This document shows positions 1 to 64,000 of a stretch of DNA of 64,000 nt, piece by piece. Numbering within the stretch: the stretch's first letter is position 1; the number at the start of each line of letters is the position of its first letter. The notes under the pieces were generated by a model. That model ran no database searches. It was not told the DNA's origin and saw only the letters and a program-made list of their open reading frames with translations. The DNA comes from Candidatus Eiseniibacteriota bacterium (lineage in GTDB: Bacteria; Eisenbacteria; RBG-16-71-46): assembly GCA_963707915.1 (NCBI GenBank), contig OY970178.1, forward strand, positions 1,984,001-2,048,000. The letters are read 5' to 3'. The position numbers were made by a program, and so were the translations under genes.

Positions 1-321
1 GCGCAACAGCGGCTGCCCGGGCACGCTCACCACGAGCGCGCGGGTGCGGCCGGAATCCGGCGCCACCAGCGTCACCGGCGCCGAGAAGTCGAACACCAGC
101 CGCGTGGCGGCGGGCGCCGATCGCGAACGCAGGCCGGTGAGGAACACGCCGCGCGCGGCGGCGGCCGGGCCGGGGATCGCCGCGAGCAACAGCGCCGTGA
201 CCGCGGCCGCGAGCCCAAGCGCACGGCGGAGCGTGACGGCAGCGCCCCCGGTTCGCCGTGACCGAGCGTCACGGACGACGGCGGCGGGACCGCGCCCGCC
301 GCCGCCTTCCGGGCCCCTCAC
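1..321 (-). CDS. 5' part of a secreted AMIN-domain protein, probably N-acetylmuramoyl-L-alanine amidase (runs off the window edge)
   Basis: Not in the ORF track. Manual translation from GTG 321: ...LRRALGLAAAVTALLLAAIPGPAAAARGVFLTGLRSRSAPAATRLVFDFSAPV..., i.e. a signal peptide plus an AMIN-like 'TRLVFD' segment. Start uncertain. Confidence 0.55.
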   Translation of the reverse strand, partial: MRGPEGGGGRGPAAVVRDARSRRTGGAAVTLRRALGLAAAVTALLLAAIPGPAAAARGVFLTGLRSRSAPAATRLVFDFSAPVTLVAPDSGRTRALVVSVPGQPLLR

Positions 322-331
322 GCGCCGGGCC

Positions 332-1810
332 TCACTCGAGCCCCAGCGGGATGTAGCGGGTGTTGCCGTCGGTCGTCACCAGAAGGGTCGCGTGCGCCTT
401 CCCCGAGGTCCGGGCGGCTTGCAGCGCCTTCGCGAAGGCCGCCGCCGAGGTCACCGGCCTGCCGCCCACCTCCTCGATCAGGTCGCCTTCCTGCAGCCCC
501 GCCTCCTGCGCCGAGCCGCCGTCCGCGACGTCGGTCACGACCACGCCCGAGGGCGCGCCGTCTCCGGCCCTCTCTTCGGGCGTGAGGTCGCGCACCCGCA
601 GGCCGCCGGGCACGGGCACGGTCCCCTCCGCACCCGGCGACGGGGCCCCGGCCACCGCCGCATCGGTGCGCTCGGCCAGCGTCAGCGTGATGGGCAGGCG
701 GCGTCCGTCGCGCAGCACGACCAGCCGGATGCGGCTCCCGACCGGCATGTCGGCCACCTGGAAGCGGAACTTCTGCATGTCCGTGACGGGCGCGCCGTTC
801 ATCTCGACGATGACGTCGTTGCGCTTGAGGCCCGCCCGGGCGGCCGGCTTGCCCTCGAGCACACCCTGGACCACCACGCCCTTGCTGTCCTTGATGCCGA
901 AGCCGTCCGCCAGGTCGGGGGTCAGCTCGGCCAGCGTCACTCCCATCCAGGCCCGTTTCACCTTGCCCGAGGCGATGAGCTGTTCGGCCACGTGCTTCGC
1001 CAGGTTGATGGGGATGGCGAAGCTGATGCCCTGCCCGCTCGGGTTGATGGCGGTGTTGATGCCGATGGCCTCGCCGTGGATGTTGCACAGCGGGCCGCCC
1101 GAGTTGCCGAAGTTGATCGAGGCGTCGGTCTGGATGAAGTCCTGGTAGGCGGGGTTGCCGCCGAAGATGTTGAGGTTCGAGCGCCCCTGGGCGCTGATGA
1201 TGCCCACGGTCACCGTGCCGCGCAGTTCGCCCAGCGGGTTGCCGATCGCGATGGCCCAGTCGCCGATGCGCAGCTGGTCCGAGTCGCCCAGCGGCATCGA
1301 CGGCAGGTCGTGCCCGTCGATCTTGATGATGGCGACGTCGGTCTCCTGGTCGGTGCCGACCACGGTGGCCTTGAAGGTCCGCTTGTCGTTGAGCGTGACG
1401 GTGATGCCTTCGGCGTTGGCGACCACGTGGTTGTTCGTCAGGATGTGCCCCCCGGAGTCGATGATGAAGCCCGAGCCCGAGGAGGGTTCGACGCGCGGGC
1501 GCGAGGGCGGCTCCTGGCCGAAGAGACGGCGGAACATCTCGTCCTGCGGGAAGGTCGTGGCACCGGAGACCTTCTTCTTCACGTCGATGAAGACGACAGC
1601 GGGCAGAGTCCGCTCGACCACGCCCACGAACGGGCTCTCGAGCGAGCCCGGGCCGCCCGCGATCGCGGGCCGCTCCGGGCGCTGGGCCGTGGAGTCGCGC
1701 TGCAGGCCGAGCCCGGCGCTGAGGCCCAATCCGATCACGAGTCCCGCGAGGACGAGACCCGCCGCCGTGAAGTAGTGGGTGCGCGGCCGGGTGAAAGGCT
1801 GACTGCTCAT
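332..1810 (-). CDS. htrA: Do/DegQ family (HtrA) periplasmic serine endoprotease with two PDZ domains
   Basis: N-terminal TM segment; catalytic triad motifs LTNNHVV, TDVAIIKI, IQTDASINFGNSGGPL; two C-terminal PDZ-like repeats. Confidence 0.95.
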   Translation of the reverse strand: MSSQPFTRPRTHYFTAAGLVLAGLVIGLGLSAGLGLQRDSTAQRPERPAIAGGPGSLESPFVGVVERTLPAVVFIDVKKKVSGATTFPQDEMFRRLFGQEPPSRPRVEPSSGSGFIIDSGGHILTNNHVVANAEGITVTLNDKRTFKATVVGTDQETDVAIIKIDGHDLPSMPLGDSDQLRIGDWAIAIGNPLGELRGTVTVGIISAQGRSNLNIFGGNPAYQDFIQTDASINFGNSGGPLCNIHGEAIGINTAINPSGQGISFAIPINLAKHVAEQLIASGKVKRAWMGVTLAELTPDLADGFGIKDSKGVVVQGVLEGKPAARAGLKRNDVIVEMNGAPVTDMQKFRFQVADMPVGSRIRLVVLRDGRRLPITLTLAERTDAAVAGAPSPGAEGTVPVPGGLRVRDLTPEERAGDGAPSGVVVTDVADGGSAQEAGLQEGDLIEEVGGRPVTSAAAFAKALQAARTSGKAHATLLVTTDGNTRYIPLGLE

Positions 1811-2158
1811 GGTGGATCCTCCTGTCAGGTGTCCGGCACCGGGCCCTGGTCCCCCCGTGCCGCGACGTCTGCGCGGACGGGGCGCCCGCGGTCACCCGCC
1901 GACGGCGGGTCGCGGATCGCGGGGCGCGGGCCGCCGTACGGTGCGGGCCGGAGCGCCCATGGTCATCTACCCTTAGGTTATCGCGTACCGCTTCGAGGCT
2001 GTCAGAAAGCCGTCAATTGTCCCCGCCCGCGTGGCGAACGCGGCGTGGCCTGCGCCCGCCGCGGCACCCCTGCGCCGGGTGGCGCGCAGTATACCCCGCG
2101 CCGGCCCGAGGTCACCTGCACGGTGGAAGCATCGGCCGCGGCTCGGCTACACTGCGGC

Positions 2159-2890
2159 ATGCTCTCCGAGGCCGTGTTCTTCATCTCCGACGCCCACCTG
2201 GGCGTCGAGGGCCGCGAGCGCGAGGCGGGACGGGAGGACCGGCTTCACGACTTCCTGGGCTCGCTCGCCGGCCGCGCTTCCGCCCTGGTCATCGTCGGCG
2301 ACCTGTTCGACTTCTGGTTCGAGTACCGCGCCGCCATCCCGCGGCGGCACTTCGCCACGCTCGCCATCCTCAGGCGCCTGCGCGAATCGGGCGTGACGCT
2401 CCATTACCTCAACGGCAATCACGACTTCTGGCTCGGCCGCTTCCTGGCCGAGGAGGTCGGAGTCGAAACGCACGACGGCCCCCTGGTGCTGGCGACCCAG
2501 GGCCGCCGGATCTGGCTCCATCACGGGGACGGGCTGGTCGGCGGCGACCTGGGCTACCGCGTCCTGCGGCGCGTGATCCGCGCCCCGGTGAGCATCGCGC
2601 TCTACGGGCTGCTGCACCCGGACCTGGGCCTCCCGCTCGCCCACCAGGTCTCGCGCTGGTCGCGCGACGCGCGCGGGGAGCGGCCGATCGACCCGGAGCG
2701 GCTGTGGCGCGAGATCGCGCTGCCGCGTTTCGCCGAGGGGTTCGACACGGTGATGGTGGGCCACTTCCACCACGTCCACGAGCGGCGCGAGCCGGGCCGC
2801 GAGTTCTTCGTGCTCGGCGACTGGCTCGAATCCTTCAGCTACGCGGTGCTCCAGGACGGCGTCGTGCGCCTCGAGCGCCAGGGCGCCTGA
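2159..2890 (+). CDS. lpxH: UDP-2,3-diacylglucosamine diphosphatase (calcineurin-like metallophosphoesterase)
   Basis: True start ATG 2159 inside the 44..2890 ORF; motifs FISDAHLG, GDLFDFW, GNHD, HGD, GHFH. Confidence 0.88.
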   Translation: MLSEAVFFISDAHLGVEGREREAGREDRLHDFLGSLAGRASALVIVGDLFDFWFEYRAAIPRRHFATLAILRRLRESGVTLHYLNGNHDFWLGRFLAEEVGVETHDGPLVLATQGRRIWLHHGDGLVGGDLGYRVLRRVIRAPVSIALYGLLHPDLGLPLAHQVSRWSRDARGERPIDPERLWREIALPRFAEGFDTVMVGHFHHVHERREPGREFFVLGDWLESFSYAVLQDGVVRLERQGA

Positions 2891-2896
2891 GCCCGC

Positions 2897-3838
2897 TCAG
2901 AACTGCGCGGTGAACGCGACCCGGTGCGTGTCACCGAGGTCGAAACGCATCGGCACGAAGGCGTAGTCCACGCGCAGGCCGACCAGCGCGTAGCCGACCC
3001 CCAGGCTGTAGCTCGCGGCGTCGTCGTTCACGCGCAGCCCGCCGCGCAGGGTGGCGACGCCGGAACCGTTGGCCCCGCCGGCAGTGGCCACCTCCACCCC
3101 CATCATGCCGACGCCGTCGCGGCCGCGGGCGAAGCGGGCCTCGAGCGCGGTGCGCAGCGCGGCGCCGCGCGCCAGGCCGTGTTGCCAGGAGCCGCCCGCC
3201 TGCACCGCGACCGGCAGCGGCATGGCGGCGCCCGGACCGCCGTCGAGCGTGTAGCGCGCATCCCCGCCGAGATTGTGAGCGCTGAGCCCCAGGCGCACGC
3301 CGGGCAGCCGGGCCGGCACCCAGACCGCGCCGAACCCGGCCGCGTAGGCGGTCGCGGAGACCTCGGCCATCCGCTCGCGCAGGACCTGCACCGTGCCACC
3401 CACGCTCAGCCCGGGCGCGACGACGCGCCCGTGGCCCAGCGCGAACTCCAGGTCGTGGTAGCCGAAGGAGCCGCTCGCGGTCGGGTTCCCGTCCGCGTCG
3501 GTCGCGGCGATGGGCTCGGAGTAGAGCGCGCGCAAGGAGACCGCGGTGCCGCCGCCGAAGGAGCGGTTCGCGAGCGCGAACTGCTCGAGGCGCAGCGACT
3601 GCAGGTACTCGGTGTGCGTTCCCGTGAGCTGCACGCCCTTCACGCCCGCGAGCCCGGCCGGGTTCCAGAAGGCCGCCTCGACGCCCTGCGCGAGCGACGC
3701 GAACGCGCCACCGAGCGCGGCGGCCCGCGCCCCGCCCGGGATCTCCAGGAAGGCGAAGGCCGACGTGGCGCAGGTGGCGGGCCGCGCGCAGAGCAGGACG
3801 AGCGCGGCGCACGCGGCCGCGGCACGGAGTGGCTTCAT
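2897..3838 (-). CDS. PorV/PorQ family outer-membrane beta-barrel protein
   Basis: Signal peptide; FLEIPGGARAAALGGAF...AAFWNPAGLA; C-terminal VDYAF...DLGDTHRVAFTAQF ending in Phe. Start ATG 3838. Confidence 0.85.
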   Translation of the reverse strand: MKPLRAAAACAALVLLCARPATCATSAFAFLEIPGGARAAALGGAFASLAQGVEAAFWNPAGLAGVKGVQLTGTHTEYLQSLRLEQFALANRSFGGGTAVSLRALYSEPIAATDADGNPTASGSFGYHDLEFALGHGRVVAPGLSVGGTVQVLRERMAEVSATAYAAGFGAVWVPARLPGVRLGLSAHNLGGDARYTLDGGPGAAMPLPVAVQAGGSWQHGLARGAALRTALEARFARGRDGVGMMGVEVATAGGANGSGVATLRGGLRVNDDAASYSLGVGYALVGLRVDYAFVPMRFDLGDTHRVAFTAQF

Positions 3839-3963
3839 CAGATCCCCTTGGAGCAGGCGCCGGCCGGTCGCAGCCGCCACCACGAAGACGCGGGCGGGGC
3901 GGAGCCGGCTTTCCCGGCCCCGCTCCCTGCCCAGGCGAAGATGGAGTCTACCACGCGGATCGA

Positions 3964-5346
3964 TCAGCCCCGGCCGTGACGCTCCCCACCCTGGCCCCGC
4001 TCCGGGTTGTCCCGCGCGGGTGCCGGACGCGGGGCCGGGCTGCTCGGCGGCGGCGAGGGCCGCGACTCGTCACGCGGGCGATCGGCCTTGGGCGGCGGCG
4101 ACGAGGGACGCGCCCCCTCGCGCGGACGCTCGTACCGCGGCGACGGCGCCGACGGACGCGAGGTCTCGCGCGGCGAGCGGTAGACCGGCGCCGACCGCGT
4201 GTCGCGCGGGCGATCCACGCGCCCGCCCTCGTCAGGACCCGGGCGCCCCGCGGGCCCCCAGGTCGATCCCTGCCGGCCACCCGGGCCCGGCCGCGTGCCC
4301 TCCTGCAGCCGCCTGCCTTCCACCGGCTCCCGCACGCCCGGTCGGTTGGACCCGATCGGCACGCGCACGCCCGCGCCGATCCCGCCCCGGCCGTTGCCGC
4401 CACCGAGGAAGCCCGGCGGCAGCGGCTTGCCTTCCTTCCAGCGCGAGCCGTCGTAACGGCTCGGCGGGGCGTAGCCCGCAGGCGGCGCCGTCTTGCGGCG
4501 CGTGAGATGGCCGCTCCAGAGCGCGTTCCACTGCCGCCGGCCGTTCCAGGACGAGTAGTAGGGCCGGTCGTACGGGGCGCACGGGTAGCAGCGCGGCACG
4601 TAGCAGAAGTAGGGCACCGTGCCGAACCAGTAGCGCGGCCCCCAGCTCCAGCCCCAGTAGACGCGGAAGTCGAAAGCCGAACAACTCGTGTAGTAGGGGT
4701 CGTAGCCATCCCACCACGCCCACTGGTTGGGACGGTGGCAGTCGTTGCAGAGGTAGCGCGGGTAGCGCACGGCCTGGTGGATGTAGTACGAGCTGTAGGC
4801 GGTGGCGAAGAGCTCGGGGTCGTTGGCGTCGCTCAGCACCTGCCGGCGGATGCGCTCCATCGCCACGAACGGGTCGCCCATGATGCGACCGTCCGAGGTC
4901 ACGTCCTGGTCGTCGTCCTCCTCCCCCACGTAGCCGGCACCCTCGGCCTGGGGATCGTAGGGACGCAGGTAGCGGGGCAGGGCGTTGAAGGGCTCGCGGG
5001 AGAGGAGGGCGACGATGTAGCCCTGCCCCACGGGGCCCTGCACGACGAGCTGCAGACCCGACTGGGCGGGCGGCACCCGGTAGGTCTGCCGGCCCTCGAC
5101 GAAGCCGCTGCGGCCCTCGTAGGGATACAGCACGCGCACGTAGCCTTCCGAGTCGATGTCGTAGACCAGGAGGTAGCCGTCATCCGAGGCGCGCACCTTG
5201 ATCTGGATCGGTTCGCCGGGCTCGTACACCGCGTCCTTGCCCCGGTCGGTCCAGATGTCCAGGCCCATCGCCCGGGCCCCAGCCGGGGACGGCGAGAGGA
5301 CGAGTCCGATCGCGAGGACGCCCAGAAGCCACCGCATTCGCAACAT
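3964..5346 (-). CDS. Secreted DUF4384-domain protein with a CxxCH motif, a Tyr/Trp-rich segment and an Arg/Pro/Gly-rich tail
   Basis: Signal peptide; VYEPGEPIQIKVRASDDGYLLVYDIDSEGYVRVLYP is DUF4384-like; YLCNDCH; low-complexity C-terminus; GGAGGAG RBS upstream (start 5346 or GTG 5352). Confidence 0.8.
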   Translation of the reverse strand: MLRMRWLLGVLAIGLVLSPSPAGARAMGLDIWTDRGKDAVYEPGEPIQIKVRASDDGYLLVYDIDSEGYVRVLYPYEGRSGFVEGRQTYRVPPAQSGLQLVVQGPVGQGYIVALLSREPFNALPRYLRPYDPQAEGAGYVGEEDDDQDVTSDGRIMGDPFVAMERIRRQVLSDANDPELFATAYSSYYIHQAVRYPRYLCNDCHRPNQWAWWDGYDPYYTSCSAFDFRVYWGWSWGPRYWFGTVPYFCYVPRCYPCAPYDRPYYSSWNGRRQWNALWSGHLTRRKTAPPAGYAPPSRYDGSRWKEGKPLPPGFLGGGNGRGGIGAGVRVPIGSNRPGVREPVEGRRLQEGTRPGPGGRQGSTWGPAGRPGPDEGGRVDRPRDTRSAPVYRSPRETSRPSAPSPRYERPREGARPSSPPPKADRPRDESRPSPPPSSPAPRPAPARDNPERGQGGERHGRG

Positions 5347-5348
5347 GG

Positions 5349-5894
5349 TCACGCTCCTCCTGGAGGTCCGGGCCGTGGTCCGCCGGCCGGCCGCGAGTCC
5401 CGCGGCTGCTCGGCCGGAAGACGCTCCCGGTCCCTCTCGTCATGCCCGTTGTTCTTCCTGTTACCCGGCGTGCGCCGGGTCTTCTCCCGGACCTTCACGT
5501 CGCCGGGCCCCGAGGCCTTCCCGGGGGCCGTCCCGGCCCGCCACGAATCGTAGTCGCGCGGCTCGCGGTATCGCTTCTGGTCCCGGTACGCAGCCGGATA
5601 GCGGTATCGGCCGAACGAGGGGTTCTGTTGCTTGATCCGCACGTACTGTTCGCGGTAGACGCGGACGGTCTCCGGGTGACGATCCCACGCGTAACGGAAT
5701 CCGTGGCCCGCGCACCAGTCGTAGTAGGGATCGAGGTAGCGGTACCCGTGACAATCATAGCAGTAGTAGCTCGGCGACGGGCGTCCGGAAGGGGCGTATG
5801 ACCCCGCCAGCGGGTGGCGGGTCCCGACCCAGGCCGCACAGCCCGGGATCACGGCGAGCACGACGGCCGCGCAGGCGATCTGCGTCCAGCGCAC
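5349..5894 (-). CDS. Putative lipoprotein with a CxxCH motif
   Basis: Lipobox-like VIPG/C after a hydrophobic stretch; YYCYDCHGY; Tyr-rich; abuts the downstream gene. Confidence 0.7.
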   Translation of the reverse strand: MRWTQIACAAVVLAVIPGCAAWVGTRHPLAGSYAPSGRPSPSYYCYDCHGYRYLDPYYDWCAGHGFRYAWDRHPETVRVYREQYVRIKQQNPSFGRYRYPAAYRDQKRYREPRDYDSWRAGTAPGKASGPGDVKVREKTRRTPGNRKNNGHDERDRERLPAEQPRDSRPAGGPRPGPPGGA

Positions 5895-5916
5895 CAGAAC
5901 CCCCTTCCTGCCCGGT

Positions 5917-6774
5917 CTACCGGCGCAGCCAGACGATGGGCCGCCGCGGCGCGCCGCCCTCTTCGCCCGCCGGCTTCGCCTTCAGCTCGCGATTGCCCGC
6001 GTCGATCTGGTAGGCCCAGTCGAGGGTCACCTGGGTCGGGCCCACGGCGGTGATGCGGAACTTGGCGAAGTGGTTGTCACGGGTCCAGACCACGTAAGCG
6101 TGCCCAACGATGGCCTCGACCGTCCCGCTCGGCGACCAGCCCGATTCGGCATCCGGGGCGAAGTCCACGGCGTCGAGCGAGGAGACGTAGCCCGCGTCCT
6201 GGATGTCGGTGGACGTGCCGGACGCAAAGACCTGCTGGTAGGCGTACCCCAGCGAGTCCACCCAGTAGCCGAAGAAGATGTCGGCCGGCGCGTCGATGGT
6301 GTTGGTGCGCGCGAAGGCCGAGAAGTCGTAGCCGATGTTCGTCTCGTAGACGAGGAAGTTGTTGAGCACCAAGCCGGCGCCCGCAGGCCGGGGCGTGTCG
6401 AAGACATCGTCGTAGGACAGGTCGCTCTCCGCCCCCGCCCGGTTCACCGCGGCGACCGCGAAGAAGCGGGTGGCGCCGTTCGCGAGGCCGGTGACCACGT
6501 ACTCGACGTACTGGGCCCCCGCCGGGGCCGGGATGGCCGCGATCCGCGTGTACTCGCAGCCCGTCCCCCCGCAGGGCCCCTCGTAGATGCGGTAGCTGAC
6601 GACGTCGGGCTCGGTGTTCGCCAGCCAGACCAGCGTGACCTGGCCGTCCCCGGTGACGCTGAACAATCCCCGCGGCGCGGCGGGCGGGACGATGGGCGCG
6701 GTGGATTCCTCCCGGCAGCCGGCAAGCAGGACGCCGAGCAGCATGAGTGGCAGGAGCAGCCTGTTCATCGTCAT
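5917..6774 (-). CDS. Lipoprotein with a fibronectin type III domain and an HmuY-like C-terminal region
   Basis: LLAG/C lipobox; PAAPRGL...GDGQVTLVW...YRIY...GLANG..FAVAAVN..G.ES (FN3); YVVWTRDNHFAKFRI...VTLDWAYQ; GGAGGG RBS. Confidence 0.8.
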   Translation of the reverse strand: MTMNRLLLPLMLLGVLLAGCREESTAPIVPPAAPRGLFSVTGDGQVTLVWLANTEPDVVSYRIYEGPCGGTGCEYTRIAAIPAPAGAQYVEYVVTGLANGATRFFAVAAVNRAGAESDLSYDDVFDTPRPAGAGLVLNNFLVYETNIGYDFSAFARTNTIDAPADIFFGYWVDSLGYAYQQVFASGTSTDIQDAGYVSSLDAVDFAPDAESGWSPSGTVEAIVGHAYVVWTRDNHFAKFRITAVGPTQVTLDWAYQIDAGNRELKAKPAGEEGGAPRRPIVWLRR

Positions 6775-6826
6775 CCCTCCCGGTCGGGTGTGGTCACGGC
6801 GGGTCTGGTCGCCTGCATCATACTTG

Positions 6827-6841
6827 GCAACCGTCGTGCCA
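6827..6841 (-). promoter_or_regulatory. Sigma54 -24/-12 promoter for the lipoprotein/DUF4384 operon
   Basis: Minus strand reads TGGCAC-GACGG-TTGC, an exact match to TGGCAC-N5-TTGC, about 50 nt upstream of ATG 6774. An IHF-like CAAGGGGTTG lies just upstream (~6878-6888). Confidence 0.85.
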
Positions 6842-7094
6842 TGCCACAGAGCCCGCTAGCGCCGGCGGGGCAGCGTCGCAACCCCTTGCGGATCAAAGCG
6901 GGAAACGCACGGAGTCGCCCCGGCGGAAGGCCCGCGGGGCGACTCGATCGTGCGGCCGGGACGCAGGTGTGAGCGCTGCGCCACACGTGCCTCTAGGAGC
7001 GACAGGACACCGGCCAGTTCCGGACGCAGTCGACTGCGACATCCCCCAATGTCCGCCAACTACGTCCTGGGCCGGTGCCCTGAAACCCTGAGCG

Positions 7095-7325
7095 GGCCGG
7101 TTCTGCGCGCTGAGATGCGAAGACCGGGTGTGCCTGGCTGCTCGGCGTTGTCGCCGGCTCGCTTCGGGTGAATCGCTCGTTATCCAAGCTAGGCGGGTGC
7201 AGGAGGCGGTGCGTTGTCTAGTGACTGGGGCTCGTACCCTCGACCGGGTCCCCCGCATTGCCGCCTAGCCCAGATTCTCATCCGGTGGTGCCACCGGACT
7301 TGATTGGAGGTCCCCCCCTCCGCTG
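7095..7325 (-). ncRNA. Candidate structured small RNA of unknown family
   Basis: Follows a sigma54-like promoter. A 15-bp stem (7261-7275 with 7182-7196) and an inner 8-bp stem pair fully only on the minus strand via G-U wobbles; extra hairpins at 7306-7321 and 7281-7298. No convincing ORF. Ends are approximate. Confidence 0.55.
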
Positions 7326-7336
7326 GGCAGCGAATA

Positions 7337-7351
7337 GCACGCGTCATGCCA
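7337..7351 (-). promoter_or_regulatory. Sigma54-like promoter upstream of the candidate sRNA
   Basis: Minus strand TGGCAT-GACGC-GTGC(T): GG and GC at the correct -24/-12 spacing. Confidence 0.6.
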
Positions 7352-7648
7352 TCGATTCGTCAAGCCGCGCCTATTCTCTCAACGCGTTGCACCGCAACTG
7401 AATGCGTTATGCGCCACGGCCACCGACCGACCCCGGCGACGGCCCGGAACAGGCGAAATCTATCAAGAACTTTGATGGTTCTGCGGACCATGGCCTAACC
7501 ACATGGAACGCATGGTCTTCGATGCAAAGACAATTGATAGGGCGATTGGCAACGGAAGTGCGAGTCGGAGCTCTGGCGGGACACCGGCGTGGAACGCCGG
7601 AGCGGGACCCCGGGGGGCCGGGCCGGCCCGCCGCGGGGAGGACGCGGA

Positions 7649-10600
7649 CTACGAGCGGCGGCGCTCGAGCTCGAGGGTGCGGATCCGGGAGAGCAGCGTC
7701 GGGTAGCTCAGGCCGAGCTCGCGCGCCACTTTCGCCTTGTTCCAGCGATGCCGGTCGAGCGCTTCGGAGATCACCCGGCGCTCCAGCTCCGAGACGCTCG
7801 AGCGCAGGCTCTGGCCCGCCTCGCCCGGACCCTCCCCCGGCGCCGCGGACCGCGTGGCGGGCTCGCGCATCTCGGGCGGCAGCAGTTCGATCCCGAGCTG
7901 GTCGCCCTGGTCGGCGAGCACCACCATCCGCTTCACCGTCTTGTCCAGCTCGCGCACGTTGCCGCGCCACTGGTGGGAGAGGAACAGCTGCATCACCTCG
8001 GGGCTGAATCCGCGCAGGTCCTTCTCCATCTGGCGCGAGTACACGCCGAGGAAGTGCTGCGACAGCACCGGGATGTCCTCGCGCCGCTCGCGCAGCGCGG
8101 GCACCCGCACGGTGATGTCGTTGAGGCGGTAGTAGAGGTCCTCGAGGAAGCGGCCCTCGCGGATGCGCTCGCGCAGGTCCGTGCCGGTGGCGCAGATCAC
8201 GCGCGCGTCCACCCGCTTGCTGCGCGTGGCGCCGACCGGGCGGATCTCGCTGCGGTCCAGCACGTGCAGCAGCTTCGCCTGCACCGACTCGGGGACCTTC
8301 TCGATCTCGTCGAGGAAGATGGTCCCGCCCTCGGCCTCCTCGAAGAGACCCTGCTTGTCGCGCACCGCCCCGGTGAAGGCGCCGTGCACGTAGCCGAACA
8401 ACTCGCTCTCGAGCAGCGACTCGGGCAGCGCGGCGCAGTTCACCTGCACGAACGGCCGGTCGCGGCGGTTCGACGATTCGTGCACGACCTGGGCCAGCAG
8501 GCCCTTGCCCGTGCCGGTCTCCCCCATGAAGAGGACGGTGGCCGAACTGTCGCCGACCTTCGAGAGCAGGGCGAGCAGGCCCTTCATCTCGCGCGAGGCG
8601 GTGACCACGCGCTCCATGCCGGCGCTCGGCTTCAGCTTGTCGCGCAGCTCGCGGTTCTCGACCAGCAGGAGCGAGCGCTGCGCCTCGACGATCGCCACCG
8701 CCGCGCTGTTCGCCAGCACCGCGAGCAGGTTCACATCGCGCTGCTTGAACGGCCCGAGCAGGTTGTCGTTGAGCCGGTCGACGAACACCAGGCCCACCGC
8801 CTGCGAGGGGAAGTTGAGCGGCACGCAGACCAGCGAGGCGACGCTCTCGAGCGCGTCGGCCACCGCCGCGCCGAAGCGTGGATCGGCGGCCACCCGGCTG
8901 GAGAACACCGGGCCGCTCTCGGCCAGGCGCGGTCCCACCGCCTCCTCCAGCGCGCGCAGGATCCGCCGCGCGCGGTCCCGTCCCAGCCCGTGTTGCGCGA
9001 CCACGTCGAGCCTCATGCCCCCGCTCGAGAACGCCACGAAGCCGCGGTCCCCGCCGGCGTTCTCCACGGCGAGCTTGACGGTCTGGGCGAGCAGACCGTT
9101 CATGTCCGAGGTCTCGCGGAACAGGCGGTTCGCGTCCTCCAGCGCGCGGAACTCGTTGCTGGTGGACAGCGAGACGGCGACGTACTGGCGCTCGATCTCG
9201 CGCCGCAGCGCCTCGGCGCGCCCGCCCGCAGGCGAGCCGGCCTCCAGCAGCCAGAGCTCGGCCTGTTCGAGCAGGCCCAGCGCCTGGTCGTAGTGCTCGC
9301 GCTCGGTCTCGAGGCGCGCGAGGGTGAGCAGCGACTCGGAGGCCAGCGACACGACACCGAGCTGGCGGAACAGCGTGGCCGCACGCTTGGCCGCGTCGGC
9401 GACCGGTTCGAGCGGCAGCCGCAGCCGGACGCTGGCCGGCAGCAGCAGCAGGAACTCGCCCCACCCGGCCAGCGTGGCGGCCAGCTCGTAGGTCTCGCCC
9501 AGGTCCTCGAAGGCCTGGGCCGCGCCGAGGAGCTTGACCTGCATGCCGGGCGCGGCCCCGCGCACCGCGTCGAGCTGGGCGAGGGCGCGGTCGGCGATGG
9601 CGGCCTCGATGCTGTCGCCCAGCTGCGCGGCCAGCGCGGCGCCCCGCGCCAGGTGCGCCTGCGCCTCGGACGCCCGTCCGGCCGCGAGCAGCGCGAGCCC
9701 CGTGCGGGTCTCGAGCTCCGCGACCAAGTCGCCGTGCGGCGCGGCGCGGCGCGCCTCGTCGAGCGCGGGCTCGAGCAGCGCGAGCGCCGCCATGGCGTCG
9801 CCGCGGTCCAGCGCCAGCTCCCCGAGGAACTCGCGCGCCAGCGTCGCCTCGCGCAGCGCTCCCACCGACCCCGCCAGCTCGAGCGCGCGCCGGAAGTTCT
9901 CCTCGGCGCTCTCCAGCTGCCGCCGCCGCCGCGCGAGCAGGCCGGTCGCCAGCAGCGCCGCGGCCTCGCCCTGCACGTGGCCGGTCTCGCGCGAGATCCT
10001 CAGCGACTGGCGGAAGTTCTCCTCGGCCAGGTCCCACTGCCCCAGCCGGTAGCGGATCAGGCCCAGGTTCTGGTGGTGCCCGCGCATGCGGGAATACAGG
10101 CCCGCCCGCTCGTCGAGGCGCAGCGCCTGCTCCAGGAAGCGCGTGGCCTCGCGCCACTCGCGCAGGTTCTTGTAGACCAGTCCGAGATTGTTGAGGGCGG
10201 TGACCAGCCCGTCGGTGTCGTCGATGCGGCGGAACGTGGCGGCGGCGTTCTGCAGCCAATCGATGGCCTCGGCGGAGCGGCCCTGTCGCGTCGCGCACAG
10301 CCCGAGCGTCGCCGTGACCTGGCCGACCGTGCGGTGCTCGTCGGTATCGCGCAGGACAGCATAGGCGTAGTGCGCGTAGCGGCGGCTGCGGCGGTACTGC
10401 CCCTGCTGGATGAGCGCCGCGGCGTAGTGGGCGGCGATGTTCGCCGCCTGCCGGGGGTCGCCGAGCAGGCGGGCCGCGGCGCGCGCCTCGCGCAGGGCGG
10501 CGACGGCGGACTCGTAGTCACCGCGCGCCGTGTGGGTCTCGGCCACCCGCAGGAGGATGCGGACGCGCTCCACCGGGGCGTCGGGACCGACCGCGCTCAG

Positions 10601-10738
10601 GGCGGCGCGATACTCCTCGAGCGCTTCCGAGAAGTTGTCAGCCGCCAGATGCAGATCGCCGATCGCTTCGTGACGGCCGGCGCCGGTACGAGCGGCGTCC
10701 GCTGCGCGAGCCAGATCGGGGGGGATCTCTCTCTGCAC
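7649..10738 (-). CDS. Sigma54-dependent enhancer-binding protein: long N-terminal TPR array + GAF + AAA+ + Fis-type HTH
   Basis: TPR repeats (ALNNLGLVYKNLREWREATRFLEQAL; HQNLGLIRYRLGQWDLAEENFRQSL); GAF-like VCVPLNF..VGLVFVD; GETGTGK, ESELFGYVHGAFTGA, FLDEI, WRGNVREL; HTH WNKAKVARELGLS. Confidence 0.93.
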   Translation of the reverse strand: MQREIPPDLARAADAARTGAGRHEAIGDLHLAADNFSEALEEYRAALSAVGPDAPVERVRILLRVAETHTARGDYESAVAALREARAAARLLGDPRQAANIAAHYAAALIQQGQYRRSRRYAHYAYAVLRDTDEHRTVGQVTATLGLCATRQGRSAEAIDWLQNAAATFRRIDDTDGLVTALNNLGLVYKNLREWREATRFLEQALRLDERAGLYSRMRGHHQNLGLIRYRLGQWDLAEENFRQSLRISRETGHVQGEAAALLATGLLARRRRQLESAEENFRRALELAGSVGALREATLAREFLGELALDRGDAMAALALLEPALDEARRAAPHGDLVAELETRTGLALLAAGRASEAQAHLARGAALAAQLGDSIEAAIADRALAQLDAVRGAAPGMQVKLLGAAQAFEDLGETYELAATLAGWGEFLLLLPASVRLRLPLEPVADAAKRAATLFRQLGVVSLASESLLTLARLETEREHYDQALGLLEQAELWLLEAGSPAGGRAEALRREIERQYVAVSLSTSNEFRALEDANRLFRETSDMNGLLAQTVKLAVENAGGDRGFVAFSSGGMRLDVVAQHGLGRDRARRILRALEEAVGPRLAESGPVFSSRVAADPRFGAAVADALESVASLVCVPLNFPSQAVGLVFVDRLNDNLLGPFKQRDVNLLAVLANSAAVAIVEAQRSLLLVENRELRDKLKPSAGMERVVTASREMKGLLALLSKVGDSSATVLFMGETGTGKGLLAQVVHESSNRRDRPFVQVNCAALPESLLESELFGYVHGAFTGAVRDKQGLFEEAEGGTIFLDEIEKVPESVQAKLLHVLDRSEIRPVGATRSKRVDARVICATGTDLRERIREGRFLEDLYYRLNDITVRVPALRERREDIPVLSQHFLGVYSRQMEKDLRGFSPEVMQLFLSHQWRGNVRELDKTVKRMVVLADQGDQLGIELLPPEMREPATRSAAPGEGPGEAGQSLRSSVSELERRVISEALDRHRWNKAKVARELGLSYPTLLSRIRTLELERRRS

Positions 10739-10844
10739 TTTCGAACCCTCGAGTCACATCACCCGGTTGGACATCCCGGTGGTTCGACTCCGGGAGGCCT
10801 TTGGTGCCGCGAAGCGCTTTGGAAGTCCGTTCGATCCGTCGGGA

Positions 10845-11162
10845 CTACCTCGCTCCGAGATATCGATTGGCCCACATCCTGAAGATCCAGCGCAGCCACG
10901 GGTCGGTGGCAGGGCCCCCGGTATGAGCACCCTTCCCACGCGGGACCGGCGACATCGAGCCCTGCGCGAGCGGATGCGGGGTCTGACCGACATCGGGCTC
11001 CCCGGAAGTCGGAGCAGCCGGCGGCTTCGACACGCTCGCGAGCGACGAGGCGGCGGACGGTGTGGCCGCCCTCCCGTCCGCGAACGCGGTCGACCAGCCT
11101 GCCGCGGCGACCACCGAGAGCAGGACCAGCAGGAGCAGGAGTCTGTTGCGATCGGAAATCAT
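10845..11162 (-). CDS. Small secreted protein / putative signalling propeptide (105 aa)
   Basis: GGAGGGAG RBS before ATG 11162; Sec signal peptide (RNRLLLLLVLLSVVAAAGWSTAFA); disordered Pro/Ser body with SGEPDVG; Trp/Arg-rich C-terminal helix. Confidence 0.7.
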   Translation of the reverse strand: MISDRNRLLLLLVLLSVVAAAGWSTAFADGRAATPSAASSLASVSKPPAAPTSGEPDVGQTPHPLAQGSMSPVPRGKGAHTGGPATDPWLRWIFRMWANRYLGAR

Positions 11163-11278
11163 GCGCTTCCGCTCCCTCCAAAGCTGGCGACTGTGACGCA
11201 TACAGCGACAGAACCGACCGGGGCTGGAGCCGCCCCGGACGAACCCGAGAACCTGGGGGACCTCTTTGCGCCGGGGTA

Positions 11279-11307
11279 AGTATCCAGCGACACCGGGCGA
11301 CCGTCAA
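11279..11307 (-). promoter_or_regulatory. Sigma70-type promoter for the small secreted protein / TPR activator unit
   Basis: Minus strand TTGACG-N17-GATACT. Confidence 0.55.
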
Positions 11308-11411
11308 CAGAAACCCCACCGACGCGGCCCTGGATGCCGGCAGGCCGCGGAGATCCCGGCGCCGCGGCGGCCCGGGGACGCCCCGGGCAGGGGGAGGGGA
11401 CCGGGCGAGGA

Positions 11412-12362
11412 CTACCTGCGGTCCAGGAACTCCCCGGCGGCCATGCGAACGAGCCCGTAGCGCAGCCCCTGGGTGGAGCAGACCAGCGCCGAGGAGGGAA
11501 AGCGCTCGAACAACAGGGCCACCACCAGGGCGCCGGCGACGACGATGTCGGCCCGGCCCTCCCCCACGGTGGAGAAGCCCCTGCGATCCTGGTGGCTTGC
11601 CCGGGAGAGCCGTTCCACCAATCCGAGGAGTCGCTCGGGGCGGATGGGCCACCCCTCGAGCAGCGCCGGGTCATAGGTTTCGAGTTGGCGGTCCATCGAC
11701 GCCAGGACAGTCACCGTCCCGCCGACGCCAGCGAAGAGCGGTACCTTGTTCGGCATTGATGCACAATGATGCATGACTCCAGCCTGCACTTCGGCCTTGA
11801 GGGCAAGGATCTCGTCGGGTCCGGGTGGGTCGGAATGCAGGAACCGCTCGGTCAGGCTGACCGCGCCGAATGGAAGGCTCGCCCATCGGCCCGTCCGGGC
11901 GCCGACGCCGCTGACCACCTCGGTGCTGCCCCCGCCGATGTCGAAGACCACGCAGGCGCTGCGGGCCGCCTTGCGGCCGAGGCCGAGGATGACCGAGCGG
12001 TAGACCAGTTGCGCCTCGTCCTCCCCCGTGAGGATGCGGACGGGCAGGCCCGACCGCCGTTCGACGATGTCGGCCACTTCCTTGCCGTTTCGGGCGTTGC
12101 GGATGGCGGCGGTGGCACCGATCACGATGTGCTTCGCACCCAGCGACCGCGCCCGCCGCACGAAGCCCGCGGCCAGGCCGCCGACCCGCTGCGCCAGTTC
12201 CTCCTCGATGGTCCCGGCCCGGTCCAGCCCGCGCGCCAGGCGGCAGACCTCCCCCGCCCTGGCCACCGTCTCCAGCGTCCCGTCCGGGCCGAGGCGCTCG
12301 TCGACCTCGGCGACCAGGAGCCGGATGGAGTTGGACCCGATGTCAATTGCAGCTACGCGCAT
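11412..12362 (-). CDS. ppx: Ppx/GppA family exopolyphosphatase
   Basis: AAIDIGSNSIRLLV, ATAAIRNARNG, GEDEA, DIGGGSTE, GRADIVVAG, GLRYG. Confidence 0.92.
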   Translation of the reverse strand: MRVAAIDIGSNSIRLLVAEVDERLGPDGTLETVARAGEVCRLARGLDRAGTIEEELAQRVGGLAAGFVRRARSLGAKHIVIGATAAIRNARNGKEVADIVERRSGLPVRILTGEDEAQLVYRSVILGLGRKAARSACVVFDIGGGSTEVVSGVGARTGRWASLPFGAVSLTERFLHSDPPGPDEILALKAEVQAGVMHHCASMPNKVPLFAGVGGTVTVLASMDRQLETYDPALLEGWPIRPERLLGLVERLSRASHQDRRGFSTVGEGRADIVVAGALVVALLFERFPSSALVCSTQGLRYGLVRMAAGEFLDRR

Positions 12363-12377
12363 ATGTCAATCTCGTGG

Positions 12378-12920
12378 TCAGAGCAGGTAGTCTTCGAGTT
12401 CGTTCGTTCCGCGTGTCGGCCGGGGCCCGGCGATCACGTTCGGACCGGGCTCGCTGGAGGAGGAGGACCCGACCACTCCGCCGGTTCCCGACCGGGCGGC
12501 CGAGGGGCGGCCATCTCCACCCCGTGGCCGCTCGATGGCCGCCGACCGCGACTTGCGGCCCCCGGCCACCGGGGCCGGGCGAGCCGAGGGCCCGCCACGC
12601 GACCCGTCGTGGCCGTCGGCGCGCGCTTCCTGTCCGGCACCGGAGAGCGCCCAGCCCAGCAACTCCGTCAAGTCCGGCGCGTCCGCCCTCAGCCGGAATC
12701 GCACCCGCCTGCCTTCGCGGTGCCCGGCCACCAGGCCCACGCGCTCCAGCGCCTGCAGGTGCCGGGTCGTGCACGACTGCGACAGCCCCACTTCTTCCGC
12801 CAACTCGCCGACACACCGGTCGGAGACCGCGAGCGCCCGGACCAGGCGGAAACGCGAGGGCTCCCCCAGGCAGGCCAGGACCGGACGCGCCGGGTCTTCG
12901 TTCGGATCTGGATCTTTCAT
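12378..12920 (-). CDS. ArsR/SmtB family transcriptional regulator with a long disordered C-terminal tail
   Basis: LGEPSRFRLVRAL...CVGELAEEVGLSQSCTTRHLQALERVGLV...REGRRVRFRL wHTH; only the 3' part of the 572-aa ORF (start 12920 or 12935). Confidence 0.8.
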   Translation of the reverse strand: MKDPDPNEDPARPVLACLGEPSRFRLVRALAVSDRCVGELAEEVGLSQSCTTRHLQALERVGLVAGHREGRRVRFRLRADAPDLTELLGWALSGAGQEARADGHDGSRGGPSARPAPVAGGRKSRSAAIERPRGGDGRPSAARSGTGGVVGSSSSSEPGPNVIAGPRPTRGTNELEDYLL

Positions 12921-13010
12921 TGCACGACGATGCATATCACATCCCGCGATTGACCGCAATGAGTTGGCTCTGATAGTTTTCCCATTGCCCGGCAATGACC
13001 GCGCACACCC

Positions 13011-14084
13011 ATGTCCAATCTCCCGAATCCATCGCCTCACCCCCCCGCCGCCCCGAGCTTCTACGGACTGACCCGTGAACGGTTGGCCGAACGGCTGGCG
13101 AGCCAGGGTGTGCCCGCCTTCCGGGCATCCCAGTTGTTCACCTGGGTCTACCGGAAGCACCAGCGCGACCCCGAAGCCATGAGCAACCTTCCGCTCGCGT
13201 TCCGGCGTGAACTGTCCGGGCTCGTGGACCTCCGCCTGCCGACCGTCGCCTCGCACCTCGCCACGCCCGACGGCGACACCCACAAGCTGGTGCTCTCCCT
13301 GGCCGACGGCCGGCGGGTCGAGTGCGTCTCGATGCGCGCGGAGCGCGGCCTGACGTTCTGCCTCTCGAGCCAGGTCGGCTGCGCCCTGCGCTGCTCGTTC
13401 TGCGCGACCGGGACGATGGGACTCCAGCGCAACCTGCGCGCCGAGGAGATCGTGGCCCAGGTGCTGATCATGGGAGACCACCACGGCTGGGAGGACGACG
13501 GCTTCAACCTGGTGCTCATGGGCATGGGCGAGCCGCTGGCGAACTACGAGGCCGTGATGGAGGCCGTGCGCATCCTCCACGACGAGCTGGGACTCAACCT
13601 CGGCGCGCGACGCATCACGCTGTCCACCAGCGGACTGGTGCCGCAGATCGAGCGCCTCGCCGGGGAAGGCCTCGCGCTCGGACTGGCGCTCTCGCTGCAC
13701 GCCACCACCGACGCGCTGCGCGACACGCTGGTGCCCGTCAACCGGCGCTGGCCGCTGCGCGAGCTGCTGCCGGCCGTCCAGGCCTACGGGCTGCGCACCG
13801 GGCGGCGCGTGACGCTCGAGTACACGCTGATCGCCGACCTGAACGATGCGCCGGAGGACGCCGACCGGCTGGCCGCCATCGCGCGCGACCTGCCCAGCAA
13901 GATCAACCTCATCCCCTACAATCCCGTTCCCGGGCTCCCGTACCGGAGCCCCGGCCCGCAGGCGCTCCAGGCCTTCGCCGAGCGGCTCTACCCGCAGGCT
14001 CCCGCCGTCACCCTGCGCCACACGCAGGGCGGCGAGATCTGGGCCGCCTGCGGACAACTCGCGAACCTGGGCGACGGGGCCTGA
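13011..14084 (+). CDS. rlmN: 23S rRNA m2A2503 / tRNA m2A37 methyltransferase (radical SAM)
   Basis: CLSSQVGCALRCSFCATG, MGMGEPL, ITLSTSG, SLHA, NLIPYNP, AACGQL. Confidence 0.95.
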   Translation: MSNLPNPSPHPPAAPSFYGLTRERLAERLASQGVPAFRASQLFTWVYRKHQRDPEAMSNLPLAFRRELSGLVDLRLPTVASHLATPDGDTHKLVLSLADGRRVECVSMRAERGLTFCLSSQVGCALRCSFCATGTMGLQRNLRAEEIVAQVLIMGDHHGWEDDGFNLVLMGMGEPLANYEAVMEAVRILHDELGLNLGARRITLSTSGLVPQIERLAGEGLALGLALSLHATTDALRDTLVPVNRRWPLRELLPAVQAYGLRTGRRVTLEYTLIADLNDAPEDADRLAAIARDLPSKINLIPYNPVPGLPYRSPGPQALQAFAERLYPQAPAVTLRHTQGGEIWAACGQLANLGDGA

Positions 14085-14110
14085 GCCGACATGCACAGCC
14101 GGTTCGCGCC

Positions 14111-15624
14111 GTGAGCCTCCGCGCCCGCCTGATCGCGGCCCTGCTGGCGCTCGCGCTCCTGCCGACCGCGGTCTTCACCACCTTCACGCTGATCGAGTTG
14201 GACCGTGCCACGCAGGGGTGGTTCCGCCCCGGCGTGGACCGCGCGCTCGAGTCGGCCCAGCAGGTGAGCCGGACCGCGCTCGCGCGGATGGAAGCCACCT
14301 CGCTCTCGCGGGCCCGCGCCTGGGCCCGCTGGGCGACCGGCCCGGAACTCGACCTCGCCGGCCACACCCGTGCCCGCGCCGGGTTGCTGGAGGCGGGACT
14401 CGACTTCCTGCAGATCTACGGCCGGGTGGACGGCCGCTGGAGACTGCTCGAACAGGTGGTGCCCGAGGGGACGCCCCGGCTTCGCGGGGCGGACCTCTCC
14501 GCCGACCTGGACGCCGCGCTCGCCGGCGACGGCCTGGTCCGGTCGAACCACGGCGCGCTCGCCGGGGTCGCCCGGGTGGACTCCACCCACGCGCTCGCGG
14601 CGGGCATGCGGGTGCCGGCCGGCTTCTTCGCCGACGTGGAGCGCGTGAGCGAGGGACGCGGCGCGTACAGCCGGCTCGGCGTGATGGTGGACGTGCAGCG
14701 CCCGCTCACCTGGCTGCTGGTCGGGGGGCTGGTGCTCCTGCTGGGCGCGCTCGCGCTGTTCCTCGCCCGGGCGCTCGCCCGTCCCATCGCGCGTCCCCTC
14801 ACCGAGCTGTCGGCCGCGCTCGACCGCGTGGCCGACGGCGACCTGCGGGTGCGCGTGACCCCGCGCGGGGCGCGCGAGTTGCGCATGCTCGGCAGCGCCT
14901 TCAACGCCATGACCGCGCGGCTCGAGGAGGCGCGCACCGCGATGGCCGAGGCCGAGCGCGAGGCGGCCTGGCGGGACGTGGCGCGCAAGCTGGCGCACGA
15001 GTTCAAGAACATCCTCACCCCGCTCAAGCTCTCCCTGCAGCTGGTCGAGGCGGAGCTCGCGTCCGCGCCCGGGCCGCGCCGTGACACCGGCACGAACCTC
15101 CAGGCCGCCCTCGACGAGGTCGCGCAGCTGGCGCGGCTGGCCGAGCAGTTCTCCCAGTACGCGCGCCTGCCCGAGCCGCAACTGGAGTCGCTCGACCTGG
15201 CCCAGGTGGCCCGTTCGGCGGCGGGCCGCCCGATGTGCGAAGGTGTGGCGATCGCCTGCACGACCGATGAACCGGTGCCGGTGCGGGGCGACCGCGTGCT
15301 GCTGGCGCGGGCCGCACACAACCTGGCGCTCAACGCATGCGAGGCCAGCCCCGCGGGCGCGGTGGTCGAGATCGCCGCGCGACGCGAGCACGGTCACGCG
15401 GTGCTCGAGGTGCTGGACCGTGGCCCCGGCCTGCCCGCCGGGCTCACCGACCGGCTGTTCGAGCCCTACGTGAGCACGAAGCGGCGCGGCAGCGGCCTGG
15501 GTCTCTCGCTGGTGCGGGACATCGCGCGGCAGCACGGCGGGACGGTGTCGCTCCAGGACCGCGCGGGCGGCGGGGCGTGCGCACGGCTCGTGCTGCCGCT
15601 GGCGAAGGAAGGCGAGGTCTCTCG

Positions 15625-15628
<4 letters not shown>
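14111..15628 (+). CDS. NtrY-like HAMP sensor histidine kinase
   Basis: Start GTG 14111; two TM segments; HAMP; H-box AWRDVARKLAHEFKNILTP; NLALNA, DRGPG, LFEPY, GSGLGL. Confidence 0.9.
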
Positions 15629-16971
<1,343 letters not shown>

Positions 16972-17115
16972 GCCGATGCGACGCGCGCGCGGAGGCGGGG
17001 ACGTGGCGTGGCGCGGCGGCATGCCCGTGTCGCGCGGGCGCGACACCGTGCGCGCGGGGCACGGCGCGAGACGCCGCGAGCGCCGCGGCGGCGGCGCCCC
17101 GGGGCGGACGGACGG

Positions 17116-17130
17116 TGGTATGGCGCTTGC
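17116..17130 (+). promoter_or_regulatory. Sigma54 promoter upstream of the Omp85-like gene
   Basis: TGGTAT-GGCGC-TTGC, 40 nt before GTG 17170 and directly downstream of the bEBP gene. Confidence 0.6.
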
Positions 17131-17169
17131 GATGGGGGCAGGGTTCCCCCATCCCGCCCAGGAGGCGAC

Positions 17170-18528
17170 GTGAGACCCATCATCCTCATCCTGCTGCTGG
17201 CGGCCCTGGCCGGCGCGCACCCGGCCCGCGCCGCCGCTCCCGACACGCTCGGGACGGGCCCGGCCCGCGCCGCCGTTCCCGACACGCTCGGGACGGGCCC
17301 GCCCGGGCTGCTCGAGTTCGCACCGCTCGCACCGGACTCCGATTCCGCGGAGGCCCCGCCCCCGCCGGATGCCGGCTTCGTGGGCCAGACCGAGTGGCTG
17401 AGCGCCCCGTTCGGCGAGCGCCTGCTCAGCGAGCCCGATGTCTGGCGCACGCGGCGCCTCCAGCTCGGGCGCAACGCCCGCAACACGCGCCTCGAGCCGG
17501 TCGTCGACTACAACCGCGTGGACCTGTTCCGGGTCGGGCTCACCGGCGAGGCCCAGGACCCGTCCACCATGGCGCCGCGTATCGGCGGCCGGTACGACTA
17601 CGCCACCGGGCGGCGGCGCGCGTTGTACGGCGTGCAACTCGAGCAACCGCTGCTGCCCCCCGGCCTGCTGGTCCTCGGCGTCTCGCTCTCGCGCCGCACC
17701 GACCACAGCGAGCTGCAGCAGACCGACGACGTCGAGAACAGCCTGGCGCTGCTGATCGCGCGGCAGGACTACCGTGACTACTTCGAGCGCGAGGGCTTCG
17801 GCGCCTACCTGGCCTGGCGCGTCCCCGACTTCTCGGTCGTCAGCGTGCACGTCCGCAACGACACCTACCGCTCGCTGGCGGTCCGCGGCGACACCTACTC
17901 GTTCTTCGAGCGCGACCAGGCGGTGCGCGGGAACCCGGCGGTGGCCGAGGGCGACGTCCACGCCGTGCTGTTCCGGCTGGAGCGCCAGACCCAGCGCACC
18001 GCGCGCACGCGCGCCGGGTTCTACCACTGGATCGAGGTCGAGCGCGCCGGCCACGGGATGGGCGGCGACTTCGAGTACACCCGCGCGCTGGCCGACGTGC
18101 GCACCGTCTGGCGGCTCTCCCCGACCGCGACGCTGGCGCTGCGCGCCGCGGGCGGGACCACGGCCACCGGCGTGCTGCCGCCGCAGAAGGAGTTCACCAT
18201 CGGAGGCGTGGACGGACTGCGCGCGCACGCCTTCGCGCAGTACCGCGGCAACCAGCTGCTGCTGGCGCAGGCCGAGTTCACGACCGCGCTGCCGCGCGTG
18301 CGGCCGCGCGGGTTCGACGCCGGGCTGCACGCGATCGCCTTCGTGGACGTCGGCCGGGCCTGGGACGACGGCGGCCACGCGTGGTGGCCCGGCCGGCAGC
18401 GGATGCAGGTGGACGGCGGCTTCGGGCTGACCACCGCGGAGGACAACCTGCGGGTCTACGTGGCCCGCGACCTGCAGCAGTCGCACGCGGACGCGGTGTT
18501 CAGCGTGCGGCTCCAGCGGCCCTTCTGA
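17170..18528 (+). CDS. Omp85/BamA-TamA-like outer-membrane beta-barrel protein
   Basis: GGAGG RBS + GTG 17170; signal peptide; VDYNRVD; FTIGGVDGLRAH (LRGY-like loop); FVDVGRAW; C-terminal RLQRPF. Confidence 0.75.
   Translation: MRPIILILLLAALAGAHPARAAAPDTLGTGPARAAVPDTLGTGPPGLLEFAPLAPDSDSAEAPPPPDAGFVGQTEWLSAPFGERLLSEPDVWRTRRLQLGRNARNTRLEPVVDYNRVDLFRVGLTGEAQDPSTMAPRIGGRYDYATGRRRALYGVQLEQPLLPPGLLVLGVSLSRRTDHSELQQTDDVENSLALLIARQDYRDYFEREGFGAYLAWRVPDFSVVSVHVRNDTYRSLAVRGDTYSFFERDQAVRGNPAVAEGDVHAVLFRLERQTQRTARTRAGFYHWIEVERAGHGMGGDFEYTRALADVRTVWRLSPTATLALRAAGGTTATGVLPPQKEFTIGGVDGLRAHAFAQYRGNQLLLAQAEFTTALPRVRPRGFDAGLHAIAFVDVGRAWDDGGHAWWPGRQRMQVDGGFGLTTAEDNLRVYVARDLQQSHADAVFSVRLQRPF
17221..17298 (+). 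repeat. Two tandem 39-bp repeats (1 mismatch) encoding PARAA(A/V)PDTLGTG
   Basis: ccggcccgcgccgccg(c/t)tcccgacacgctcgggacgggc at 17221-17259 and 17260-17298. Confidence 0.95.
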
Positions 18529-18541
18529 TCCGGCATCCTTC

Positions 18542-19252
18542 GTGCGCTCCCCGCTCCCCGTCCGCTCCAGCGCCCCGCCGCGGCGCGACCCGCGCGACCG
18601 CGCCGTGGCGCGCGCCGCGCTCCTGCTCGCGCTGCTGCTCGCGCCGGCGCCGGCGGCACGCGCCCTGGAGATCACGGCCCAGCCGCCGCGCGAACACAGC
18701 GGCTACCTGTGGGTGGATGTCCGGCTCGGCGAGCTGTTCGACTCGCGGGTGGCGGGCAGCCTCGCGCGCGGCATGCCGGCGACGCTCGCGCTGCACGCCG
18801 AGCTGTGGAGGCGGCGTACCGGCTGGTTCGACGACCTCGAGAGCGTCTTCGATGCCGAGCTGCGCCTGCAGTACGACTTCCGCAGCGCCGCCTATCGCCT
18901 CGAGCGCACCGGGGCCCGCACCCTGCTCGTGCCCGGGCTGGACTCGGTGCGCACCGTGCTCCAACAGCTCCTGCCGCTGCCGGTCGGGCGCGTGGGCCCG
19001 CTGATCGCGGATCGGCGCTACTACGTCGTGGTGTCCGCGACGCTCAAGCCATTGAGGGTGGAGGACGCGGCGGAGGTCGAGGACTGGCTCTCGGGGGAGG
19101 TCGGAGGCGGGAGCCGGCAACCGTTCGGCCTGCTGACCGGCCTGCCCCGCTCGCTGTTCGACACGGCGCGCAACTTCGCCGGCTTCGGCGACGAGCACGC
19201 GCGCGCCATCACCGACGACTTCGGCTTGCAGGACCTGTTCGGCGGGCGGTAG
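18542..19252 (+). CDS. DUF4390 domain-containing secreted protein
   Basis: Signal peptide; SLARGMPATLALHAELWRRRTGWFD, LRLQYD; this family is commonly found near NtrY/NtrX-like pairs. Confidence 0.7.
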   Translation: MRSPLPVRSSAPPRRDPRDRAVARAALLLALLLAPAPAARALEITAQPPREHSGYLWVDVRLGELFDSRVAGSLARGMPATLALHAELWRRRTGWFDDLESVFDAELRLQYDFRSAAYRLERTGARTLLVPGLDSVRTVLQQLLPLPVGRVGPLIADRRYYVVVSATLKPLRVEDAAEVEDWLSGEVGGGSRQPFGLLTGLPRSLFDTARNFAGFGDEHARAITDDFGLQDLFGGR

Positions 19253-19270
19253 CCGGGTCGGGCCCCGGAG

Positions 19271-20288
19271 TCAGGGCAGCAGGGTCACGCGGGCGCTGGC
19301 GCTGCCGTCGCGCGCGCGGGCGAAGACCACCCCCGGGGCGGGCTGGGCGCCGGACTCGTCCCGGCCGTCCCAGATCCAGCGCACGCCGCCGAAGACGGGC
19401 TCGGGCTCGACCGTGGCCAGGCGGCGGCCGGCGAGGTCGAACAGGTCCAGCGCCACCGGCGCGGAACCCTTCCGCGAGAAGAGCACCGGGCCCCGGGCCG
19501 GGTTGGGGCGCACGCCGAGCGAGACGGTCAGCAGCGGCCCCGAGAGCGAGAGCATGAAGTCCGCCAGGCCGGCGACCTGCGCGGGCGGCGTGAGCGAGGC
19601 GTTCTCGACGTTGCCGCTCGAGCGGGCCAGCGGGCCGCCGAACAGACCGCGGAAGTCCTCGGCGAAGATCTCGTGCGGCCGGTCGGAATGGGCCGCGCTG
19701 CTGGAGTAGACGTTGAGGTCGGTGATGCCGCGCAGGCCGCGGTAGCGCCCCCACGAGACGGCGTCCTGGTCCGGCAGGCGCGCGTACTGGATGACGTGGC
19801 CCAGCTCGTGGACGGATTCGGACTGCTGCTGCTCGCGCGAGCACCTGGTAGACGCCCGGCGAGAGCAGGATGAGCCCGGGGGCCGCGGCCGAGGTCAGGC
19901 CGGCGCGACGCGGGTAGGGGAGGATGAAGATCTCGGCCGCCACGCCGTCGAGCGGGTAGGTGACCGCGGCGAGCGCGGCGCGCACTTCGCCGGCGTCGAA
20001 GACGTGGAACTCCCCGTCGCCGTGGTTCGAGATGGCGGAGTCCGCCGGGGAGGTGACGAGCTCGAAGCTCATCCCGCCGGGCAGCACCAGCCAGAGCACG
20101 CCCTGGGAGTCCGGGCGGCACCAGTCGCGCAGCGTCTCCTGGGCGTCGTGGATGACGAGGCGGACGGGCGCCGGGAAGCCGCCGACCTGCATCTCGTTGG
20201 CGGCGGCCGGAACGATGGCCGGTACGGCGAGCAGGCCAGCCAGCGCGAGGGTGCGGGCGAAGTGGCGGATGCGGAGGACGGGCTCCAT
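19271..20288 (-). pseudogene. Secreted zincin-like metalloprotease with a T9SS/FlgD-type C-terminal domain, split by a frameshift near 19841
   Basis: N-terminal frame reads ...LILLSPGVYQV; after a one-base shift it continues SREQQQSESVHELGHVIQY...HEIFAEDFR...PNPARG...LFDLAGRRLA...WDGRDESG...PGVVFAR to the stop at 19271. Could be a sequencing error. Confidence 0.8.
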
Positions 20289-20541
20289 GCCGAAGCCCTA
20301 ACGCCACAAACATGCCAGCCACGACGCCCGCAGCGGCCGGCGGACGTCCGGCGGATCAGCCCGTCAATCTGCTGCCGGGAAACCGGTTACGGGATCGCTC
20401 CGGAGCGGTCCATGGAACTCGGCCAGCCGGCCCGCAGCCGACGGAGACGGAAACCGGGGAATCCGACCCACGGCACCGACGGCCGTGGGTCGGATTCCGC
20501 TCCCCAGGCGTGTCCGGGGTCGCGATCGCCCGCGCAGGCTC

Positions 20542-21669
20542 CTAGGCGACGGGGGCGACGCCCGCGGGTGGCTGCGCTGGCCGCGAACCCACCCGCGAGA
20601 GGATGAGCGCGCCGGTGCCGATGATCGAGAGCCCCAGCACCAACAGGACTCCCAGCAGGGTGAAGAACAGCGAGAGCGTGCGCGGCACCCCCTCGGGCAC
20701 CGCGAAGCCGGCGCCCAGCCCGAAGCACAGCGCGACCAGGAGCGTGCCCACGACGATCGGGCCCATCAGACCGCCCTCGCCCGGCCGGCGGCGCAGGATC
20801 TTGCAGCCCAGCACGTAGCTCCCGGCGATCTGGCCCGCCCAGATGGCCAGCAGGTAGACGAAGGGCAGCAGCAGCGCGAAGGGGATGCCGACCACGGTGA
20901 TGAAGAGCAGCACCAGCGCGATCACGAAGAGCGGCGCGGAGAGCAGGCCGAGGAAGAACGAGCCGGCGCCGTGGCGCGAGGCGGTGTGCCCGATCTGCAG
21001 CATGCGCTCGGGGAAGAGCAGGGCGAGCAGCCAGCCGAGGACCAGCGTGACCAGCCAGCCCAGGACCACGACGGTGAGCAGCGTGGCCAGCGTCGGCACG
21101 CCCCAGCCCGGCGACATCAGGCCGATGGCCACGCTCTGGCCGCTGACCCGCGCATCCGGCGGCTGGTCGAGCACGCCGCCGATCGCGATGGCGTCGCCCT
21201 CCACGTTGGACCCGCCACGCAGGCGCACCGAGCCGAACACCGCCACCACGTCCCCCTCGACCGTGCCGCCGACGTCGACCGAACCGAACACGGCCACCAC
21301 GTCCCCGGGGATCGTCTTCCCGGCGGGCACGTGGGCGTCGGCGAACAGCCGCACCAGCCCGGCTTCGCCGGCGTTCACGACGATGGAGGTCCCGTTCCCC
21401 GAATCGCCCCCGATGACGACGCTCTCGCCCTTCCCATCCTCCACGGTCTCCACGGTCAGCCCGTGCCGGCCCACCTTGATCACGCCCTCGGGCTTCGGGC
21501 GGACGCGCGTCTCGAGGTGGCCCGTGCTGTCTCCGGGGCCGGAGCGCTCGATCTGGATGCCGGCGGGTCCGATGCGCACGTGGCGCACCACCCGCCCGCT
21601 GTCGCCGACCGCCAGGGCCAGCGCCGGAACCAGCCACAGGACGAGCGCCAGGAGGGCCCCGGTCGCCAT
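20542..21669 (-). CDS. Membrane protein with a bactofilin-like beta-helix region and about 5 C-terminal TM helices (ECF-associated)
   Basis: Signal peptide; repeats GDVVAVFGSVDV, GDVVAVFGSVRL, GDAIAIGG; hydrophobic C-terminus; third gene of the sigma/anti-sigma cassette. Confidence 0.75.
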   Translation of the reverse strand: MATGALLALVLWLVPALALAVGDSGRVVRHVRIGPAGIQIERSGPGDSTGHLETRVRPKPEGVIKVGRHGLTVETVEDGKGESVVIGGDSGNGTSIVVNAGEAGLVRLFADAHVPAGKTIPGDVVAVFGSVDVGGTVEGDVVAVFGSVRLRGGSNVEGDAIAIGGVLDQPPDARVSGQSVAIGLMSPGWGVPTLATLLTVVVLGWLVTLVLGWLLALLFPERMLQIGHTASRHGAGSFFLGLLSAPLFVIALVLLFITVVGIPFALLLPFVYLLAIWAGQIAGSYVLGCKILRRRPGEGGLMGPIVVGTLLVALCFGLGAGFAVPEGVPRTLSLFFTLLGVLLVLGLSIIGTGALILSRVGSRPAQPPAGVAPVA

Positions 21670-21706
21670 CCCCCGGGCCCGAGCGCCCACCCGACCGCAC
21701 CTCACC

Positions 21707-22330
21707 TCAGAAGCCCAGGACGCCGACATGGTGCACCTCCCGCGCCGCGGCACCCGCCCGCGGCCGCATCCACCACAACAAGGCCACGCAGACCGCGGCC
21801 GCCGCCCAGATCGCGAGGGCGACGCTGGGCTCCGCGAGCACGGCCCCAAGGGCCCGCGACAGCGGCGCGAGGCGCCCACCGACCGCGCGGACCACGCTCC
21901 AGCTGTCGGCGACGCGCACCGCCGAAGCTCCGAGCAGGTTCAGCACGAAGATCCCGGCTCCCAGCAGCCGGTGCGACAACTGGCCCGAAAGCGTCTCCAG
22001 TTGCGCGTGCCCGCCCGGCTGGAGCGCCCAGGTCGCCACCCCGGCGAAGCAGGCGGCGAGCGCGCCCGCGTAACCCCAGCCCAGTGCGGCGAGCCGGCGG
22101 TGGCGCGCGCGCGACGGCAGCACGCGCTCGAGGATCCTCCCGGTGAGTTCGGGCCGCGGCGCCAGCAGGGGGGCGCGCTCGAGCGTCGCGATGAGACCCT
22201 GGAACGACGCCACCTCGGCGGCGCAGTCACGGCACGCGGCCAGGTGCGCGCGGAAGGCCACGGTCTCCGCGGGCGGCAGTTCGCCGTCCAGGAAGTCCTG
22301 CAGGCGGAGGTTCTCGGCACAGCGCGTCAT
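21707..22330 (-). CDS. Zinc-binding (zf-HC2/ZAS) transmembrane anti-sigma factor
   Basis: C...LQDFLDGEL...HLAACRDC (HxxxCxxC); TM helices; overlaps the sigma stop codon. Confidence 0.9.
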   Translation of the reverse strand: MTRCAENLRLQDFLDGELPPAETVAFRAHLAACRDCAAEVASFQGLIATLERAPLLAPRPELTGRILERVLPSRARHRRLAALGWGYAGALAACFAGVATWALQPGGHAQLETLSGQLSHRLLGAGIFVLNLLGASAVRVADSWSVVRAVGGRLAPLSRALGAVLAEPSVALAIWAAAAVCVALLWWMRPRAGAAAREVHHVGVLGF

Positions 22331-22893
22331 GACCCGGCCTCCAGTCGCTCCTTCAGCAGGGCGCGCGCCCGGTGGATGCGCGCCTTCACCGTGCCCAGCG
22401 GCAGCCGCAGCGCCTCGGAGATCTCCTCGTAGGAGAGCCCCTGCTGGTGCCGCAGCACCACCACGATCCGGTAGTGCTCGGGCAGCGACCCGATCAGCCG
22501 GTCGGCGCTGCGCTGCTCCTGGCGCTGCTCGGCCAGCTCCTCGGGCCCCGGAGCGGGATCCGCGAAATCGACGGCGTGCTCCTCGTCCGACCCCGGCTCG
22601 CTGCGGAACAGCGAGACCGTCTTCACCCGGCGCCGGCGCAGCTGATCGATGCTCAGCCGCGCCGCGATGGTGAGCAGCCAGGCCGGGAAGGGCCGGGCCG
22701 GGTCGTAGCGATCGAGGGCCTTGAACATCCGGACGAACGTCTCCTGCGTGAGGTCCTCGGCATCCTCGGCCACGCGGACCATCCGCATGGCCACCGAGTA
22801 GACCTGCCTCTCGTAGCGCTCGATCAGCTCGCGGTAGGCCCGCTCGTCTCCGGCCAGGCAGCGCCGGACCAGTTCGGCGTCGCTGGGGCTCAC
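22327..22893 (-). CDS. ECF RNA polymerase sigma factor (SigW/RpoE-like)
   Basis: DAELVRR..GDERAY, DAEDLTQETF, FPAWLLTIA, LSYEEISEAL.LPLGTVKARIHRAR. Confidence 0.95.
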   Translation of the reverse strand: MSPSDAELVRRCLAGDERAYRELIERYERQVYSVAMRMVRVAEDAEDLTQETFVRMFKALDRYDPARPFPAWLLTIAARLSIDQLRRRRVKTVSLFRSEPGSDEEHAVDFADPAPGPEELAEQRQEQRSADRLIGSLPEHYRIVVVLRHQQGLSYEEISEALRLPLGTVKARIHRARALLKERLEAGS

Positions 22894-22914
22894 CGGCTGA
22901 CCTTCATCTCCGCT

Positions 22915-22941
22915 TACGGGCGGCGGGCGGGGAAGGTTTCA
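22915..22941 (-). promoter_or_regulatory. Probable autoregulatory ECF promoter
   Basis: Minus strand TGAAAC-N17-CGTA, matching the SigW-type TGAAAC...CGTA consensus, just upstream of the sigma gene. Confidence 0.75.
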
Positions 22942-23042
22942 TGTGGGAGGACATTAGCGACCCGGTTCGGCGGTGGTCAAGGACCTGCGGGACTTCGAGT
23001 TGGGCAACCGGCCGCTTGACGGCAGGGGAAGCCCGAACGTAG

Positions 23043-24377
<1,335 letters not shown>

Positions 24378-24532
24378 CGCCGGACGCTTCGCGGGTACAT
24401 GTTGTCGGGTGTGGTCGGACGCGGCGAGCGTCCGGCCCACCCTGACCGGCCGGCGCGGCGACCGCCGGCCCGGAACTCGCAGGGACGCGAGCCCCGGCCC
24501 ACCGGGGACCATGGAGGAAGGACAGGGACGTC

Positions 24533-24889
24533 ATGCGCGACATCGGCACCCGCATCCAGCGCTACCGGCTCTCCCGCTACGCCCCACCCGAGGATCGCGT
24601 GCGCCGCGGCCTGCGCTGGGTGTGGCTCGCCGCCGCGCTCTGGCTCGTCTGGGTCGGCTTCGTGAGCGAGCACAACTTCATGCGGCTCCGGCAACTCGCG
24701 CGGGAGCGCCAGCTCTCGGAGGAGCAACTGCAGCAACTCCAGGGCGAGGTCGCCCGCCTGGACGCGCAGCAACGCGACCCGGCGGCGCAGCGCCTGCTGG
24801 CCGAGCACGCGCTGCGCGAGAAGTCGGGCATGGCCAGGCCCGGCGAGATCATCTACCAGATCCGCCCCGGAGCCCCCGGGAAGCGCTGA
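24533..24889 (+). CDS. ftsB: Septum formation initiator, FtsB/DivIC family
   Basis: Single TM + coiled coil + EHALREKSGMARPGEIIY; typical eno-ftsB synteny. Confidence 0.8.
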   Translation: MRDIGTRIQRYRLSRYAPPEDRVRRGLRWVWLAAALWLVWVGFVSEHNFMRLRQLARERQLSEEQLQQLQGEVARLDAQQRDPAAQRLLAEHALREKSGMARPGEIIYQIRPGAPGKR

Positions 24890-24988
24890 GTCGGCGGCGG
24901 GCCCGGCGCGGCCCCGCCGGCGGAAATGCGGAGCGGCGCGGGCATCGCCCGCGCCGCTCCGCTCTCGTGGCCCGCCGGGAAGCCGGGC

Positions 24989-25855
24989 CTAGAAGCCGAT
25001 CGCCACGGCCATCCGCACGCCGAAGCCGCTGAGGTCGAGCCTGGGGATGCGGGCGATCGTCTTGCCGTCCGCGTCCAGGAGCGGCATCTGCAGGGGCAGC
25101 CGATTCGTGTCGAGGACGGGCACCATGATCACGTCCTCACCCGGGACGCTCGTCAGGCTGCGGATCTGCATGCTCCGGTAGACGGCGCCCACGATGACGG
25201 AGTAGCGCGCCGCGAAGAACAGGTGCGCGCCCACCTCGGCGTAGTACCCCGGGCTGTCGCCCCGCGCGACCAGCCGGTTGTTCCCGCCCAGCGAATTGAT
25301 GTCGAGCGTGTCGGGGCCGTTCGGGTTGGGATGGATCGGCAGGCCCACCTCGACCGTCGAGAAGCTCGCCTGGGTCCCGGTCATGCTCAGCAGGCCGGCA
25401 CCCACGAAGGCGCGGGCCTGGAAGTCCCCCTGCGTGTAGGGCGCGAGGTAGTACTGCGCCCCGACGTGGAACGGCGTCGAGACGACCTCGCCCACCACGT
25501 TGATGGACGCCCCGATGCTCGGCTGGTACTCCCGCTTGGTCCGGACCTTGAGCCGGCTCCCCCCCACCGCCAGGGCGAAGTTGGGGCGCACGAAGTAGCG
25601 CAACTCACCGTCGAACAGCCACGCCATGCCCACCTTGTCGAGCGGATTCTGGGTGCGGCCGTCGGAGTTGAGCGGGTACTCGTTGTAGCGACCGATGAGG
25701 TCGTTGATGCCGCCACCTTCGACCTGGCTCGGCATGCCCGAGATCACCAGGTTCAGACGGTGCACCTCGGCCGCCGCCATGGCCTCCGGGGAATGGCTGA
25801 AGACGCCGAAGGCCACGGCCAGCGCCAGCAGGGCCCCGAGACGAAGACGAGTCAA
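24989..25855 (-). CDS. Outer-membrane beta-barrel protein of unknown function
   Basis: GGGAGG RBS + TTG 25855; signal peptide; alternating beta-strands; C-terminal LDLSGFGVRMAVAIGF. Confidence 0.7.
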   Translation of the reverse strand: MTRLRLGALLALAVAFGVFSHSPEAMAAAEVHRLNLVISGMPSQVEGGGINDLIGRYNEYPLNSDGRTQNPLDKVGMAWLFDGELRYFVRPNFALAVGGSRLKVRTKREYQPSIGASINVVGEVVSTPFHVGAQYYLAPYTQGDFQARAFVGAGLLSMTGTQASFSTVEVGLPIHPNPNGPDTLDINSLGGNNRLVARGDSPGYYAEVGAHLFFAARYSVIVGAVYRSMQIRSLTSVPGEDVIMVPVLDTNRLPLQMPLLDADGKTIARIPRLDLSGFGVRMAVAIGF

Positions 25856-25989
25856 CGCGAACCTCCCCAGATGAAGAGCCGATCCCGATGCGCAAGCCCC
25901 AGAATCCCGGTCAGAGTGCCGCATACTATCCGGCCTGCGGTCCCGGATGCAAGGCACGGAAGGGCGTTCCGGGGCGCCCCGGGCGGCAC

Positions 25990-26019
25990 TTGACAGCCCA
26001 CCCGCCGGGGGCCTAACGT
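25990..26019 (+). promoter_or_regulatory. Sigma70 promoter of the tRNA
   Basis: TTGACA-N18-TAACGT, 12 nt upstream of the tRNA. Confidence 0.65.
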
Positions 26020-26031
26020 TCGAGCCGTTGA

Positions 26032-26108
<77 letters not shown>

Positions 26109-26111
26109 AAT

Positions 26112-26148
26112 GGGCCCCGGGGCCGTCGGCTCCGGGGCCCGCCCTTTG
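26112..26148 (+). terminator. Hairpin after the tRNA, probable terminator
   Basis: gggccccggggcc-gtc-ggctccggggccc stem with only a weak T tail. Confidence 0.55.
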
Positions 26149-26227
26149 AGTCGTCCGCCGCGCGGTTCGCCGGCGGGGGCCGACCGGTAGAGCCCATCGC
26201 GGCCACGGTGCTAGTCTGCGCGCGCTC

Positions 26228-27253
26228 ATGAACGTGACACGACTGTCCGAAGACCGCGCCTGGTGCGACCACGTCCTGCCGCGCGTCTCGCGCACCTTCG
26301 CGCTCAACATCCGCCTGCTCGCCGGCACGTTCCGCGAGGCGGTGAGCACCGGCTACCTGCTCTGCCGGGCCGCCGACGCGATCGAGGACTCCTGGCCCGG
26401 GAGCGCCGGCGAGATCCGCGCGCGCTTCCGGCTCCTGCTCGATTCGCTCGGCGACGACGACGCCCCCGCCGAGTCCCTGGCCGCCCTGGCGCGCGGGACC
26501 GCGTCCCGGGCGAGCGACCTGGAGCTGGTCGCCGGCCTGCCGCGCGTGCGGCGCGTCTGGCGCGCGCTGCCCGCCGCCGACCGCGGGGTCCTCGCCGAGT
26601 GCGTGCACACCATGGCCACGGGCATGTGCCGCTACGCCGCGCGCGCCGCGGAACGCCCGCCCGGGGCGCCCTATCTCGACACCGAGGCCGAGCTGCGCGA
26701 CTACTGCTGGGTGGTGGCGGGCTGCGTGGGAGTGATGCTGACGCGGCTGTTCGGCGCCCGCGCCGCGGGCGATCCGGCGGCGCAGCGACGGCGGATCGAG
26801 CTCGCCCCGGCCGTCGGCGAGGCGCTGCAGCTCACCAACATCCTGCTCGACTGGTCCGCCGACGCGCGGCGCGGCCGCTGCTACCTCCCGGCCGCGTGGC
26901 TCGCCGAACACGGTCTCGAGCCGCGCGACCTGGTGGGGAGCGCACGTCCCGGCGTCACGGCCCTGGAGGTACGCCTCGAGGCGCGGGCCCGCGCCGCCCT
27001 CGCCCGGGTGCCCGACTACCTCGACGCCGTCCCGCCGCGCGCACTGCGCTACCGCCTGTTCACCCTGCTGCCCGCGCTCTGGGGGCTCGCCTCGATCGAG
27101 CACGCGCGCGAAGATCCCGAGTTCCCGTGGGGCGCGCGGCGGCCGCGACTGCCCCGGGGGCGGCTCTGGGGCGAGGCCGGCGGCGGGCTGCTGGGCCACC
27201 GCGGCGCGGCGTTGCGGCGGCTGCGGGCGGCGGGCGTTCCGGCCGGCGCCTGA
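26228..27253 (+). CDS. Squalene/phytoene synthase family protein (head-to-head prenyltransferase)
   Basis: VSRTFAL, YLLCRAADAIED, YCWVVAGCVG, LQLTNILLD, RGRCYLP. Confidence 0.88.
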   Translation: MNVTRLSEDRAWCDHVLPRVSRTFALNIRLLAGTFREAVSTGYLLCRAADAIEDSWPGSAGEIRARFRLLLDSLGDDDAPAESLAALARGTASRASDLELVAGLPRVRRVWRALPAADRGVLAECVHTMATGMCRYAARAAERPPGAPYLDTEAELRDYCWVVAGCVGVMLTRLFGARAAGDPAAQRRRIELAPAVGEALQLTNILLDWSADARRGRCYLPAAWLAEHGLEPRDLVGSARPGVTALEVRLEARARAALARVPDYLDAVPPRALRYRLFTLLPALWGLASIEHAREDPEFPWGARRPRLPRGRLWGEAGGGLLGHRGAALRRLRAAGVPAGA

Positions 27254-27291
27254 CCCGGGCGGGCCCCGCGGCCCGGCGGTGACCGCGGCGG

Positions 27292-28569
27292 CTACTCCAG
27301 CCGCTCGGTGGGCGCCGGCTCCGCGGCGCGGTCGCCCTGCAGCCGCGAGAGCACGCGGAAGCGCCAGGCCACCATCACGGCCCCCAGCAACATGACCCCG
27401 CCGCTGATGGTGGTCGAGACCGGCGCGCCCCAGCGCTGGGCGATCAGCCCGGAGCCGAGCGCCCCGATCGGCGCCGTGCCCGCGAACATCAGGGTGTAGA
27501 GGCTCATCACGCGGCCGCGGAAGCGGTCCTCGGTGGTGAGCTGCAGCAGCGTGTTCGTGCTGGCGACGTAGACGATGAGCCCGAAGCCCGCGAGCGCGCC
27601 CGCCGCGAGCGAAAGCGGGATCGCCCGCGACCAGGCGAAGAGCGCCAGCCCGCCGCCGCAGGCCGAGAGCCCCAGCAGCAGGTTGCGACGCAGACCGGGG
27701 CGGGCCGACCGTCCGGTGAGGCGCACCGCCCCGAGCAGCGCGCCCGCACCGAAGGCGGTCACCAGCAGGCCGTAGACCCTCGGGCCCGCGTGCAGGATGT
27801 CGCGCGCGTAGACCGGCAGCAGCAACTGGTACTGGAAGCCGATGCCGGCGGTCACGCAGAGCAGGAGCAGCAGGTTCCGCAGCGGACGCACGCCCCACGC
27901 GTAGCGCACGCCTTCCATCAGGCTCGACCCCAGCGCCCGGCCGCGGCGGTAGAACTCGCGCTTCGGCAGGTTCAGGCGCGCCAGGCTCGCCAGCACCGCG
28001 ACGTAGGAGAGCGCGTTGAGCCAGAAGCAGCCGCCCTCGCCCACGGTCGCGAGCAGCACGCCCGCCACCGCCGGCCCCACGACGCGCGCGGAGTTGAACG
28101 CCGCCGAGTTGAGCGCGATGGCGTTGCCCAGGTCCTCCTTGCCCACCAGCTCGACCACGAAGGACTGCCGCGCCGGCATGTCGAAGGCGTTGATGATCCC
28201 GAACACGCCCGCCAGGGTGAGCACCATCCACGGCTGCACCACGCCCGTGGTGACGACCGTGGCGAGGACGGCCGCCTGCAGCAGGGCGGCGCCCTGCGTC
28301 AGGACGAGCAGGCGACGGCGGTCCATGCGGTCGATCACCGCGCCGGCCCAGAGCGAGAGCAGCATGACCGGCAGGAACTGCGTGAAGCCGAGCAGGCCGA
28401 GCCAGAAGGCCGAGTGCGTGAGCCGGTGCATGAGCCAGCCCTGCGCCACGCTCTGCATCCAGGTGCCGACCAGCGAGACGAGCTGCCCACTCCAGTAGAG
28501 CCGAAAATTGCGGTGGCGCAGCGCGCTGAAGCGCGCCGCGAACCGGATGACGGTCGGGTTCCCTGCCAT
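27292..28569 (-). CDS. MFS transporter (MFS_3/DHA3-like)
   Basis: LRHRNFRLYWSGQLVSLVGTWMQ, DRMDRRRLL, AFDMPARQSF, RGRVMSLY; about 12 TM helices. Confidence 0.93.
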   Translation of the reverse strand: MAGNPTVIRFAARFSALRHRNFRLYWSGQLVSLVGTWMQSVAQGWLMHRLTHSAFWLGLLGFTQFLPVMLLSLWAGAVIDRMDRRRLLVLTQGAALLQAAVLATVVTTGVVQPWMVLTLAGVFGIINAFDMPARQSFVVELVGKEDLGNAIALNSAAFNSARVVGPAVAGVLLATVGEGGCFWLNALSYVAVLASLARLNLPKREFYRRGRALGSSLMEGVRYAWGVRPLRNLLLLLCVTAGIGFQYQLLLPVYARDILHAGPRVYGLLVTAFGAGALLGAVRLTGRSARPGLRRNLLLGLSACGGGLALFAWSRAIPLSLAAGALAGFGLIVYVASTNTLLQLTTEDRFRGRVMSLYTLMFAGTAPIGALGSGLIAQRWGAPVSTTISGGVMLLGAVMVAWRFRVLSRLQGDRAAEPAPTERLE

Positions 28570-28688
28570 GGCCCGGACGCTACTATGCCCGGGGGCGCTT
28601 CCCAAACCACCCGCCGTGCGCGAGACTCGGCCTGCCGCCTGCCCGGCTCGAACCGCCGGGCACGCCGCGGCCGGAGGCGAACGAACCC

Positions 28689-30026
<1,338 letters not shown>

Positions 30027-30053
30027 GCGCGGGGCGGGCCGGTGCCGAAGGCC

Positions 30054-30221
30054 GGCGGGCGCGGGCGGGTCGGGGGCGGAAGGCGCTCCGGGCGAGCGCT
30101 CGGTCGCGCCGGTCCCTGGCGCTCCCTCGCTCCTCCGCGCTGATCCGGCTCCGCCATCCTGGCTCCGCCGGGCGCGGGCGTCGCCCTGCGGCCTTCCGCC
30201 CCCGACCCGCCCGCGCCCGCC
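30054..30221. repeat. Perfect 31-bp inverted repeat flanking a 106-bp core
   Basis: 30054-30084 ggcgggcgcgggcgggtcgggggcggaaggc is the exact reverse complement of 30191-30221. Confidence 0.9.
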
Positions 30222-30227
30222 CCGGCG

Positions 30228-30256
30228 TTGAGCCCCTCCCGCGCCTGCGCTAGACT
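30228..30256 (+). promoter_or_regulatory. Sigma70-type promoter for the Zn-finger/hsp20/lon unit
   Basis: TTGAGC-N17-TAGACT, 30 nt before ATG 30286. Confidence 0.6.
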
Positions 30257-30285
30257 GCGTTCGCCACCAGCGAAAGGACCTTCGG

Positions 30286-30468
30286 ATGTGCCCCTTCTGC
30301 AAGGAACACGATGGCCGGACCTGCCAGGTCGTCGAGAAGCCCAACGGCCGCCTGGTCTGCGAGTGCGGACGACATTCCTGGCCAAGCGCGGGCGCGCTGC
30401 TCGAGACCTGCCGGCGGCAGGACCTGACCATCACCGGCATGCCGCAGATCTGGACCCAGGGCTACTGA
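30286..30468 (+). CDS. Small Cys-rich, putative zinc-ribbon protein (60 aa)
   Basis: AAAGGA RBS; MCPFC...C...CECGRH...C; high GC3; first gene before hsp20. Confidence 0.7.
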   Translation: MCPFCKEHDGRTCQVVEKPNGRLVCECGRHSWPSAGALLETCRRQDLTITGMPQIWTQGY

Positions 30469-30482
30469 GCGCGGAGCCGAGC

Positions 30483-30929
30483 GTGAAGGACGATCCCAAG
30501 AACCCGCTCGAGAGCCTGCAGCACGAGGTCGAGCGCCTGTTCCACGACCTGGTCTACCGGCGCCATCCCGCATCGCACTTCGCCGAGCCGCGCTGGTCGC
30601 CCGCCGCGGACCTGGTCGTCGGCCAGGAATCGGCGCGCGTCATCTTCGAGCTGGCGGGCGTGCCGCGCGAGGGCGTGAAGGTCCTCCTGCGCGGCAACGT
30701 GCTCGAGGTGAGCGGCCGGCGCAGCCCGCCCCAGGAACCGGCCGGCACCCACTACCACCGCGCGGAGATCTACTTCGGCGATTTCCGCCGCCTGGTCGAG
30801 CTGCCCTGGGAAGCCGACGCGAGCCAGGTCGAGGCCGTCTACCGCGAAGGCATGCTCGAGGTGCGCCTCAAGCGCGCGCCGGAACCCGAACGCAAGGAGA
30901 TCGTGATCGAGGAGCCGGAAGCCCGCTGA
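30483..30929 (+). CDS. Hsp20/alpha-crystallin small heat-shock protein
   Basis: GTG 30483; ELAGVPREGVKV..GNVLEVSG.R, YHRAEIYFGDFRRLVELP, AVYREGMLEV. Confidence 0.9.
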   Translation: MKDDPKNPLESLQHEVERLFHDLVYRRHPASHFAEPRWSPAADLVVGQESARVIFELAGVPREGVKVLLRGNVLEVSGRRSPPQEPAGTHYHRAEIYFGDFRRLVELPWEADASQVEAVYREGMLEVRLKRAPEPERKEIVIEEPEAR

Positions 30930-30957
30930 GGGCGCCCGGCCGATCGAGAAGACATCC

Positions 30958-33390
<2,433 letters not shown>

Positions 33391-33497
33391 CGGTCCCGGC
33401 GGAACGAGGGCCCGGCGCGTCCCGCGCGCATCCGCCCGAAAGCCCGCCGCCCCGTCCGCGAAGCGCGAACGGGGCGGCGGCAGGACGAGCCTGGAGT

Positions 33498-35243
33498 CTA
33501 GCGCACGATCACAACGCGGCCGGTCTCGATCGCCTCGTCGGTGCCGCGGTGGCGCGCGAAGTAGAGCCCCGGGGCGAGCGTCGCGGTCCCCTCGAGCGTG
33601 ACCTCGCGCGCGCCGGCGGACACCTCGGTCTCGGCGCACACACGCCCCGCCACGTCGTGCAGCTGGATGAGCCCTTCCGCGACGGCGCCGAGCGTGGCGA
33701 CCACGCCCCGCCCCGGCGCGAAGCGCAGCCGGAACACCCGCGGGGCAACGACCACCGGCTCCACGCCGACAGCCTCGCCGCCCGGGGCGAAGCGCCGCGC
33801 GAACACGCCCTGGCGCTCGTACCTCTGCGACCAGACGAAGATCGCGCCGGCGCCGCTCGTGGGCGCCAGGCCGATGTCCATGTAGAAGTAGTACAGCGTG
33901 TGGTCGTTCCATTCGAGGAAGTCCGGCCCGGCCGCGCCCGAGGCATACGTGTGCTTGAGCGCGATGCCTGAGAACGGGGAGCCCTGGCTGAACGGGATGT
34001 TCGAGCGATACGAGGCGAGGTACGTGTCGCCCGTCGGCGGCACGATAAATTCGAACCCCCCGCCCATCGGCGCGCTCCATTCCATCTGCGTGGCCGCCGG
34101 CGTGAAGCGCGTCAGCGAGATGTCGTCGAACGCGAACACGCCGCCCGCGGTCTCCGGGAACAGGCGCAGCGAGTTGTCCGCACCGTAATCGGCCGCCTGC
34201 CTCCAAACACCTCCCGCATCCGGCACCACGCCCGCCAGGGGCCACGACGGATCCGCCGCGCCGGTCGAGTCTCGATGGAAGAGCCTCGGCGTCAGCGTGG
34301 CCCCGCCGTCCACCACGTCCGAAACGAGCAGGTACGCGCCCTCTGCCCCATCGGAAGCAACCGCCACAGGCGATGCCGCGAAGTAGGGCGGGTAGGAGGG
34401 TGAGTAGACGGCAGAGGCGTTCACCAGCAACTCGCCGTGGAACTCGCGCACGGCCACGCTGCCGGACTCCCATCCGGGCGCCTCGGACCCCTCCGACATG
34501 AGGCGCAGGAGCCGCCATGAACCGGCGTGATACCCGTTCGCGTCGTACACCGCATCGCCCCACGCGACCCAGGCGCCGCCGTCGGAGGCCGGGGCGTACG
34601 AGAAGGCGAGCGTCCGCAACCCGCCATTGGATTGATCTGAGATGGCGTACTGGAAGCCCCCCTCGGGCCAGCCTCCCGCGCTGAGGCCGTCCGGACCCAG
34701 GTGCACGATGCAACCCGACGTGTACAACGGCGCGCCCATGAGCCACCCGAGCCAGATGCCACCCTGCCCGTCGGCGAACACCCGTGGACGGAATGCCGAC
34801 GCAAAGATGTAGCCGAGGAACCTGCCGCGCGCCGTCCAGCCGGCGGCGATCTTGCCGTCCGGGATCACGCGCGTGAGGTAGAGCTCCGCGCCTTCCATCC
34901 ACCAGACGTAGGCACCACCATTGCCGTCAGCGAGCGCGCCGAGCGCCGAACGGTTCACCGTCTCGCTGCTGACATGCGCGCCGGCCACCGGCCAGGTCGC
35001 GTCGACGTCGCCGTTCGCGAGCAGGCGCCTGGCAAGCAGCCGGAACGTGCCGGGACTCGCCGCGACGTCCTGTTGCCACACGACGATGGCGCCGTCCTGC
35101 GCGTCGGAGGCGGCGGCGACCAGCGGACATGCGTCCGTCGTCGCGTGCACGGTGACGGGATCCACCGACCAGGCCGCGTGGCCGACGGCGGGAGCGAGGA
35201 GCGCTGCGCTCAGGATCAGGGCGATCTCAAGGCGGGCCTTCAT
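33498..35243 (-). CDS. Secreted repeat (probable beta-propeller) protein with a degenerate T9SS-type C-terminal domain
   Basis: GGAGG RBS; signal peptide; about 7 repeats like sDGxGGAxVxW; C-terminal LHDVAGRV...LAPGLYFAR...RVVIVR. Confidence 0.75.
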   Translation of the reverse strand: MKARLEIALILSAALLAPAVGHAAWSVDPVTVHATTDACPLVAAASDAQDGAIVVWQQDVAASPGTFRLLARRLLANGDVDATWPVAGAHVSSETVNRSALGALADGNGGAYVWWMEGAELYLTRVIPDGKIAAGWTARGRFLGYIFASAFRPRVFADGQGGIWLGWLMGAPLYTSGCIVHLGPDGLSAGGWPEGGFQYAISDQSNGGLRTLAFSYAPASDGGAWVAWGDAVYDANGYHAGSWRLLRLMSEGSEAPGWESGSVAVREFHGELLVNASAVYSPSYPPYFAASPVAVASDGAEGAYLLVSDVVDGGATLTPRLFHRDSTGAADPSWPLAGVVPDAGGVWRQAADYGADNSLRLFPETAGGVFAFDDISLTRFTPAATQMEWSAPMGGGFEFIVPPTGDTYLASYRSNIPFSQGSPFSGIALKHTYASGAAGPDFLEWNDHTLYYFYMDIGLAPTSGAGAIFVWSQRYERQGVFARRFAPGGEAVGVEPVVVAPRVFRLRFAPGRGVVATLGAVAEGLIQLHDVAGRVCAETEVSAGAREVTLEGTATLAPGLYFARHRGTDEAIETGRVVIVR

Positions 35244-35536
35244 GAGTCACCTCCCATGCAGGGCGACGCGGGCTCGGGGGCATCCAGTCGCGACGTCGTC
35301 CAGCCGGGATTGTTCGCCCCGGTGCAGAACGCTGTCAAGGCCTGACCGTGCGCCGCCAGGAGCGCCGGAGCCCCGACCCCGCTGCCCGGGCGCCGCTTCC
35401 GCACGAGCGGGAGCCAGCAGATGGGCGGGGCGCACCGGTGTCCCCTGCCGACTCGCAGCCCGGCGCTCAAGTCCCCGCCCCGGATACCGGGATCATGGGA
35501 AAGGGCAGCTGTGCCCGACAGGAGGAGAATATCCCC

Positions 35537-36102
35537 ATGGTCAACGGAATCAGTCCTGCGCTCTACGGCCTGGACGCGGCCTCGTGGTCGGCCACCCAGG
35601 CACGTCGTGAATCCACCGTGGCCACGAACCTCCTCGCGGTGCAGGCCTCGAGTGACACCACCGCCGAGATCGACATCGCCACGAAGGACGGCGACATGGT
35701 GACGATCTCGCTCTCCTCCGACGTCGATGCGGGATATGCCTACTACCGCCGCACAGGCCCCGCTGCAGGAAGCGATCTGGAAGCCAGAGCGTTGGTCGCC
35801 TCGGCCAGCAGCGAGCTGCAGATCACGGTGCCGGGGAACCTCGACGAGCAGGAGTTGGCCGACATCACGAAGCTCGTCCGGCAGCTCGGTCAGGCGATCC
35901 GCAGCTTCGTGAAGGGCGACACCACCGCGTCGGCCCGGCAGGCCCTCGCATCTGGCCCGTCTCGCCGTCGAGGATGTGGATGGCCGCCGAACCCGCGGTG
36001 AAGCTGACCTGGCCGGCGCCGAAGTGGTGGGTCTCGCGCCCGAGCGCGTCGTGGAGCCGGAACTCGCGCGGCGTCGAGGCGAGCGCGGCCCCACCGTCCT
36101 AG
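35537..36102 (+). pseudogene. Decayed paralog of the gene at 37658-38464
   Basis: About the first 135 codons closely match the intact copy (e.g. IDIATKDGDMVTISL vs IDIVTKDGDTVTISL); premature TGA at 36001; fragmented nucleotide similarity continues to about 36100. Confidence 0.75.
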
Positions 36103-36313
36103 CCGGCGCCCGCGGCCGGCCCGGGACACCCGGGCGAGCGTCGAGCGGGCCCGTGCGGCCCGGCGGCCCCGGTTCCATCTCCGCAGCGTGGCGACTTCGC
36201 AACGGACGCGAGGCGTCCTGCATGTCGCCGCTCACTGGACGCGCTGCCGCAGGCCGTGTTCCCGCGGGCGTGGTTCATGCTTGGGCCTCTCCCCCCCTGG
36301 TGGAGGAGATCCC

Positions 36314-37372
36314 ATGAACGCACACCGAACCGGACTCATCAGCGCGCTCGCCCTGGCCCTCGTCCTGTCCGCGGGTTGTTCCTCGCAGCCGAGCGCGATC
36401 ACGGCGCCCCTCGAGGCCGCGGCGGCGCCCGACCCGGGCCACAGCGGCGTCGTGCTGCTCGAGGACTTCGCCGGCCGCCAGATCTTCCCGGCCAGCGACG
36501 GCTGGAACCTGGACGCCAGCCAGGCCCCGGTGGACTCGAACTCCCAGGCCTACATCGACCTGATCAGCAGGCGCACGGCGCAGAACCCGGGCGGCGTGTG
36601 CAGGCTCTCCGCCCGTTTCGGCCCCCCGCCCTGGGGCATCCCCTACGTCGGGGTCTCCGGCAAGCAGGCGCTGCTGCCCGTCACCTTCGACAACTCGATC
36701 CAGAGCGACCCGGCGGCGCCGGGGCGGCCGGTCGGCTACCCGATCCCCGAGGAAGCGAAGCTCCTGCCCAGCTACCTCGAGGGCAACCTGCCCGGCGGGG
36801 GCACGGCCGGCGACCGGCACATGATCGTGGTGGACCGCGACAACGGCCTGCTGTTCGAGACCTGGGCCACGCGCTGGAACGCGGATGCCGGCCGCTGGGA
36901 AGCGGGCTCGGGGGCGACGTTCAGTCTCTCCGCCGGCGCCGTGCGCCCCCACGGCTGGACCTCGGCCGACGCGGCGGGGCTGGCCATCTTCCCGGGCCTG
37001 GTGCGTTACGACGAGGCGTACGGCGAGGGCGAGATCACGCATGCCTTCCGCACCACGTGTCCGTTCGTGTACGAGCACGTTTGGCCCGCCTCGCACACCG
37101 AGGCGGGCGGCGTGATCGGTGCGCCGCCGCTGGGCGCGCGGCTGCGGCTCAAGGCCTCGGTCGACCTCTCCGGCTACGCACCCCAGATCCAGCGGATCTT
37201 CCGTGCCATGCAGAAGTACGGGCTGATCATCGCGGACAGCGGCGGTGACGGCCTGGGCGTGACCGGCACGATGGACGCGCGCTGGAACGGCAACCTCCTC
37301 AACCCGGCGTTCGGGAGCCTCACCGCGGACGACTTCGAGGTCGTGCAGCTGGGCTGGGGGCAACCGAACTAG
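36314..37372 (+). CDS. Uncharacterised lipoprotein
   Basis: GGAGG RBS + ATG 36314; LSAG/C lipobox; motifs GDRHMIVVD, WTSADAAGL, LGARLRLK, AMQKYGLIIADSG. Confidence 0.8.
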   Translation: MNAHRTGLISALALALVLSAGCSSQPSAITAPLEAAAAPDPGHSGVVLLEDFAGRQIFPASDGWNLDASQAPVDSNSQAYIDLISRRTAQNPGGVCRLSARFGPPPWGIPYVGVSGKQALLPVTFDNSIQSDPAAPGRPVGYPIPEEAKLLPSYLEGNLPGGGTAGDRHMIVVDRDNGLLFETWATRWNADAGRWEAGSGATFSLSAGAVRPHGWTSADAAGLAIFPGLVRYDEAYGEGEITHAFRTTCPFVYEHVWPASHTEAGGVIGAPPLGARLRLKASVDLSGYAPQIQRIFRAMQKYGLIIADSGGDGLGVTGTMDARWNGNLLNPAFGSLTADDFEVVQLGWGQPN

Positions 37373-37389
37373 GCCCCGGCCGGGGCCCT
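37372..37389 (+). terminator. GC palindromic hairpin right after the lipoprotein stop
   Basis: ggccccgg/ccggggcc immediately after TAG; no T tract. Confidence 0.35.
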
Positions 37390-37657
37390 CACGGGCCATC
37401 TCCGGTGCCGGGCGGTGCCGGCTCCATCGGGAGGATCCGGCCGGGGCACCGATTCCCCACGATCATCCGCCCGGCCGTAGCGTCTGGACGGGCCTCGCTT
37501 TGGGCCTGCAAGGGCGTCGTGTCGCCCACCGGGGCCGGGGGACCCCTCCCGGAGCGGCCCCCCACTCCAAGCCTGCCCGCCGCCCCCTCAAGCCCCGGTC
37601 TCTCGGACCGAGATTATGGGTAGGGGCACCCGTGCCCGGAAAGTGAGGCTACCCCCC

Positions 37658-38464
37658 ATGATCAACGGAATCAGTCCCGCGCTCGTCGGGCTCGACCCGA
37701 CCGCGTGGTCGTCCGCCCCGGCGCGCCGGGAGTCCTCCAGTGCCACGAGCGTCCTCGCGGCGCAGGCCTCGAGCGAGACCACGGCCGACATCGACATCGT
37801 CACCAAGGACGGCGACACGGTGACGATCTCCCTGCACTCCGACGTCGACGCGGGGTACGCCTACTATCGCCGCACCGGTGACGGGAGCGAACTGGAAGCC
37901 CGCGCGCTCGTCGCCTCGGTCAGCCAGGAGTTGCAGGTCACGGTGGAGGGGAGCCTCGACGAGCAGGAGCTGGCCGACATCGCGAAGCTTGTCAAGCAGA
38001 TCGGCCAGGCGATCCGCAGCTTCGTCAAGGGCAACACCACGGCGTCGGCCCAGCAGGCCCTCGAGGGGCCCGCGCTGGACTCGCTCTCGGGATTCTCGCT
38101 CGACATGACGCATTCGGACAGCCTCGCGCTGGTCGCGGCGGGCGCCACGACGACGACCGCTCCGGCGGGCGAGGTGACGTTCGAGAAGCCCGTGGCCGAG
38201 CCGCTGCCGACGCTCCCGATCGCGTACGAGGCGGACCCGCCGGACTCCCGGCGCCCTGGCGTCGAGGGCGTGCTCGAGGCGATGCAGAAGAGCGTGAAGG
38301 ACTCCGGCATCGACCTGGCCCGGGCCGGGAAGGTGCTGGTGAGGGCGCTCGAGCGGCTGATGAAGCGCATCGCCGAGGAACCGGCGGGCAGGTCCGCCCG
38401 GCCGGCGCTCGAGGAGATCGCGGCCCGCCTCCCCGAGCACCTGCGGCACGCGCACGACGAGTAG
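37658..38464 (+). CDS. Hypothetical protein (TxDGDxVTISL family, DUF5610-like)
   Basis: ATG 37658; MINGISPA..., IDIVTKDGDTVTISL, VEGSLDEQELADI; high GC3. Family call from memory only. Confidence 0.75.
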   Translation: MINGISPALVGLDPTAWSSAPARRESSSATSVLAAQASSETTADIDIVTKDGDTVTISLHSDVDAGYAYYRRTGDGSELEARALVASVSQELQVTVEGSLDEQELADIAKLVKQIGQAIRSFVKGNTTASAQQALEGPALDSLSGFSLDMTHSDSLALVAAGATTTTAPAGEVTFEKPVAEPLPTLPIAYEADPPDSRRPGVEGVLEAMQKSVKDSGIDLARAGKVLVRALERLMKRIAEEPAGRSARPALEEIAARLPEHLRHAHDE

Positions 38465-39027
38465 GGCGGATCCACGGCGGCGCCGGGCCCACCGCGGCCC
38501 CGGCGCCGTCGCGCACCGCCGGCCACGCCCCCGCGCAGTCTCCGCGGGGGCGCGGCGTTTGGGGAGCGATCCCGCCGCGTGACGCCCGGGGGTGCGCGCC
38601 ACGTGGGCCGCGCACGCCGCCCGGGCGCAGGGTCCCGCCTGCCGCCCCTTCCGGCGCACGCGCGCTCGACCCCGCTCGTCCTGGTCCCGACGCGGACGAG
38701 ACCGTCCCCGGGCGGCCCTTCCCCACCAGACTCAGGCGGCGAGGACGGCGCCGTGCTGGGCAGGTCATACGTTTGGACCATTGCCCCATACGGAGGAGTG
38801 AACGAAGATGAGACTCCACGCGTGATTTGCGCGGGCAGGGCGTAGCGAGCCGGGGCGCAGCGAGTCGAACCGCGCACCGGAGGCGCCAGCACCATCGACA
38901 GGCCGCGGAAACGCAGGCTGAATCAGGGTCACATCTCCGCCGCAGGGGAAGCGCAACGGCGGCAGGAGGTGTGGCCGCTTCTTGTGAGCCGGCGGCCCAT
39001 GGCCGGTCTCGCGTCAGGGGGAGCGCC

Positions 39028-39375
39028 ATGAGCCCGAACCCGCGAAGCACCGCGCGGAACCCGATGACCGCGCCGAAGCCGGCGTCCCGGGGACGCGTGT
39101 TCATCCGCGTGGAACGATGCAAGGGCTGCGCCTTCTGCGTCGAGTTCTGTCCGCAGAAGGTGCTGAAGCTCTCCGCCGACTTCAATCCCAAGGGCTTCCA
39201 CTACCCCGTCGTGGTCAAGGACGAGTGCATCAACTGCACCCTGTGCCTCTCCCTGTGCCCGGACTATGCGATCTACTCGAAACCCGTCGGCGCACGACCG
39301 GCCGCGCAATCGGCCCCCGGCTCGAACGGCGACGGCGTGAAGCGCGAGACGTCCCGCCAAGGAACCCCGTCATGA
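39028..39375 (+). CDS. korD: 2-oxoacid:ferredoxin oxidoreductase delta subunit (2x[4Fe-4S])
   Basis: CKGCAFCVEFCP, NPKGFHYP, CINCTLCLSLCPDYAI; ATGA overlap with the alpha gene. Confidence 0.88.
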   Translation: MSPNPRSTARNPMTAPKPASRGRVFIRVERCKGCAFCVEFCPQKVLKLSADFNPKGFHYPVVVKDECINCTLCLSLCPDYAIYSKPVGARPAAQSAPGSNGDGVKRETSRQGTPS

Positions 39376-40568
39376 GCGAGAACCCCGCGGTACTGACCGG
39401 CGAGCACTTCCTCCTGGGCGATCACGCCATCACCGAAGGGGCCCTGGCGGCCGGTTGCCGCTTCTTCGCCGGCTACCCGATCACGCCCTCGACCGAGACG
39501 GCGGAGTTGATGTCCCAGCGCATGCCCGAGGTGGGCGGCCTGTACCTGCAGATGGAGGACGAGATCGCCTCGATCGCCGCCATCCTGGGCGCGGCCTGGG
39601 GCGGGGCGAAGACCATGACCGCGACCTCCGGCCCCGGCTTCTCGCTGATGCTCGAGAACCTCGGGCTCGGCGTCATCACCGAGACCCCCACGGTGATCGT
39701 CAACGTCCAGCGCGGCGGGCCCTCCACCGGGCTGCCGACCCTCATGGCGCAGGGCGACATGATGCAGGCGCGCTGGGGCTCGCACGGCCACTACGAGATC
39801 ATCGCGGTCTCGCCCTGGAACGCGCAGGAGTGCTTCGAGCTCACGCTGCGCGCGTTCAACCTCGCCGAGCGCTACCGGACGCCGGTGCTGGTGCTGGCCG
39901 ACGCGGAGATCGGCCACCTGATCGAGAAGGTCGTGATCCCGCCGGCCGAGAGCCTCGAGATCTGGCACCGCAAGCGGCCGACCGCGAAGCCCGGCGAGTT
40001 CAAGACCTTCCAGCCCGACGACGACCTCATCCCGCCCATGGCGCCGATCGGCGAGGGCTACCGCGTCTTCGTGGACAGCCTCACCCACGACGAGCGCGGC
40101 TACCCGGTGATGACCGCCGAGTGCCAGGCGAAGCTGGTCCAGCGGCTGTGCGACAAGATCACCCACAACCGCTTCGCGATCTACGACAACGTCGAGCGGG
40201 ACGTGGAGGACGCCGAGGTCCTGGTGCTGTCCTACGGCATCTCGGCGCGCACCGCGATGCGCTCGATCGCGCTGGCGAAGGCGCGCGGCCTGAAGGTCGG
40301 CATGCTGCGGCTGCGGACCGTCTGGCCGTTCCCCGACGAGCGCGTGCGGGAGTTGTCCCGGAAGGTCAAGGGCATCGTGGTTCCCGAGCTCAACCTGGGC
40401 CAGATGGTGCGCGAAGTGGAGCGCTGCGCGATCGACACCTGCCAGGTCGCGCTGGTGCCGCATGCCGGCGGCAGCCTGCACGACCCCGAGGCGATCCTCG
40501 AGGCGATCGTCCAGGTGTCCGAGGGCCGGGCGCCGTCGCGGGCGGCCCTGGCGGTCCAGGGGAAGTAG
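39372..40568 (+). CDS. korA: 2-oxoacid:ferredoxin oxidoreductase alpha subunit
   Basis: FFAGYPITPSTE, QMEDEIAS, TATSGPGFSLM, QRGGPSTGLPT, VPELNLGQ. Confidence 0.95.
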   Translation: MSENPAVLTGEHFLLGDHAITEGALAAGCRFFAGYPITPSTETAELMSQRMPEVGGLYLQMEDEIASIAAILGAAWGGAKTMTATSGPGFSLMLENLGLGVITETPTVIVNVQRGGPSTGLPTLMAQGDMMQARWGSHGHYEIIAVSPWNAQECFELTLRAFNLAERYRTPVLVLADAEIGHLIEKVVIPPAESLEIWHRKRPTAKPGEFKTFQPDDDLIPPMAPIGEGYRVFVDSLTHDERGYPVMTAECQAKLVQRLCDKITHNRFAIYDNVERDVEDAEVLVLSYGISARTAMRSIALAKARGLKVGMLRLRTVWPFPDERVRELSRKVKGIVVPELNLGQMVREVERCAIDTCQVALVPHAGGSLHDPEAILEAIVQVSEGRAPSRAALAVQGK

Positions 40569-40570
40569 CG

Positions 40571-42577
40571 ATGCCCCGGATCGGCGTCTTCGTCTGTCAC
40601 TGCGGCGAGAACATCGCCCGCACGGTGGACGTCCGCAAGGTGGCCGAGAGCGCCGGGAAGATCCCCGGCGTGGTCTTCTCCACCGACTACACCTACATGT
40701 GCTCCGCGCCCGGCCAGAAACTGGTGATGGACGCCATCCGCGAGCGGGGGCTCACCGGGGTCGTGGTCTCGGCCTGTTCCCCGCAGCTCCACGAGCCCAC
40801 GTTCCGCAACGCCGTGAAGCAGGCGGGCCTCAATCCCTTCATGTGCGAGATGGCGAACATCCGCGAGCAGTGCTCGTGGGTGCACCCGGACCGCGCCGAG
40901 GGCACGGCCAAGGCCTCCCGGATCATGGCCTCGGCGGTGCAGAAGGTGGCGCGCAGCCGCCCGCTGAACGCCTCGGAGGTGCCGGTCACCAAGCGCGCAC
41001 TGGTCATCGGCGGCGGCGTGGCCGGGATCCGCACGGCGCTCGACATCGCCAACGCCGGCCACGAGGTGGTGCTGGTCGAGAAGCAGCCGTCGATCGGCGG
41101 CAACATGGCGCGACTGAGCGAGACGTTCCCGACACTCGACTGCTCCCAGTGCATCCTGACCCCGCTCATGGTCGAGGTCGCGCGCCACCCGCGCATCGAG
41201 CTCATCACCCACGCCGAGGTCGAGGAGGTCTCGGGCTACGTCGGCAACTTCCGCGTCCGCATCCGCCGCCGGCCGTCGTTCGTGCGCGCGGACCAGTGCA
41301 CCGCCTGCGGCGACTGCGCCGCCGCGTGCCCGGTGTCCGTGCCGAACGAGTTCGACCAGGGCCTGGCGTGGCGCAAGGCGATCTACATCCCGTTCCCCCA
41401 GGCCGTGCCCTCGACCTACACGCTCGACGCCGCCAACTGCTCGAACCAGTCGCTGGTCTCGGCCAAGAGCGGCTACCGGGTGCTGGCGTGCGAGCGCTGC
41501 GCCAACGCCTGCAGCCGCAAGGCGATCGACTACGACATGAAGCCCGAGATCCTCGAGCGCGAGGTCGGCGCGATCGTCGCCGCCACCGGCTACAAGATGA
41601 TGGGCGGCGAGGGGCTCGCGGACTACGGCTACGGCCGCTACCCGGACGTGGTGGACAGCCTCGAGTTCGAGCGGTTGCTCTCCGCCTCGGGGCCGACCGG
41701 CGGCGAGGTGCTCCGGCCGTCCGACGGCAGGCCCGCGCGGGACGTGGTGTTCGTGCAGTGCGTGGGCTCGCGCGACCCCGAACACGGCTACCCCTACTGC
41801 TCCCGGGTCTGCTGCATGTACACGGCCAAGCACGCGCTGCTGTTCAAGCACAAGGTGCATGGCGGACGGGCCACGGTCTTCTACATCGACATCCGCGCCG
41901 CGGGCAAGGGCTACGAGGAGTTCGTGCAGCGCGCGATGCAGGAGGAGCGCGTCCTCTACGTGCGCGGGCGCGTCGCCCGGGTGGTCCAGCAGGACGGGCA
42001 GCTCGTGGTCTACGGCGCCGACACGCTCAGCGGCCAGCCGCTGCAGGTGCGCGCCGACCTCGTGGTGCTGGCCAGCGCGATGGTGCCCGCCCAGACCGAC
42101 GTGGCGGCCCGGCTGCGCGTGCCGACCGACGCCTACGGCTTCTTCCAGGAGGCCCACCCCAAGCTGCGCCCGGTCGAGACGCTGACCGCGGGGATCTTCA
42201 TCACCGGCGCGGCGCACGGGCCGAAGGACATCCCGGACACGGTGGCCCAGGCGTCGGCCGCCGCGTCGAAGGCGCTCGACCTGTTGTCCCGGACCCGGCT
42301 GCAGCGCGAACCGACCATCGCCCGCGTCGACGAGGCCGTGTGCATGGCCTGCTTCGAGTGCATCCGGGTGTGCCCCTACCAGGCGGTCGCGAGGCACGAG
42401 ATCCGCGCGCGCGACGGGCGGCTGCTGCGCGTGGTCGCACGCGTGAACCCGGCGATGTGCGAAGGCTGCGGCGCCTGCTCCGGCGCGTGCCGCTCGAGCG
42501 CCATGGACCTGCAGGGCTACACCGACAGCCAGATCTTCGCGCAGCTGACCGCGCTGATGGCGGGGGTGAACTCATGA
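40571..42577 (+). CDS. hdrA: Heterodisulfide reductase subunit A (flavin-based electron-bifurcating subunit)
   Basis: ATG 40571; GVFVCHCG, YMCS, ACSP..HE, NIREQCSWVH, GGGVAG, ETFPTLDCSQC, LEFERLL, QCVGSRD..YCSRVCCMYTAK, GPKDIPDTVAQ, and two ferredoxin domains. Confidence 0.95.
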   Translation: MPRIGVFVCHCGENIARTVDVRKVAESAGKIPGVVFSTDYTYMCSAPGQKLVMDAIRERGLTGVVVSACSPQLHEPTFRNAVKQAGLNPFMCEMANIREQCSWVHPDRAEGTAKASRIMASAVQKVARSRPLNASEVPVTKRALVIGGGVAGIRTALDIANAGHEVVLVEKQPSIGGNMARLSETFPTLDCSQCILTPLMVEVARHPRIELITHAEVEEVSGYVGNFRVRIRRRPSFVRADQCTACGDCAAACPVSVPNEFDQGLAWRKAIYIPFPQAVPSTYTLDAANCSNQSLVSAKSGYRVLACERCANACSRKAIDYDMKPEILEREVGAIVAATGYKMMGGEGLADYGYGRYPDVVDSLEFERLLSASGPTGGEVLRPSDGRPARDVVFVQCVGSRDPEHGYPYCSRVCCMYTAKHALLFKHKVHGGRATVFYIDIRAAGKGYEEFVQRAMQEERVLYVRGRVARVVQQDGQLVVYGADTLSGQPLQVRADLVVLASAMVPAQTDVAARLRVPTDAYGFFQEAHPKLRPVETLTAGIFITGAAHGPKDIPDTVAQASAAASKALDLLSRTRLQREPTIARVDEAVCMACFECIRVCPYQAVARHEIRARDGRLLRVVARVNPAMCEGCGACSGACRSSAMDLQGYTDSQIFAQLTALMAGVNS

Positions 42578-43977
42578 GCGAGCCGACCCTGCAGGCCGTG
42601 ACCGGCACCGCGGCACCGGCCTGGAAGCCGCAGATCACCGCCATCGTCTGCAACTGGTGCACCTACGCCGGCGCCGACATGGCGGGGACCACGCGGCGCG
42701 AGTACCCGGCGAGCGTGCGCCTGCTGCGCGTGCCGTGCAGCGGGCGGGTGAACCCGCTCTTCATCCTCAAGTCGTTCGAGCAGGGCGCCGACGGCGTGCT
42801 GGTCTCGGGCTGCCACCCCGGCGACTGCCACTACGTGCAGGGGAACTTCTTCGCGCGGCGCCGCTTCGCGGCCTTCCGCTCGCTGCTGCACTTCCTCGGC
42901 GTCGACCCGCGGCGGGTGCACTTCTCCTGGATCTCGGCCTCGGAGGGCATCAAGTGGTCGCGGGTGGTCGGCGACGTGACCCGCGCGGTGACCGAGGCCG
43001 GCCCGCTCGCCGACTGGGGCAAGGTCCGCCCGCAGGCGCCGGTGACGCTGCCCGAGCCGGCCGACCCCAGGCCGCGGCCCGCCGACGCCGAACTGGCGGC
43101 GGTCACCGGCCACGCGCGCGAGCTGGCGGCGTCGCTGCTGCGCGAGGGCAAGGTCGCGTTCGTGCTGGGCTGGACGCCCGGCCCGATCCCCGGCCAGACC
43201 GTCCCCGCCTTCATCCAGCGGCCCGAGGATGCGGCGACCCTGGTGTTCGGCACGGACAGCCACGCCGACCTGGCCGCCTACCTGGCCGGCCCGCGCAAGG
43301 TGGCCGGCAAGGTCGCCGTGCTGGTGAAGGCCTGTGACGCGCGGGCCGCGACGACGCTGCTGGCCGAGGGCCAGCTGGTGCGCGAGGACGTGGTCCTGGT
43401 CGGCGTGTCCTGCCCGGGCATGTGGCGTGACGACCGGCTCGCCTACCGCTGCCACTCCTGCGACGGCGAGGTCGGCGCCCTCTGCGACTTCACCGTGAGC
43501 GCCGCGGGCGTGCAGGCCGGGGCGGTCCGGGGCGACGCGCAGCGGGCCACCGGGCCCGATCCGCGCGACGTCCAGAACACGTACCTCGAGTCCCTGCCCC
43601 CGGCCCAGCGCTGGGCCTTCTGGCAGGAACAGTTCGCCGACTGCGTGCGCTGCTACGCCTGCCGCGCGGTCTGCCCGATGTGCTACTGCGGGACGTGCAT
43701 CTCCGAGCAGCACCGCCCCCAGTGGGTGCCCACCTCGATCGACGGACGAGCCAACACGGCCTGGAACCTGATCCGCGCCTACCACCTGAGCGGCCGCTGC
43801 GCGGGCTGCGACGAGTGCGAGCGCGTCTGCCCGGCCAACATCCGCCTCGACCTGATCAACCGGCGACTGGCGCTGGAGCTCGAGCAGCGCTTCGACTATC
43901 GCGCGGGGACCGACCCGGAGGGGGCGCCGCCGCTGGCAACCTTCCGGCCGGACGACCCGCAGGAGTTCATCTACTGA
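42574..43977 (+). CDS. MvhD [2Fe-2S] domain fused to an FrhB/FdhB-like 4Fe-4S domain (FlxCD-like)
   Basis: CNWCTYAGAD, RVPCSGRV, GCHPGDCHY, WISASEG; C-terminal CVRCYACRAVCPMCYC and GRCAGCDECERVCP. Confidence 0.9.
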   Translation: MSEPTLQAVTGTAAPAWKPQITAIVCNWCTYAGADMAGTTRREYPASVRLLRVPCSGRVNPLFILKSFEQGADGVLVSGCHPGDCHYVQGNFFARRRFAAFRSLLHFLGVDPRRVHFSWISASEGIKWSRVVGDVTRAVTEAGPLADWGKVRPQAPVTLPEPADPRPRPADAELAAVTGHARELAASLLREGKVAFVLGWTPGPIPGQTVPAFIQRPEDAATLVFGTDSHADLAAYLAGPRKVAGKVAVLVKACDARAATTLLAEGQLVREDVVLVGVSCPGMWRDDRLAYRCHSCDGEVGALCDFTVSAAGVQAGAVRGDAQRATGPDPRDVQNTYLESLPPAQRWAFWQEQFADCVRCYACRAVCPMCYCGTCISEQHRPQWVPTSIDGRANTAWNLIRAYHLSGRCAGCDECERVCPANIRLDLINRRLALELEQRFDYRAGTDPEGAPPLATFRPDDPQEFIY

Positions 43978-45047
43978 TGAGCACGCCGTCGGAAGGACCG
44001 ACCCATCGCCTCGGGCAGGACCAGCTGGCGTCGTGGCTGGACGCGCTGATCGCCGAGCGCAGGCGCGTCTACGCGCCGGTGCTGCGGCGCGGGCTGCGGG
44101 TGCTGCGCGTGGTGGACCGGGCGCAGGACGCGGACCTCGCGCCCGGCCGGACCCGCTGGTCGCCCAAGGAGGCCCTGTTCCCGCGCACCGAGACGTTGTT
44201 CTCCTACGAGAACGGCAACGGGACGCCGGTGCTCACCGACCCGCCGGCGGACGACGTCGCGCAGGTCCTGTTCGGCGTGCAGCCCTGCGACGCCGCGGGG
44301 CTGGTGCGGCTCGACGCCATCCTGCTCCAGGACCCGTTCTACGCGCGGCGCCGCGAGCTCACCACGGTGGTCGCCATCGCCTGCTCCGAGGCCGCTCCCG
44401 AGTGCTTCTGCACCGCGGTCGGCGGGTCGCCCGCGGGCGAGGAGGGCGTGGACGTCCTGCTGGCGCCGCACGAGGGGGGCTGGCTGGTCCGCGCGCTGAG
44501 CCCGAAGGGCGAGGCCCTGCTCGCCCCGCGGCGGGGCGACTGGCCGTCGGCCGCCGCGGGCGCGTGGGCGTCGGCCCTCCAGCAGGCGGGCCGGGTGGCC
44601 GCGGGCATGGACCGCCGCGAGATCCCGGCGGAGTGGGCCGCGACGCTCGAGCAGAGCTTCGACGACCCGCGCTGGGAGGCGCTCGCCCGCCGCTGCGTCG
44701 GCTGCAGCATCTGCGCCTACGTCTGCCCGTCGTGCTCCTGCTTCGACGTGGCCGACGAGGGCAGCGACGCCTGCGGCACGCGCTGCCGGACCTGGGACAG
44801 CTGCTCGTTCCGAATGTTCACGCTGCACGGCTCGGGGCACAACCCCCGGCCCGCCCAGGCCGAGCGGTCGCGCCAGCGCGTGCTGCACAAGTTCGCGTTC
44901 TACCCGCTGCAGCACGGCGGCCGGGCGATGTGCGTCGGCTGCGGCCGCTGCATCCGGTCCTGTCCCGTGGGGATGGACATCCACGCGGAGGTCGTCGAGG
45001 TGATGTCCGGGAGACCGGAGAAGGAGTCGAAGGATGTCGAACGCTGA
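43977..45047 (+). CDS. AsrA/HydB-like 4Fe-4S protein (FlxB-like)
   Basis: TGATG coupling; SPKEALFP, FGVQPCD, CFCTAVG, CVGCSICAYVCPSCSCFD, R.WDSC, CVGCGRCIRSCP. Confidence 0.9.
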   Translation: MSTPSEGPTHRLGQDQLASWLDALIAERRRVYAPVLRRGLRVLRVVDRAQDADLAPGRTRWSPKEALFPRTETLFSYENGNGTPVLTDPPADDVAQVLFGVQPCDAAGLVRLDAILLQDPFYARRRELTTVVAIACSEAAPECFCTAVGGSPAGEEGVDVLLAPHEGGWLVRALSPKGEALLAPRRGDWPSAAAGAWASALQQAGRVAAGMDRREIPAEWAATLEQSFDDPRWEALARRCVGCSICAYVCPSCSCFDVADEGSDACGTRCRTWDSCSFRMFTLHGSGHNPRPAQAERSRQRVLHKFAFYPLQHGGRAMCVGCGRCIRSCPVGMDIHAEVVEVMSGRPEKESKDVER

Positions 45048-45921
45048 GACCGTGGCCGGACCGGCGCGCGCCGCCGGCGCACAGGCCGGGCCGCTCGAGA
45101 GCCCGCTCAAGCCGCGCCTGATGCGCATCGTCGAAGCCTGGGACGAGACGCCGGACGTGCGCAGCCTGCGGCTCCAGCCGGTCGACGACGGCCCGCCGGT
45201 GCGCTGGCTGCCCGGGCAGTTCGGCGAGTTCTCGGTGTTCGGAGCGGGCGAGGCGGTCTTCACCATGGCGAACTCACCGTCGCGCGGGGACTTCGTCGAA
45301 TGCGGCTTCCGCGCGCTGGGCAAGGTGACCTGGGCGCTGCGCGACCTGGCGGTGGGCCAGGTGATCGGCTATCGCGGCCCCTACGGGAACTCCTTCCCCG
45401 TCGACTCGTGGCGCGGCAAGGACCTGGTCTTCGTCGGCGGCGGCATCGGCACGGTCGCGCTGCGCGCGCCGCTGCAGTGGGTGCTCGACCACCGCGACGA
45501 CTTCGGCGAGGTCGTGGTGCTGAACGGCGCCCGCAGCGTCGCCGACCTCTGCTACCAGCAGGAGATGCCGGCCTGGGCGGAGGTGCCGGGGGTCCGCGTG
45601 GTACGGACGGTCGACCCGGGCGGCGAGACCCCGGAGTGGGACGGCGAGGTCGGCCTGCTGCCGACGGTGTTCGAGCGGCTGGGCCTGGCGCCGGGCCGCC
45701 GCGTCGTCGTCACCTGCGGCCCGCCCATCATGCTGCACTACCTGTTCCAGTCGCTCGAGAAGCTGCAATTCCCGCCGGACGACGTGGTGACCACGCTCGA
45801 GAACAAGATGAAGTGCGGTCTCGGGCTGTGCGGCCGCTGCAACGTCGGGCGCCTGTTCGTGTGCGTGGACGGTCCCGTGTTCACCTGGGCCCGCCTCAAG
45901 ACCCTGCCCAGGGACTACTAG
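45034..45921 (+). CDS. FAD/NAD(P)-binding FNR-family subunit with [2Fe-2S] (FlxA/AsrB/HydG-like)
   Basis: PGQF, GKVT, GYRGPYGNSF, GGGIG, CGPPIM, MKCGLGLCGRC...CVDGPVF. Confidence 0.92.
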   Translation: MSNAETVAGPARAAGAQAGPLESPLKPRLMRIVEAWDETPDVRSLRLQPVDDGPPVRWLPGQFGEFSVFGAGEAVFTMANSPSRGDFVECGFRALGKVTWALRDLAVGQVIGYRGPYGNSFPVDSWRGKDLVFVGGGIGTVALRAPLQWVLDHRDDFGEVVVLNGARSVADLCYQQEMPAWAEVPGVRVVRTVDPGGETPEWDGEVGLLPTVFERLGLAPGRRVVVTCGPPIMLHYLFQSLEKLQFPPDDVVTTLENKMKCGLGLCGRCNVGRLFVCVDGPVFTWARLKTLPRDY

Positions 45922-45933
45922 GAGAGGAGAGTC

Positions 45934-46833
45934 ATGCGCTTGGCCCGCGAGTTGGAGGAGGAGCTCGGCTCGGAGCACTGGACCGAGGAGGTGCTCGAGG
46001 AGGCGCTCTCGCACCCCACCGAGGAGTTCCTGCGGAAGGACCGGCTCCCCCACATCTGGTGCCCGGGGTGCGGCATCGGGGTGACGACCAACGCGTTCGT
46101 GCAGGCGCTGACCGAGGCCGGCGTGGACCGCGACAAGCTGGTCGTGGTCTCGGGCATCGGCTGCACCGGCCGCGTGTCGGGCTACATGGACTGCGACACC
46201 TTCCACACCACGCACGGCCGCGCCATCCCCTACGCGCTCGGCCTGCACATGACCAACCCGGACCTCAAGATCGTGGTGGTGAGCGGGGACGGCGACCTCC
46301 TGTCGATCGGCGGCAACCACCTGATCCACGCCGCGCGCCGCAACCCCAACATCACCGTCATCTGCGTGAACAACTTCAACTACGGCATGACCGGCGGCCA
46401 GTGCGGGCCCACCAGCCAGCACGACGCCCGCACCGTCACCACGCCGTTCGGCAACATGGAGTACCCGTTCAACGTGCCCCTGCTGATCGGCTCGGCCGGC
46501 GCGACCTACCTGGCCCGCTGGACGGTGCTCGACCTGGGCCGGGTGCGCCGCTCGATGGTGGAGGCGCTCCAGCACAAGGGGTTCGCCTTCGTCGAGGTCG
46601 TCTCCCCGTGCCCGATCTACTACGTCCGCTTCAACAAGCGCGGCGAGGCCGTGGACGAGCTGCGCTACTACCGGGACCACTCCGAGGTGAAGGACTTCGC
46701 TCCGCTCGAGGAGTGCGACCTGACCCTCGGCGGGAAGATCGTGGTCGGCAAGTTCATCGACAAGCAGCGGCCCACCCTGTACGACCTGCTGATGCGTGAC
46801 CAGATCCAGAAGGCCCAGGCCCGGAAGAAATAG
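45934..46833 (+). CDS. korB: 2-oxoacid:ferredoxin oxidoreductase beta subunit (TPP-binding)
   Basis: WCPGCG, SGIGC, HTTHGRA, GDGD..SIGGNH, NNFNYGMTGGQ, SPCP. Confidence 0.95.
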   Translation: MRLARELEEELGSEHWTEEVLEEALSHPTEEFLRKDRLPHIWCPGCGIGVTTNAFVQALTEAGVDRDKLVVVSGIGCTGRVSGYMDCDTFHTTHGRAIPYALGLHMTNPDLKIVVVSGDGDLLSIGGNHLIHAARRNPNITVICVNNFNYGMTGGQCGPTSQHDARTVTTPFGNMEYPFNVPLLIGSAGATYLARWTVLDLGRVRRSMVEALQHKGFAFVEVVSPCPIYYVRFNKRGEAVDELRYYRDHSEVKDFAPLEECDLTLGGKIVVGKFIDKQRPTLYDLLMRDQIQKAQARKK

Positions 46834-46842
46834 GAGTCGGCG

Positions 46843-47412
46843 ATGAGCGCGAAGAAGAACCACATCGAGGTGCGGCTGAGCGGCTTCGGCGGCCAGGGCC
46901 TGGTGCTCGCGGGGATCGTGCTCGGGCGCGCGGCGGCCGTCCACGAGCGCCGCAACGCGGTCATGGCCCAGAGCTACGGGCCCGAGTCGCGGGGCGGCGC
47001 GTCCTGCGCCGAGGTCATCATCGACGACGGGGACATCGACTACCCGCACGTCATCGCTCCCGACGTCGTGCTGGTGCTCTCGCAGGAGGCCTACGCCAGG
47101 TACGGGAAGACCCGCGCGCCCGGCGTGCTGATGATCGCCGAGAAGGACATCGTCCAGCTCGACCCCGCCGCCGAGGCGGGTCGCCGGTCGATGCGCGTGC
47201 CGTTCACCGCGCTCGCCGAGAAAGTCGGGCGCCGCATCGTGCTGAACATGGTCGCGCTCGGCTTCCTGTGCCGCGCGACCGGCGTGGTCAGCCGCGAGGC
47301 CCTGCGGGAGGCGATCAAGGCGTCGGTGCCGCGCGGCACGGACGAGTTGAACCTGCGCGCCTTCGACGCCGGGCACGAGTACACCGAAGGCCTGGTGGAG
47401 GCCGCGCGATGA
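46843..47412 (+). CDS. korC: 2-oxoacid:ferredoxin oxidoreductase gamma subunit
   Basis: SGFGGQG, QSYGPESRGG, NMVALG, NLRAFDAG. Confidence 0.93.
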   Translation: MSAKKNHIEVRLSGFGGQGLVLAGIVLGRAAAVHERRNAVMAQSYGPESRGGASCAEVIIDDGDIDYPHVIAPDVVLVLSQEAYARYGKTRAPGVLMIAEKDIVQLDPAAEAGRRSMRVPFTALAEKVGRRIVLNMVALGFLCRATGVVSREALREAIKASVPRGTDELNLRAFDAGHEYTEGLVEAAR

Positions 47413-48785
47413 CGCAGCCGGCCCTCGCGCCCGGCCACGAGGCCACCGACCACGAGGCGGTGGACCGGCCGATCCGCGAGATCGAGCGCAAGAGCGAGCA
47501 GAACCTCTGGGCCTGCTACCAGTGCGGCCGCTGCACCGCGGACTGCCCGTTCTCGCTGACGCCGAGCCTGGCGGTGCGGCTCCTGCAACTCGGGCAGCTG
47601 GAGGCCGCGCGCAGCCTGGCCACGACCTGGGACTGCGCGAGCTGCTACTCCTGCCAGACCGGGTGCCCGAAGGGCGTCAGCCCGGCGCGGGTGATGAAGG
47701 CACTGCGCGCGCTCGACGGCGGGCAGATGCCCGCGGTCTTCACGCAGCCTGCCGAGCTGCTGGGCCGCAACGGCGACCCGCTCCCGCTCTCCGCGCGCCG
47801 GCCCCGCTGGACGCCGCGCGCCGGCCTCGCCGCGTGGACCCGGCGGATGCGCGCCCGCGCGCTGGCCTCGATGCCCCTGGCGTTCCCGCTGATGAGCGCG
47901 GTCGCGCCGCTCAGCAACCGGATGATGAAGCTGCCCGGCGCGCGGCAACTCGCCCACCTGGTCCTGGGCGTGCACCGCGACCGCAAGCTCCCCACCTTCG
48001 CCGCCCGCTCGTTCCCGGCCTGGTTCGCGACCCACCCGCCGCTCGGCGACGGCCGTCGCGGCGCCGTGATCCTGTTCCACGACGAGTTCATGGACTACAA
48101 CTACCCCCAGACCGGCATCGCGGTGACCGAGATCCTCGAGCGCGCCGGCTACCGGGTCGAGCTGTTCCGCGGCGCCTGCTGCGGCCGGCCGATGATCTCG
48201 AAGGGACTCGAGGAGGGCGCCTCCGCCTGCGCCGTGAAGAACGTCCCCATCCTGCACGAGGCGGCCAGCCGCGGCGCGTACATCGTGGGCTGCGAGCCGT
48301 CCTGCCTGCTCACACTCCGCGACGAGTACCTGCACCTCGTGCCGCAGGGCCTCGAGGCGCAGGCCCGGGCGGTCGCCCGCCAGGCGTTCCTGATCGACGA
48401 GTTCCTGGTCATGCTCCACGCGAAGGGCGAGCTCGAGCTCACCTTCCGCGCACCCGACACGCTGCGGCCCGTGCTGTTCCACGGGCACTGCCACCAGAAG
48501 GCCTTCGCGGACGCGTCGAAGAGCGTCGCACTGCTGGAGCTCGCCGGCTACGACGTGGAGTTCGTCAACGCGGCGTGCTGCGGCATGGCGGGCCTGCACG
48601 GCTTCGAGAAGCGGCATTTCGAGGCCTCGCGCGCTGCCTGCGAGCGCTCGGTGCTCCCGGCGGTACGTTCGCGGCCCGACGCCGACCTCGTCATCATGGG
48701 TGTGTCCTGCCGCCAGCAGATGGAGCAGTTCACCGAGCGCCCGGTCCGCCACCTCGTCGAGGCCGTGCGCGACGCCCTCGCCTGA
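47409..48785 (+). CDS. HdrC-like ferredoxin fused to two CCG domains (HdrD/GlpC-like Fe-S oxidoreductase)
   Basis: ATG 47409; CYQCGRCTADCP, CASCYSCQTGCP; ACCGRP, GCEPSC, HGHCHQK, ACCGMAG, GVSCRQQ. Confidence 0.88.
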   Translation: MTQPALAPGHEATDHEAVDRPIREIERKSEQNLWACYQCGRCTADCPFSLTPSLAVRLLQLGQLEAARSLATTWDCASCYSCQTGCPKGVSPARVMKALRALDGGQMPAVFTQPAELLGRNGDPLPLSARRPRWTPRAGLAAWTRRMRARALASMPLAFPLMSAVAPLSNRMMKLPGARQLAHLVLGVHRDRKLPTFAARSFPAWFATHPPLGDGRRGAVILFHDEFMDYNYPQTGIAVTEILERAGYRVELFRGACCGRPMISKGLEEGASACAVKNVPILHEAASRGAYIVGCEPSCLLTLRDEYLHLVPQGLEAQARAVARQAFLIDEFLVMLHAKGELELTFRAPDTLRPVLFHGHCHQKAFADASKSVALLELAGYDVEFVNAACCGMAGLHGFEKRHFEASRAACERSVLPAVRSRPDADLVIMGVSCRQQMEQFTERPVRHLVEAVRDALA

Positions 48786-48801
48786 TCCGCCGCGGCGACC
48801 G

Positions 48802-49254
48802 TCAGCCGGACGGGCGCCGCGGCGCGTGGATCGCGCGGTCGAGGGCCTGCAGGAAGCGCGAACGGTCCCGCGGGTCGAACGGCGGCGGACCGCCCGCCTC
48901 GATCCCGGCGCCGCGCATCTCGGCGAGCAGGTTCCGCGTCGCCAGCGCATCGCCGATGTTCGCCTCGGTGAAGGGCCGGCCGGTCGTGCCCAGCACGCCG
49001 GCGCCGGCGGCGAGGCAGCGGGCGGCGAGCGGGATGTCCGCCGTGACCACCAGGTCGCCGGGCGCGACCCGCGCCGCGATCCAGTCGTCCGCCGCGTCGA
49101 ACCCCCTGTCCACGACCTCGAGCACGACGTCCGGACCGCCCGGGACCCGCATCCAGGAGCCCGCCACGAAGGTCACCCCGAGGCCGTAGCGCTGCGCGAC
49201 CCGGACGACCTCCGGCTTCACCGGGCAGGCGTCGGCGTCAACGTAGATGCGCAC
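48802..49254 (-). CDS. YaiI/YqxD (DUF188) family protein
   Basis: IYVDADACPVK, DAADDWI, VVTADIPLA, GGPPPF..RDRSRF. Confidence 0.92.
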   Translation of the reverse strand: MRIYVDADACPVKPEVVRVAQRYGLGVTFVAGSWMRVPGGPDVVLEVVDRGFDAADDWIAARVAPGDLVVTADIPLAARCLAAGAGVLGTTGRPFTEANIGDALATRNLLAEMRGAGIEAGGPPPFDPRDRSRFLQALDRAIHAPRRPSG

Positions 49255-49318
49255 CGCCCTGCCCTCCCGGGTCCGGGATCCGGCCGCCGCCCGGCCCCGC
49301 GACGCTCCCCCGCATCCC

Positions 49319-50242
49319 TCAGGCCGGCGCGTCGAGCGACCGAGCCGCCTCGCGCAGCACCTCGGCCGAGCGCAGCAGGTCCGCCCGCTCCGCGTCCGTC
49401 ATCCCGGGCTCGAGCACGTGCTCGGCCCCGGTGGGGCTCACCACCGTCGGCAGCGACAGCGCCACGTCGCTGAGCCCCAGCGCGCCCTCCTGGACCCGCG
49501 CCACCGTCAGCACGCGCCGGGCACCCCGCAGCATCCACTTGATCAGCGTCGCGGTGACCAGCCCGATGGCGTGGGTGGTCGCCCCCTTGCGCCGGATGAC
49601 CTCGAGGCCGGCGCCGCGGACCTCCTCGGTCACCCGCGCCTCGCGCGCGGCGTCCCAGCCGGGCCAATCGCGCAGCGGCAGGCCGCCCACCCGCACGCCC
49701 GACCACAGCACCACCTCGGTCGCGCCGTGCTCGCCGATGACCTGGCCGTGGATCGAGCGCGGGTCGAGGTCGAGCTCGCGCCCCAGCACCTGCCGCAGCC
49801 GCGCGGAGTCGAGCATCGTGCCGGTGCCGATCACGCGCGCGGGCGGGAAGCCGGTGGCCCGCGTCATCACCAGCGTCATGACGTCCACCGGGTTCGTCAC
49901 CACGACCACGATGCCGCGCCCGCCGCGCAACTGCCGGCCGATGTCGGTCACGATGCCCGCGTTGGTCGCCAGCAACTGGAGCCGCGACTGCCCCGGGGCG
50001 CGGCCGACGCCCGCCGTGACCACCACCGCGTCGCAATCGAGCATGTCCGCGATGGTGCCCGCGCGCACCCGCGCCGTGGGATAGAACGCCGAGCCCTGGA
50101 GGAGGTCCATGGCCTCGCCCTCGGCGACGTCCGGTCGCGCGTCGTGCAGGACCAGCTCGCCCGCCGCGCCGAAGTGGAGCAGCGACAGGGCGACGCTCAC
50201 GCCGACGCCGCCGGTACCGATGATGCCGACCTTCACGCGCAT
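49319..50242 (-). CDS. ldh: L-lactate dehydrogenase
   Basis: ATG 50242; GTGGVG, GQSRLQL (Gln at the specificity position), TNPVD, GTMLDSAR, GEHG, RKGAT. Confidence 0.85.
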   Translation of the reverse strand: MRVKVGIIGTGGVGVSVALSLLHFGAAGELVLHDARPDVAEGEAMDLLQGSAFYPTARVRAGTIADMLDCDAVVVTAGVGRAPGQSRLQLLATNAGIVTDIGRQLRGGRGIVVVVTNPVDVMTLVMTRATGFPPARVIGTGTMLDSARLRQVLGRELDLDPRSIHGQVIGEHGATEVVLWSGVRVGGLPLRDWPGWDAAREARVTEEVRGAGLEVIRRKGATTHAIGLVTATLIKWMLRGARRVLTVARVQEGALGLSDVALSLPTVVSPTGAEHVLEPGMTDAERADLLRSAEVLREAARSLDAPA

Positions 50243-50372
50243 GGCTGGCTCCCCATCCGGTCGAGGTGTGCGGGCACGTCCGGCCGGGAACATAGCCCAG
50301 AACCCCGGTCGCCGCCGATCCGCCGCTCCCGGGCCCGCCCGCCGGCGGCCGGCGCGCCGCGCGGCCCCAAGC

Positions 50373-50402
50373 CCGACGGCCACCCGGGTGGGTGGCCGTC
50401 GG
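50373..50402 (-). terminator. 13-bp hairpin downstream of the PLD-domain gene
   Basis: ccgacggccaccc-gggt-gggtggccgtcgg. Confidence 0.55.
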
Positions 50403-50441
50403 CAGGTCGGGACCGGTGCCCCGGCTCGGGGGCGGTCCGCG

Positions 50442-53400
50442 TCACCGGAGCAGCAGCATCTTCCGCTGCTGGACGACGCTCCCGACCTGCAGCCGGCAGA
50501 AGTAGACGCCGCTGGCGATCCCCTTCACGTCGAGGTCGACGCGGTAGCGCCCCGCGGCCTGCGGCTGGTCGACGAGCTTGCGCACCTCGCGGCCCTGCAG
50601 GTCGTACATCCGTAGCGAGACGTGCTGCGCCACCGGGATCGCGTAGGCGATGCTGGTGGAGTTGCGGAACGGGTTCGGCGCGTTCTGCGCGAGCATCACG
50701 GCGCGCGGGACGCCCAGGGTGACGTCGGTCACCCGCACGGAGTCGCTGCCGCCGAACTGGTAGTAGCGGGCGGTGAACTCCTGCAGGTACTGGTTGGCGA
50801 TGTCGGGGTCGTGGAGGATGAAGGTGTTCTCGTTGTTCGAGTTCTCCGCCGAGGCCGACCAGTTGTGCGAGCCGGTCAGGGTCACGCCGTCCCAGGTCGG
50901 GTTGTCCGCGTCCATCAGGGCGTACTTGTGGTGGAGCAGGCCCCCGCCGGTGTTCAGGCGCACGTCCACGCCCGACGCGACCAGGCCGGCGTATTCCGAG
51001 CCGGAGTCGGTGCCGTTGTCCAGGTCCCCGCGGACCTTGAGCCCGGCCGTCTTCCGCGCGATCAGGGCGGCGGCGATGTCCGACCGGGTCAGCGTGAGCA
51101 CCTCGAAGCCGACCGAGTGCTGGGCCGCGTTGATCGCCGAGATGATCTGCCAGTTCGCACCGTCGGAGGGGCTGAAGTAGCAGGACGCCGCGTGACCTCC
51201 GATGACGAACTTGTGCGGCGTGTCGTCCAGCTTGCGCGCCCCGAAGCGCGAGTTCGCGGCGTTCGGCACGTCGGTGTCGCTCCCCCACATCTCGTCGAAC
51301 TCGAGCGTGTAGACGACGGCCAGGGCCTGGTCCTGCACTTCGATCGCGTTCTGGTAGTCGCTGTTCGTGCCGGGGTCGGTGAGGTTCCACGACCCGGTCC
51401 ACACCCAGGTGCTCTCGGGCGCGCCGCCGCGCGAGTCGACCACGAAGAACTTGTCGTGCATGAGCCCGGCGCCGTAGTTGATCGGGTCGAACTTGTCGTC
51501 GATCAGCGGGATCCCGCTGCCGGCGACCGTGTTGAACGCGAGCGTGTTGCGGTTGTCGGCCTCGCAGATGACCCGCACCTTCACGCCCCGGTTCCTGGCG
51601 CTGACCAGCGCATCGGCGATGGTGCCGCCCACCGTGCCGCTCATGCTGTAGACCGCGCAGTCGATCGAGCGCCGGGCGTTGTCGATGCGCGTCTTGAGCC
51701 GCGCGACCAGGTCCTGGTTGCCGTTGGCCGGGTGCAGCCAGGCCACGGCCGTGTCCACGCTCTTGTTGAAGTAGGCATTGATCTCGCCCGTGGTCTGCGC
51801 GGGCGAGGCGGTGCAGAAGACGCGGGTGGTCGAGAAGTTGGCGCCGTTCACGTCGGCCGATCCGACGCTGTAGTGGTAGACGGTCGCCGGCGCAAGCCCG
51901 GGAAGCTCCACGTCGTGCGCGGTCACCGGGTCCGCGACGACCACGCTGTCGCCGAGCGCCGCGGTGAGCCCGTAGCGGACGATGCTGCTCGCGGCCACGT
52001 CCGTGGTCCAGTGCAGCTGCACCGACGAGGGCAGGATGTGGTCCTCGTAGGGGGTGGTGAGGATGATCGGGCCCGGGTGCCCGATGATGTCGTCGGGCGA
52101 GCGCGGCGAGATCTCGTAGTCGGCGGTGAAGGGCGGCGGAACCGGGTTGGTGCCGGCCTTGTACTGCTTGAGGATGCCGATCACGTCGAACACGCTCGGC
52201 GTCGGCGGATAGCTGAGCGGGATGTAGATCATCGTCGTGCCGGAGGCGTCGGTGATCATCGAGGTCGTCGAGTTGTAGCTCGCGCCGTTGATGCGGATCA
52301 GGCGGCCCTCGTTCGGCTCGGTGCCGTCCGGGTGGAACGTGGCGTTGACGTCGGCGCAGGTGACGACCAGCGGCTCCGGCGCCGGCCGGCCGGTGGCGAT
52401 CACCTGGAGCGAGGAGAAGTCCACCGTGATCTCCGTGAGGCCGCGGAACTGCGCGATCGACCCGCTGACGAGGACGCTGTCGCCGGGCGCGAGCGTGACC
52501 GGGGGCGCGCCGTAGGCGAAGCAGTCGATGCCACCCGTGCCGTCCTGCACGTAGAAGTCGGTGTTGGTGCCGCTCCAGTTCACGGTGACGGTGCCCGAGA
52601 CGGTCACCGAGGAGCCGGCCGCGTACGGCGCCGCCGCCACACCCGTCGTGGGGTCGTTGACGTGGACGCTCACGATCGGGACCAGCGTCACCACGCGGAC
52701 CTTCGGCTGCTTGACGACCTGGGTCAGCGTCCCGGACGCGACGGCGCTCCGCAGCGTGAAGGTCGTCGTACCGGTGGCGACCGGTGCGGTGAGGTTCGAG
52801 AGGGTCACCAGGCCGCTGTCCGCGGGGGTGACCGCGGCGCCGGCGATGAACAGCGTGTCGGCGACGAGCGAGGGCGTGGCGGAGGTGAAGGCCGTCCCCG
52901 TCAGGGCGACGTCCGTCAGCGAGCGCGACCAGGTCCAGTCCGACGGGATCAGGATCGCCAGGTCCGTCAGCGTGTAGGCCGAGTCCTGGGCGACGGAGAA
53001 CGCCAGCGAGGGCACGGCGTGCTCGGTGAGGACCGTGGCGGGCGCGGCGCTGCCGCGGCCGGTCCCGTTGCCTCCGGAGGCGAAGGCAGGCTCCGGCGGG
53101 TTGCCGCTGTTCTGCGGGTTGCGGCCGTTGGTCTGCGTGACGAAGTCGTTGCCGTTGACGTTGGTGTCCTGCCCGTTCCCGGCGAACTCCTCGGAGCCGC
53201 CCGCCGCGAGCGTCGCCGCGGTGGAGGTCACGGACGCCTTGCGCTCGACGCTGTTGCCATTCGCGCTCGTGCCGTGATTCGGCGCGGCCGCGCCGCCCTC
53301 GGGATTGACCGCGCTGCCCCAGCCGACCTTGTCCACCTCGACGGCCGAGGCGTCGATGATGCGCTCGTGGCCGTTGTCCGCCATGCCCGTGCCGGAGGTC

Positions 53401-53753
53401 CAGAGCCCCGAGGAGTAGTCCGCCGTGACCGAGCCCACGTACGACGTGTTGACGATCAGGTAGAACCCGTGCGGCTGGATGAGCGTGCCCGCGGGCAGGA
53501 TGGCGCGGTCGCTCCACGTGCTGCCGTTGGTCGCGGAGGAGTACTGGAGCTTCCAGCCGCCGATGTCGATCGCGGTGGCGGTCGGGTTGTAGAGCTCGAC
53601 GAACTCGTCGGTGGCGACCGCGGGCCCGCGCGTGGCGAACTCGCTGATGACGACGTGCGTGGCGGCCGCCTTGGCCGGGGGCACCGCGAGCAGGAGGAGC
53701 GCCAGGATCGCGAGCAGGACGGGAGCGCTGGAACGGCGTGGCAGGAGACGCAT
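50442..53753 (-). CDS. Large secreted protein: lamin-tail domain + OB-like + FN3-like + two PLD (HKD) domains + T9SS-type C-terminal domain
   Basis: Signal peptide; VVISEF...DEFVELYNPT; HDKFFVVD..WTGSWN and HHKYALMD..TGSHNWS; LAQNAPNPF...YDLQGREV...ASGVYFCRL...KMLLLR. Confidence 0.88.
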   Translation of the reverse strand: MRLLPRRSSAPVLLAILALLLLAVPPAKAAATHVVISEFATRGPAVATDEFVELYNPTATAIDIGGWKLQYSSATNGSTWSDRAILPAGTLIQPHGFYLIVNTSYVGSVTADYSSGLWTSGTGMADNGHERIIDASAVEVDKVGWGSAVNPEGGAAAPNHGTSANGNSVERKASVTSTAATLAAGGSEEFAGNGQDTNVNGNDFVTQTNGRNPQNSGNPPEPAFASGGNGTGRGSAAPATVLTEHAVPSLAFSVAQDSAYTLTDLAILIPSDWTWSRSLTDVALTGTAFTSATPSLVADTLFIAGAAVTPADSGLVTLSNLTAPVATGTTTFTLRSAVASGTLTQVVKQPKVRVVTLVPIVSVHVNDPTTGVAAAPYAAGSSVTVSGTVTVNWSGTNTDFYVQDGTGGIDCFAYGAPPVTLAPGDSVLVSGSIAQFRGLTEITVDFSSLQVIATGRPAPEPLVVTCADVNATFHPDGTEPNEGRLIRINGASYNSTTSMITDASGTTMIYIPLSYPPTPSVFDVIGILKQYKAGTNPVPPPFTADYEISPRSPDDIIGHPGPIILTTPYEDHILPSSVQLHWTTDVAASSIVRYGLTAALGDSVVVADPVTAHDVELPGLAPATVYHYSVGSADVNGANFSTTRVFCTASPAQTTGEINAYFNKSVDTAVAWLHPANGNQDLVARLKTRIDNARRSIDCAVYSMSGTVGGTIADALVSARNRGVKVRVICEADNRNTLAFNTVAGSGIPLIDDKFDPINYGAGLMHDKFFVVDSRGGAPESTWVWTGSWNLTDPGTNSDYQNAIEVQDQALAVVYTLEFDEMWGSDTDVPNAANSRFGARKLDDTPHKFVIGGHAASCYFSPSDGANWQIISAINAAQHSVGFEVLTLTRSDIAAALIARKTAGLKVRGDLDNGTDSGSEYAGLVASGVDVRLNTGGGLLHHKYALMDADNPTWDGVTLTGSHNWSASAENSNNENTFILHDPDIANQYLQEFTARYYQFGGSDSVRVTDVTLGVPRAVMLAQNAPNPFRNSTSIAYAIPVAQHVSLRMYDLQGREVRKLVDQPQAAGRYRVDLDVKGIASGVYFCRLQVGSVVQQRKMLLLR

Positions 53754-53929
53754 CGGGACTCCTCATCTGGGATGGGTTGGACGGCGGTCTCGTGCCTCAA
53801 GCGTATCACGGGGGGGGCGGTGGCACGTCATGCCCCGCGGCAGGGGCCGCCGCGCGCCGGACCGCCCCGGGAGCGCACGCGGGCCGGGTCCCGGGCGCCC
53901 GCACCGCCGCGGAGGCCCACGGCGCCCGT

Positions 53930-54814
53930 CTACGCCTTCCCGGCCAGCATCCCCTCGAGCCCGCGCAGCTCCGCCGTCACCTCGTCCATCTCGGCCAGGT
54001 CGGGCGCCACGCCGTGGACGCCGTGCTCCAGCGCGTAGCGCACGCCTTCCGCCAGACTGCAGAGCCCGCCTGCCCGCAGGTCGGCGGCGACGAACGGCAC
54101 GCCGCCCAGCGCGAGCTCCTTCAACGTCTCCGCGGGGCGCGGCTTCATCCCCAGGCCGCGCGGGTTCACCGGGCCCACGACGAAGTCGGGGCCGACGCCC
54201 CATTCGCGCAGGCGCTGCACCAGCAACCCCGGGTTGCGGGTCTCGAAGCCCGCCGCGGCGCGGAAGCGCGAGCGCACGAAACGCGGCAGCGATTCGAAGA
54301 ACCGGCGATGCCCGCCCGCCAGCGCCGCGTCGGTGAGCGGCGCGGCGATGACGATGCCGGCCAGGCCACGGCGCGGCAGCAGGCGCGCCCCGGCCTCGAG
54401 CAGCACCGGCGCGCGCGCCGCGAGGTCGCCGCGGCGGAACGCGGCGAACCGCACGAACCCGGCCAGGTTCATGCGCAGGCGCCCGGCGAGGTCCGCGTCG
54501 CGGCGCGCGCGCGCGATCAGCGGCTCCACGCCGGGATCGAGCATGCGATAGGCCTGCGGGCTCAGCGCGGGCAGGACGGCGTAGATCGGCACGGTGCGCG
54601 CCAGCTCGGCCAGCGCGGTGCGCAACGCGGGCGAAGGCGAGCCGAGCACGCCGGCGGCCCCCGCGTCCACCGCCTTCACCAGGGTCACGGCCAGCGACTC
54701 GGGCTCGCGGAAGCGGTTCTGGATCTCGAGCAGGCGCTCGCGCGGAGCGCGGGTCACGCCGTCCAGCGAGCGCACCGACAGCAGCAGCCGGGGCGCGGCG
54801 TAGGTGCGCTTCAC
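53930..54814 (-). CDS. Hypothetical protein (possibly TIM-barrel / aldo-keto-reductase-like)
   Basis: GTG 54814 overlaps the upstream stop (GTGA); high GC3; GFETRNP, PVNPRGLGMKP. Confidence 0.6.
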   Translation of the reverse strand: MKRTYAAPRLLLSVRSLDGVTRAPRERLLEIQNRFREPESLAVTLVKAVDAGAAGVLGSPSPALRTALAELARTVPIYAVLPALSPQAYRMLDPGVEPLIARARRDADLAGRLRMNLAGFVRFAAFRRGDLAARAPVLLEAGARLLPRRGLAGIVIAAPLTDAALAGGHRRFFESLPRFVRSRFRAAAGFETRNPGLLVQRLREWGVGPDFVVGPVNPRGLGMKPRPAETLKELALGGVPFVAADLRAGGLCSLAEGVRYALEHGVHGVAPDLAEMDEVTAELRGLEGMLAGKA

Positions 54815-55908
54815 GACGCCACCTTCACGCGGGCGCCGCCGGCCGCCGCCGAGCGGTAGAGCGCGTCCATCACGCGATGGGCGTCGAGCGCGGCGAAGGC
54901 CTCGTTCGGCGGCACCGCGCCACCCGCCACCCAGTCCAGGAAGGCGGCGTCGTGCGACCAGAGCGTCTCGCCGCCGAAGTCGAACCGCGCCGGCGCGTCG
55001 AAGTCGGCGTCGCGCAGGCGCGAGTAGCCGGTGGGGAAGCCGGCGCCGGCCCGCGAGAGGTCCAACTCCAGCGCCTCGTCCGACGCCAGCAGCTTGCCGT
55101 CGGGGCCGTCCAGCTCGATGACGGTCGAGGCCCGCGTGTATCCGGGCACGCTCCAGGAACAGTCGAACCCGACCTCCGCGCCGCCGGGCAGGGTCATCAT
55201 GCCGTGCAGCTCGTCCTCGACCGCGCCGTAGAGCAGGTTCCACTCGGCGCGGACCTCGACCGGCACGCCCAGCATCCGGACCAGCACGAACAGCAGGTCC
55301 GAACCGAGGTGGGCCACCACGCCGCCGGCCACCCGGCGCAGGTCGAGCCGGCCGGGGCCGCGCCGCGGACGGGGCGCGAACACGCGGGAGACGAACATGG
55401 CCGAGCGGGCGTGCTCCACCGGGCCGAGCGCCCCCTCCCGCACCACCTCGTGGACGCGCGCGAAGACCGGTTCGAAGGCGAGCGGGTGCCCCACGGCGAG
55501 CGGGATGCGGCGCTTCGAGGCCAGCTCGACCAGCGCCTCGGCCTCTTCGAGCGTGCGCGCCATGGGGCGCTCGACCAGGACCGGGATGCCCGCCTCGAGC
55601 ACCATCCGGGCCACCCGGGCGCGCTCGTGCTGCGCGACACAGACCACCACCGCCTCGGGACGGACCTTGTCGAGCAGGCGCTCGACGCGGGCGAAGGCCG
55701 GCATCGCGAAGCCCAGGCCGCGCAGCCCGGCGCGGGAGGAGGCGCGCGGATCGGCCACGGCGACGATCTCGCAGCCCGGGATGTGGGCCAGCATGGCCGC
55801 GTGCGCGACGCCGGCGCGGCCGAGGCCGACCACCGCCACGCGCTGGATGTTCGTGAGGGGCGTCGTCCGATCCTCGGTGTCGCCCGATGGGCCAGCCATG
55901 GCACTCAT
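54811..55908 (-). CDS. Gfo/Idh/MocA family oxidoreductase
   Basis: RVAVVGLGRAG, VAVADP, VLVERPMA (EKP variant), GGVVAHLGSD; only the 3' part of the 894-aa ORF. Confidence 0.88.
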   Translation of the reverse strand: MSAMAGPSGDTEDRTTPLTNIQRVAVVGLGRAGVAHAAMLAHIPGCEIVAVADPRASSRAGLRGLGFAMPAFARVERLLDKVRPEAVVVCVAQHERARVARMVLEAGIPVLVERPMARTLEEAEALVELASKRRIPLAVGHPLAFEPVFARVHEVVREGALGPVEHARSAMFVSRVFAPRPRRGPGRLDLRRVAGGVVAHLGSDLLFVLVRMLGVPVEVRAEWNLLYGAVEDELHGMMTLPGGAEVGFDCSWSVPGYTRASTVIELDGPDGKLLASDEALELDLSRAGAGFPTGYSRLRDADFDAPARFDFGGETLWSHDAAFLDWVAGGAVPPNEAFAALDAHRVMDALYRSAAAGGARVKVAS

Positions 55909-56000
55909 GGGGGGCAGGCTACACGCACAGGTCCCCCCGCGGCAATGCGGCGCGGTCCTCGCAGGGCCCCGTCGGGGGCCACGCTGACGGACGGCGGCGC

Positions 56001-59000
56001 TCAGGCCAAGCTGGCCTCGGAGTGCGGGACCCGGGCCGGCGCTGCGGCCAGGTCGGCCTCGGGGGACGCGTCGTGCGCCTTCGCGACCAGGGTGTAGATC
56101 GCGGGCACGACGAACAGCGTGAAGGCGGTGCCGATGATCATGCCGCTCACCAGCGTGATGCCGATGCTGTTGCGCGCGCCGGCTCCGGGGCCGCGGGCGA
56201 AGATCAGCGGCAGGTGGCCGAACACCGTCGCCGCGGTGGTCATGAGGATGGGCCGCAGCCGCGTGCCCGCTGCCTCGATGACCGCCCGCGCCTTGTCGTG
56301 TCCGGTCTCCTGCAGGTGGTTGGCGAACTGGACGATCAGGATGCCGTTCTTCGCGACCAGCCCGACCAGCGTGATGAGCCCGACCTGGCTGTAGATGTTG
56401 AGCGACGTGAACCCGAGGAAGGTGAACATCAGCGCGCCCGTGAGGGCCAGTGGCGCGGACCCCGCCAGGATCACGAACGGGTCGCGGAAGCTCTCGAACT
56501 GGGCCGCCAGCACCAGGAAGATCAGGATCGCCGACAGCAGGAACACCCCGAGGAACTTGCCGCCTTCGGCGCGCAGCTGGCGGGATTCGCCCGCGTAATC
56601 GATCGTGTACCCGCGCGGCAGGATCTTGCGGGCCTCGCCCTCGAGGAATCCCAGCGCGCGCTCGAGCGGCACGCCCGGCGGGATCACCGCCTGGATCCGC
56701 ACGGCGTTCAGCTGCTGGAACCGCTTGAGCTCGCGCGGTTGCGTGCTGTTCTGCAGCGTGGCGAAGGTGGACAGCGGCACCAGCTTGCCGTCCGGCCCGC
56801 TCACGTAGACCGTCAGCAGCTGCTCGGGCGTCAGCCGCTCGCTCCGCACGACCTGCGGGATGACCTTGTAGCTGCGTCCCTGGATGCTGAACCGGTTGAC
56901 GAAGTTGCCGCCGAGCATGACGGAAAGGTCCTGGCCGACCTGGCTCATGTTCACGCCCAGCGAGCGCACCTTGTCGCGGTCGAAGACGACCTCCGCCTGC
57001 GGCTGGTCGAACTTGAGGTCGGTGTCCACGAACATGAACATGCCGCTGGAGTAGGCGCTCTTCACCAGCTGGTTCGCAAAGGCCAGCAGCTGCTCCGGCT
57101 CGGCGGTGGCGGCGATGACCAGGTCCACGGGGAAGCTGCTGCCACCAGGCAGCGGCGCGGGCGTCACGGCGATCGCGCGGACACCGGGGATCTTCGAGAA
57201 CCCGCCGGCCACCTGCAGCTGGAGCTGGGCGGTGCTGCGCGTGCGCTCGTTCCAGGGCCGGGTGACCAGGCCGGCGAAGCCGCCGGCCGGCGTGGTGACC
57301 TGGAAGATGTTCCGGGTCTCGGGGAACGAGCGGTAGACGTCGTAGACGCGTGAGGTGAACAGCTTCGTCTGGTCGAGGGTGGCGTCCGGCGCCGCCTGCA
57401 CGATGCCGAAGATGACGCCCTGGTCCTCCTTCGGCGCCAGCTCGCGCGGCGTGAACAGGTAGAAGGGCACCATGAGCAGCACGACGATCAGCCACAGGAC
57501 CAGCACGACCGGGCGGTTCCGGATGGTCGCCCCCAGCATCCGCATGTAGAACTGGCGGAGGCGCTCGAACTGCCGGTTGATGTGGCCCGCGAAGCCGCGC
57601 TCGTCGTCACCGGAGCGCAGCATGCGGGAGCCCATCATCGGTGACAGCGTGAGCGCGACCAGTCCCGAGACGATGACGGCGCCGGCCAGGGTGAATGCGA
57701 ACTCCCGGAACAGCGCGCCGGTCAGGCCGCCCTGGATCGCCAGCGGCGTGTAGACGGCGGCCAGCGTGATGGTCATGGCGATGATCGGGCCCACCAGCTC
57801 GCGCGCCGCGAGGATCGCGGCGGTCATGGGCTTCTCGCCCCGCTGCACGTGCCGCTCGATGTTCTCGAGCATGACGATCGCGTCGTCGACCACCAGGCCC
57901 ACCGACAGCACGATGGCCAGCAGCGTCAGCAGGTTGATGGTGAAGCCCGCGACCTGCATGAGGAACACCGCGCCGATGAGCGAGATCGGGATGGCGACGA
58001 CCGGGATGATCAGGCCGCGCACCGAGCCGAGGAACAGGAAGATGACGAGGATGACGATGAGCAGCGTCTCCGCCAGGGTCTTGAGAACCTCCCGGATGGA
58101 GTCCTCGATGTATGCCGTCGAGTCGTACGGGATGCCCGCCGTCATCCCCTCGGGCAGTTGGGCCTGGACCTCCTTCATGGCCTCGCGCACCCGCCGGATG
58201 ACCTCGAGCGTGTTCGCGGTCGGCAGCACCCAGATCCCCATGAAGGTCGCCGCCTGCCCGTTGAACCGCACCTCGCTGTCGTAGTCCTCCGCGCCGAGCG
58301 CCACGTCCGCGATGTCGCCCAGGCGCACGACGTCGCCGCCCTGCTGCTGGACCACCAACTGGCGGAAGTCCTCGGGCGACTTGAGGTCGGTGTTGGCCAC
58401 GAGGTTCACCGACACCATGGTGCCCCGCGTGCGGCCCAGCGCGGACAGGTAGTTGTTCTGCGCGAGCGCGTTCCACACCTGCGACGGCGACAGCCCGTGG
58501 GCGGCCATGGGCTCGGGCTTGAGCCAGATGCGCATGGCGAACGTGCGCCCGCCGAGGATGTCGGCGCGCTGGACGCCGCTCACCGCGCTCAGTCGCGGCT
58601 GCACGACGCGCGTGAGGTAGTCGCTGATCTGGTTCTGGTCGAGGTCCTTCGAGGCGAAGCCCAGGTACATCGCGGCGAACTGCGACTCGGCGGTCTGCAC
58701 CTGGATGATGGGCGCCTCGGCCTCGGGCGGCAGGTCGTTGCGCACCTGCGCCACCTTGGCCTGGACCTGGGTGAGTGCCGCGTTGGTGTCGTAGTTGAGC
58801 TTGAGATGCACCGTGATGGTGCTGACGCCCTGCGCGCTCGACGACTCCAGGTAGTCGATGCCGTCGGCGCTGGCGATCACGCGTTCGATCGGCGTGGTGA
58901 TGAACCCGCGCACCAGGTCGGCGTTCGCACCCACGTAGACCGTGGTCACCGTCACCACGGCGATGTCCGTGCGCGGGAACTGCCGCACGCTGAGCGAGCG

Positions 59001-59087
59001 GATCGACTGCAGCCCGGCGATCAGGATCACCAGGCTGACGACGATCGCCAGGACCGGCCGGCGGATGAACAGGTCGGTGATCTGCAT
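56001..59087 (-). CDS. RND efflux permease (AcrB/MexW-like, HAE1)
   Basis: FIRRPVLA, GLVVDDAIVMLEN, GALFREFA, AKNGILIV, RLRPILMT. Confidence 0.96.
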   Translation of the reverse strand: MQITDLFIRRPVLAIVVSLVILIAGLQSIRSLSVRQFPRTDIAVVTVTTVYVGANADLVRGFITTPIERVIASADGIDYLESSSAQGVSTITVHLKLNYDTNAALTQVQAKVAQVRNDLPPEAEAPIIQVQTAESQFAAMYLGFASKDLDQNQISDYLTRVVQPRLSAVSGVQRADILGGRTFAMRIWLKPEPMAAHGLSPSQVWNALAQNNYLSALGRTRGTMVSVNLVANTDLKSPEDFRQLVVQQQGGDVVRLGDIADVALGAEDYDSEVRFNGQAATFMGIWVLPTANTLEVIRRVREAMKEVQAQLPEGMTAGIPYDSTAYIEDSIREVLKTLAETLLIVILVIFLFLGSVRGLIIPVVAIPISLIGAVFLMQVAGFTINLLTLLAIVLSVGLVVDDAIVMLENIERHVQRGEKPMTAAILAARELVGPIIAMTITLAAVYTPLAIQGGLTGALFREFAFTLAGAVIVSGLVALTLSPMMGSRMLRSGDDERGFAGHINRQFERLRQFYMRMLGATIRNRPVVLVLWLIVVLLMVPFYLFTPRELAPKEDQGVIFGIVQAAPDATLDQTKLFTSRVYDVYRSFPETRNIFQVTTPAGGFAGLVTRPWNERTRSTAQLQLQVAGGFSKIPGVRAIAVTPAPLPGGSSFPVDLVIAATAEPEQLLAFANQLVKSAYSSGMFMFVDTDLKFDQPQAEVVFDRDKVRSLGVNMSQVGQDLSVMLGGNFVNRFSIQGRSYKVIPQVVRSERLTPEQLLTVYVSGPDGKLVPLSTFATLQNSTQPRELKRFQQLNAVRIQAVIPPGVPLERALGFLEGEARKILPRGYTIDYAGESRQLRAEGGKFLGVFLLSAILIFLVLAAQFESFRDPFVILAGSAPLALTGALMFTFLGFTSLNIYSQVGLITLVGLVAKNGILIVQFANHLQETGHDKARAVIEAAGTRLRPILMTTAATVFGHLPLIFARGPGAGARNSIGITLVSGMIIGTAFTLFVVPAIYTLVAKAHDASPEADLAAAPARVPHSEASLA

Positions 59088-60211
59088 CAGCTGTTCTTCG
59101 GGCTGGGCGCGAGGCTGTTCGACGGCTGGACCCGGTTGTCCACGATCACGGCCGCGTGCGGCCGCAGCTTGAACGCCCCCGAGGACACGACCTCCTCCCC
59201 CGGCTTGACCCCATCGAGGATCACCACCTGGTCGCCCTGCGTGGCGCCCAGCCTCACGAACTGCTGGCGCACGCCGAGGTAGCCCTTGCCGTCCGGGCCG
59301 GTCTGCTTCTCGACGATGAACACCGAGTTGCCGTACGGGGCATAGCTGATGGCCGAGGCGGGCAGGGCGATGAGCGGGGCGCTCGTGCCGAACATGACCT
59401 TCACCGTCACGTAGGCGCCCGCCCGCAGGCGGCCCTGCCGGTTCCGGAAGGTCGCCTGGACCTGCACGTTCCGCGTCGCCTCGTCCACCACCGGGTTCAC
59501 CGCGGTGATCCGCCCGACGGCCGTCGTCCGCGCGCCGCTGTCGGACGCCTGGACCGTGGCGCCGACGCGGATCGCCCCGACCTGCTGCTGCGGCACGGCG
59601 AAGTTCACGTAGATCGGGTCCTCGGTCTGGATCGGCACGATCGGGTCACCGCTGCGCACGTACTGGCCGAGGTTCACCTGGCGGATGCCGACCACGCCGG
59701 TGAACGGCGCCCGGATCGTCTTGCGCCCGATGCTGGCCCGGATCGCGTCGGCCGCCGCTTTCGACTCGGCGAGCTGCGCGACCAGGTCGTCGTAGTCCGA
59801 GTGCGAGATGAGCTGCTGGTCGAACAGCTTCTTCCCGCGGTCGAGGCGGGTCTGGTCGAGCCCGCGCTGCGCCTCGGCCGAAGCCAGCTGGGCGCGCTCC
59901 TGCCGCGTGTCGAGCAGGACCAGCGTCTGGCCGGCGCGCACGTGGGCGCCCGACTCGAACGCGATGCTGTCCACCACGCCGGGCTGGTCCCCGCTGAGCA
60001 TGACGCCCTGCACCGGGGCGACGCTCCCGGTCGCCTCGAGCGAGGCCTCCCACCGCTGCGGCCGGGCGACCACCGTGGTCACGGCCTCGGGTGGGGGCGC
60101 GAAGGACTTGCCCATCGCCATCGCCACCCGGATCTGCTGGAACTTCACCAGGCCGAGGGCGGTGACCACCACCACGACGGCCAAGAGCATCTGGAGCATA
60201 CGCCTGTTCAT
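59087..60211 (-). CDS. RND periplasmic adaptor (membrane fusion protein)
   Basis: N-terminal TM; FESGAHV, IRAPFTGVVG, VDEATRNV, GVKPGEEVVSSG.FKL; coupled to the permease. Confidence 0.94.
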   Translation of the reverse strand: MNRRMLQMLLAVVVVVTALGLVKFQQIRVAMAMGKSFAPPPEAVTTVVARPQRWEASLEATGSVAPVQGVMLSGDQPGVVDSIAFESGAHVRAGQTLVLLDTRQERAQLASAEAQRGLDQTRLDRGKKLFDQQLISHSDYDDLVAQLAESKAAADAIRASIGRKTIRAPFTGVVGIRQVNLGQYVRSGDPIVPIQTEDPIYVNFAVPQQQVGAIRVGATVQASDSGARTTAVGRITAVNPVVDEATRNVQVQATFRNRQGRLRAGAYVTVKVMFGTSAPLIALPASAISYAPYGNSVFIVEKQTGPDGKGYLGVRQQFVRLGATQGDQVVILDGVKPGEEVVSSGAFKLRPHAAVIVDNRVQPSNSLAPSPKNS

Positions 60212-60456
60212 GGGGTGTTCTCCCGAACGGTCAGGAGGCACTGGGTGGACCTCGGCCCCCGGGCCGTGCGCCTCCGGCTACCCTGATTCCGCACCGGGCC
60301 CGGCGGCTGAGCCCGCCGGACCTGGGACGCTGCCATGGACCCGATAGGATGCGTTCGGTACGGGGGGGGATTCCTTCCAGCGGACGGAGCCCCTTACCCG
60401 GGGGCCCGGAACCCGCATTCGCGGGCCGGCCGGCCGGCGACGACCGCAGGCGCGCA

Positions 60457-60486
60457 AGGCCCCCGGGACGCCCGTCCCGGGGGCCT
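60457..60486 (-). terminator. 14-bp perfect hairpin terminating the second kor operon
   Basis: aggcccccgggacg-cc-cgtcccgggggcct, 34 nt after the korC stop. Confidence 0.65.
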
Positions 60487-60519
60487 CGTTCGATCGCGCG
60501 ACCGGTCCGCTGCTCCCGG

Positions 60520-61089
60520 TCAGCCTCCCGTCGCCGCCGGGGTGCGTCCGACGAGCAACTCCTCGGCGAACTCGCGGCCCTTCTCGAAGGCCTTCATGTT
60601 CAGCTCTTCCGTGCCCGCCGGGACCGAGTGGCGCAGCGCCTCCCGCATGGCCTCCATCGGCACCAGCCGGGTGATCGCCGAGAAGAAGCCCAGCATCACC
60701 ACGTTCTGCACCAGCACCCGGCCGAGCGACTCGGCGATCTGGGTGGAGGGAATGCCATAGGCACGCTGCCCGGGCTTGACGACCGGGTGGACCAGGTTCG
60801 CCTCGTAGACCACCACGCCGTCGTCCTTCAGCTCCTCCTTGTACAGCTCGAAGCCCTCCGACGACATCGCCACGAGGACGTCCGGATGCCGCACGTACGG
60901 ATAGAGCACCTCGGTCTCCGACATCGCCAGCGTGGCGCTGCACGCGGAGCCGCGGGCCTCGGGGCCGAAGCTCTGGATCATCGCGGCGTGCTTGCCGGCG
61001 TGGACCGCCCAGGCGCGCCCGATCACGGTGCTGATCAGCACCACGCCCTGCCCGCCGTAGCCGGTGACGCGGACCTCAGTCCTGCCCAT
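60520..61089 (-). CDS. korC: 2-oxoacid:ferredoxin oxidoreductase gamma subunit (second copy)
   Basis: ATG 61089; TGYGGQG, QSFGPEARG, NVVMLG, NMKAFEKG. Confidence 0.92.
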   Translation of the reverse strand: MGRTEVRVTGYGGQGVVLISTVIGRAWAVHAGKHAAMIQSFGPEARGSACSATLAMSETEVLYPYVRHPDVLVAMSSEGFELYKEELKDDGVVVYEANLVHPVVKPGQRAYGIPSTQIAESLGRVLVQNVVMLGFFSAITRLVPMEAMREALRHSVPAGTEELNMKAFEKGREFAEELLVGRTPAATGG

Positions 61090-61978
61090 GGAGCATCCCC
61101 CCCTCGGGCGGCATCGGCACGTACTGGTCCCCGAGCGCTTCCCGGTAGTGTGCATCCCTCGCCTCGAGGAACGTGGGCCGTTCCACGTCGACGAACTTCC
61201 CGCAGATGATCCTGCTCTGGAAGTCGAGATCCAGTTCGCGGGTGTCGGCCTTGTTCTTGATCTCGAAGTTGTCGCGGTAGTAGGTCATCAGGTCCAGGCC
61301 GGTCCCGAGCTTGTTGAGCCGCGCGTAGAGCGTCGAACAGGGCGCGATCACCTCGATGAAGCGGAAGCCCTTGCGCTTCAGGGCCTCGGTGAAGGTCCGG
61401 GTCATCTGGGCGGTGTGCATGCTGGTCCAGCGCGCGACGTACGTGGCCCCGCAGGTGGCCGCCAGGTGCGGGAGGTTGAACGGGCGCTCGAAGTTGCCGA
61501 GCGGCATGGTCGAGGAGCGCGCGGTGAGCGGCGTGGTGGGCGCGTTCTGCCCGCCGGTCATGCCGTAGATGAAGTTGTTCACCAGGATCACCAGCAGGTC
61601 CATGTTGCGCCGGGCCGCGTGGATGAAGTGGTTGCCGCCGATTCCGATCAGGTCACCGTCGCCGGAGAAGACGGTGACGTTCAACTCGGGCCGTCCCAGC
61701 TTGAGCCCGGTCGCGAAGGGCAGGGCGCGGCCGTGCGTCGAGTGGAAGCTGTCCATCTTCACGTAGCCGGCGACGCGGCCGGTGCAGCCGATGCCGGAGA
61801 CCACGCTCACCTTGTCGAGGTCGAGCTTCGAGCGGCCCAGCGCGGTCCCGTAGCACTTCAGCACCGTGCCGATGCCGCAGGTCGGGCACCAGATGTGCGG
61901 CATCCGGTCCATGCGGATGTAGGGCGTGATCGGGTGTTCGGGCGTCTCGATCTTGTCCAGCCGGATCAGCGGGCTCAT
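61076..61978 (-). CDS. korB: 2-oxoacid:ferredoxin oxidoreductase beta subunit (second copy)
   Basis: ATG 61978; WCPTCG, SGIGC, HSTHGRA, GDGD..GIGGNH, NNFIYGMTGGQ. Confidence 0.94.
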   Translation of the reverse strand: MSPLIRLDKIETPEHPITPYIRMDRMPHIWCPTCGIGTVLKCYGTALGRSKLDLDKVSVVSGIGCTGRVAGYVKMDSFHSTHGRALPFATGLKLGRPELNVTVFSGDGDLIGIGGNHFIHAARRNMDLLVILVNNFIYGMTGGQNAPTTPLTARSSTMPLGNFERPFNLPHLAATCGATYVARWTSMHTAQMTRTFTEALKRKGFRFIEVIAPCSTLYARLNKLGTGLDLMTYYRDNFEIKNKADTRELDLDFQSRIICGKFVDVERPTFLEARDAHYREALGDQYVPMPPEGGMLHGQD

Positions 61979-63174
61979 CGCGCGGCTCCCAGGATGGCCC
62001 GGCAGACCGTCTCGGGATCGTGGACCCCGCCGCCGGCGTGCGGGACCCCGATGGTGGCGGCCTGGCCGCCGGCGCAACGCTCCACCTCCAGCGACATCTG
62101 CCCGAAGTTGATCTCCGGGACCACGAAGGCCTTGATCCCCCGGGCCAGCTCGCGGATGCGCGCCTCCGGGAACGGCCAGCACACCACCAGCCGCAGCGTG
62201 CCCACCTTCGCCCCCTGCTGGCGCGCCATCTCGACCCCCAGCTGGGCGACCCGCGAGGTGATGCCGTAGCTCACCACCACCACGTCGGCCCCGGCGGTCT
62301 GCTCCTCCTCGATGCGGATGATCTTGTCCGCGTTCTTCCTGAGCTTGTCCACCAGCCGCCGCACCAGGACCTCCTGGGTTTCCACGGTCATGGCCGGGTA
62401 GCCGCGCTCGTCGTGCGTGAGGCCGGTGGTGTGGAAGCGGTAGCCGTCGCCGGCGCGGATCATCTCGGGCACCAGGCTCTCGTCGGCGCGGTAGGGCCGG
62501 TACTCGGCCGGGCTGAGCTTCGTCAGCCGCCGCGGCACGACCTCGATCTGGTCGGCCGGCGGGATGACGACCTTCTCGGTCATGTGGCCGACGCACTCGT
62601 CCATCATCATCAGCACCGGCACGCGATAGAGCTCGGAGAGATTGAAGGCGTCGATGGTCAGGTCGAAGGCCTCCTGCGGCGAGCGCGGGCTGAGCGCGAT
62701 CACGCCGTAGTCCCCGTGCGAGCCCCAGCGGGCCTGCATCATGTCGCCCTGCCCCACCATGGTGGGCAGTCCGGTCGAGGGCCCGGCGCGCTGCACGTCC
62801 ACCACCACGACCGGGGTCTCCATCATCGCGGCCAGGCCGATGTTCTCCATCATCAGGCTGAAGCCGGGGCCGCTGGTCACGGTCATGCACTTCGTGCCGG
62901 TCCACGAGCCGCCGACCACCGCGGCCATGCTGGCCAGCTCATCCTCCATCTGGATGAAGATGCCGCCCACCGTGGGGAAGCGGCGGCCGATGCGCTCGAC
63001 GATCTCGGTGGAGGGCGTGATCGGGTAGCCGGCCACGAAGCGGCAACCGGCGGCCATGGCGCCCTCGCCGCAGGCGAAGTCACCGTCCAGGTAGTGCGTG
63101 CCGGCGAGAACACCGCGAGGGTCGGCCTTCACCGGGCGGACCCCGGAGGCCTCGAGGTAGTGCGGACGCGTCAC
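61975..63174 (-). CDS. korA: 2-oxoacid:ferredoxin oxidoreductase alpha subunit (second copy)
   Basis: GTG 63174; AGYPITPSTE, QMEDELAS, TSGPGFSLM, QRAGPSTGLPT. Confidence 0.94.
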   Translation of the reverse strand: MTRPHYLEASGVRPVKADPRGVLAGTHYLDGDFACGEGAMAAGCRFVAGYPITPSTEIVERIGRRFPTVGGIFIQMEDELASMAAVVGGSWTGTKCMTVTSGPGFSLMMENIGLAAMMETPVVVVDVQRAGPSTGLPTMVGQGDMMQARWGSHGDYGVIALSPRSPQEAFDLTIDAFNLSELYRVPVLMMMDECVGHMTEKVVIPPADQIEVVPRRLTKLSPAEYRPYRADESLVPEMIRAGDGYRFHTTGLTHDERGYPAMTVETQEVLVRRLVDKLRKNADKIIRIEEEQTAGADVVVVSYGITSRVAQLGVEMARQQGAKVGTLRLVVCWPFPEARIRELARGIKAFVVPEINFGQMSLEVERCAGGQAATIGVPHAGGGVHDPETVCRAILGAAR

Positions 63175-63488
63175 TTGGCCACCCCCTTCCCGTCTTCCGG
63201 GTCGGGCTCGGGCGCGCCGATGGTGAAGATGGCGAAGTCGGGGCAGATCATCTCGCACATCGCGCAGTTGGTGCAGCTGTCGGGATTGACGACCCTGGGC
63301 GGGTGGTAGCCCTTCCGGTTGAACTTCTCCGAGGACACGAGGACGTGCCGGGGGCAGAACTCGACACAGAAGCCACAGCCCTTGCACCAGTCCGCGATGA
63401 TGCACAACTCACCGTCCGGCACCGGGACGCGTTCGGCCTCCGGCACCTTGCCCTGGGGTACGTGTTCGATCCCCTCGATCGGCTTCAT
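63171..63488 (-). CDS. korD: 2-oxoacid:ferredoxin oxidoreductase delta subunit (second copy)
   Basis: ATG 63488 with GGAGGGAG RBS; CKGCGFCVEFCP, NRKGYHPP, CTNCAMCEMICPDFAI. Confidence 0.9.
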   Translation of the reverse strand: MKPIEGIEHVPQGKVPEAERVPVPDGELCIIADWCKGCGFCVEFCPRHVLVSSEKFNRKGYHPPRVVNPDSCTNCAMCEMICPDFAIFTIGAPEPDPEDGKGVAK

Positions 63489-63839
63489 CCACTCCCTCCG
63501 CGATCCACTCTTCCCGTCGGCTCCGGCTCCAGGGCGGCCGCCCGGCAGCAGGGACTGACGGCGTCTCAGCCATTCGGACGATGCAAAATACAGGCCCCTC
63601 CCGGGTGTGGGTCCCGGGGCCTGTAGTCCATTGGATGCGGAGATTCCAACGGGTTGCAGAAAGAACTCTTGGGACGATGATCGAACCGGCCGCGGCGGCG
63701 ACTGCCGAGGTCGCTGCGCCGGGGGACGGGGCTGCCATGCGCCACCCCGGGGCTGTGACATGGCAGGCGGGCCGGGCGGCCCGGGACGGGCCGGTTCGGG
63801 GGCCTTGCGGGCCACCCGGGGCCCGGCGGCCCCGTGCCG

Positions 63840-64000
63840 TCACGCGCGCGCCAGGGCCTCGACGGCCTCCGCGACCTTCACGCAGAACGCCCGGTAGTCG
63901 TTCCGCTCGGCGAACGCCCGGCCGCGTCGCCCCATCTCCGGGGTCACCGCGGCGAGGGCCACCCGCCACCCGGCCACGTCCCCCGGCGGCACGGACAGGC
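63840..64000 (-). CDS. C-terminus of a probable GT4 glycosyltransferase (truncated by the window edge)
   Basis: Manual translation LSVPPGDVAGWRVAL...EMGRRGRAFAERNDY...*, typical of a GT-B/GT4 C-terminus. Confidence 0.6.
   Translation of the reverse strand, partial: LSVPPGDVAGWRVALAAVTPEMGRRGRAFAERNDYRAFCVKVAEAVEALARA

Follow-up and report, generated by a model that had tools for sequence, protein, structure and literature searches.

A predicted sigma54-type RNA family beside a TPR-GAF activator gene in Eisenbacteria, and its candidate RNA partners

In the 64,000-nucleotide stretch of a Candidatus Eiseniibacteriota genome analysed here (the window), an ORF-free gap at 6769-7648 separates the gene of an enhancer-binding protein from a downstream operon, and the question raised by this locus is whether the structured sequence in the gap is an RNA gene of its own and, if so, with which molecules its product would interact. 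A sequence-only reading had proposed an unannotated, sigma54-driven RNA on the minus strand of a gap of lower GC content; the gap is indeed free of ORFs, the dip in GC being mild (0.60-0.67 versus 0.69-0.77 nearby). In the following, the window RNA is referred to as RNA-A, the adjoining TPR-GAF enhancer-binding protein as activator A, and its paralog, which adjoins a second RNA (RNA-B), as activator B; G000 is the source genome, f1 its family and f3 the sister family, and the distribution counts refer to the Eisenbacteria phylum (206 genomes), a class set (121 genomes) and metagenome matches. RNA-A is very probably a real, uncatalogued and phylum-wide RNA gene, transcribed as described below.

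The features from which the RNA had been proposed are all present on the minus strand: TGGCAT-N5-GTGC at 7351-7337, the GGAGG/CCUCC hairpin at 7306-7321, the 15/15 helix of 7261-7275 with 7182-7196 (three G-U pairs), the 8/8 helix (two G-U pairs), and the GGG/CCC and GUC/GAC caps. The hairpin at 7281-7298 is also there, and is taken as seven pairs with a 4-nt loop, as in the computed fold, because eight pairs would leave a 2-nt loop. The -24/-12 consensus of sigma54 promoters is well established, and the putative RNA-A promoter (7337..7351, minus strand) has GG at -24 and GC at -12, giving a predicted start at about 7325-7324. It is matched in 52 of 53 distinct loci, with columns that are 98-100% conserved, and its distance to the 5' hairpin is fixed among the family loci. 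No conserved hexamer indicating a shared enhancer is found upstream of it (best, 13/50). A perfect small inverted repeat at 7386-7398, upstream of the promoter, is partly kept within the genus only.

When considering the 236-nt stretch, the minus strand folds with z = -3.80 (0/200 shuffles equally stable) and the plus strand with z = -1.14 (31/200), which, like the one-sided G-U changes of the long helix (see below), bears out the proposal of a minus-strand RNA. The 3' boundary proposed at 7095 cuts this RNA, as a second conserved domain lies beyond it, at 7080-7005; the sequence-only reading saw the 5' two-thirds of the molecule, and missed the 3' domain, the second G-rich loop and both candidate partners. 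RNA-A is predicted to be a non-coding RNA extending from about 7324 to 6998 (minus strand), as judged from the fold, the length and the frame test; its length is ~327 nt in the window and 267-470 nt across the family, and the ~331-nt form has a fold z of -6.17, with 0/100 shuffles being as stable.

The alignment of the 53 distinct loci shows four conserved blocks, these being the promoter, the 5' hairpin, the rod and the 3' block (7080-7005), and the elements of the RNA are, from 5' to 3', a G-rich hairpin, a rod whose tip loop is UACGAG, a variable linker, a stem bearing a GGGGGA loop and a U-rich end. The 5' hairpin, GGAGG-(G-run, A)-CCUCC (7306..7321, minus strand), is found in 53/53 family loci and is the part that is conserved phylum-wide. 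It is followed by the P2 hairpin seen in the fold (7281..7298, minus strand), which varies in sequence and length, and by the rod (7182..7275, minus strand), defined by model R1 and by pair counts, with its 15-bp helix, its middle helix and a junction carrying the two caps. The rod tip, GGG-UACGAG-CCC (7228..7239, minus strand), is invariant in 47 of 50 sequences and has one extra U in the other three. Beyond the linker (7180-7095) lies a long 3' stem with internal loops (7005..7080, minus strand), supported by covariation and followed in most homologs by a terminator-like, U-rich tail. This stem carries the second G-rich loop, ACA-YU-GGGGGA-UGU (7039..7052, minus strand), of which GGGGGAUG is present in 52/53 loci, the sole exception being a truncated locus. 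CCCGGUC recurs in RNA-A, at 7122-7129 and at the rod junction. The three loops are predicted to be exposed, with unpaired probabilities of 0.72 (loop 1), 0.66 (loop 2) and 0.96 (tip) versus 0.32 overall.

For the 3' domain, the structure-blind MAFFT alignment of 50 sequences has 89.8% of cells paired, 17 of 26 pairs changing on both sides, and a covariation score of 0.320, compared with 0.174 +/- 0.009 for shuffled alignments and no more than 0.107 when the partners are slid. In the rod, 93.2% of the cells pair in the MAFFT alignment and 67 cells have two-sided changes versus 20 in shuffles; when counted by pairs, 7/32 have a two-sided change in that alignment, which is no excess over shuffles (239/500), and 12/31 after fitting to the model, an alignment that leans toward the model and includes one reverse-strand row. 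The long helix of the rod is largely invariant, with one-sided G-U changes compatible with the minus strand. Neither rod cap is proven by covariation, because GGG/CCC never varies and GUC/GAC, which is 75-84% paired, shows no compensatory change.

RNA-A encodes no protein, because the spacings between invariant anchors (20/18/12 and 21/17/12) fall in all three frames; the ORFs differ between homologs and no reading frame is conserved. An AUG inside loop 2 was rejected as a start codon, as it follows the G-run directly, without a spacer, and the resulting peptides are unrelated between homologs. An Rfam 15 scan of 6000-8000 (E up to 10) gave only a 13-nt chance match at E = 10, which is the inverted repeat at 7386-7398, and scanning 20 loci, including short distant members, at the gathering threshold gave 0 matches; the families covered include Pxr, CrcZ, Qrr, GlmY/Z, CsrB, 6C and riboswitches. 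RNA-A was dismissed as a 6S or SRP RNA, both of which are present elsewhere in G000 above cut-off, and a pattern search of viral contigs for phage carriage did not find it.

Activator A (7649..10738, minus strand; 1029 aa) has a TPR-GAF-AAA+(sigma54)-HTH architecture (Pfam TPR_12, GAF, Sigma54_activat, HTH_8). Upstream of it, the ORF list has a small protein (10845..11201, minus strand; probable start 11162) with a signal-peptide-like N-terminus and no Pfam match; the paralogous cassette has a 118-aa ORF at the corresponding position, and the small protein is a possible candidate for the input of activator A. On the other side, the downstream operon (2897..6768, minus strand; ORF list and Pfam) comprises two lipoprotein-like proteins (5917-6768 and 5349-5894), a DUF4384 protein (3964-5352) and a UPF0164 protein (2897-3883). 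RNA-A is on the same strand as both neighbours, and it could be envisaged that it is a cis element, either the leader or attenuator of this exported-protein operon or the processed 3' end of the activator mRNA. The tail in the window is only weakly U-rich, with no terminator or sigma70 promoter called at 6750-7700 in standard scans, and CrcZ also arises by processing of cbrB-crcZ read-through (PMC5113210). We nevertheless regard the cis reading as very unlikely. A second sigma54-type promoter for the operon is present in 47/50 loci (6827..6841, minus strand), the homolog tails have a mean of 5.0 U in the last 10 nt versus 1.8 expected, strong terminators follow the short versions of the RNA in f8, f11, f17 and f18, and complementarities in trans are found, as described below. 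Upstream of the second promoter lies a TGT-N12-ACA inverted repeat (6968..6985, minus strand; CACACC in 35/47 and CGGTGT in 32/47 upstream regions), a possible enhancer for this promoter as judged from its sequence.

The distribution agrees with an independent RNA gene that stays with its activator. BLAST searches with the gap give matches in 58/60 f1 genomes, and model R1, of the rod, finds one copy each in 59/59 f1 and 5/6 f3 genomes and no copy in the 85 other genomes searched. Of the 206 Eisenbacteria genomes, 170 contain the exact promoter-plus-hairpin pattern, essentially once each and behind the orthologous TPR-GAF activator (reversed control, 0). Full-length homologs of activator A are present in 117/121 class genomes, and its close relatives are mostly found in Candidatus Eisenbacteria records. 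Behind 36 distant activator orthologs, the 5' hairpin is, among the matches listed, exact in 26, altered in eight (f7, f8, f12, f13 and one f18) and missing in two (f14), and the second G-loop is seen in at least 11 of these 36 loci; the 5' hairpin is found behind none of four paralog loci. Among 120 metagenome matches, 61 have at least 600 nt upstream; 52 of these have the activator there, all with an intact -12 GC, and the other nine lack the -12 GC. Short versions of ~100-140 nt, with the 5' hairpin, one rod and a terminator, are found in f8, f11 and f17 (L149, L150, L155-L158, L169-L172), suggesting a minimal RNA without the second G-loop. In f14 (L162, L163), where the activator orthologs have no 5' hairpin behind them, a sigma54-type promoter is found ~650 nt downstream, followed by a sequence that is also rich in hairpins but different. 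Five records titled as other phyla (L043, L050, L052, L071, L101) carry activators that are 67-93% identical, three to four of them with RNA-A; these are probably mislabelled or mixed bins. Conservation, covariation, the fixed-distance promoter, the non-coding character and the empty Rfam scans together uphold the proposal of a new sigma54-type RNA family downstream of the activator.

A candidate target of the two G-rich loops lies in the activator A mRNA itself. It is a C-run at about codons 4-8 (10714..10727, minus strand), predicted to form the loop of a GAUC/GAUC hairpin, with loop positions unpaired with a probability of 0.79-0.91. Pro6 is encoded by CCC in 38/38 sequences and Pro7 never by CCG, the commonest proline codon of the activator A genes (650/1180), and only 4/323 four-fold columns are invariant, one of these being the start codon. 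UCCCCC is present in 42/42 f1 orthologs and the C-run in 5/5 f3 orthologs. Because the synonymous sites are frozen and the run is present throughout these two families, it appears to be under selection in f1 and f3. It is found in 10/36 distant orthologs (counted by eye), at shifting positions, three of them between SD and AUG, compared with 9/81 orthologs of three other genes and 76/2790 G000 genes. The RNA-A/activator duplexes are weak (net -4.2 and -1.2 kcal/mol after the opening costs), and, going by the folding model, conservation of the C-run could instead serve the hairpin within the mRNA itself. The 5' hairpin is intact in f10, f11, f15 and f16, whose activator has no C-run; by these sequence counts, it is more widespread than this target, and feedback on activator A is supported in f1 and f3, not phylum-wide.

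No other conserved mRNA target of RNA-A emerged from duplex ranking, ortholog counts or SD-pattern searches. In the ranking, which covered the 2790 called G000 genes, activator A is 18th, and the top-ranked site was discarded for lack of conservation and because the PorU-like gene concerned truly starts downstream of it. UCCCCC near the start is found in 3/22 orthologs of a sigma54-driven lipoprotein, 4/30 of lptC and 2/29 of rho, and just before starts it is rare in G000 (three genes). The SD-UCCCCC-AUG pattern gives, family-wide, several matches per genome above a reversed control that itself has no real SD-AUG context, and no gene is recurrent beyond close relatives among the ~150 matches listed. 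Sigma54-type promoters were also observed upstream of lptC in 30/30 family loci (L191, L365-L394) and upstream of a small lipoprotein gene in 21/22.

It could also be that the G-loops mainly act as a sponge of a C-rich sRNA, as in the RosA/RoxS system, the activator site being incidental. The candidate for such a partner, RNA-C, has a sigma54-type promoter (G000:C1 680899, plus strand) and a rod with an invariant 32-nt core (L459:2080-2260 = G000:C1 ~680980-681160), and is present in 78/88 family genomes; model R3 finds it in f2, f3, f11 and f13 with GCUGAUCCC kept. The core has AUCCCCC, resembling the activator site, in 29/30 f1 homologs, and sponging of C-rich by G-rich sequences has a precedent (PMC8216469). 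Against this, the match is one 7-mer, with 0.12 expected by chance, and the run is C3 in f2 and f3, C4 in f11 and C5 in f13, where RNA-A has no G-loops. RNA-C and RNA-A thus show no covariation across these four families, and an RNA-C sponge is considered quite unlikely as the main function. Among other RNAs, a 6C-like partner was rejected (best G000 match 25.7 bits, below the 47-bit cut-off), as were C-rich words near an sRNA at G000:3473817, which looked like a two-site match and proved to lie beyond its terminator and not to be conserved. A further sigma54-type sRNA, whose CCGAGGGGCC core is invariant and which has a terminator, was seen behind an NtrC-like gene (L458:2170-2295, minus strand; 37/88 family genomes by BLAST).

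The best-supported RNA partner of RNA-A is RNA-B, whose promoter (G000:C1 1910060, minus strand) lies behind the paralogous activator B, ~80 kb from RNA-A, and whose fold z is -3.55 (among nine candidate regions folded for pairing). A hairpin of RNA-B, GGG-CUCGUA-CCC, is the exact complement of the RNA-A tip, GGG-UACGAG-CCC, and the RNA-B-sense 12-mer is found only twice in 3.6 Mb outside the RNA-A locus, one copy being inside a coding gene. RNA-B was taken from 22 f1 genomes including G000, of which 20 were readable, leaving out G045 (contig end) and G048 (no activator-B match), and the tip-complementary site is present in 18 of these 20. Two genomes have a canonical RNA-A tip and no intact site, which is absent in G034 and in a mismatched form in G018. 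The three genomes with a UUACGAG tip, G015, G038 and G020, have CUCGUAA, CUCGUAA and CUCGUGG, respectively, in RNA-B, and in the cross matrix of tips and sites the cognate pairs score best. Because G015, G038 and G020 form one clade in a quick tree, the matched tip/site insertion is counted as a single event, accompanied by one wobble-compatible change. The f3 RNA-B has no site (0/4), and six f3 genomes have five different RNA-A tips between them. When only words conserved in each of the two RNA sets are compared, complementary 8-mers are expected 0.04 times and an 11-nt block is found; two control RNAs gave no 8-mer. The duplex is computed at -26.7 kcal/mol, or net -10.7 after opening both sites, with 0/1000 shuffles as good; whole-molecule cofolding, a method that cannot model kissing loops, gains only -1.5 kcal/mol. 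The conserved, covarying complementarity to another sRNA that characterizes a sponge is thus found with RNA-B, in f1 only and with one compensatory event.

The RNA-B match might instead reflect a shared DNA- or protein-binding palindrome, or chance, RNA-A being a real RNA whose function is in a ligand- or protein-binding rod. Only six bases of the 12-mer are asymmetric, because its ends are GGG/CCC; there is one compensatory event, and the 12-mer has one further copy, within a coding gene. However, the tip and the site are opposite in orientation relative to the two promoters, the insertion is matched in both RNAs, the change in G020 is wobble-compatible, and tip and site are lost jointly in the sister family f3. 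A fortuitous or palindromic origin of the match is hardly probable.

RNA-B itself is ~340-510 nt long (L460:2170-2540, minus strand; L521, L526-L535, L554-L562, L567) and has conserved motifs of its own, namely a 5' GGAUACGG, a loop with the anti-SD GCACCUCC and, preceding CCCGGUC, an A-rich stretch; in many genomes it has a GGGG(G)A hairpin loop like that of RNA-A, and model R2 (14 loci) detects no homology to the RNA-A 3' domain. The similarity of activator B in G000 (L460:2672-5275) is lost after about residue 681; the gene seems frameshifted, possibly through an error in sequencing or because the gene is broken. The ribosome-binding region of activator A, GAGGGUUCGA (10741..10750, minus strand), resembles the RNA-A tip and is partly complementary to the RNA-B site. 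GAGGGTTCG / GAGGGUUCG is present in 33/42 f1 activator A leaders; the nine exceptions include G015, G038 and G020, and two others have GGGUAC, which pairs without mismatch to the RNA-B site. The pairing between RNA-B and the leader extends over no more than 4-8 bp, which overlap an ordinary SD.

It is also conceivable that RNA-A titrates a protein, in the manner of CrcZ, CsrB or GlmY, with GGA-ending loops binding CsrA or another protein and the complementarities being secondary. Loop 2 has the ACA...GGA-UGU frame, with extra loop bases, of the CsrA SELEX consensus RUACARGGAUGU (PMC7652899), the conservation of the rod junction resembles that of a protein site, and CsrA is present in G000 and in 101/121 class genomes. 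In f13, which has no CsrA, the 5' hairpin is degenerate and there is no second loop. CsrA was likewise not found in f4, f6 and f10, yet the 5' hairpin is kept in 8/8 f10 genomes (CsrA, 0/8) and both loops in the single f4 and f6 genomes; the ACA of the second loop is lost in f4-f7, where the G-run stays. RNA-A has only two loop GGAs, compared with the many GGAs and strict co-occurrence with CsrA expected of a CsrA sponge. There are 0 Hfq matches in G000 (94.8% complete, single contig), and protein titration leaves the RNA-B match unexplained; the protein-titrating reading is considered unlikely. The csrA gene heads a gene run (G000:C1:1178500-1186400) which, labelled by inspection of the sequences, encodes FlgM-like, sensor, sigma54 regulator, FlhG-like and FliA-like proteins.

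The preferred reading is that RNA-A is a base-pairing regulator acting through its exposed loops and linking two sigma54 cassettes, which we hold to be somewhat probable in the form proposed here. Activator A and sigma54 would transcribe RNA-A from about 7324 to the U-rich end at about 6998, separately from the downstream operon with its own promoter. The two GGGGGA loops would bind UCCCCC sites, the f1 target being the C-loop at codons 5-7 of the activator A mRNA, and this pairing would most likely damp translation of activator A, a negative feedback like that of Qrr on luxO. The UACGAG tip would kiss the CUCGUA loop of RNA-B and extend to a 12-15 bp duplex, so that the two RNAs would titrate one another. 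As the tip is similar to the ribosome-binding region, with which RNA-B can also pair weakly, RNA-A may serve as a decoy keeping RNA-B away from activator A, which would give cross-inhibition between the two cassettes; the sign of each of these effects is inferred. The complete scheme, in which RNA-B blocks the ribosome-binding region, the RNA-A tip mimics this region and captures RNA-B, and the G-loops feed back, forming an Hfq-independent toggle at the RNA level, is put forward tentatively, as possible rather than probable.

The locus provides an uncatalogued, phylum-wide RNA family of an uncultured lineage, with concrete candidate partners. Should RNA-A and RNA-B truly pair, the long sRNAs of two paralogous sigma54 modules, encoded in trans, would titrate each other via complementary hairpin loops, which would be a route for cross-talk between paralogous signalling systems that we did not find described in the literature searched; the natural 6-nt and 7-nt loop alleles are ready specificity controls. 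Searches of the Eisenbacteria RNA literature and with motif strings gave no description of the family among the matches listed; motif catalogues in supplements or subscription journals could hold it.

The layout of the locus, with its fixed-distance -24 GG/-12 GC promoter and conserved linkage to an enhancer-binding protein, is that of the CrcZ, Pxr and Qrr systems. CrcZ of Pseudomonas is a long sRNA with a sigma54 promoter directly downstream of the activator gene cbrB (PMC5113210), and RNA-A is likewise long and directly downstream of its activator gene, with a sigma54-type promoter; unlike CrcZ, which titrates Hfq/Crc via A-rich motifs (PMC5113210), it has G-rich loops and no Rfam match. 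Pxr of Myxococcus, the analogy drawn in the sequence-only reading, is a 108-nt sigma54 sRNA of three stem-loops downstream of nla19 (PMC5568312), in a host for which 10.1101/2025.09.11.675593 reports no Hfq. The analogy holds for the layout, RNA-A lying behind a sigma54 regulator gene in a genome that has no Hfq match, but not for the molecule, which is three times longer and matches neither the Rfam Pxr model nor any other, and whose activator is a TPR-GAF protein, Nla19 being a response regulator. The Qrr sRNAs of Vibrio are short, Hfq-dependent and redundant, and pair at the translation start of their own activator gene, luxO (PMC2632942). The sigma54-type RNA-A is also predicted to pair at its own activator's translation start, but is single, large and multi-domain, has its site within codons 5-7, and is also predicted to have a partner RNA, encoded in a paralogous cassette. 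RosA of Bacillus subtilis is a sigma-A driven sponge of RoxS and FsrA, which uses G-rich single strands on C-rich regions without Hfq (PMC8216469). The G-rich loops facing a C-rich RNA, and an sRNA-sRNA titration without Hfq, are similarly predicted for RNA-A, whose best-supported RNA partner, unlike those of RosA, pairs via the UACGAG loop and not via G-runs. In the plasmid antisense pairs RNAI/RNAII and CopA/CopT, encoded in cis on opposite strands, complementary loops kiss and extend to a duplex. The complementary hairpin loops of RNA-A and RNA-B are predicted to do the same, from genes ~80 kb apart and with a complementarity of 12-15 nt only. RNA-A is a member of none of the CrcZ, Pxr, Qrr and RosA families; the layout of a sigma54 sRNA beside its activator gene is already known, and what is new here is the match of the RNA-A tip to RNA-B.

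Follow-up and report, generated by a model that had tools for sequence, protein, structure and literature searches.

The idea that an electron-bifurcating Flx-Hdr module feeds a 2-oxoacid:ferredoxin oxidoreductase (OFOR, Kor) is not new. A Kor-Hdr-Flx-Tfr bifurcating complex was proposed from tubeworm symbionts by Rubin-Blum et al. 2019, whose model lets Flx-Hdr bifurcate directly onto a 2-oxoglutarate:ferredoxin oxidoreductase (OGOR) of four subunits (PMC6315080), and co-expression was shown for the tubeworm-type cluster by Mitchell et al. 2024 (PMC11636981); the remark of the initial annotation that it knew of no characterised complex with such a layout is therefore not upheld as regards the idea, though the gene order is different. 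In Ca. Endoriftia, the Escarpia symbiont and Thioflavicoccus mobilis the cluster reads tfrBA-hdrCB-korDABC-hdrA-flxDCBA-aclBA (PMC6315080, PMC11636981), with kor intact between hdrCB and hdrA (Table S1 row order, PMC6315080; Extended Data Fig. 3 legend, PMC11636981). Two further systems are informative: FlxABCD-HdrABC of Desulfovibrio (Ramos et al. 2015, as reported in PMC6315080), and, by analogy, FixABCX, which according to PMC5861303 bifurcates from NADH to ferredoxin/flavodoxin and to quinone. The flavin of FixABCX is that of Etf and not of HdrA.

The locus considered here lies at 39028..48785 of the window, i.e. the whole 64,000-nt stretch that was analysed, and comprises nine intact ORFs, all on the + strand, in the order korD-korA-hdrA-mvhD::flxC-flxB-flxA-korB-korC-hdrC::CCG; the nine coupled genes of the initial annotation are borne out, the Pfam and NCBIfam identities being in agreement with it. 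Successive intergenic gaps are -4, +2, -4, -1, -14, +12, +9 and -4 nt, and the -14 nt of flxB-flxA becomes +4 if a GTG start at 45052 is used. The first gene, korD (39028..39375), encodes the OFOR delta subunit, a 2x[4Fe-4S] ferredoxin (Pfam Fer4_7) of 115 aa, or 103 aa from the ATG at 39064; its best NCBIfam match is OGOR_delta (E 4e-18, under the cut-off), and eight Cys are invariant across 17 KorD. OFOR alpha is encoded by korA (39372..40568; 398 aa, YPITP motif, POR_N plus PFOR_II; NF006412 at 548 bits, exceeding the cut-off of 411), followed by hdrA (40571..42577), a full-length HdrA of 668 aa made up of an N-terminal part, an FAD part, an inserted ferredoxin and a C-terminal ferredoxin. 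Then come the mvhD::flxC (FlxD-FlxC) fusion (42574..43977; 467 aa, FlpD at 20-141 plus Fer4), flxB (43977..45047; 356 aa), an AsrA/HydB-like Fe-S protein matching Fer4_22 and the sulfhydrogenase beta and AsrA models, and flxA (45034..45921; 295 aa), an NAD(P)-binding flavoprotein with a [2Fe-2S] motif (NAD_binding_1 plus DHODB_Fe-S_bind; HydG/AsrB/PyrK models). OFOR beta, korB (45934..46833; 299 aa, TPP_enzyme_C), bears WCPGCG, GDGD and Arg81, and korC (46843..47412; 189 aa, Pfam POR) is the gamma subunit, its NF006323 score of 214 bits being slightly below the cut-off of 235. The last gene, hdrC::CCG (47409..48785; 458 aa), joins an HdrC-like 2x[4Fe-4S] domain through a basic helical linker (136-195) to two CCG domains. 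Between the end of korA (40568) and the start of korB (45934) there are 5365 nt, the roughly 5.4 kb of the initial annotation. None of the nine proteins has a transmembrane segment, and the nine-gene unit contains no stand-alone ferredoxin gene, alcohol dehydrogenase, hdrB, tfrAB or aclAB. A promoter and terminator scan returned 0 and 0 sites, a result that carries no information at 72% GC.

Like the tubeworm cluster, the unit has OGOR genes interspersed among hdrA and flxDCBA, all reading the same way and tightly coupled, some copies of it have a rubrerythrin pair, and in both cases direct bifurcation from NADH to OGOR is a proposal. The differences are that kor is split, that hdrB, tfrAB and aclAB are absent from the cluster, and that the terminal gene is not HdrB: alpha stands apart from beta, flxD and flxC are fused, and an HdrC joined to a YdiJ-type CCG comes last. 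The hosts, unlike those of the tubeworm type, are not gammaproteobacterial sulfur oxidisers. With the Desulfovibrio system, so far as PMC6315080 reports it, the unit shares FlxA, B, C and D and the HdrA and HdrC domains in the usual order, but it differs in the FlxD-FlxC fusion, the missing HdrB and alcohol dehydrogenase, the built-in OFOR, and the absence of DsrC from five of the six carriers.

The terminal protein departs most from the known systems. Its N-terminus matches solved HdrC only, whereas residues 147-457 match the C-termini of FAD oxidoreductases of about 970-1000 aa, the N-terminal FAD-binding oxidase domain of which is absent from it. The CCG domains belong to the YdiJ/GlpC branch, with seven conserved Cys versus the ten of HdrB; the first Cys of HdrB site 1 is replaced by Asp in 38/38 sequences, and the first Cys of both CxxC motifs is lost or variable. 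Three of the ten HdrB ligands are thus missing, which argues against HdrB-type disulfide chemistry. In the tree the module groups away from HdrB and nests among the FAD-oxidoreductase C-termini (100/97). HdrCB/HdrD and TfrB were rejected as identities of the last gene on family models, Cys motifs and the tree. Judged by its sequence, then, the last gene is not an HdrB, but an HdrC carrying a CCG module that derives from FAD oxidoreductases of the YdiJ type; the fusion seen in the initial annotation stands, with the correction that its CCG half is not HdrB-like, and that HdrB is lost from the presumptive high-potential arm, with a different CCG module in its place, had been overlooked. In a fold search with a predicted model the best whole-chain match is EtfD (Z 22.0, rmsd 3.7, 339 aligned), an electron-transfer protein to menaquinone; HdrB comes nearly equal (Z 20.0), which counts against a quinone role, and the heme-b membrane domain, EtfD's route to quinone, is absent. 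Relative to YdiJ/D-iLDH-type FAD oxidoreductases, GlpC and the cytoplasmic part of EtfD/EMO (9OJN), the protein is alike in CCG motifs, tree position and the Fe-S plus CCG fold, and different in lacking any FAD or heme-b membrane domain, in its HdrC-like Fe-S domain and in its partner HdrA. Neither sequence nor fold searches returned a solved structure from the YdiJ/GlpC branch, and a 2026 EMO preprint calls the function of such domains 'less defined' in GlcF, D-iLDH and GlpC. The linker has a median net charge of +8.5 (38 sequences) and is free of transmembrane segments, and its helices have low hydrophobic moments (0.04-0.28), so that membrane binding is no more than suggested. A contig scan with the whole protein returned at least 601 stretches, mostly long FAD oxidoreductases, and among the matches listed 2 of 80 loci held full-length relatives.

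The gene order is not unique to the source assembly (G000). It recurs complete in five others (G135, G206, L152, G964 and G1364). These comprise, in no particular order, one genome each of Streptosporangiaceae and Acidobacteriota, a MAG of Krumholzibacteriia, a congener and a contig from a metagenome; beyond the genus, identity is 48-75%. In G206 the cluster spans two contigs whose ends overlap exactly over 141 nt. Both the order and the tight coupling persist in four distant bacterial lineages. The korA-hdrA gap is 2-5 nt in all six, mvhD::flxC is a single frame of 454-467 aa in the four complete split loci checked, and korC lies immediately 5' of hdrC::CCG in 15 of 17 metagenome loci of the clade, the other two being uninformative. 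An apparent flxA::hdrC fusion without korBC (L151) was rejected for the scaffold gap (NN) at its junction. Four sediment DNA runs yielded short pieces, and no piece covers the whole unit. Among 351 Dehalococcoidia-class genomes the split cluster was not found, the five matches all having an intact korDABC.

In phylogenies, KorAB and HdrA of the split loci each form one clade (100/100 for both). An intact second korDABC lies at about 60520-63491 of the same window on the - strand (Pfam/NCBIfam), and the split KorAB is separate from it in the tree; as a source of the split copy the host's own korDABC was rejected, for it groups with the intact copies. The sister HdrA (89/84) belongs to L195, a cluster of the tubeworm type in which korDABC, hdrCB and a TfrA-like gene occur, kor being intact in 7/8 sister loci, while the nearest HdrAs within the host's phylum (57-59%) sit in hdrC-hdrB-hdrA-mvhD-flx clusters. 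The earlier view that a dedicated OFOR accompanies Hdr-Flx is upheld by the order and coupling conserved in four lineages, and by the monophyly of KorAB and of HdrA.

The Kor proteins show the hallmarks of a four-subunit OFOR, with delta, alpha, beta and gamma, YPITP, WCPGCG and GDGD. Among solved chains KorB is nearest to the beta subunit of H. pylori Oor (8YS5, E 1e-63); OorDABC/KorDABC has the same four subunits and an Arg at the position of KorB Arg81, whereas here the alpha and beta genes are 5.4 kb apart and beta has an N-terminal extension. Arg81 of KorB, found in 120/120 KorB hits, aligns with Arg63 of M. marinus OGOR beta, which I take to be a substrate-relevant position and at which Sulfolobus OFORs carry Lys. 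On this one residue and on family, the enzyme most likely acts on 2-oxoglutarate; since the ordinary korB of the host has this Arg too, it is no marker of direction. The KorB extension, of about 28 residues, is clade-specific (8/8 split-clade KorB), with a conserved His-Trp/Phe (111/120). HdrA can be aligned over its full length with 5ODC_A (E 1e-205); Glu367 and Lys420, the counterparts of E356 and K409 at the flavin of 5ODC, are invariant together with the cluster Cys (in 16 and 19 HdrA), and the inserted ferredoxin domain holds a conserved 14-residue insert. This insert and the KorB extension are possible docking features, and for a putative physical complex of the unit's proteins the chances are not far short of even.

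The unit may tentatively be regarded, as the reading I prefer but would not call probable, as an NADH-fed electron-bifurcating module dedicated to an OGOR that would run towards CO2 fixation, menaquinone probably taking the high-potential electrons. By homology to Flx-Hdr, FlxA would oxidise NADH, and FlxB, FlxC and MvhD would relay electrons to the flavin of HdrA; from there the low-potential electron would pass through the KorD ferredoxin to KorB/KorA, carboxylating succinyl-CoA to 2-oxoglutarate, and the high-potential one from the HdrC domain over the CCG clusters to menaquinone. I infer bifurcation, direction and quinone acceptor alike, the quinone role resting on the family descent of the CCG module. 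Calculated with potentials from a review and a value of -500 mV, the four-electron reaction comes out near 0 kJ for a disulfide, at -9 to -13 kJ for menaquinone and at -30 to -33 kJ for fumarate. Menaquinone thus gives little driving force, and hence direction depends on the state of the cell. The potentials of -140, -70, +33 and -320 mV were taken from PMC5861303.

The same wiring could run in reverse: without oxygen, 2-oxoglutarate would be oxidised by the OFOR, and HdrA would confurcate the resulting low-potential electrons and those of menaquinol, supplied by succinate oxidation, onto NAD+. This is unlikely, even if at standard state the menaquinone reaction, in the reductive sense, is near equilibrium. 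Consistent with it, citrate synthase occurs in 6/6 carriers, ATP citrate lyase (PF16114) was found in 0/1 and 0/5 genomes, in a search where no control genome gave a match either, and the NAD(P)-linked group 3b-type hydrogenase of the source genome could dispose of NADH. However, all six carriers encode 2-oxoglutarate dehydrogenase E1, the oxidative step being thus already covered, the source genome has Rnf and the second Kor to serve oxidative flux, and the nearest related clusters hold TfrA-like or ACL genes, tied to reductive flux (L195; PMC6315080). Against the preferred carboxylating reading, the ATP citrate lyase search gives no indication of canonical rTCA autotrophy. In its favour, MenG is above the cut-off in 5/6 carriers, and SdhB/FrdB is found in 5/6, the missing match being in the incomplete MAG G206. 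The source genome has MqnA/D and SucCD, and its SdhA/FrdA lies 900 kb from the unit with its own small membrane-type genes; such a separate Sdh/Frd could spend menaquinol electrons on fumarate reduction. Its NiFe hydrogenase large subunits (five matches at three loci) are all outside the window, and DsrC, found in one of the six carriers, has no match in this genome (94.8% complete), in line with the hydrogenase and dsr genes initially noted as missing from the window.

To much the same degree it is unlikely that the high-potential arm delivers to something soluble rather than to a quinone, be it a rubrerythrin-like di-iron protein that removes peroxide or oxygen, or some small molecule or thiol. 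Two rubrerythrin/ferritin-like genes lie 3' of hdrC::CCG in L152, L153, L154 and the orphan L052 (the pair being 73-77% identical between L152 and L052), the tubeworm cluster also closes with two rubrerythrins (Table S1, PMC6315080), and the lack of transmembrane segments in all nine proteins would fit. Yet the pair is absent from the source genome (no tblastn hit) and was not seen beside the cluster in L187, L188 and L189, and is therefore accessory, while the lost HdrB ligands speak against a disulfide. The orphan hdrC::CCG copy belongs to a genome without HdrA (L052/G207), and is counted against the preferred reading.

Rather improbable, too, is an operon that co-regulates two enzymes working independently, an OGOR and an NADH oxidoreductase of Flx-Hdr-like type, linked only via free ferredoxin, the split order being a frozen rearrangement within a single transcript, spread by horizontal transfer and structurally meaningless. 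All split loci stem from one event, so that the conserved order counts once, and related clusters that keep kor intact (7/8 sister loci; PMC6315080) show that the link can do without the split. The absence of a stand-alone ferredoxin gene from the unit, the clade-specific KorB extension and the insert in the ferredoxin-donating domain of HdrA argue to the contrary. HdrA directly feeds the CO2-reducing enzyme in the Fdh-Hdr-Fmd supercomplex. This solved precedent (7BKB) has HdrA bound to that enzyme, but uses HdrB and a heterodisulfide, unlike the split unit. An assembly artefact or a one-off insertion is negligible: frameshifts do occur elsewhere in the long-contig source assembly (second hdrA, COX1), but the nine frames are intact and the identical order in five other assemblies excludes chance or misassembly.

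It is a general question how cells obtain very low-potential electrons for reductive carboxylation other than by light, by H2-driven bifurcation or from ion gradients. Among the clusters examined, the split unit is the smallest version, with no Tfr or ACL; as its nine genes are intact and its hdrA is without TGA, the whole unit is expressible. If the high-potential arm is quinone, HdrA would be a bifurcase without a disulfide arm, and this would point to reductive TCA flux hidden in lineages regarded as heterotrophs. A far-reaching and very doubtful extension is that of a 9.8-kb horizontally moving cassette, its disulfide arm swapped for a quinone arm and its carboxylase hard-wired, by which menaquinone-using heterotrophs, including soil Actinomycetota, might reverse the step from succinyl-CoA to 2-oxoglutarate on NADH alone and, with citrate synthase, run the TCA cycle backwards with no need of ATP citrate lyase, Rnf or free ferredoxin. 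Among the carriers, one (G964) has KorB and KorC, beta and gamma, fused.

The nine genes of the unit, all on the forward strand, follow the order korD (39028-39375), korA (39372-40568), hdrA (40571-42577), mvhD::flxC (42574-43977), flxB (43977-45047), flxA (45034-45921), korB (45934-46833), korC (46843-47412) and hdrC::CCG (47409-48785), as the initial annotation had described, each identity being confirmed by Pfam and NCBIfam. The intergenic gaps are, in turn, -4, +2, -4, -1, -14, +12, +9 and -4 nt, with 5365 nt between korA and korB, on a single contig of 3.62 Mb (host genome G000, 94.8% complete). The order is real, conserved and not unique to this assembly. It is intact in a congener (G135; 78-95% identity to G000) and in a Ca. 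Krumholzibacteriia genome (G206), where korD-korA-hdrA and the remainder lie on two contigs whose ends overlap exactly, over 141 nt; all nine genes keep it in a Streptosporangiaceae genome (G964), in an Acidobacteriota genome (G1364) and on one metagenome locus (L152), and G894 follows it over the part reached by its contig. Short contigs of MAGs may be wrongly binned; those of G964 and G1364 are long (163 and 186 kb).

A metagenome scan returned 22 loci, namely 5 with ordinary HdrC and 17 members of the hdrC::CCG clade; korC lies directly upstream of hdrC::CCG in 15 of the 17, the other two being uninformative (L156 begins within hdrC::CCG, and L151 has a scaffold gap at the korC junction), and the flxA-korB junction is visible in 8. 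They amount to fewer than 15 independent cases, since L152 and L153 seem to be the same strain and several other loci are closely related to G000. As indirect evidence, contigs of exactly the same size pair 19 of the 120 best KorB matches with the 120 best last-gene matches, 1.3 being expected and 7 the maximum in 20000 shifts.

The unit is rare and patchy among lineages, as expected for horizontal transfer. An HdrA match occurs in 53/206 genomes of the host's phylum, and 20 regions were retrieved; the next-closest HdrAs (57-59%) belong to ordinary hdrC-hdrB-hdrA-mvhD-flx clusters without kor, and the last gene is present in 3/206. G206 is the one carrier among 208 genomes of its phylum, and KorB searches matched 2/251 genomes in Streptosporangiaceae, 3/351 in Acidobacteriota and 5/351 in the class of Dehalococcoidia.

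The kor split arose once. In the phylogeny against the 60-63 kb copy that the initial annotation had proposed, the KorA and KorB sequences from the six split loci are monophyletic (100/100; 17 rows), the host's intact korDABC falling outside. That second set (60520-63491, reverse strand) is 42-55% identical to the split copy and clusters with the intact copies of relatives. HdrA of the split loci is likewise one clade (100/100; 22 rows), and its sister (89/84) is the hdrA of L195, which lies downstream of intact korDABC in a cluster that also contains hdrC, hdrB and a TfrA-like gene. Together with an hdrA-type gene directly after korC in 7/8 sister loci with intact korDABC, this indicates that the link between Kor and HdrA is ancient and widespread. 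L195 (490-16283, an Acidobacteriota genome of 34% GC) is itself of the tubeworm type, with nuoF-like, HdrL-like, mvhD, flxC-like, hdrC, hdrB, korDABC, hdrA, mvhD, a 231-aa ORF and TfrA-like genes. In 5/5 Dehalococcoidia-class matches (L190-L194), intact korDABC is directly followed by a GltD-like/HdrA protein of about 1165 aa, then by mvhD, hdrC-CCG and a second hdrA.

HdrA is full-length and can be aligned with methanogen HdrA over its entire length; the cluster cysteines, as well as Glu367 and Lys420, do not vary in the aligned HdrAs, the two last-named residues presumably acting at the flavin. All 4 of the split copies in the alignment share a short insert within the inserted ferredoxin domain, and two ordinary HdrAs have a shorter version of it. 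KorB carries a conserved N-terminal extension, its closest solved chain being H. pylori Oor beta, and its Arg81 occupies the position of Arg63, presumably a 2-oxoglutarate-binding residue, in M. marinus OGOR beta and of a Lys in Sulfolobus enzymes.

The real departure lies in the last gene. Its N-terminus resembles solved HdrC, and its CCG half the C-termini of FAD oxidoreductases of about 970-1000 aa; that half has 7 invariant cysteines against 10 in HdrB, the first HdrB-type position being Asp in 38/38 sequences. In a tree of 30 rows, in which YdiJ and GlcF are long branches, seven clade members group together (100/100), nested among FAD oxidoreductases and E. coli YdiJ (100/97), adjoining GlpC and distant from HdrB. 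The closest fold to the predicted structure (pLDDT 85.7) is that of EtfD (Z 22.0, rmsd 3.7, 339 aligned), followed by HdrB (Z 20.0, rmsd 3.0, 232 aligned). No transmembrane segment was found in the protein; its linker is strongly basic, with low hydrophobic moments.

By homology, NADH would enter at FlxA, and FlxB, FlxC and MvhD would relay electrons to the HdrA flavin. The low-potential electron would pass via KorD to the carboxylation of succinyl-CoA, whereas the high-potential one would use HdrC and the CCG clusters to reach menaquinone, and then fumarate or oxygen; this joint reading is put forward tentatively, at somewhat less than even odds. The OGOR couple has a potential of -500 mV, the value used in the energetics. 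With the other potentials taken from PMC5861303, the computed energy per four electrons is about 0 kJ if the acceptor is a disulfide, -9 to -13 kJ if it is menaquinone and -30 to -33 kJ if it is fumarate, which would give a reason to drop HdrB. G000 encodes futalosine menaquinone genes, Sdh/Frd, SucCD, an isocitrate-dehydrogenase-family gene, Rnf, three NiFe hydrogenases and a heme-copper oxidase; DsrC was not found in it, at 94.8% completeness. Among the six carriers, citrate synthase occurs in 6/6, SdhB/FrdB and MenG (above cut-off) each in 5/6 and DsrC in 1/6; ATP citrate lyase had no match in the carrier genomes searched, with a profile that matched no control either.

The same wiring run oxidatively is unlikely: 2-oxoglutarate dehydrogenase E1, in 6/6 carriers, already covers that step, which counts for the carboxylating direction. 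About equally improbable is a high-potential arm ending on a soluble acceptor, for which the rubrerythrin-like pair found downstream of hdrC::CCG in 4 loci would be a candidate. Against menaquinone stands the fact that EtfD requires a heme membrane domain, whereas the last gene has none, and against the main reading an orphan last gene in a genome without HdrA match (L052 9983-12352, followed by two rubrerythrin-like genes). Slightly less likely again are two enzymes linked through free ferredoxin only, conserved order alone being no proof of structural need, since the split is a single event.

The unit is a real, conserved feature and a variant of a published idea. The proposed bifurcating complex of the tubeworm-type cluster (Rubin-Blum et al. 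2019, PMC6315080) would work likewise, with direct bifurcation from Flx-Hdr to a four-subunit OGOR, so the central Kor-Hdr-Flx idea is already in print. The unit is in neither that cluster type nor Desulfovibrio Flx-Hdr, because it lacks HdrB, Tfr and DsrC; what is surprising about it is the swapped high-potential arm. The split order and the HdrC::CCG protein had no description in the literature searched, which left most subscription journals out of reach. Mitchell et al. 2024 (PMC11636981) report operon-like co-expression of a related cluster, a 2026 survey (PMC13147460) still cites the proposal as a suggestion, and PMC7382037 and PMC13768988 contributed nothing about the link. A 2026 EMO preprint (10.64898/2026.08.18.745454) shows that such CCG clusters can do no more than carry electrons, describes what they do in GlcF, D-iLDH and GlpC as "less defined", and has a tree of CCG domains that may bear on hdrC::CCG. 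The compact cassette makes the Kor-Hdr-Flx proposal testable.

G000 has five OFOR gene sets, and an Rnf operon with a three-gene Por-type OFOR lies just outside the window (C1, about 2055000-2065000; L172). Its second Hdr locus (C1 2138000-2152000; L050) holds Etf, two Fe-S/CCG proteins, hdrA, mvhD, NiFe hydrogenase small and large subunits, hdrC and hdrB, together with an inserted two-component system. Its hdrA has one frameshift and an in-frame TGA; one TGA occurs in many HdrAs of the phylum and is perhaps selenocysteine. Heme-copper oxidase subunit I (C1 1399300-1400573) falls into five pieces across changing frames, probably through sequencing indels.

In the Streptosporangiaceae copy korB and korC are fused in a single 507-aa frame (L187 11972-13495). 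Near two copies, on the opposite strand, NADP isocitrate dehydrogenase and a succinic-semialdehyde-dehydrogenase-like gene (L188 1800-2813; L189 18334-19530) are weak hints of C4/C5 metabolism. Just upstream of the unit, an ORF without Pfam family is duplicated (35348-36001 and 37616-38464, forward); the two copies are 70% identical in protein sequence over 163 residues and 81% identical in DNA over 464 nt. Converging from downstream (48802-53753, reverse) are genes for a YaiI/YqxD protein, a lactate/malate dehydrogenase and a secreted-type PLD/lamin-tail protein, conserved in close relatives only.
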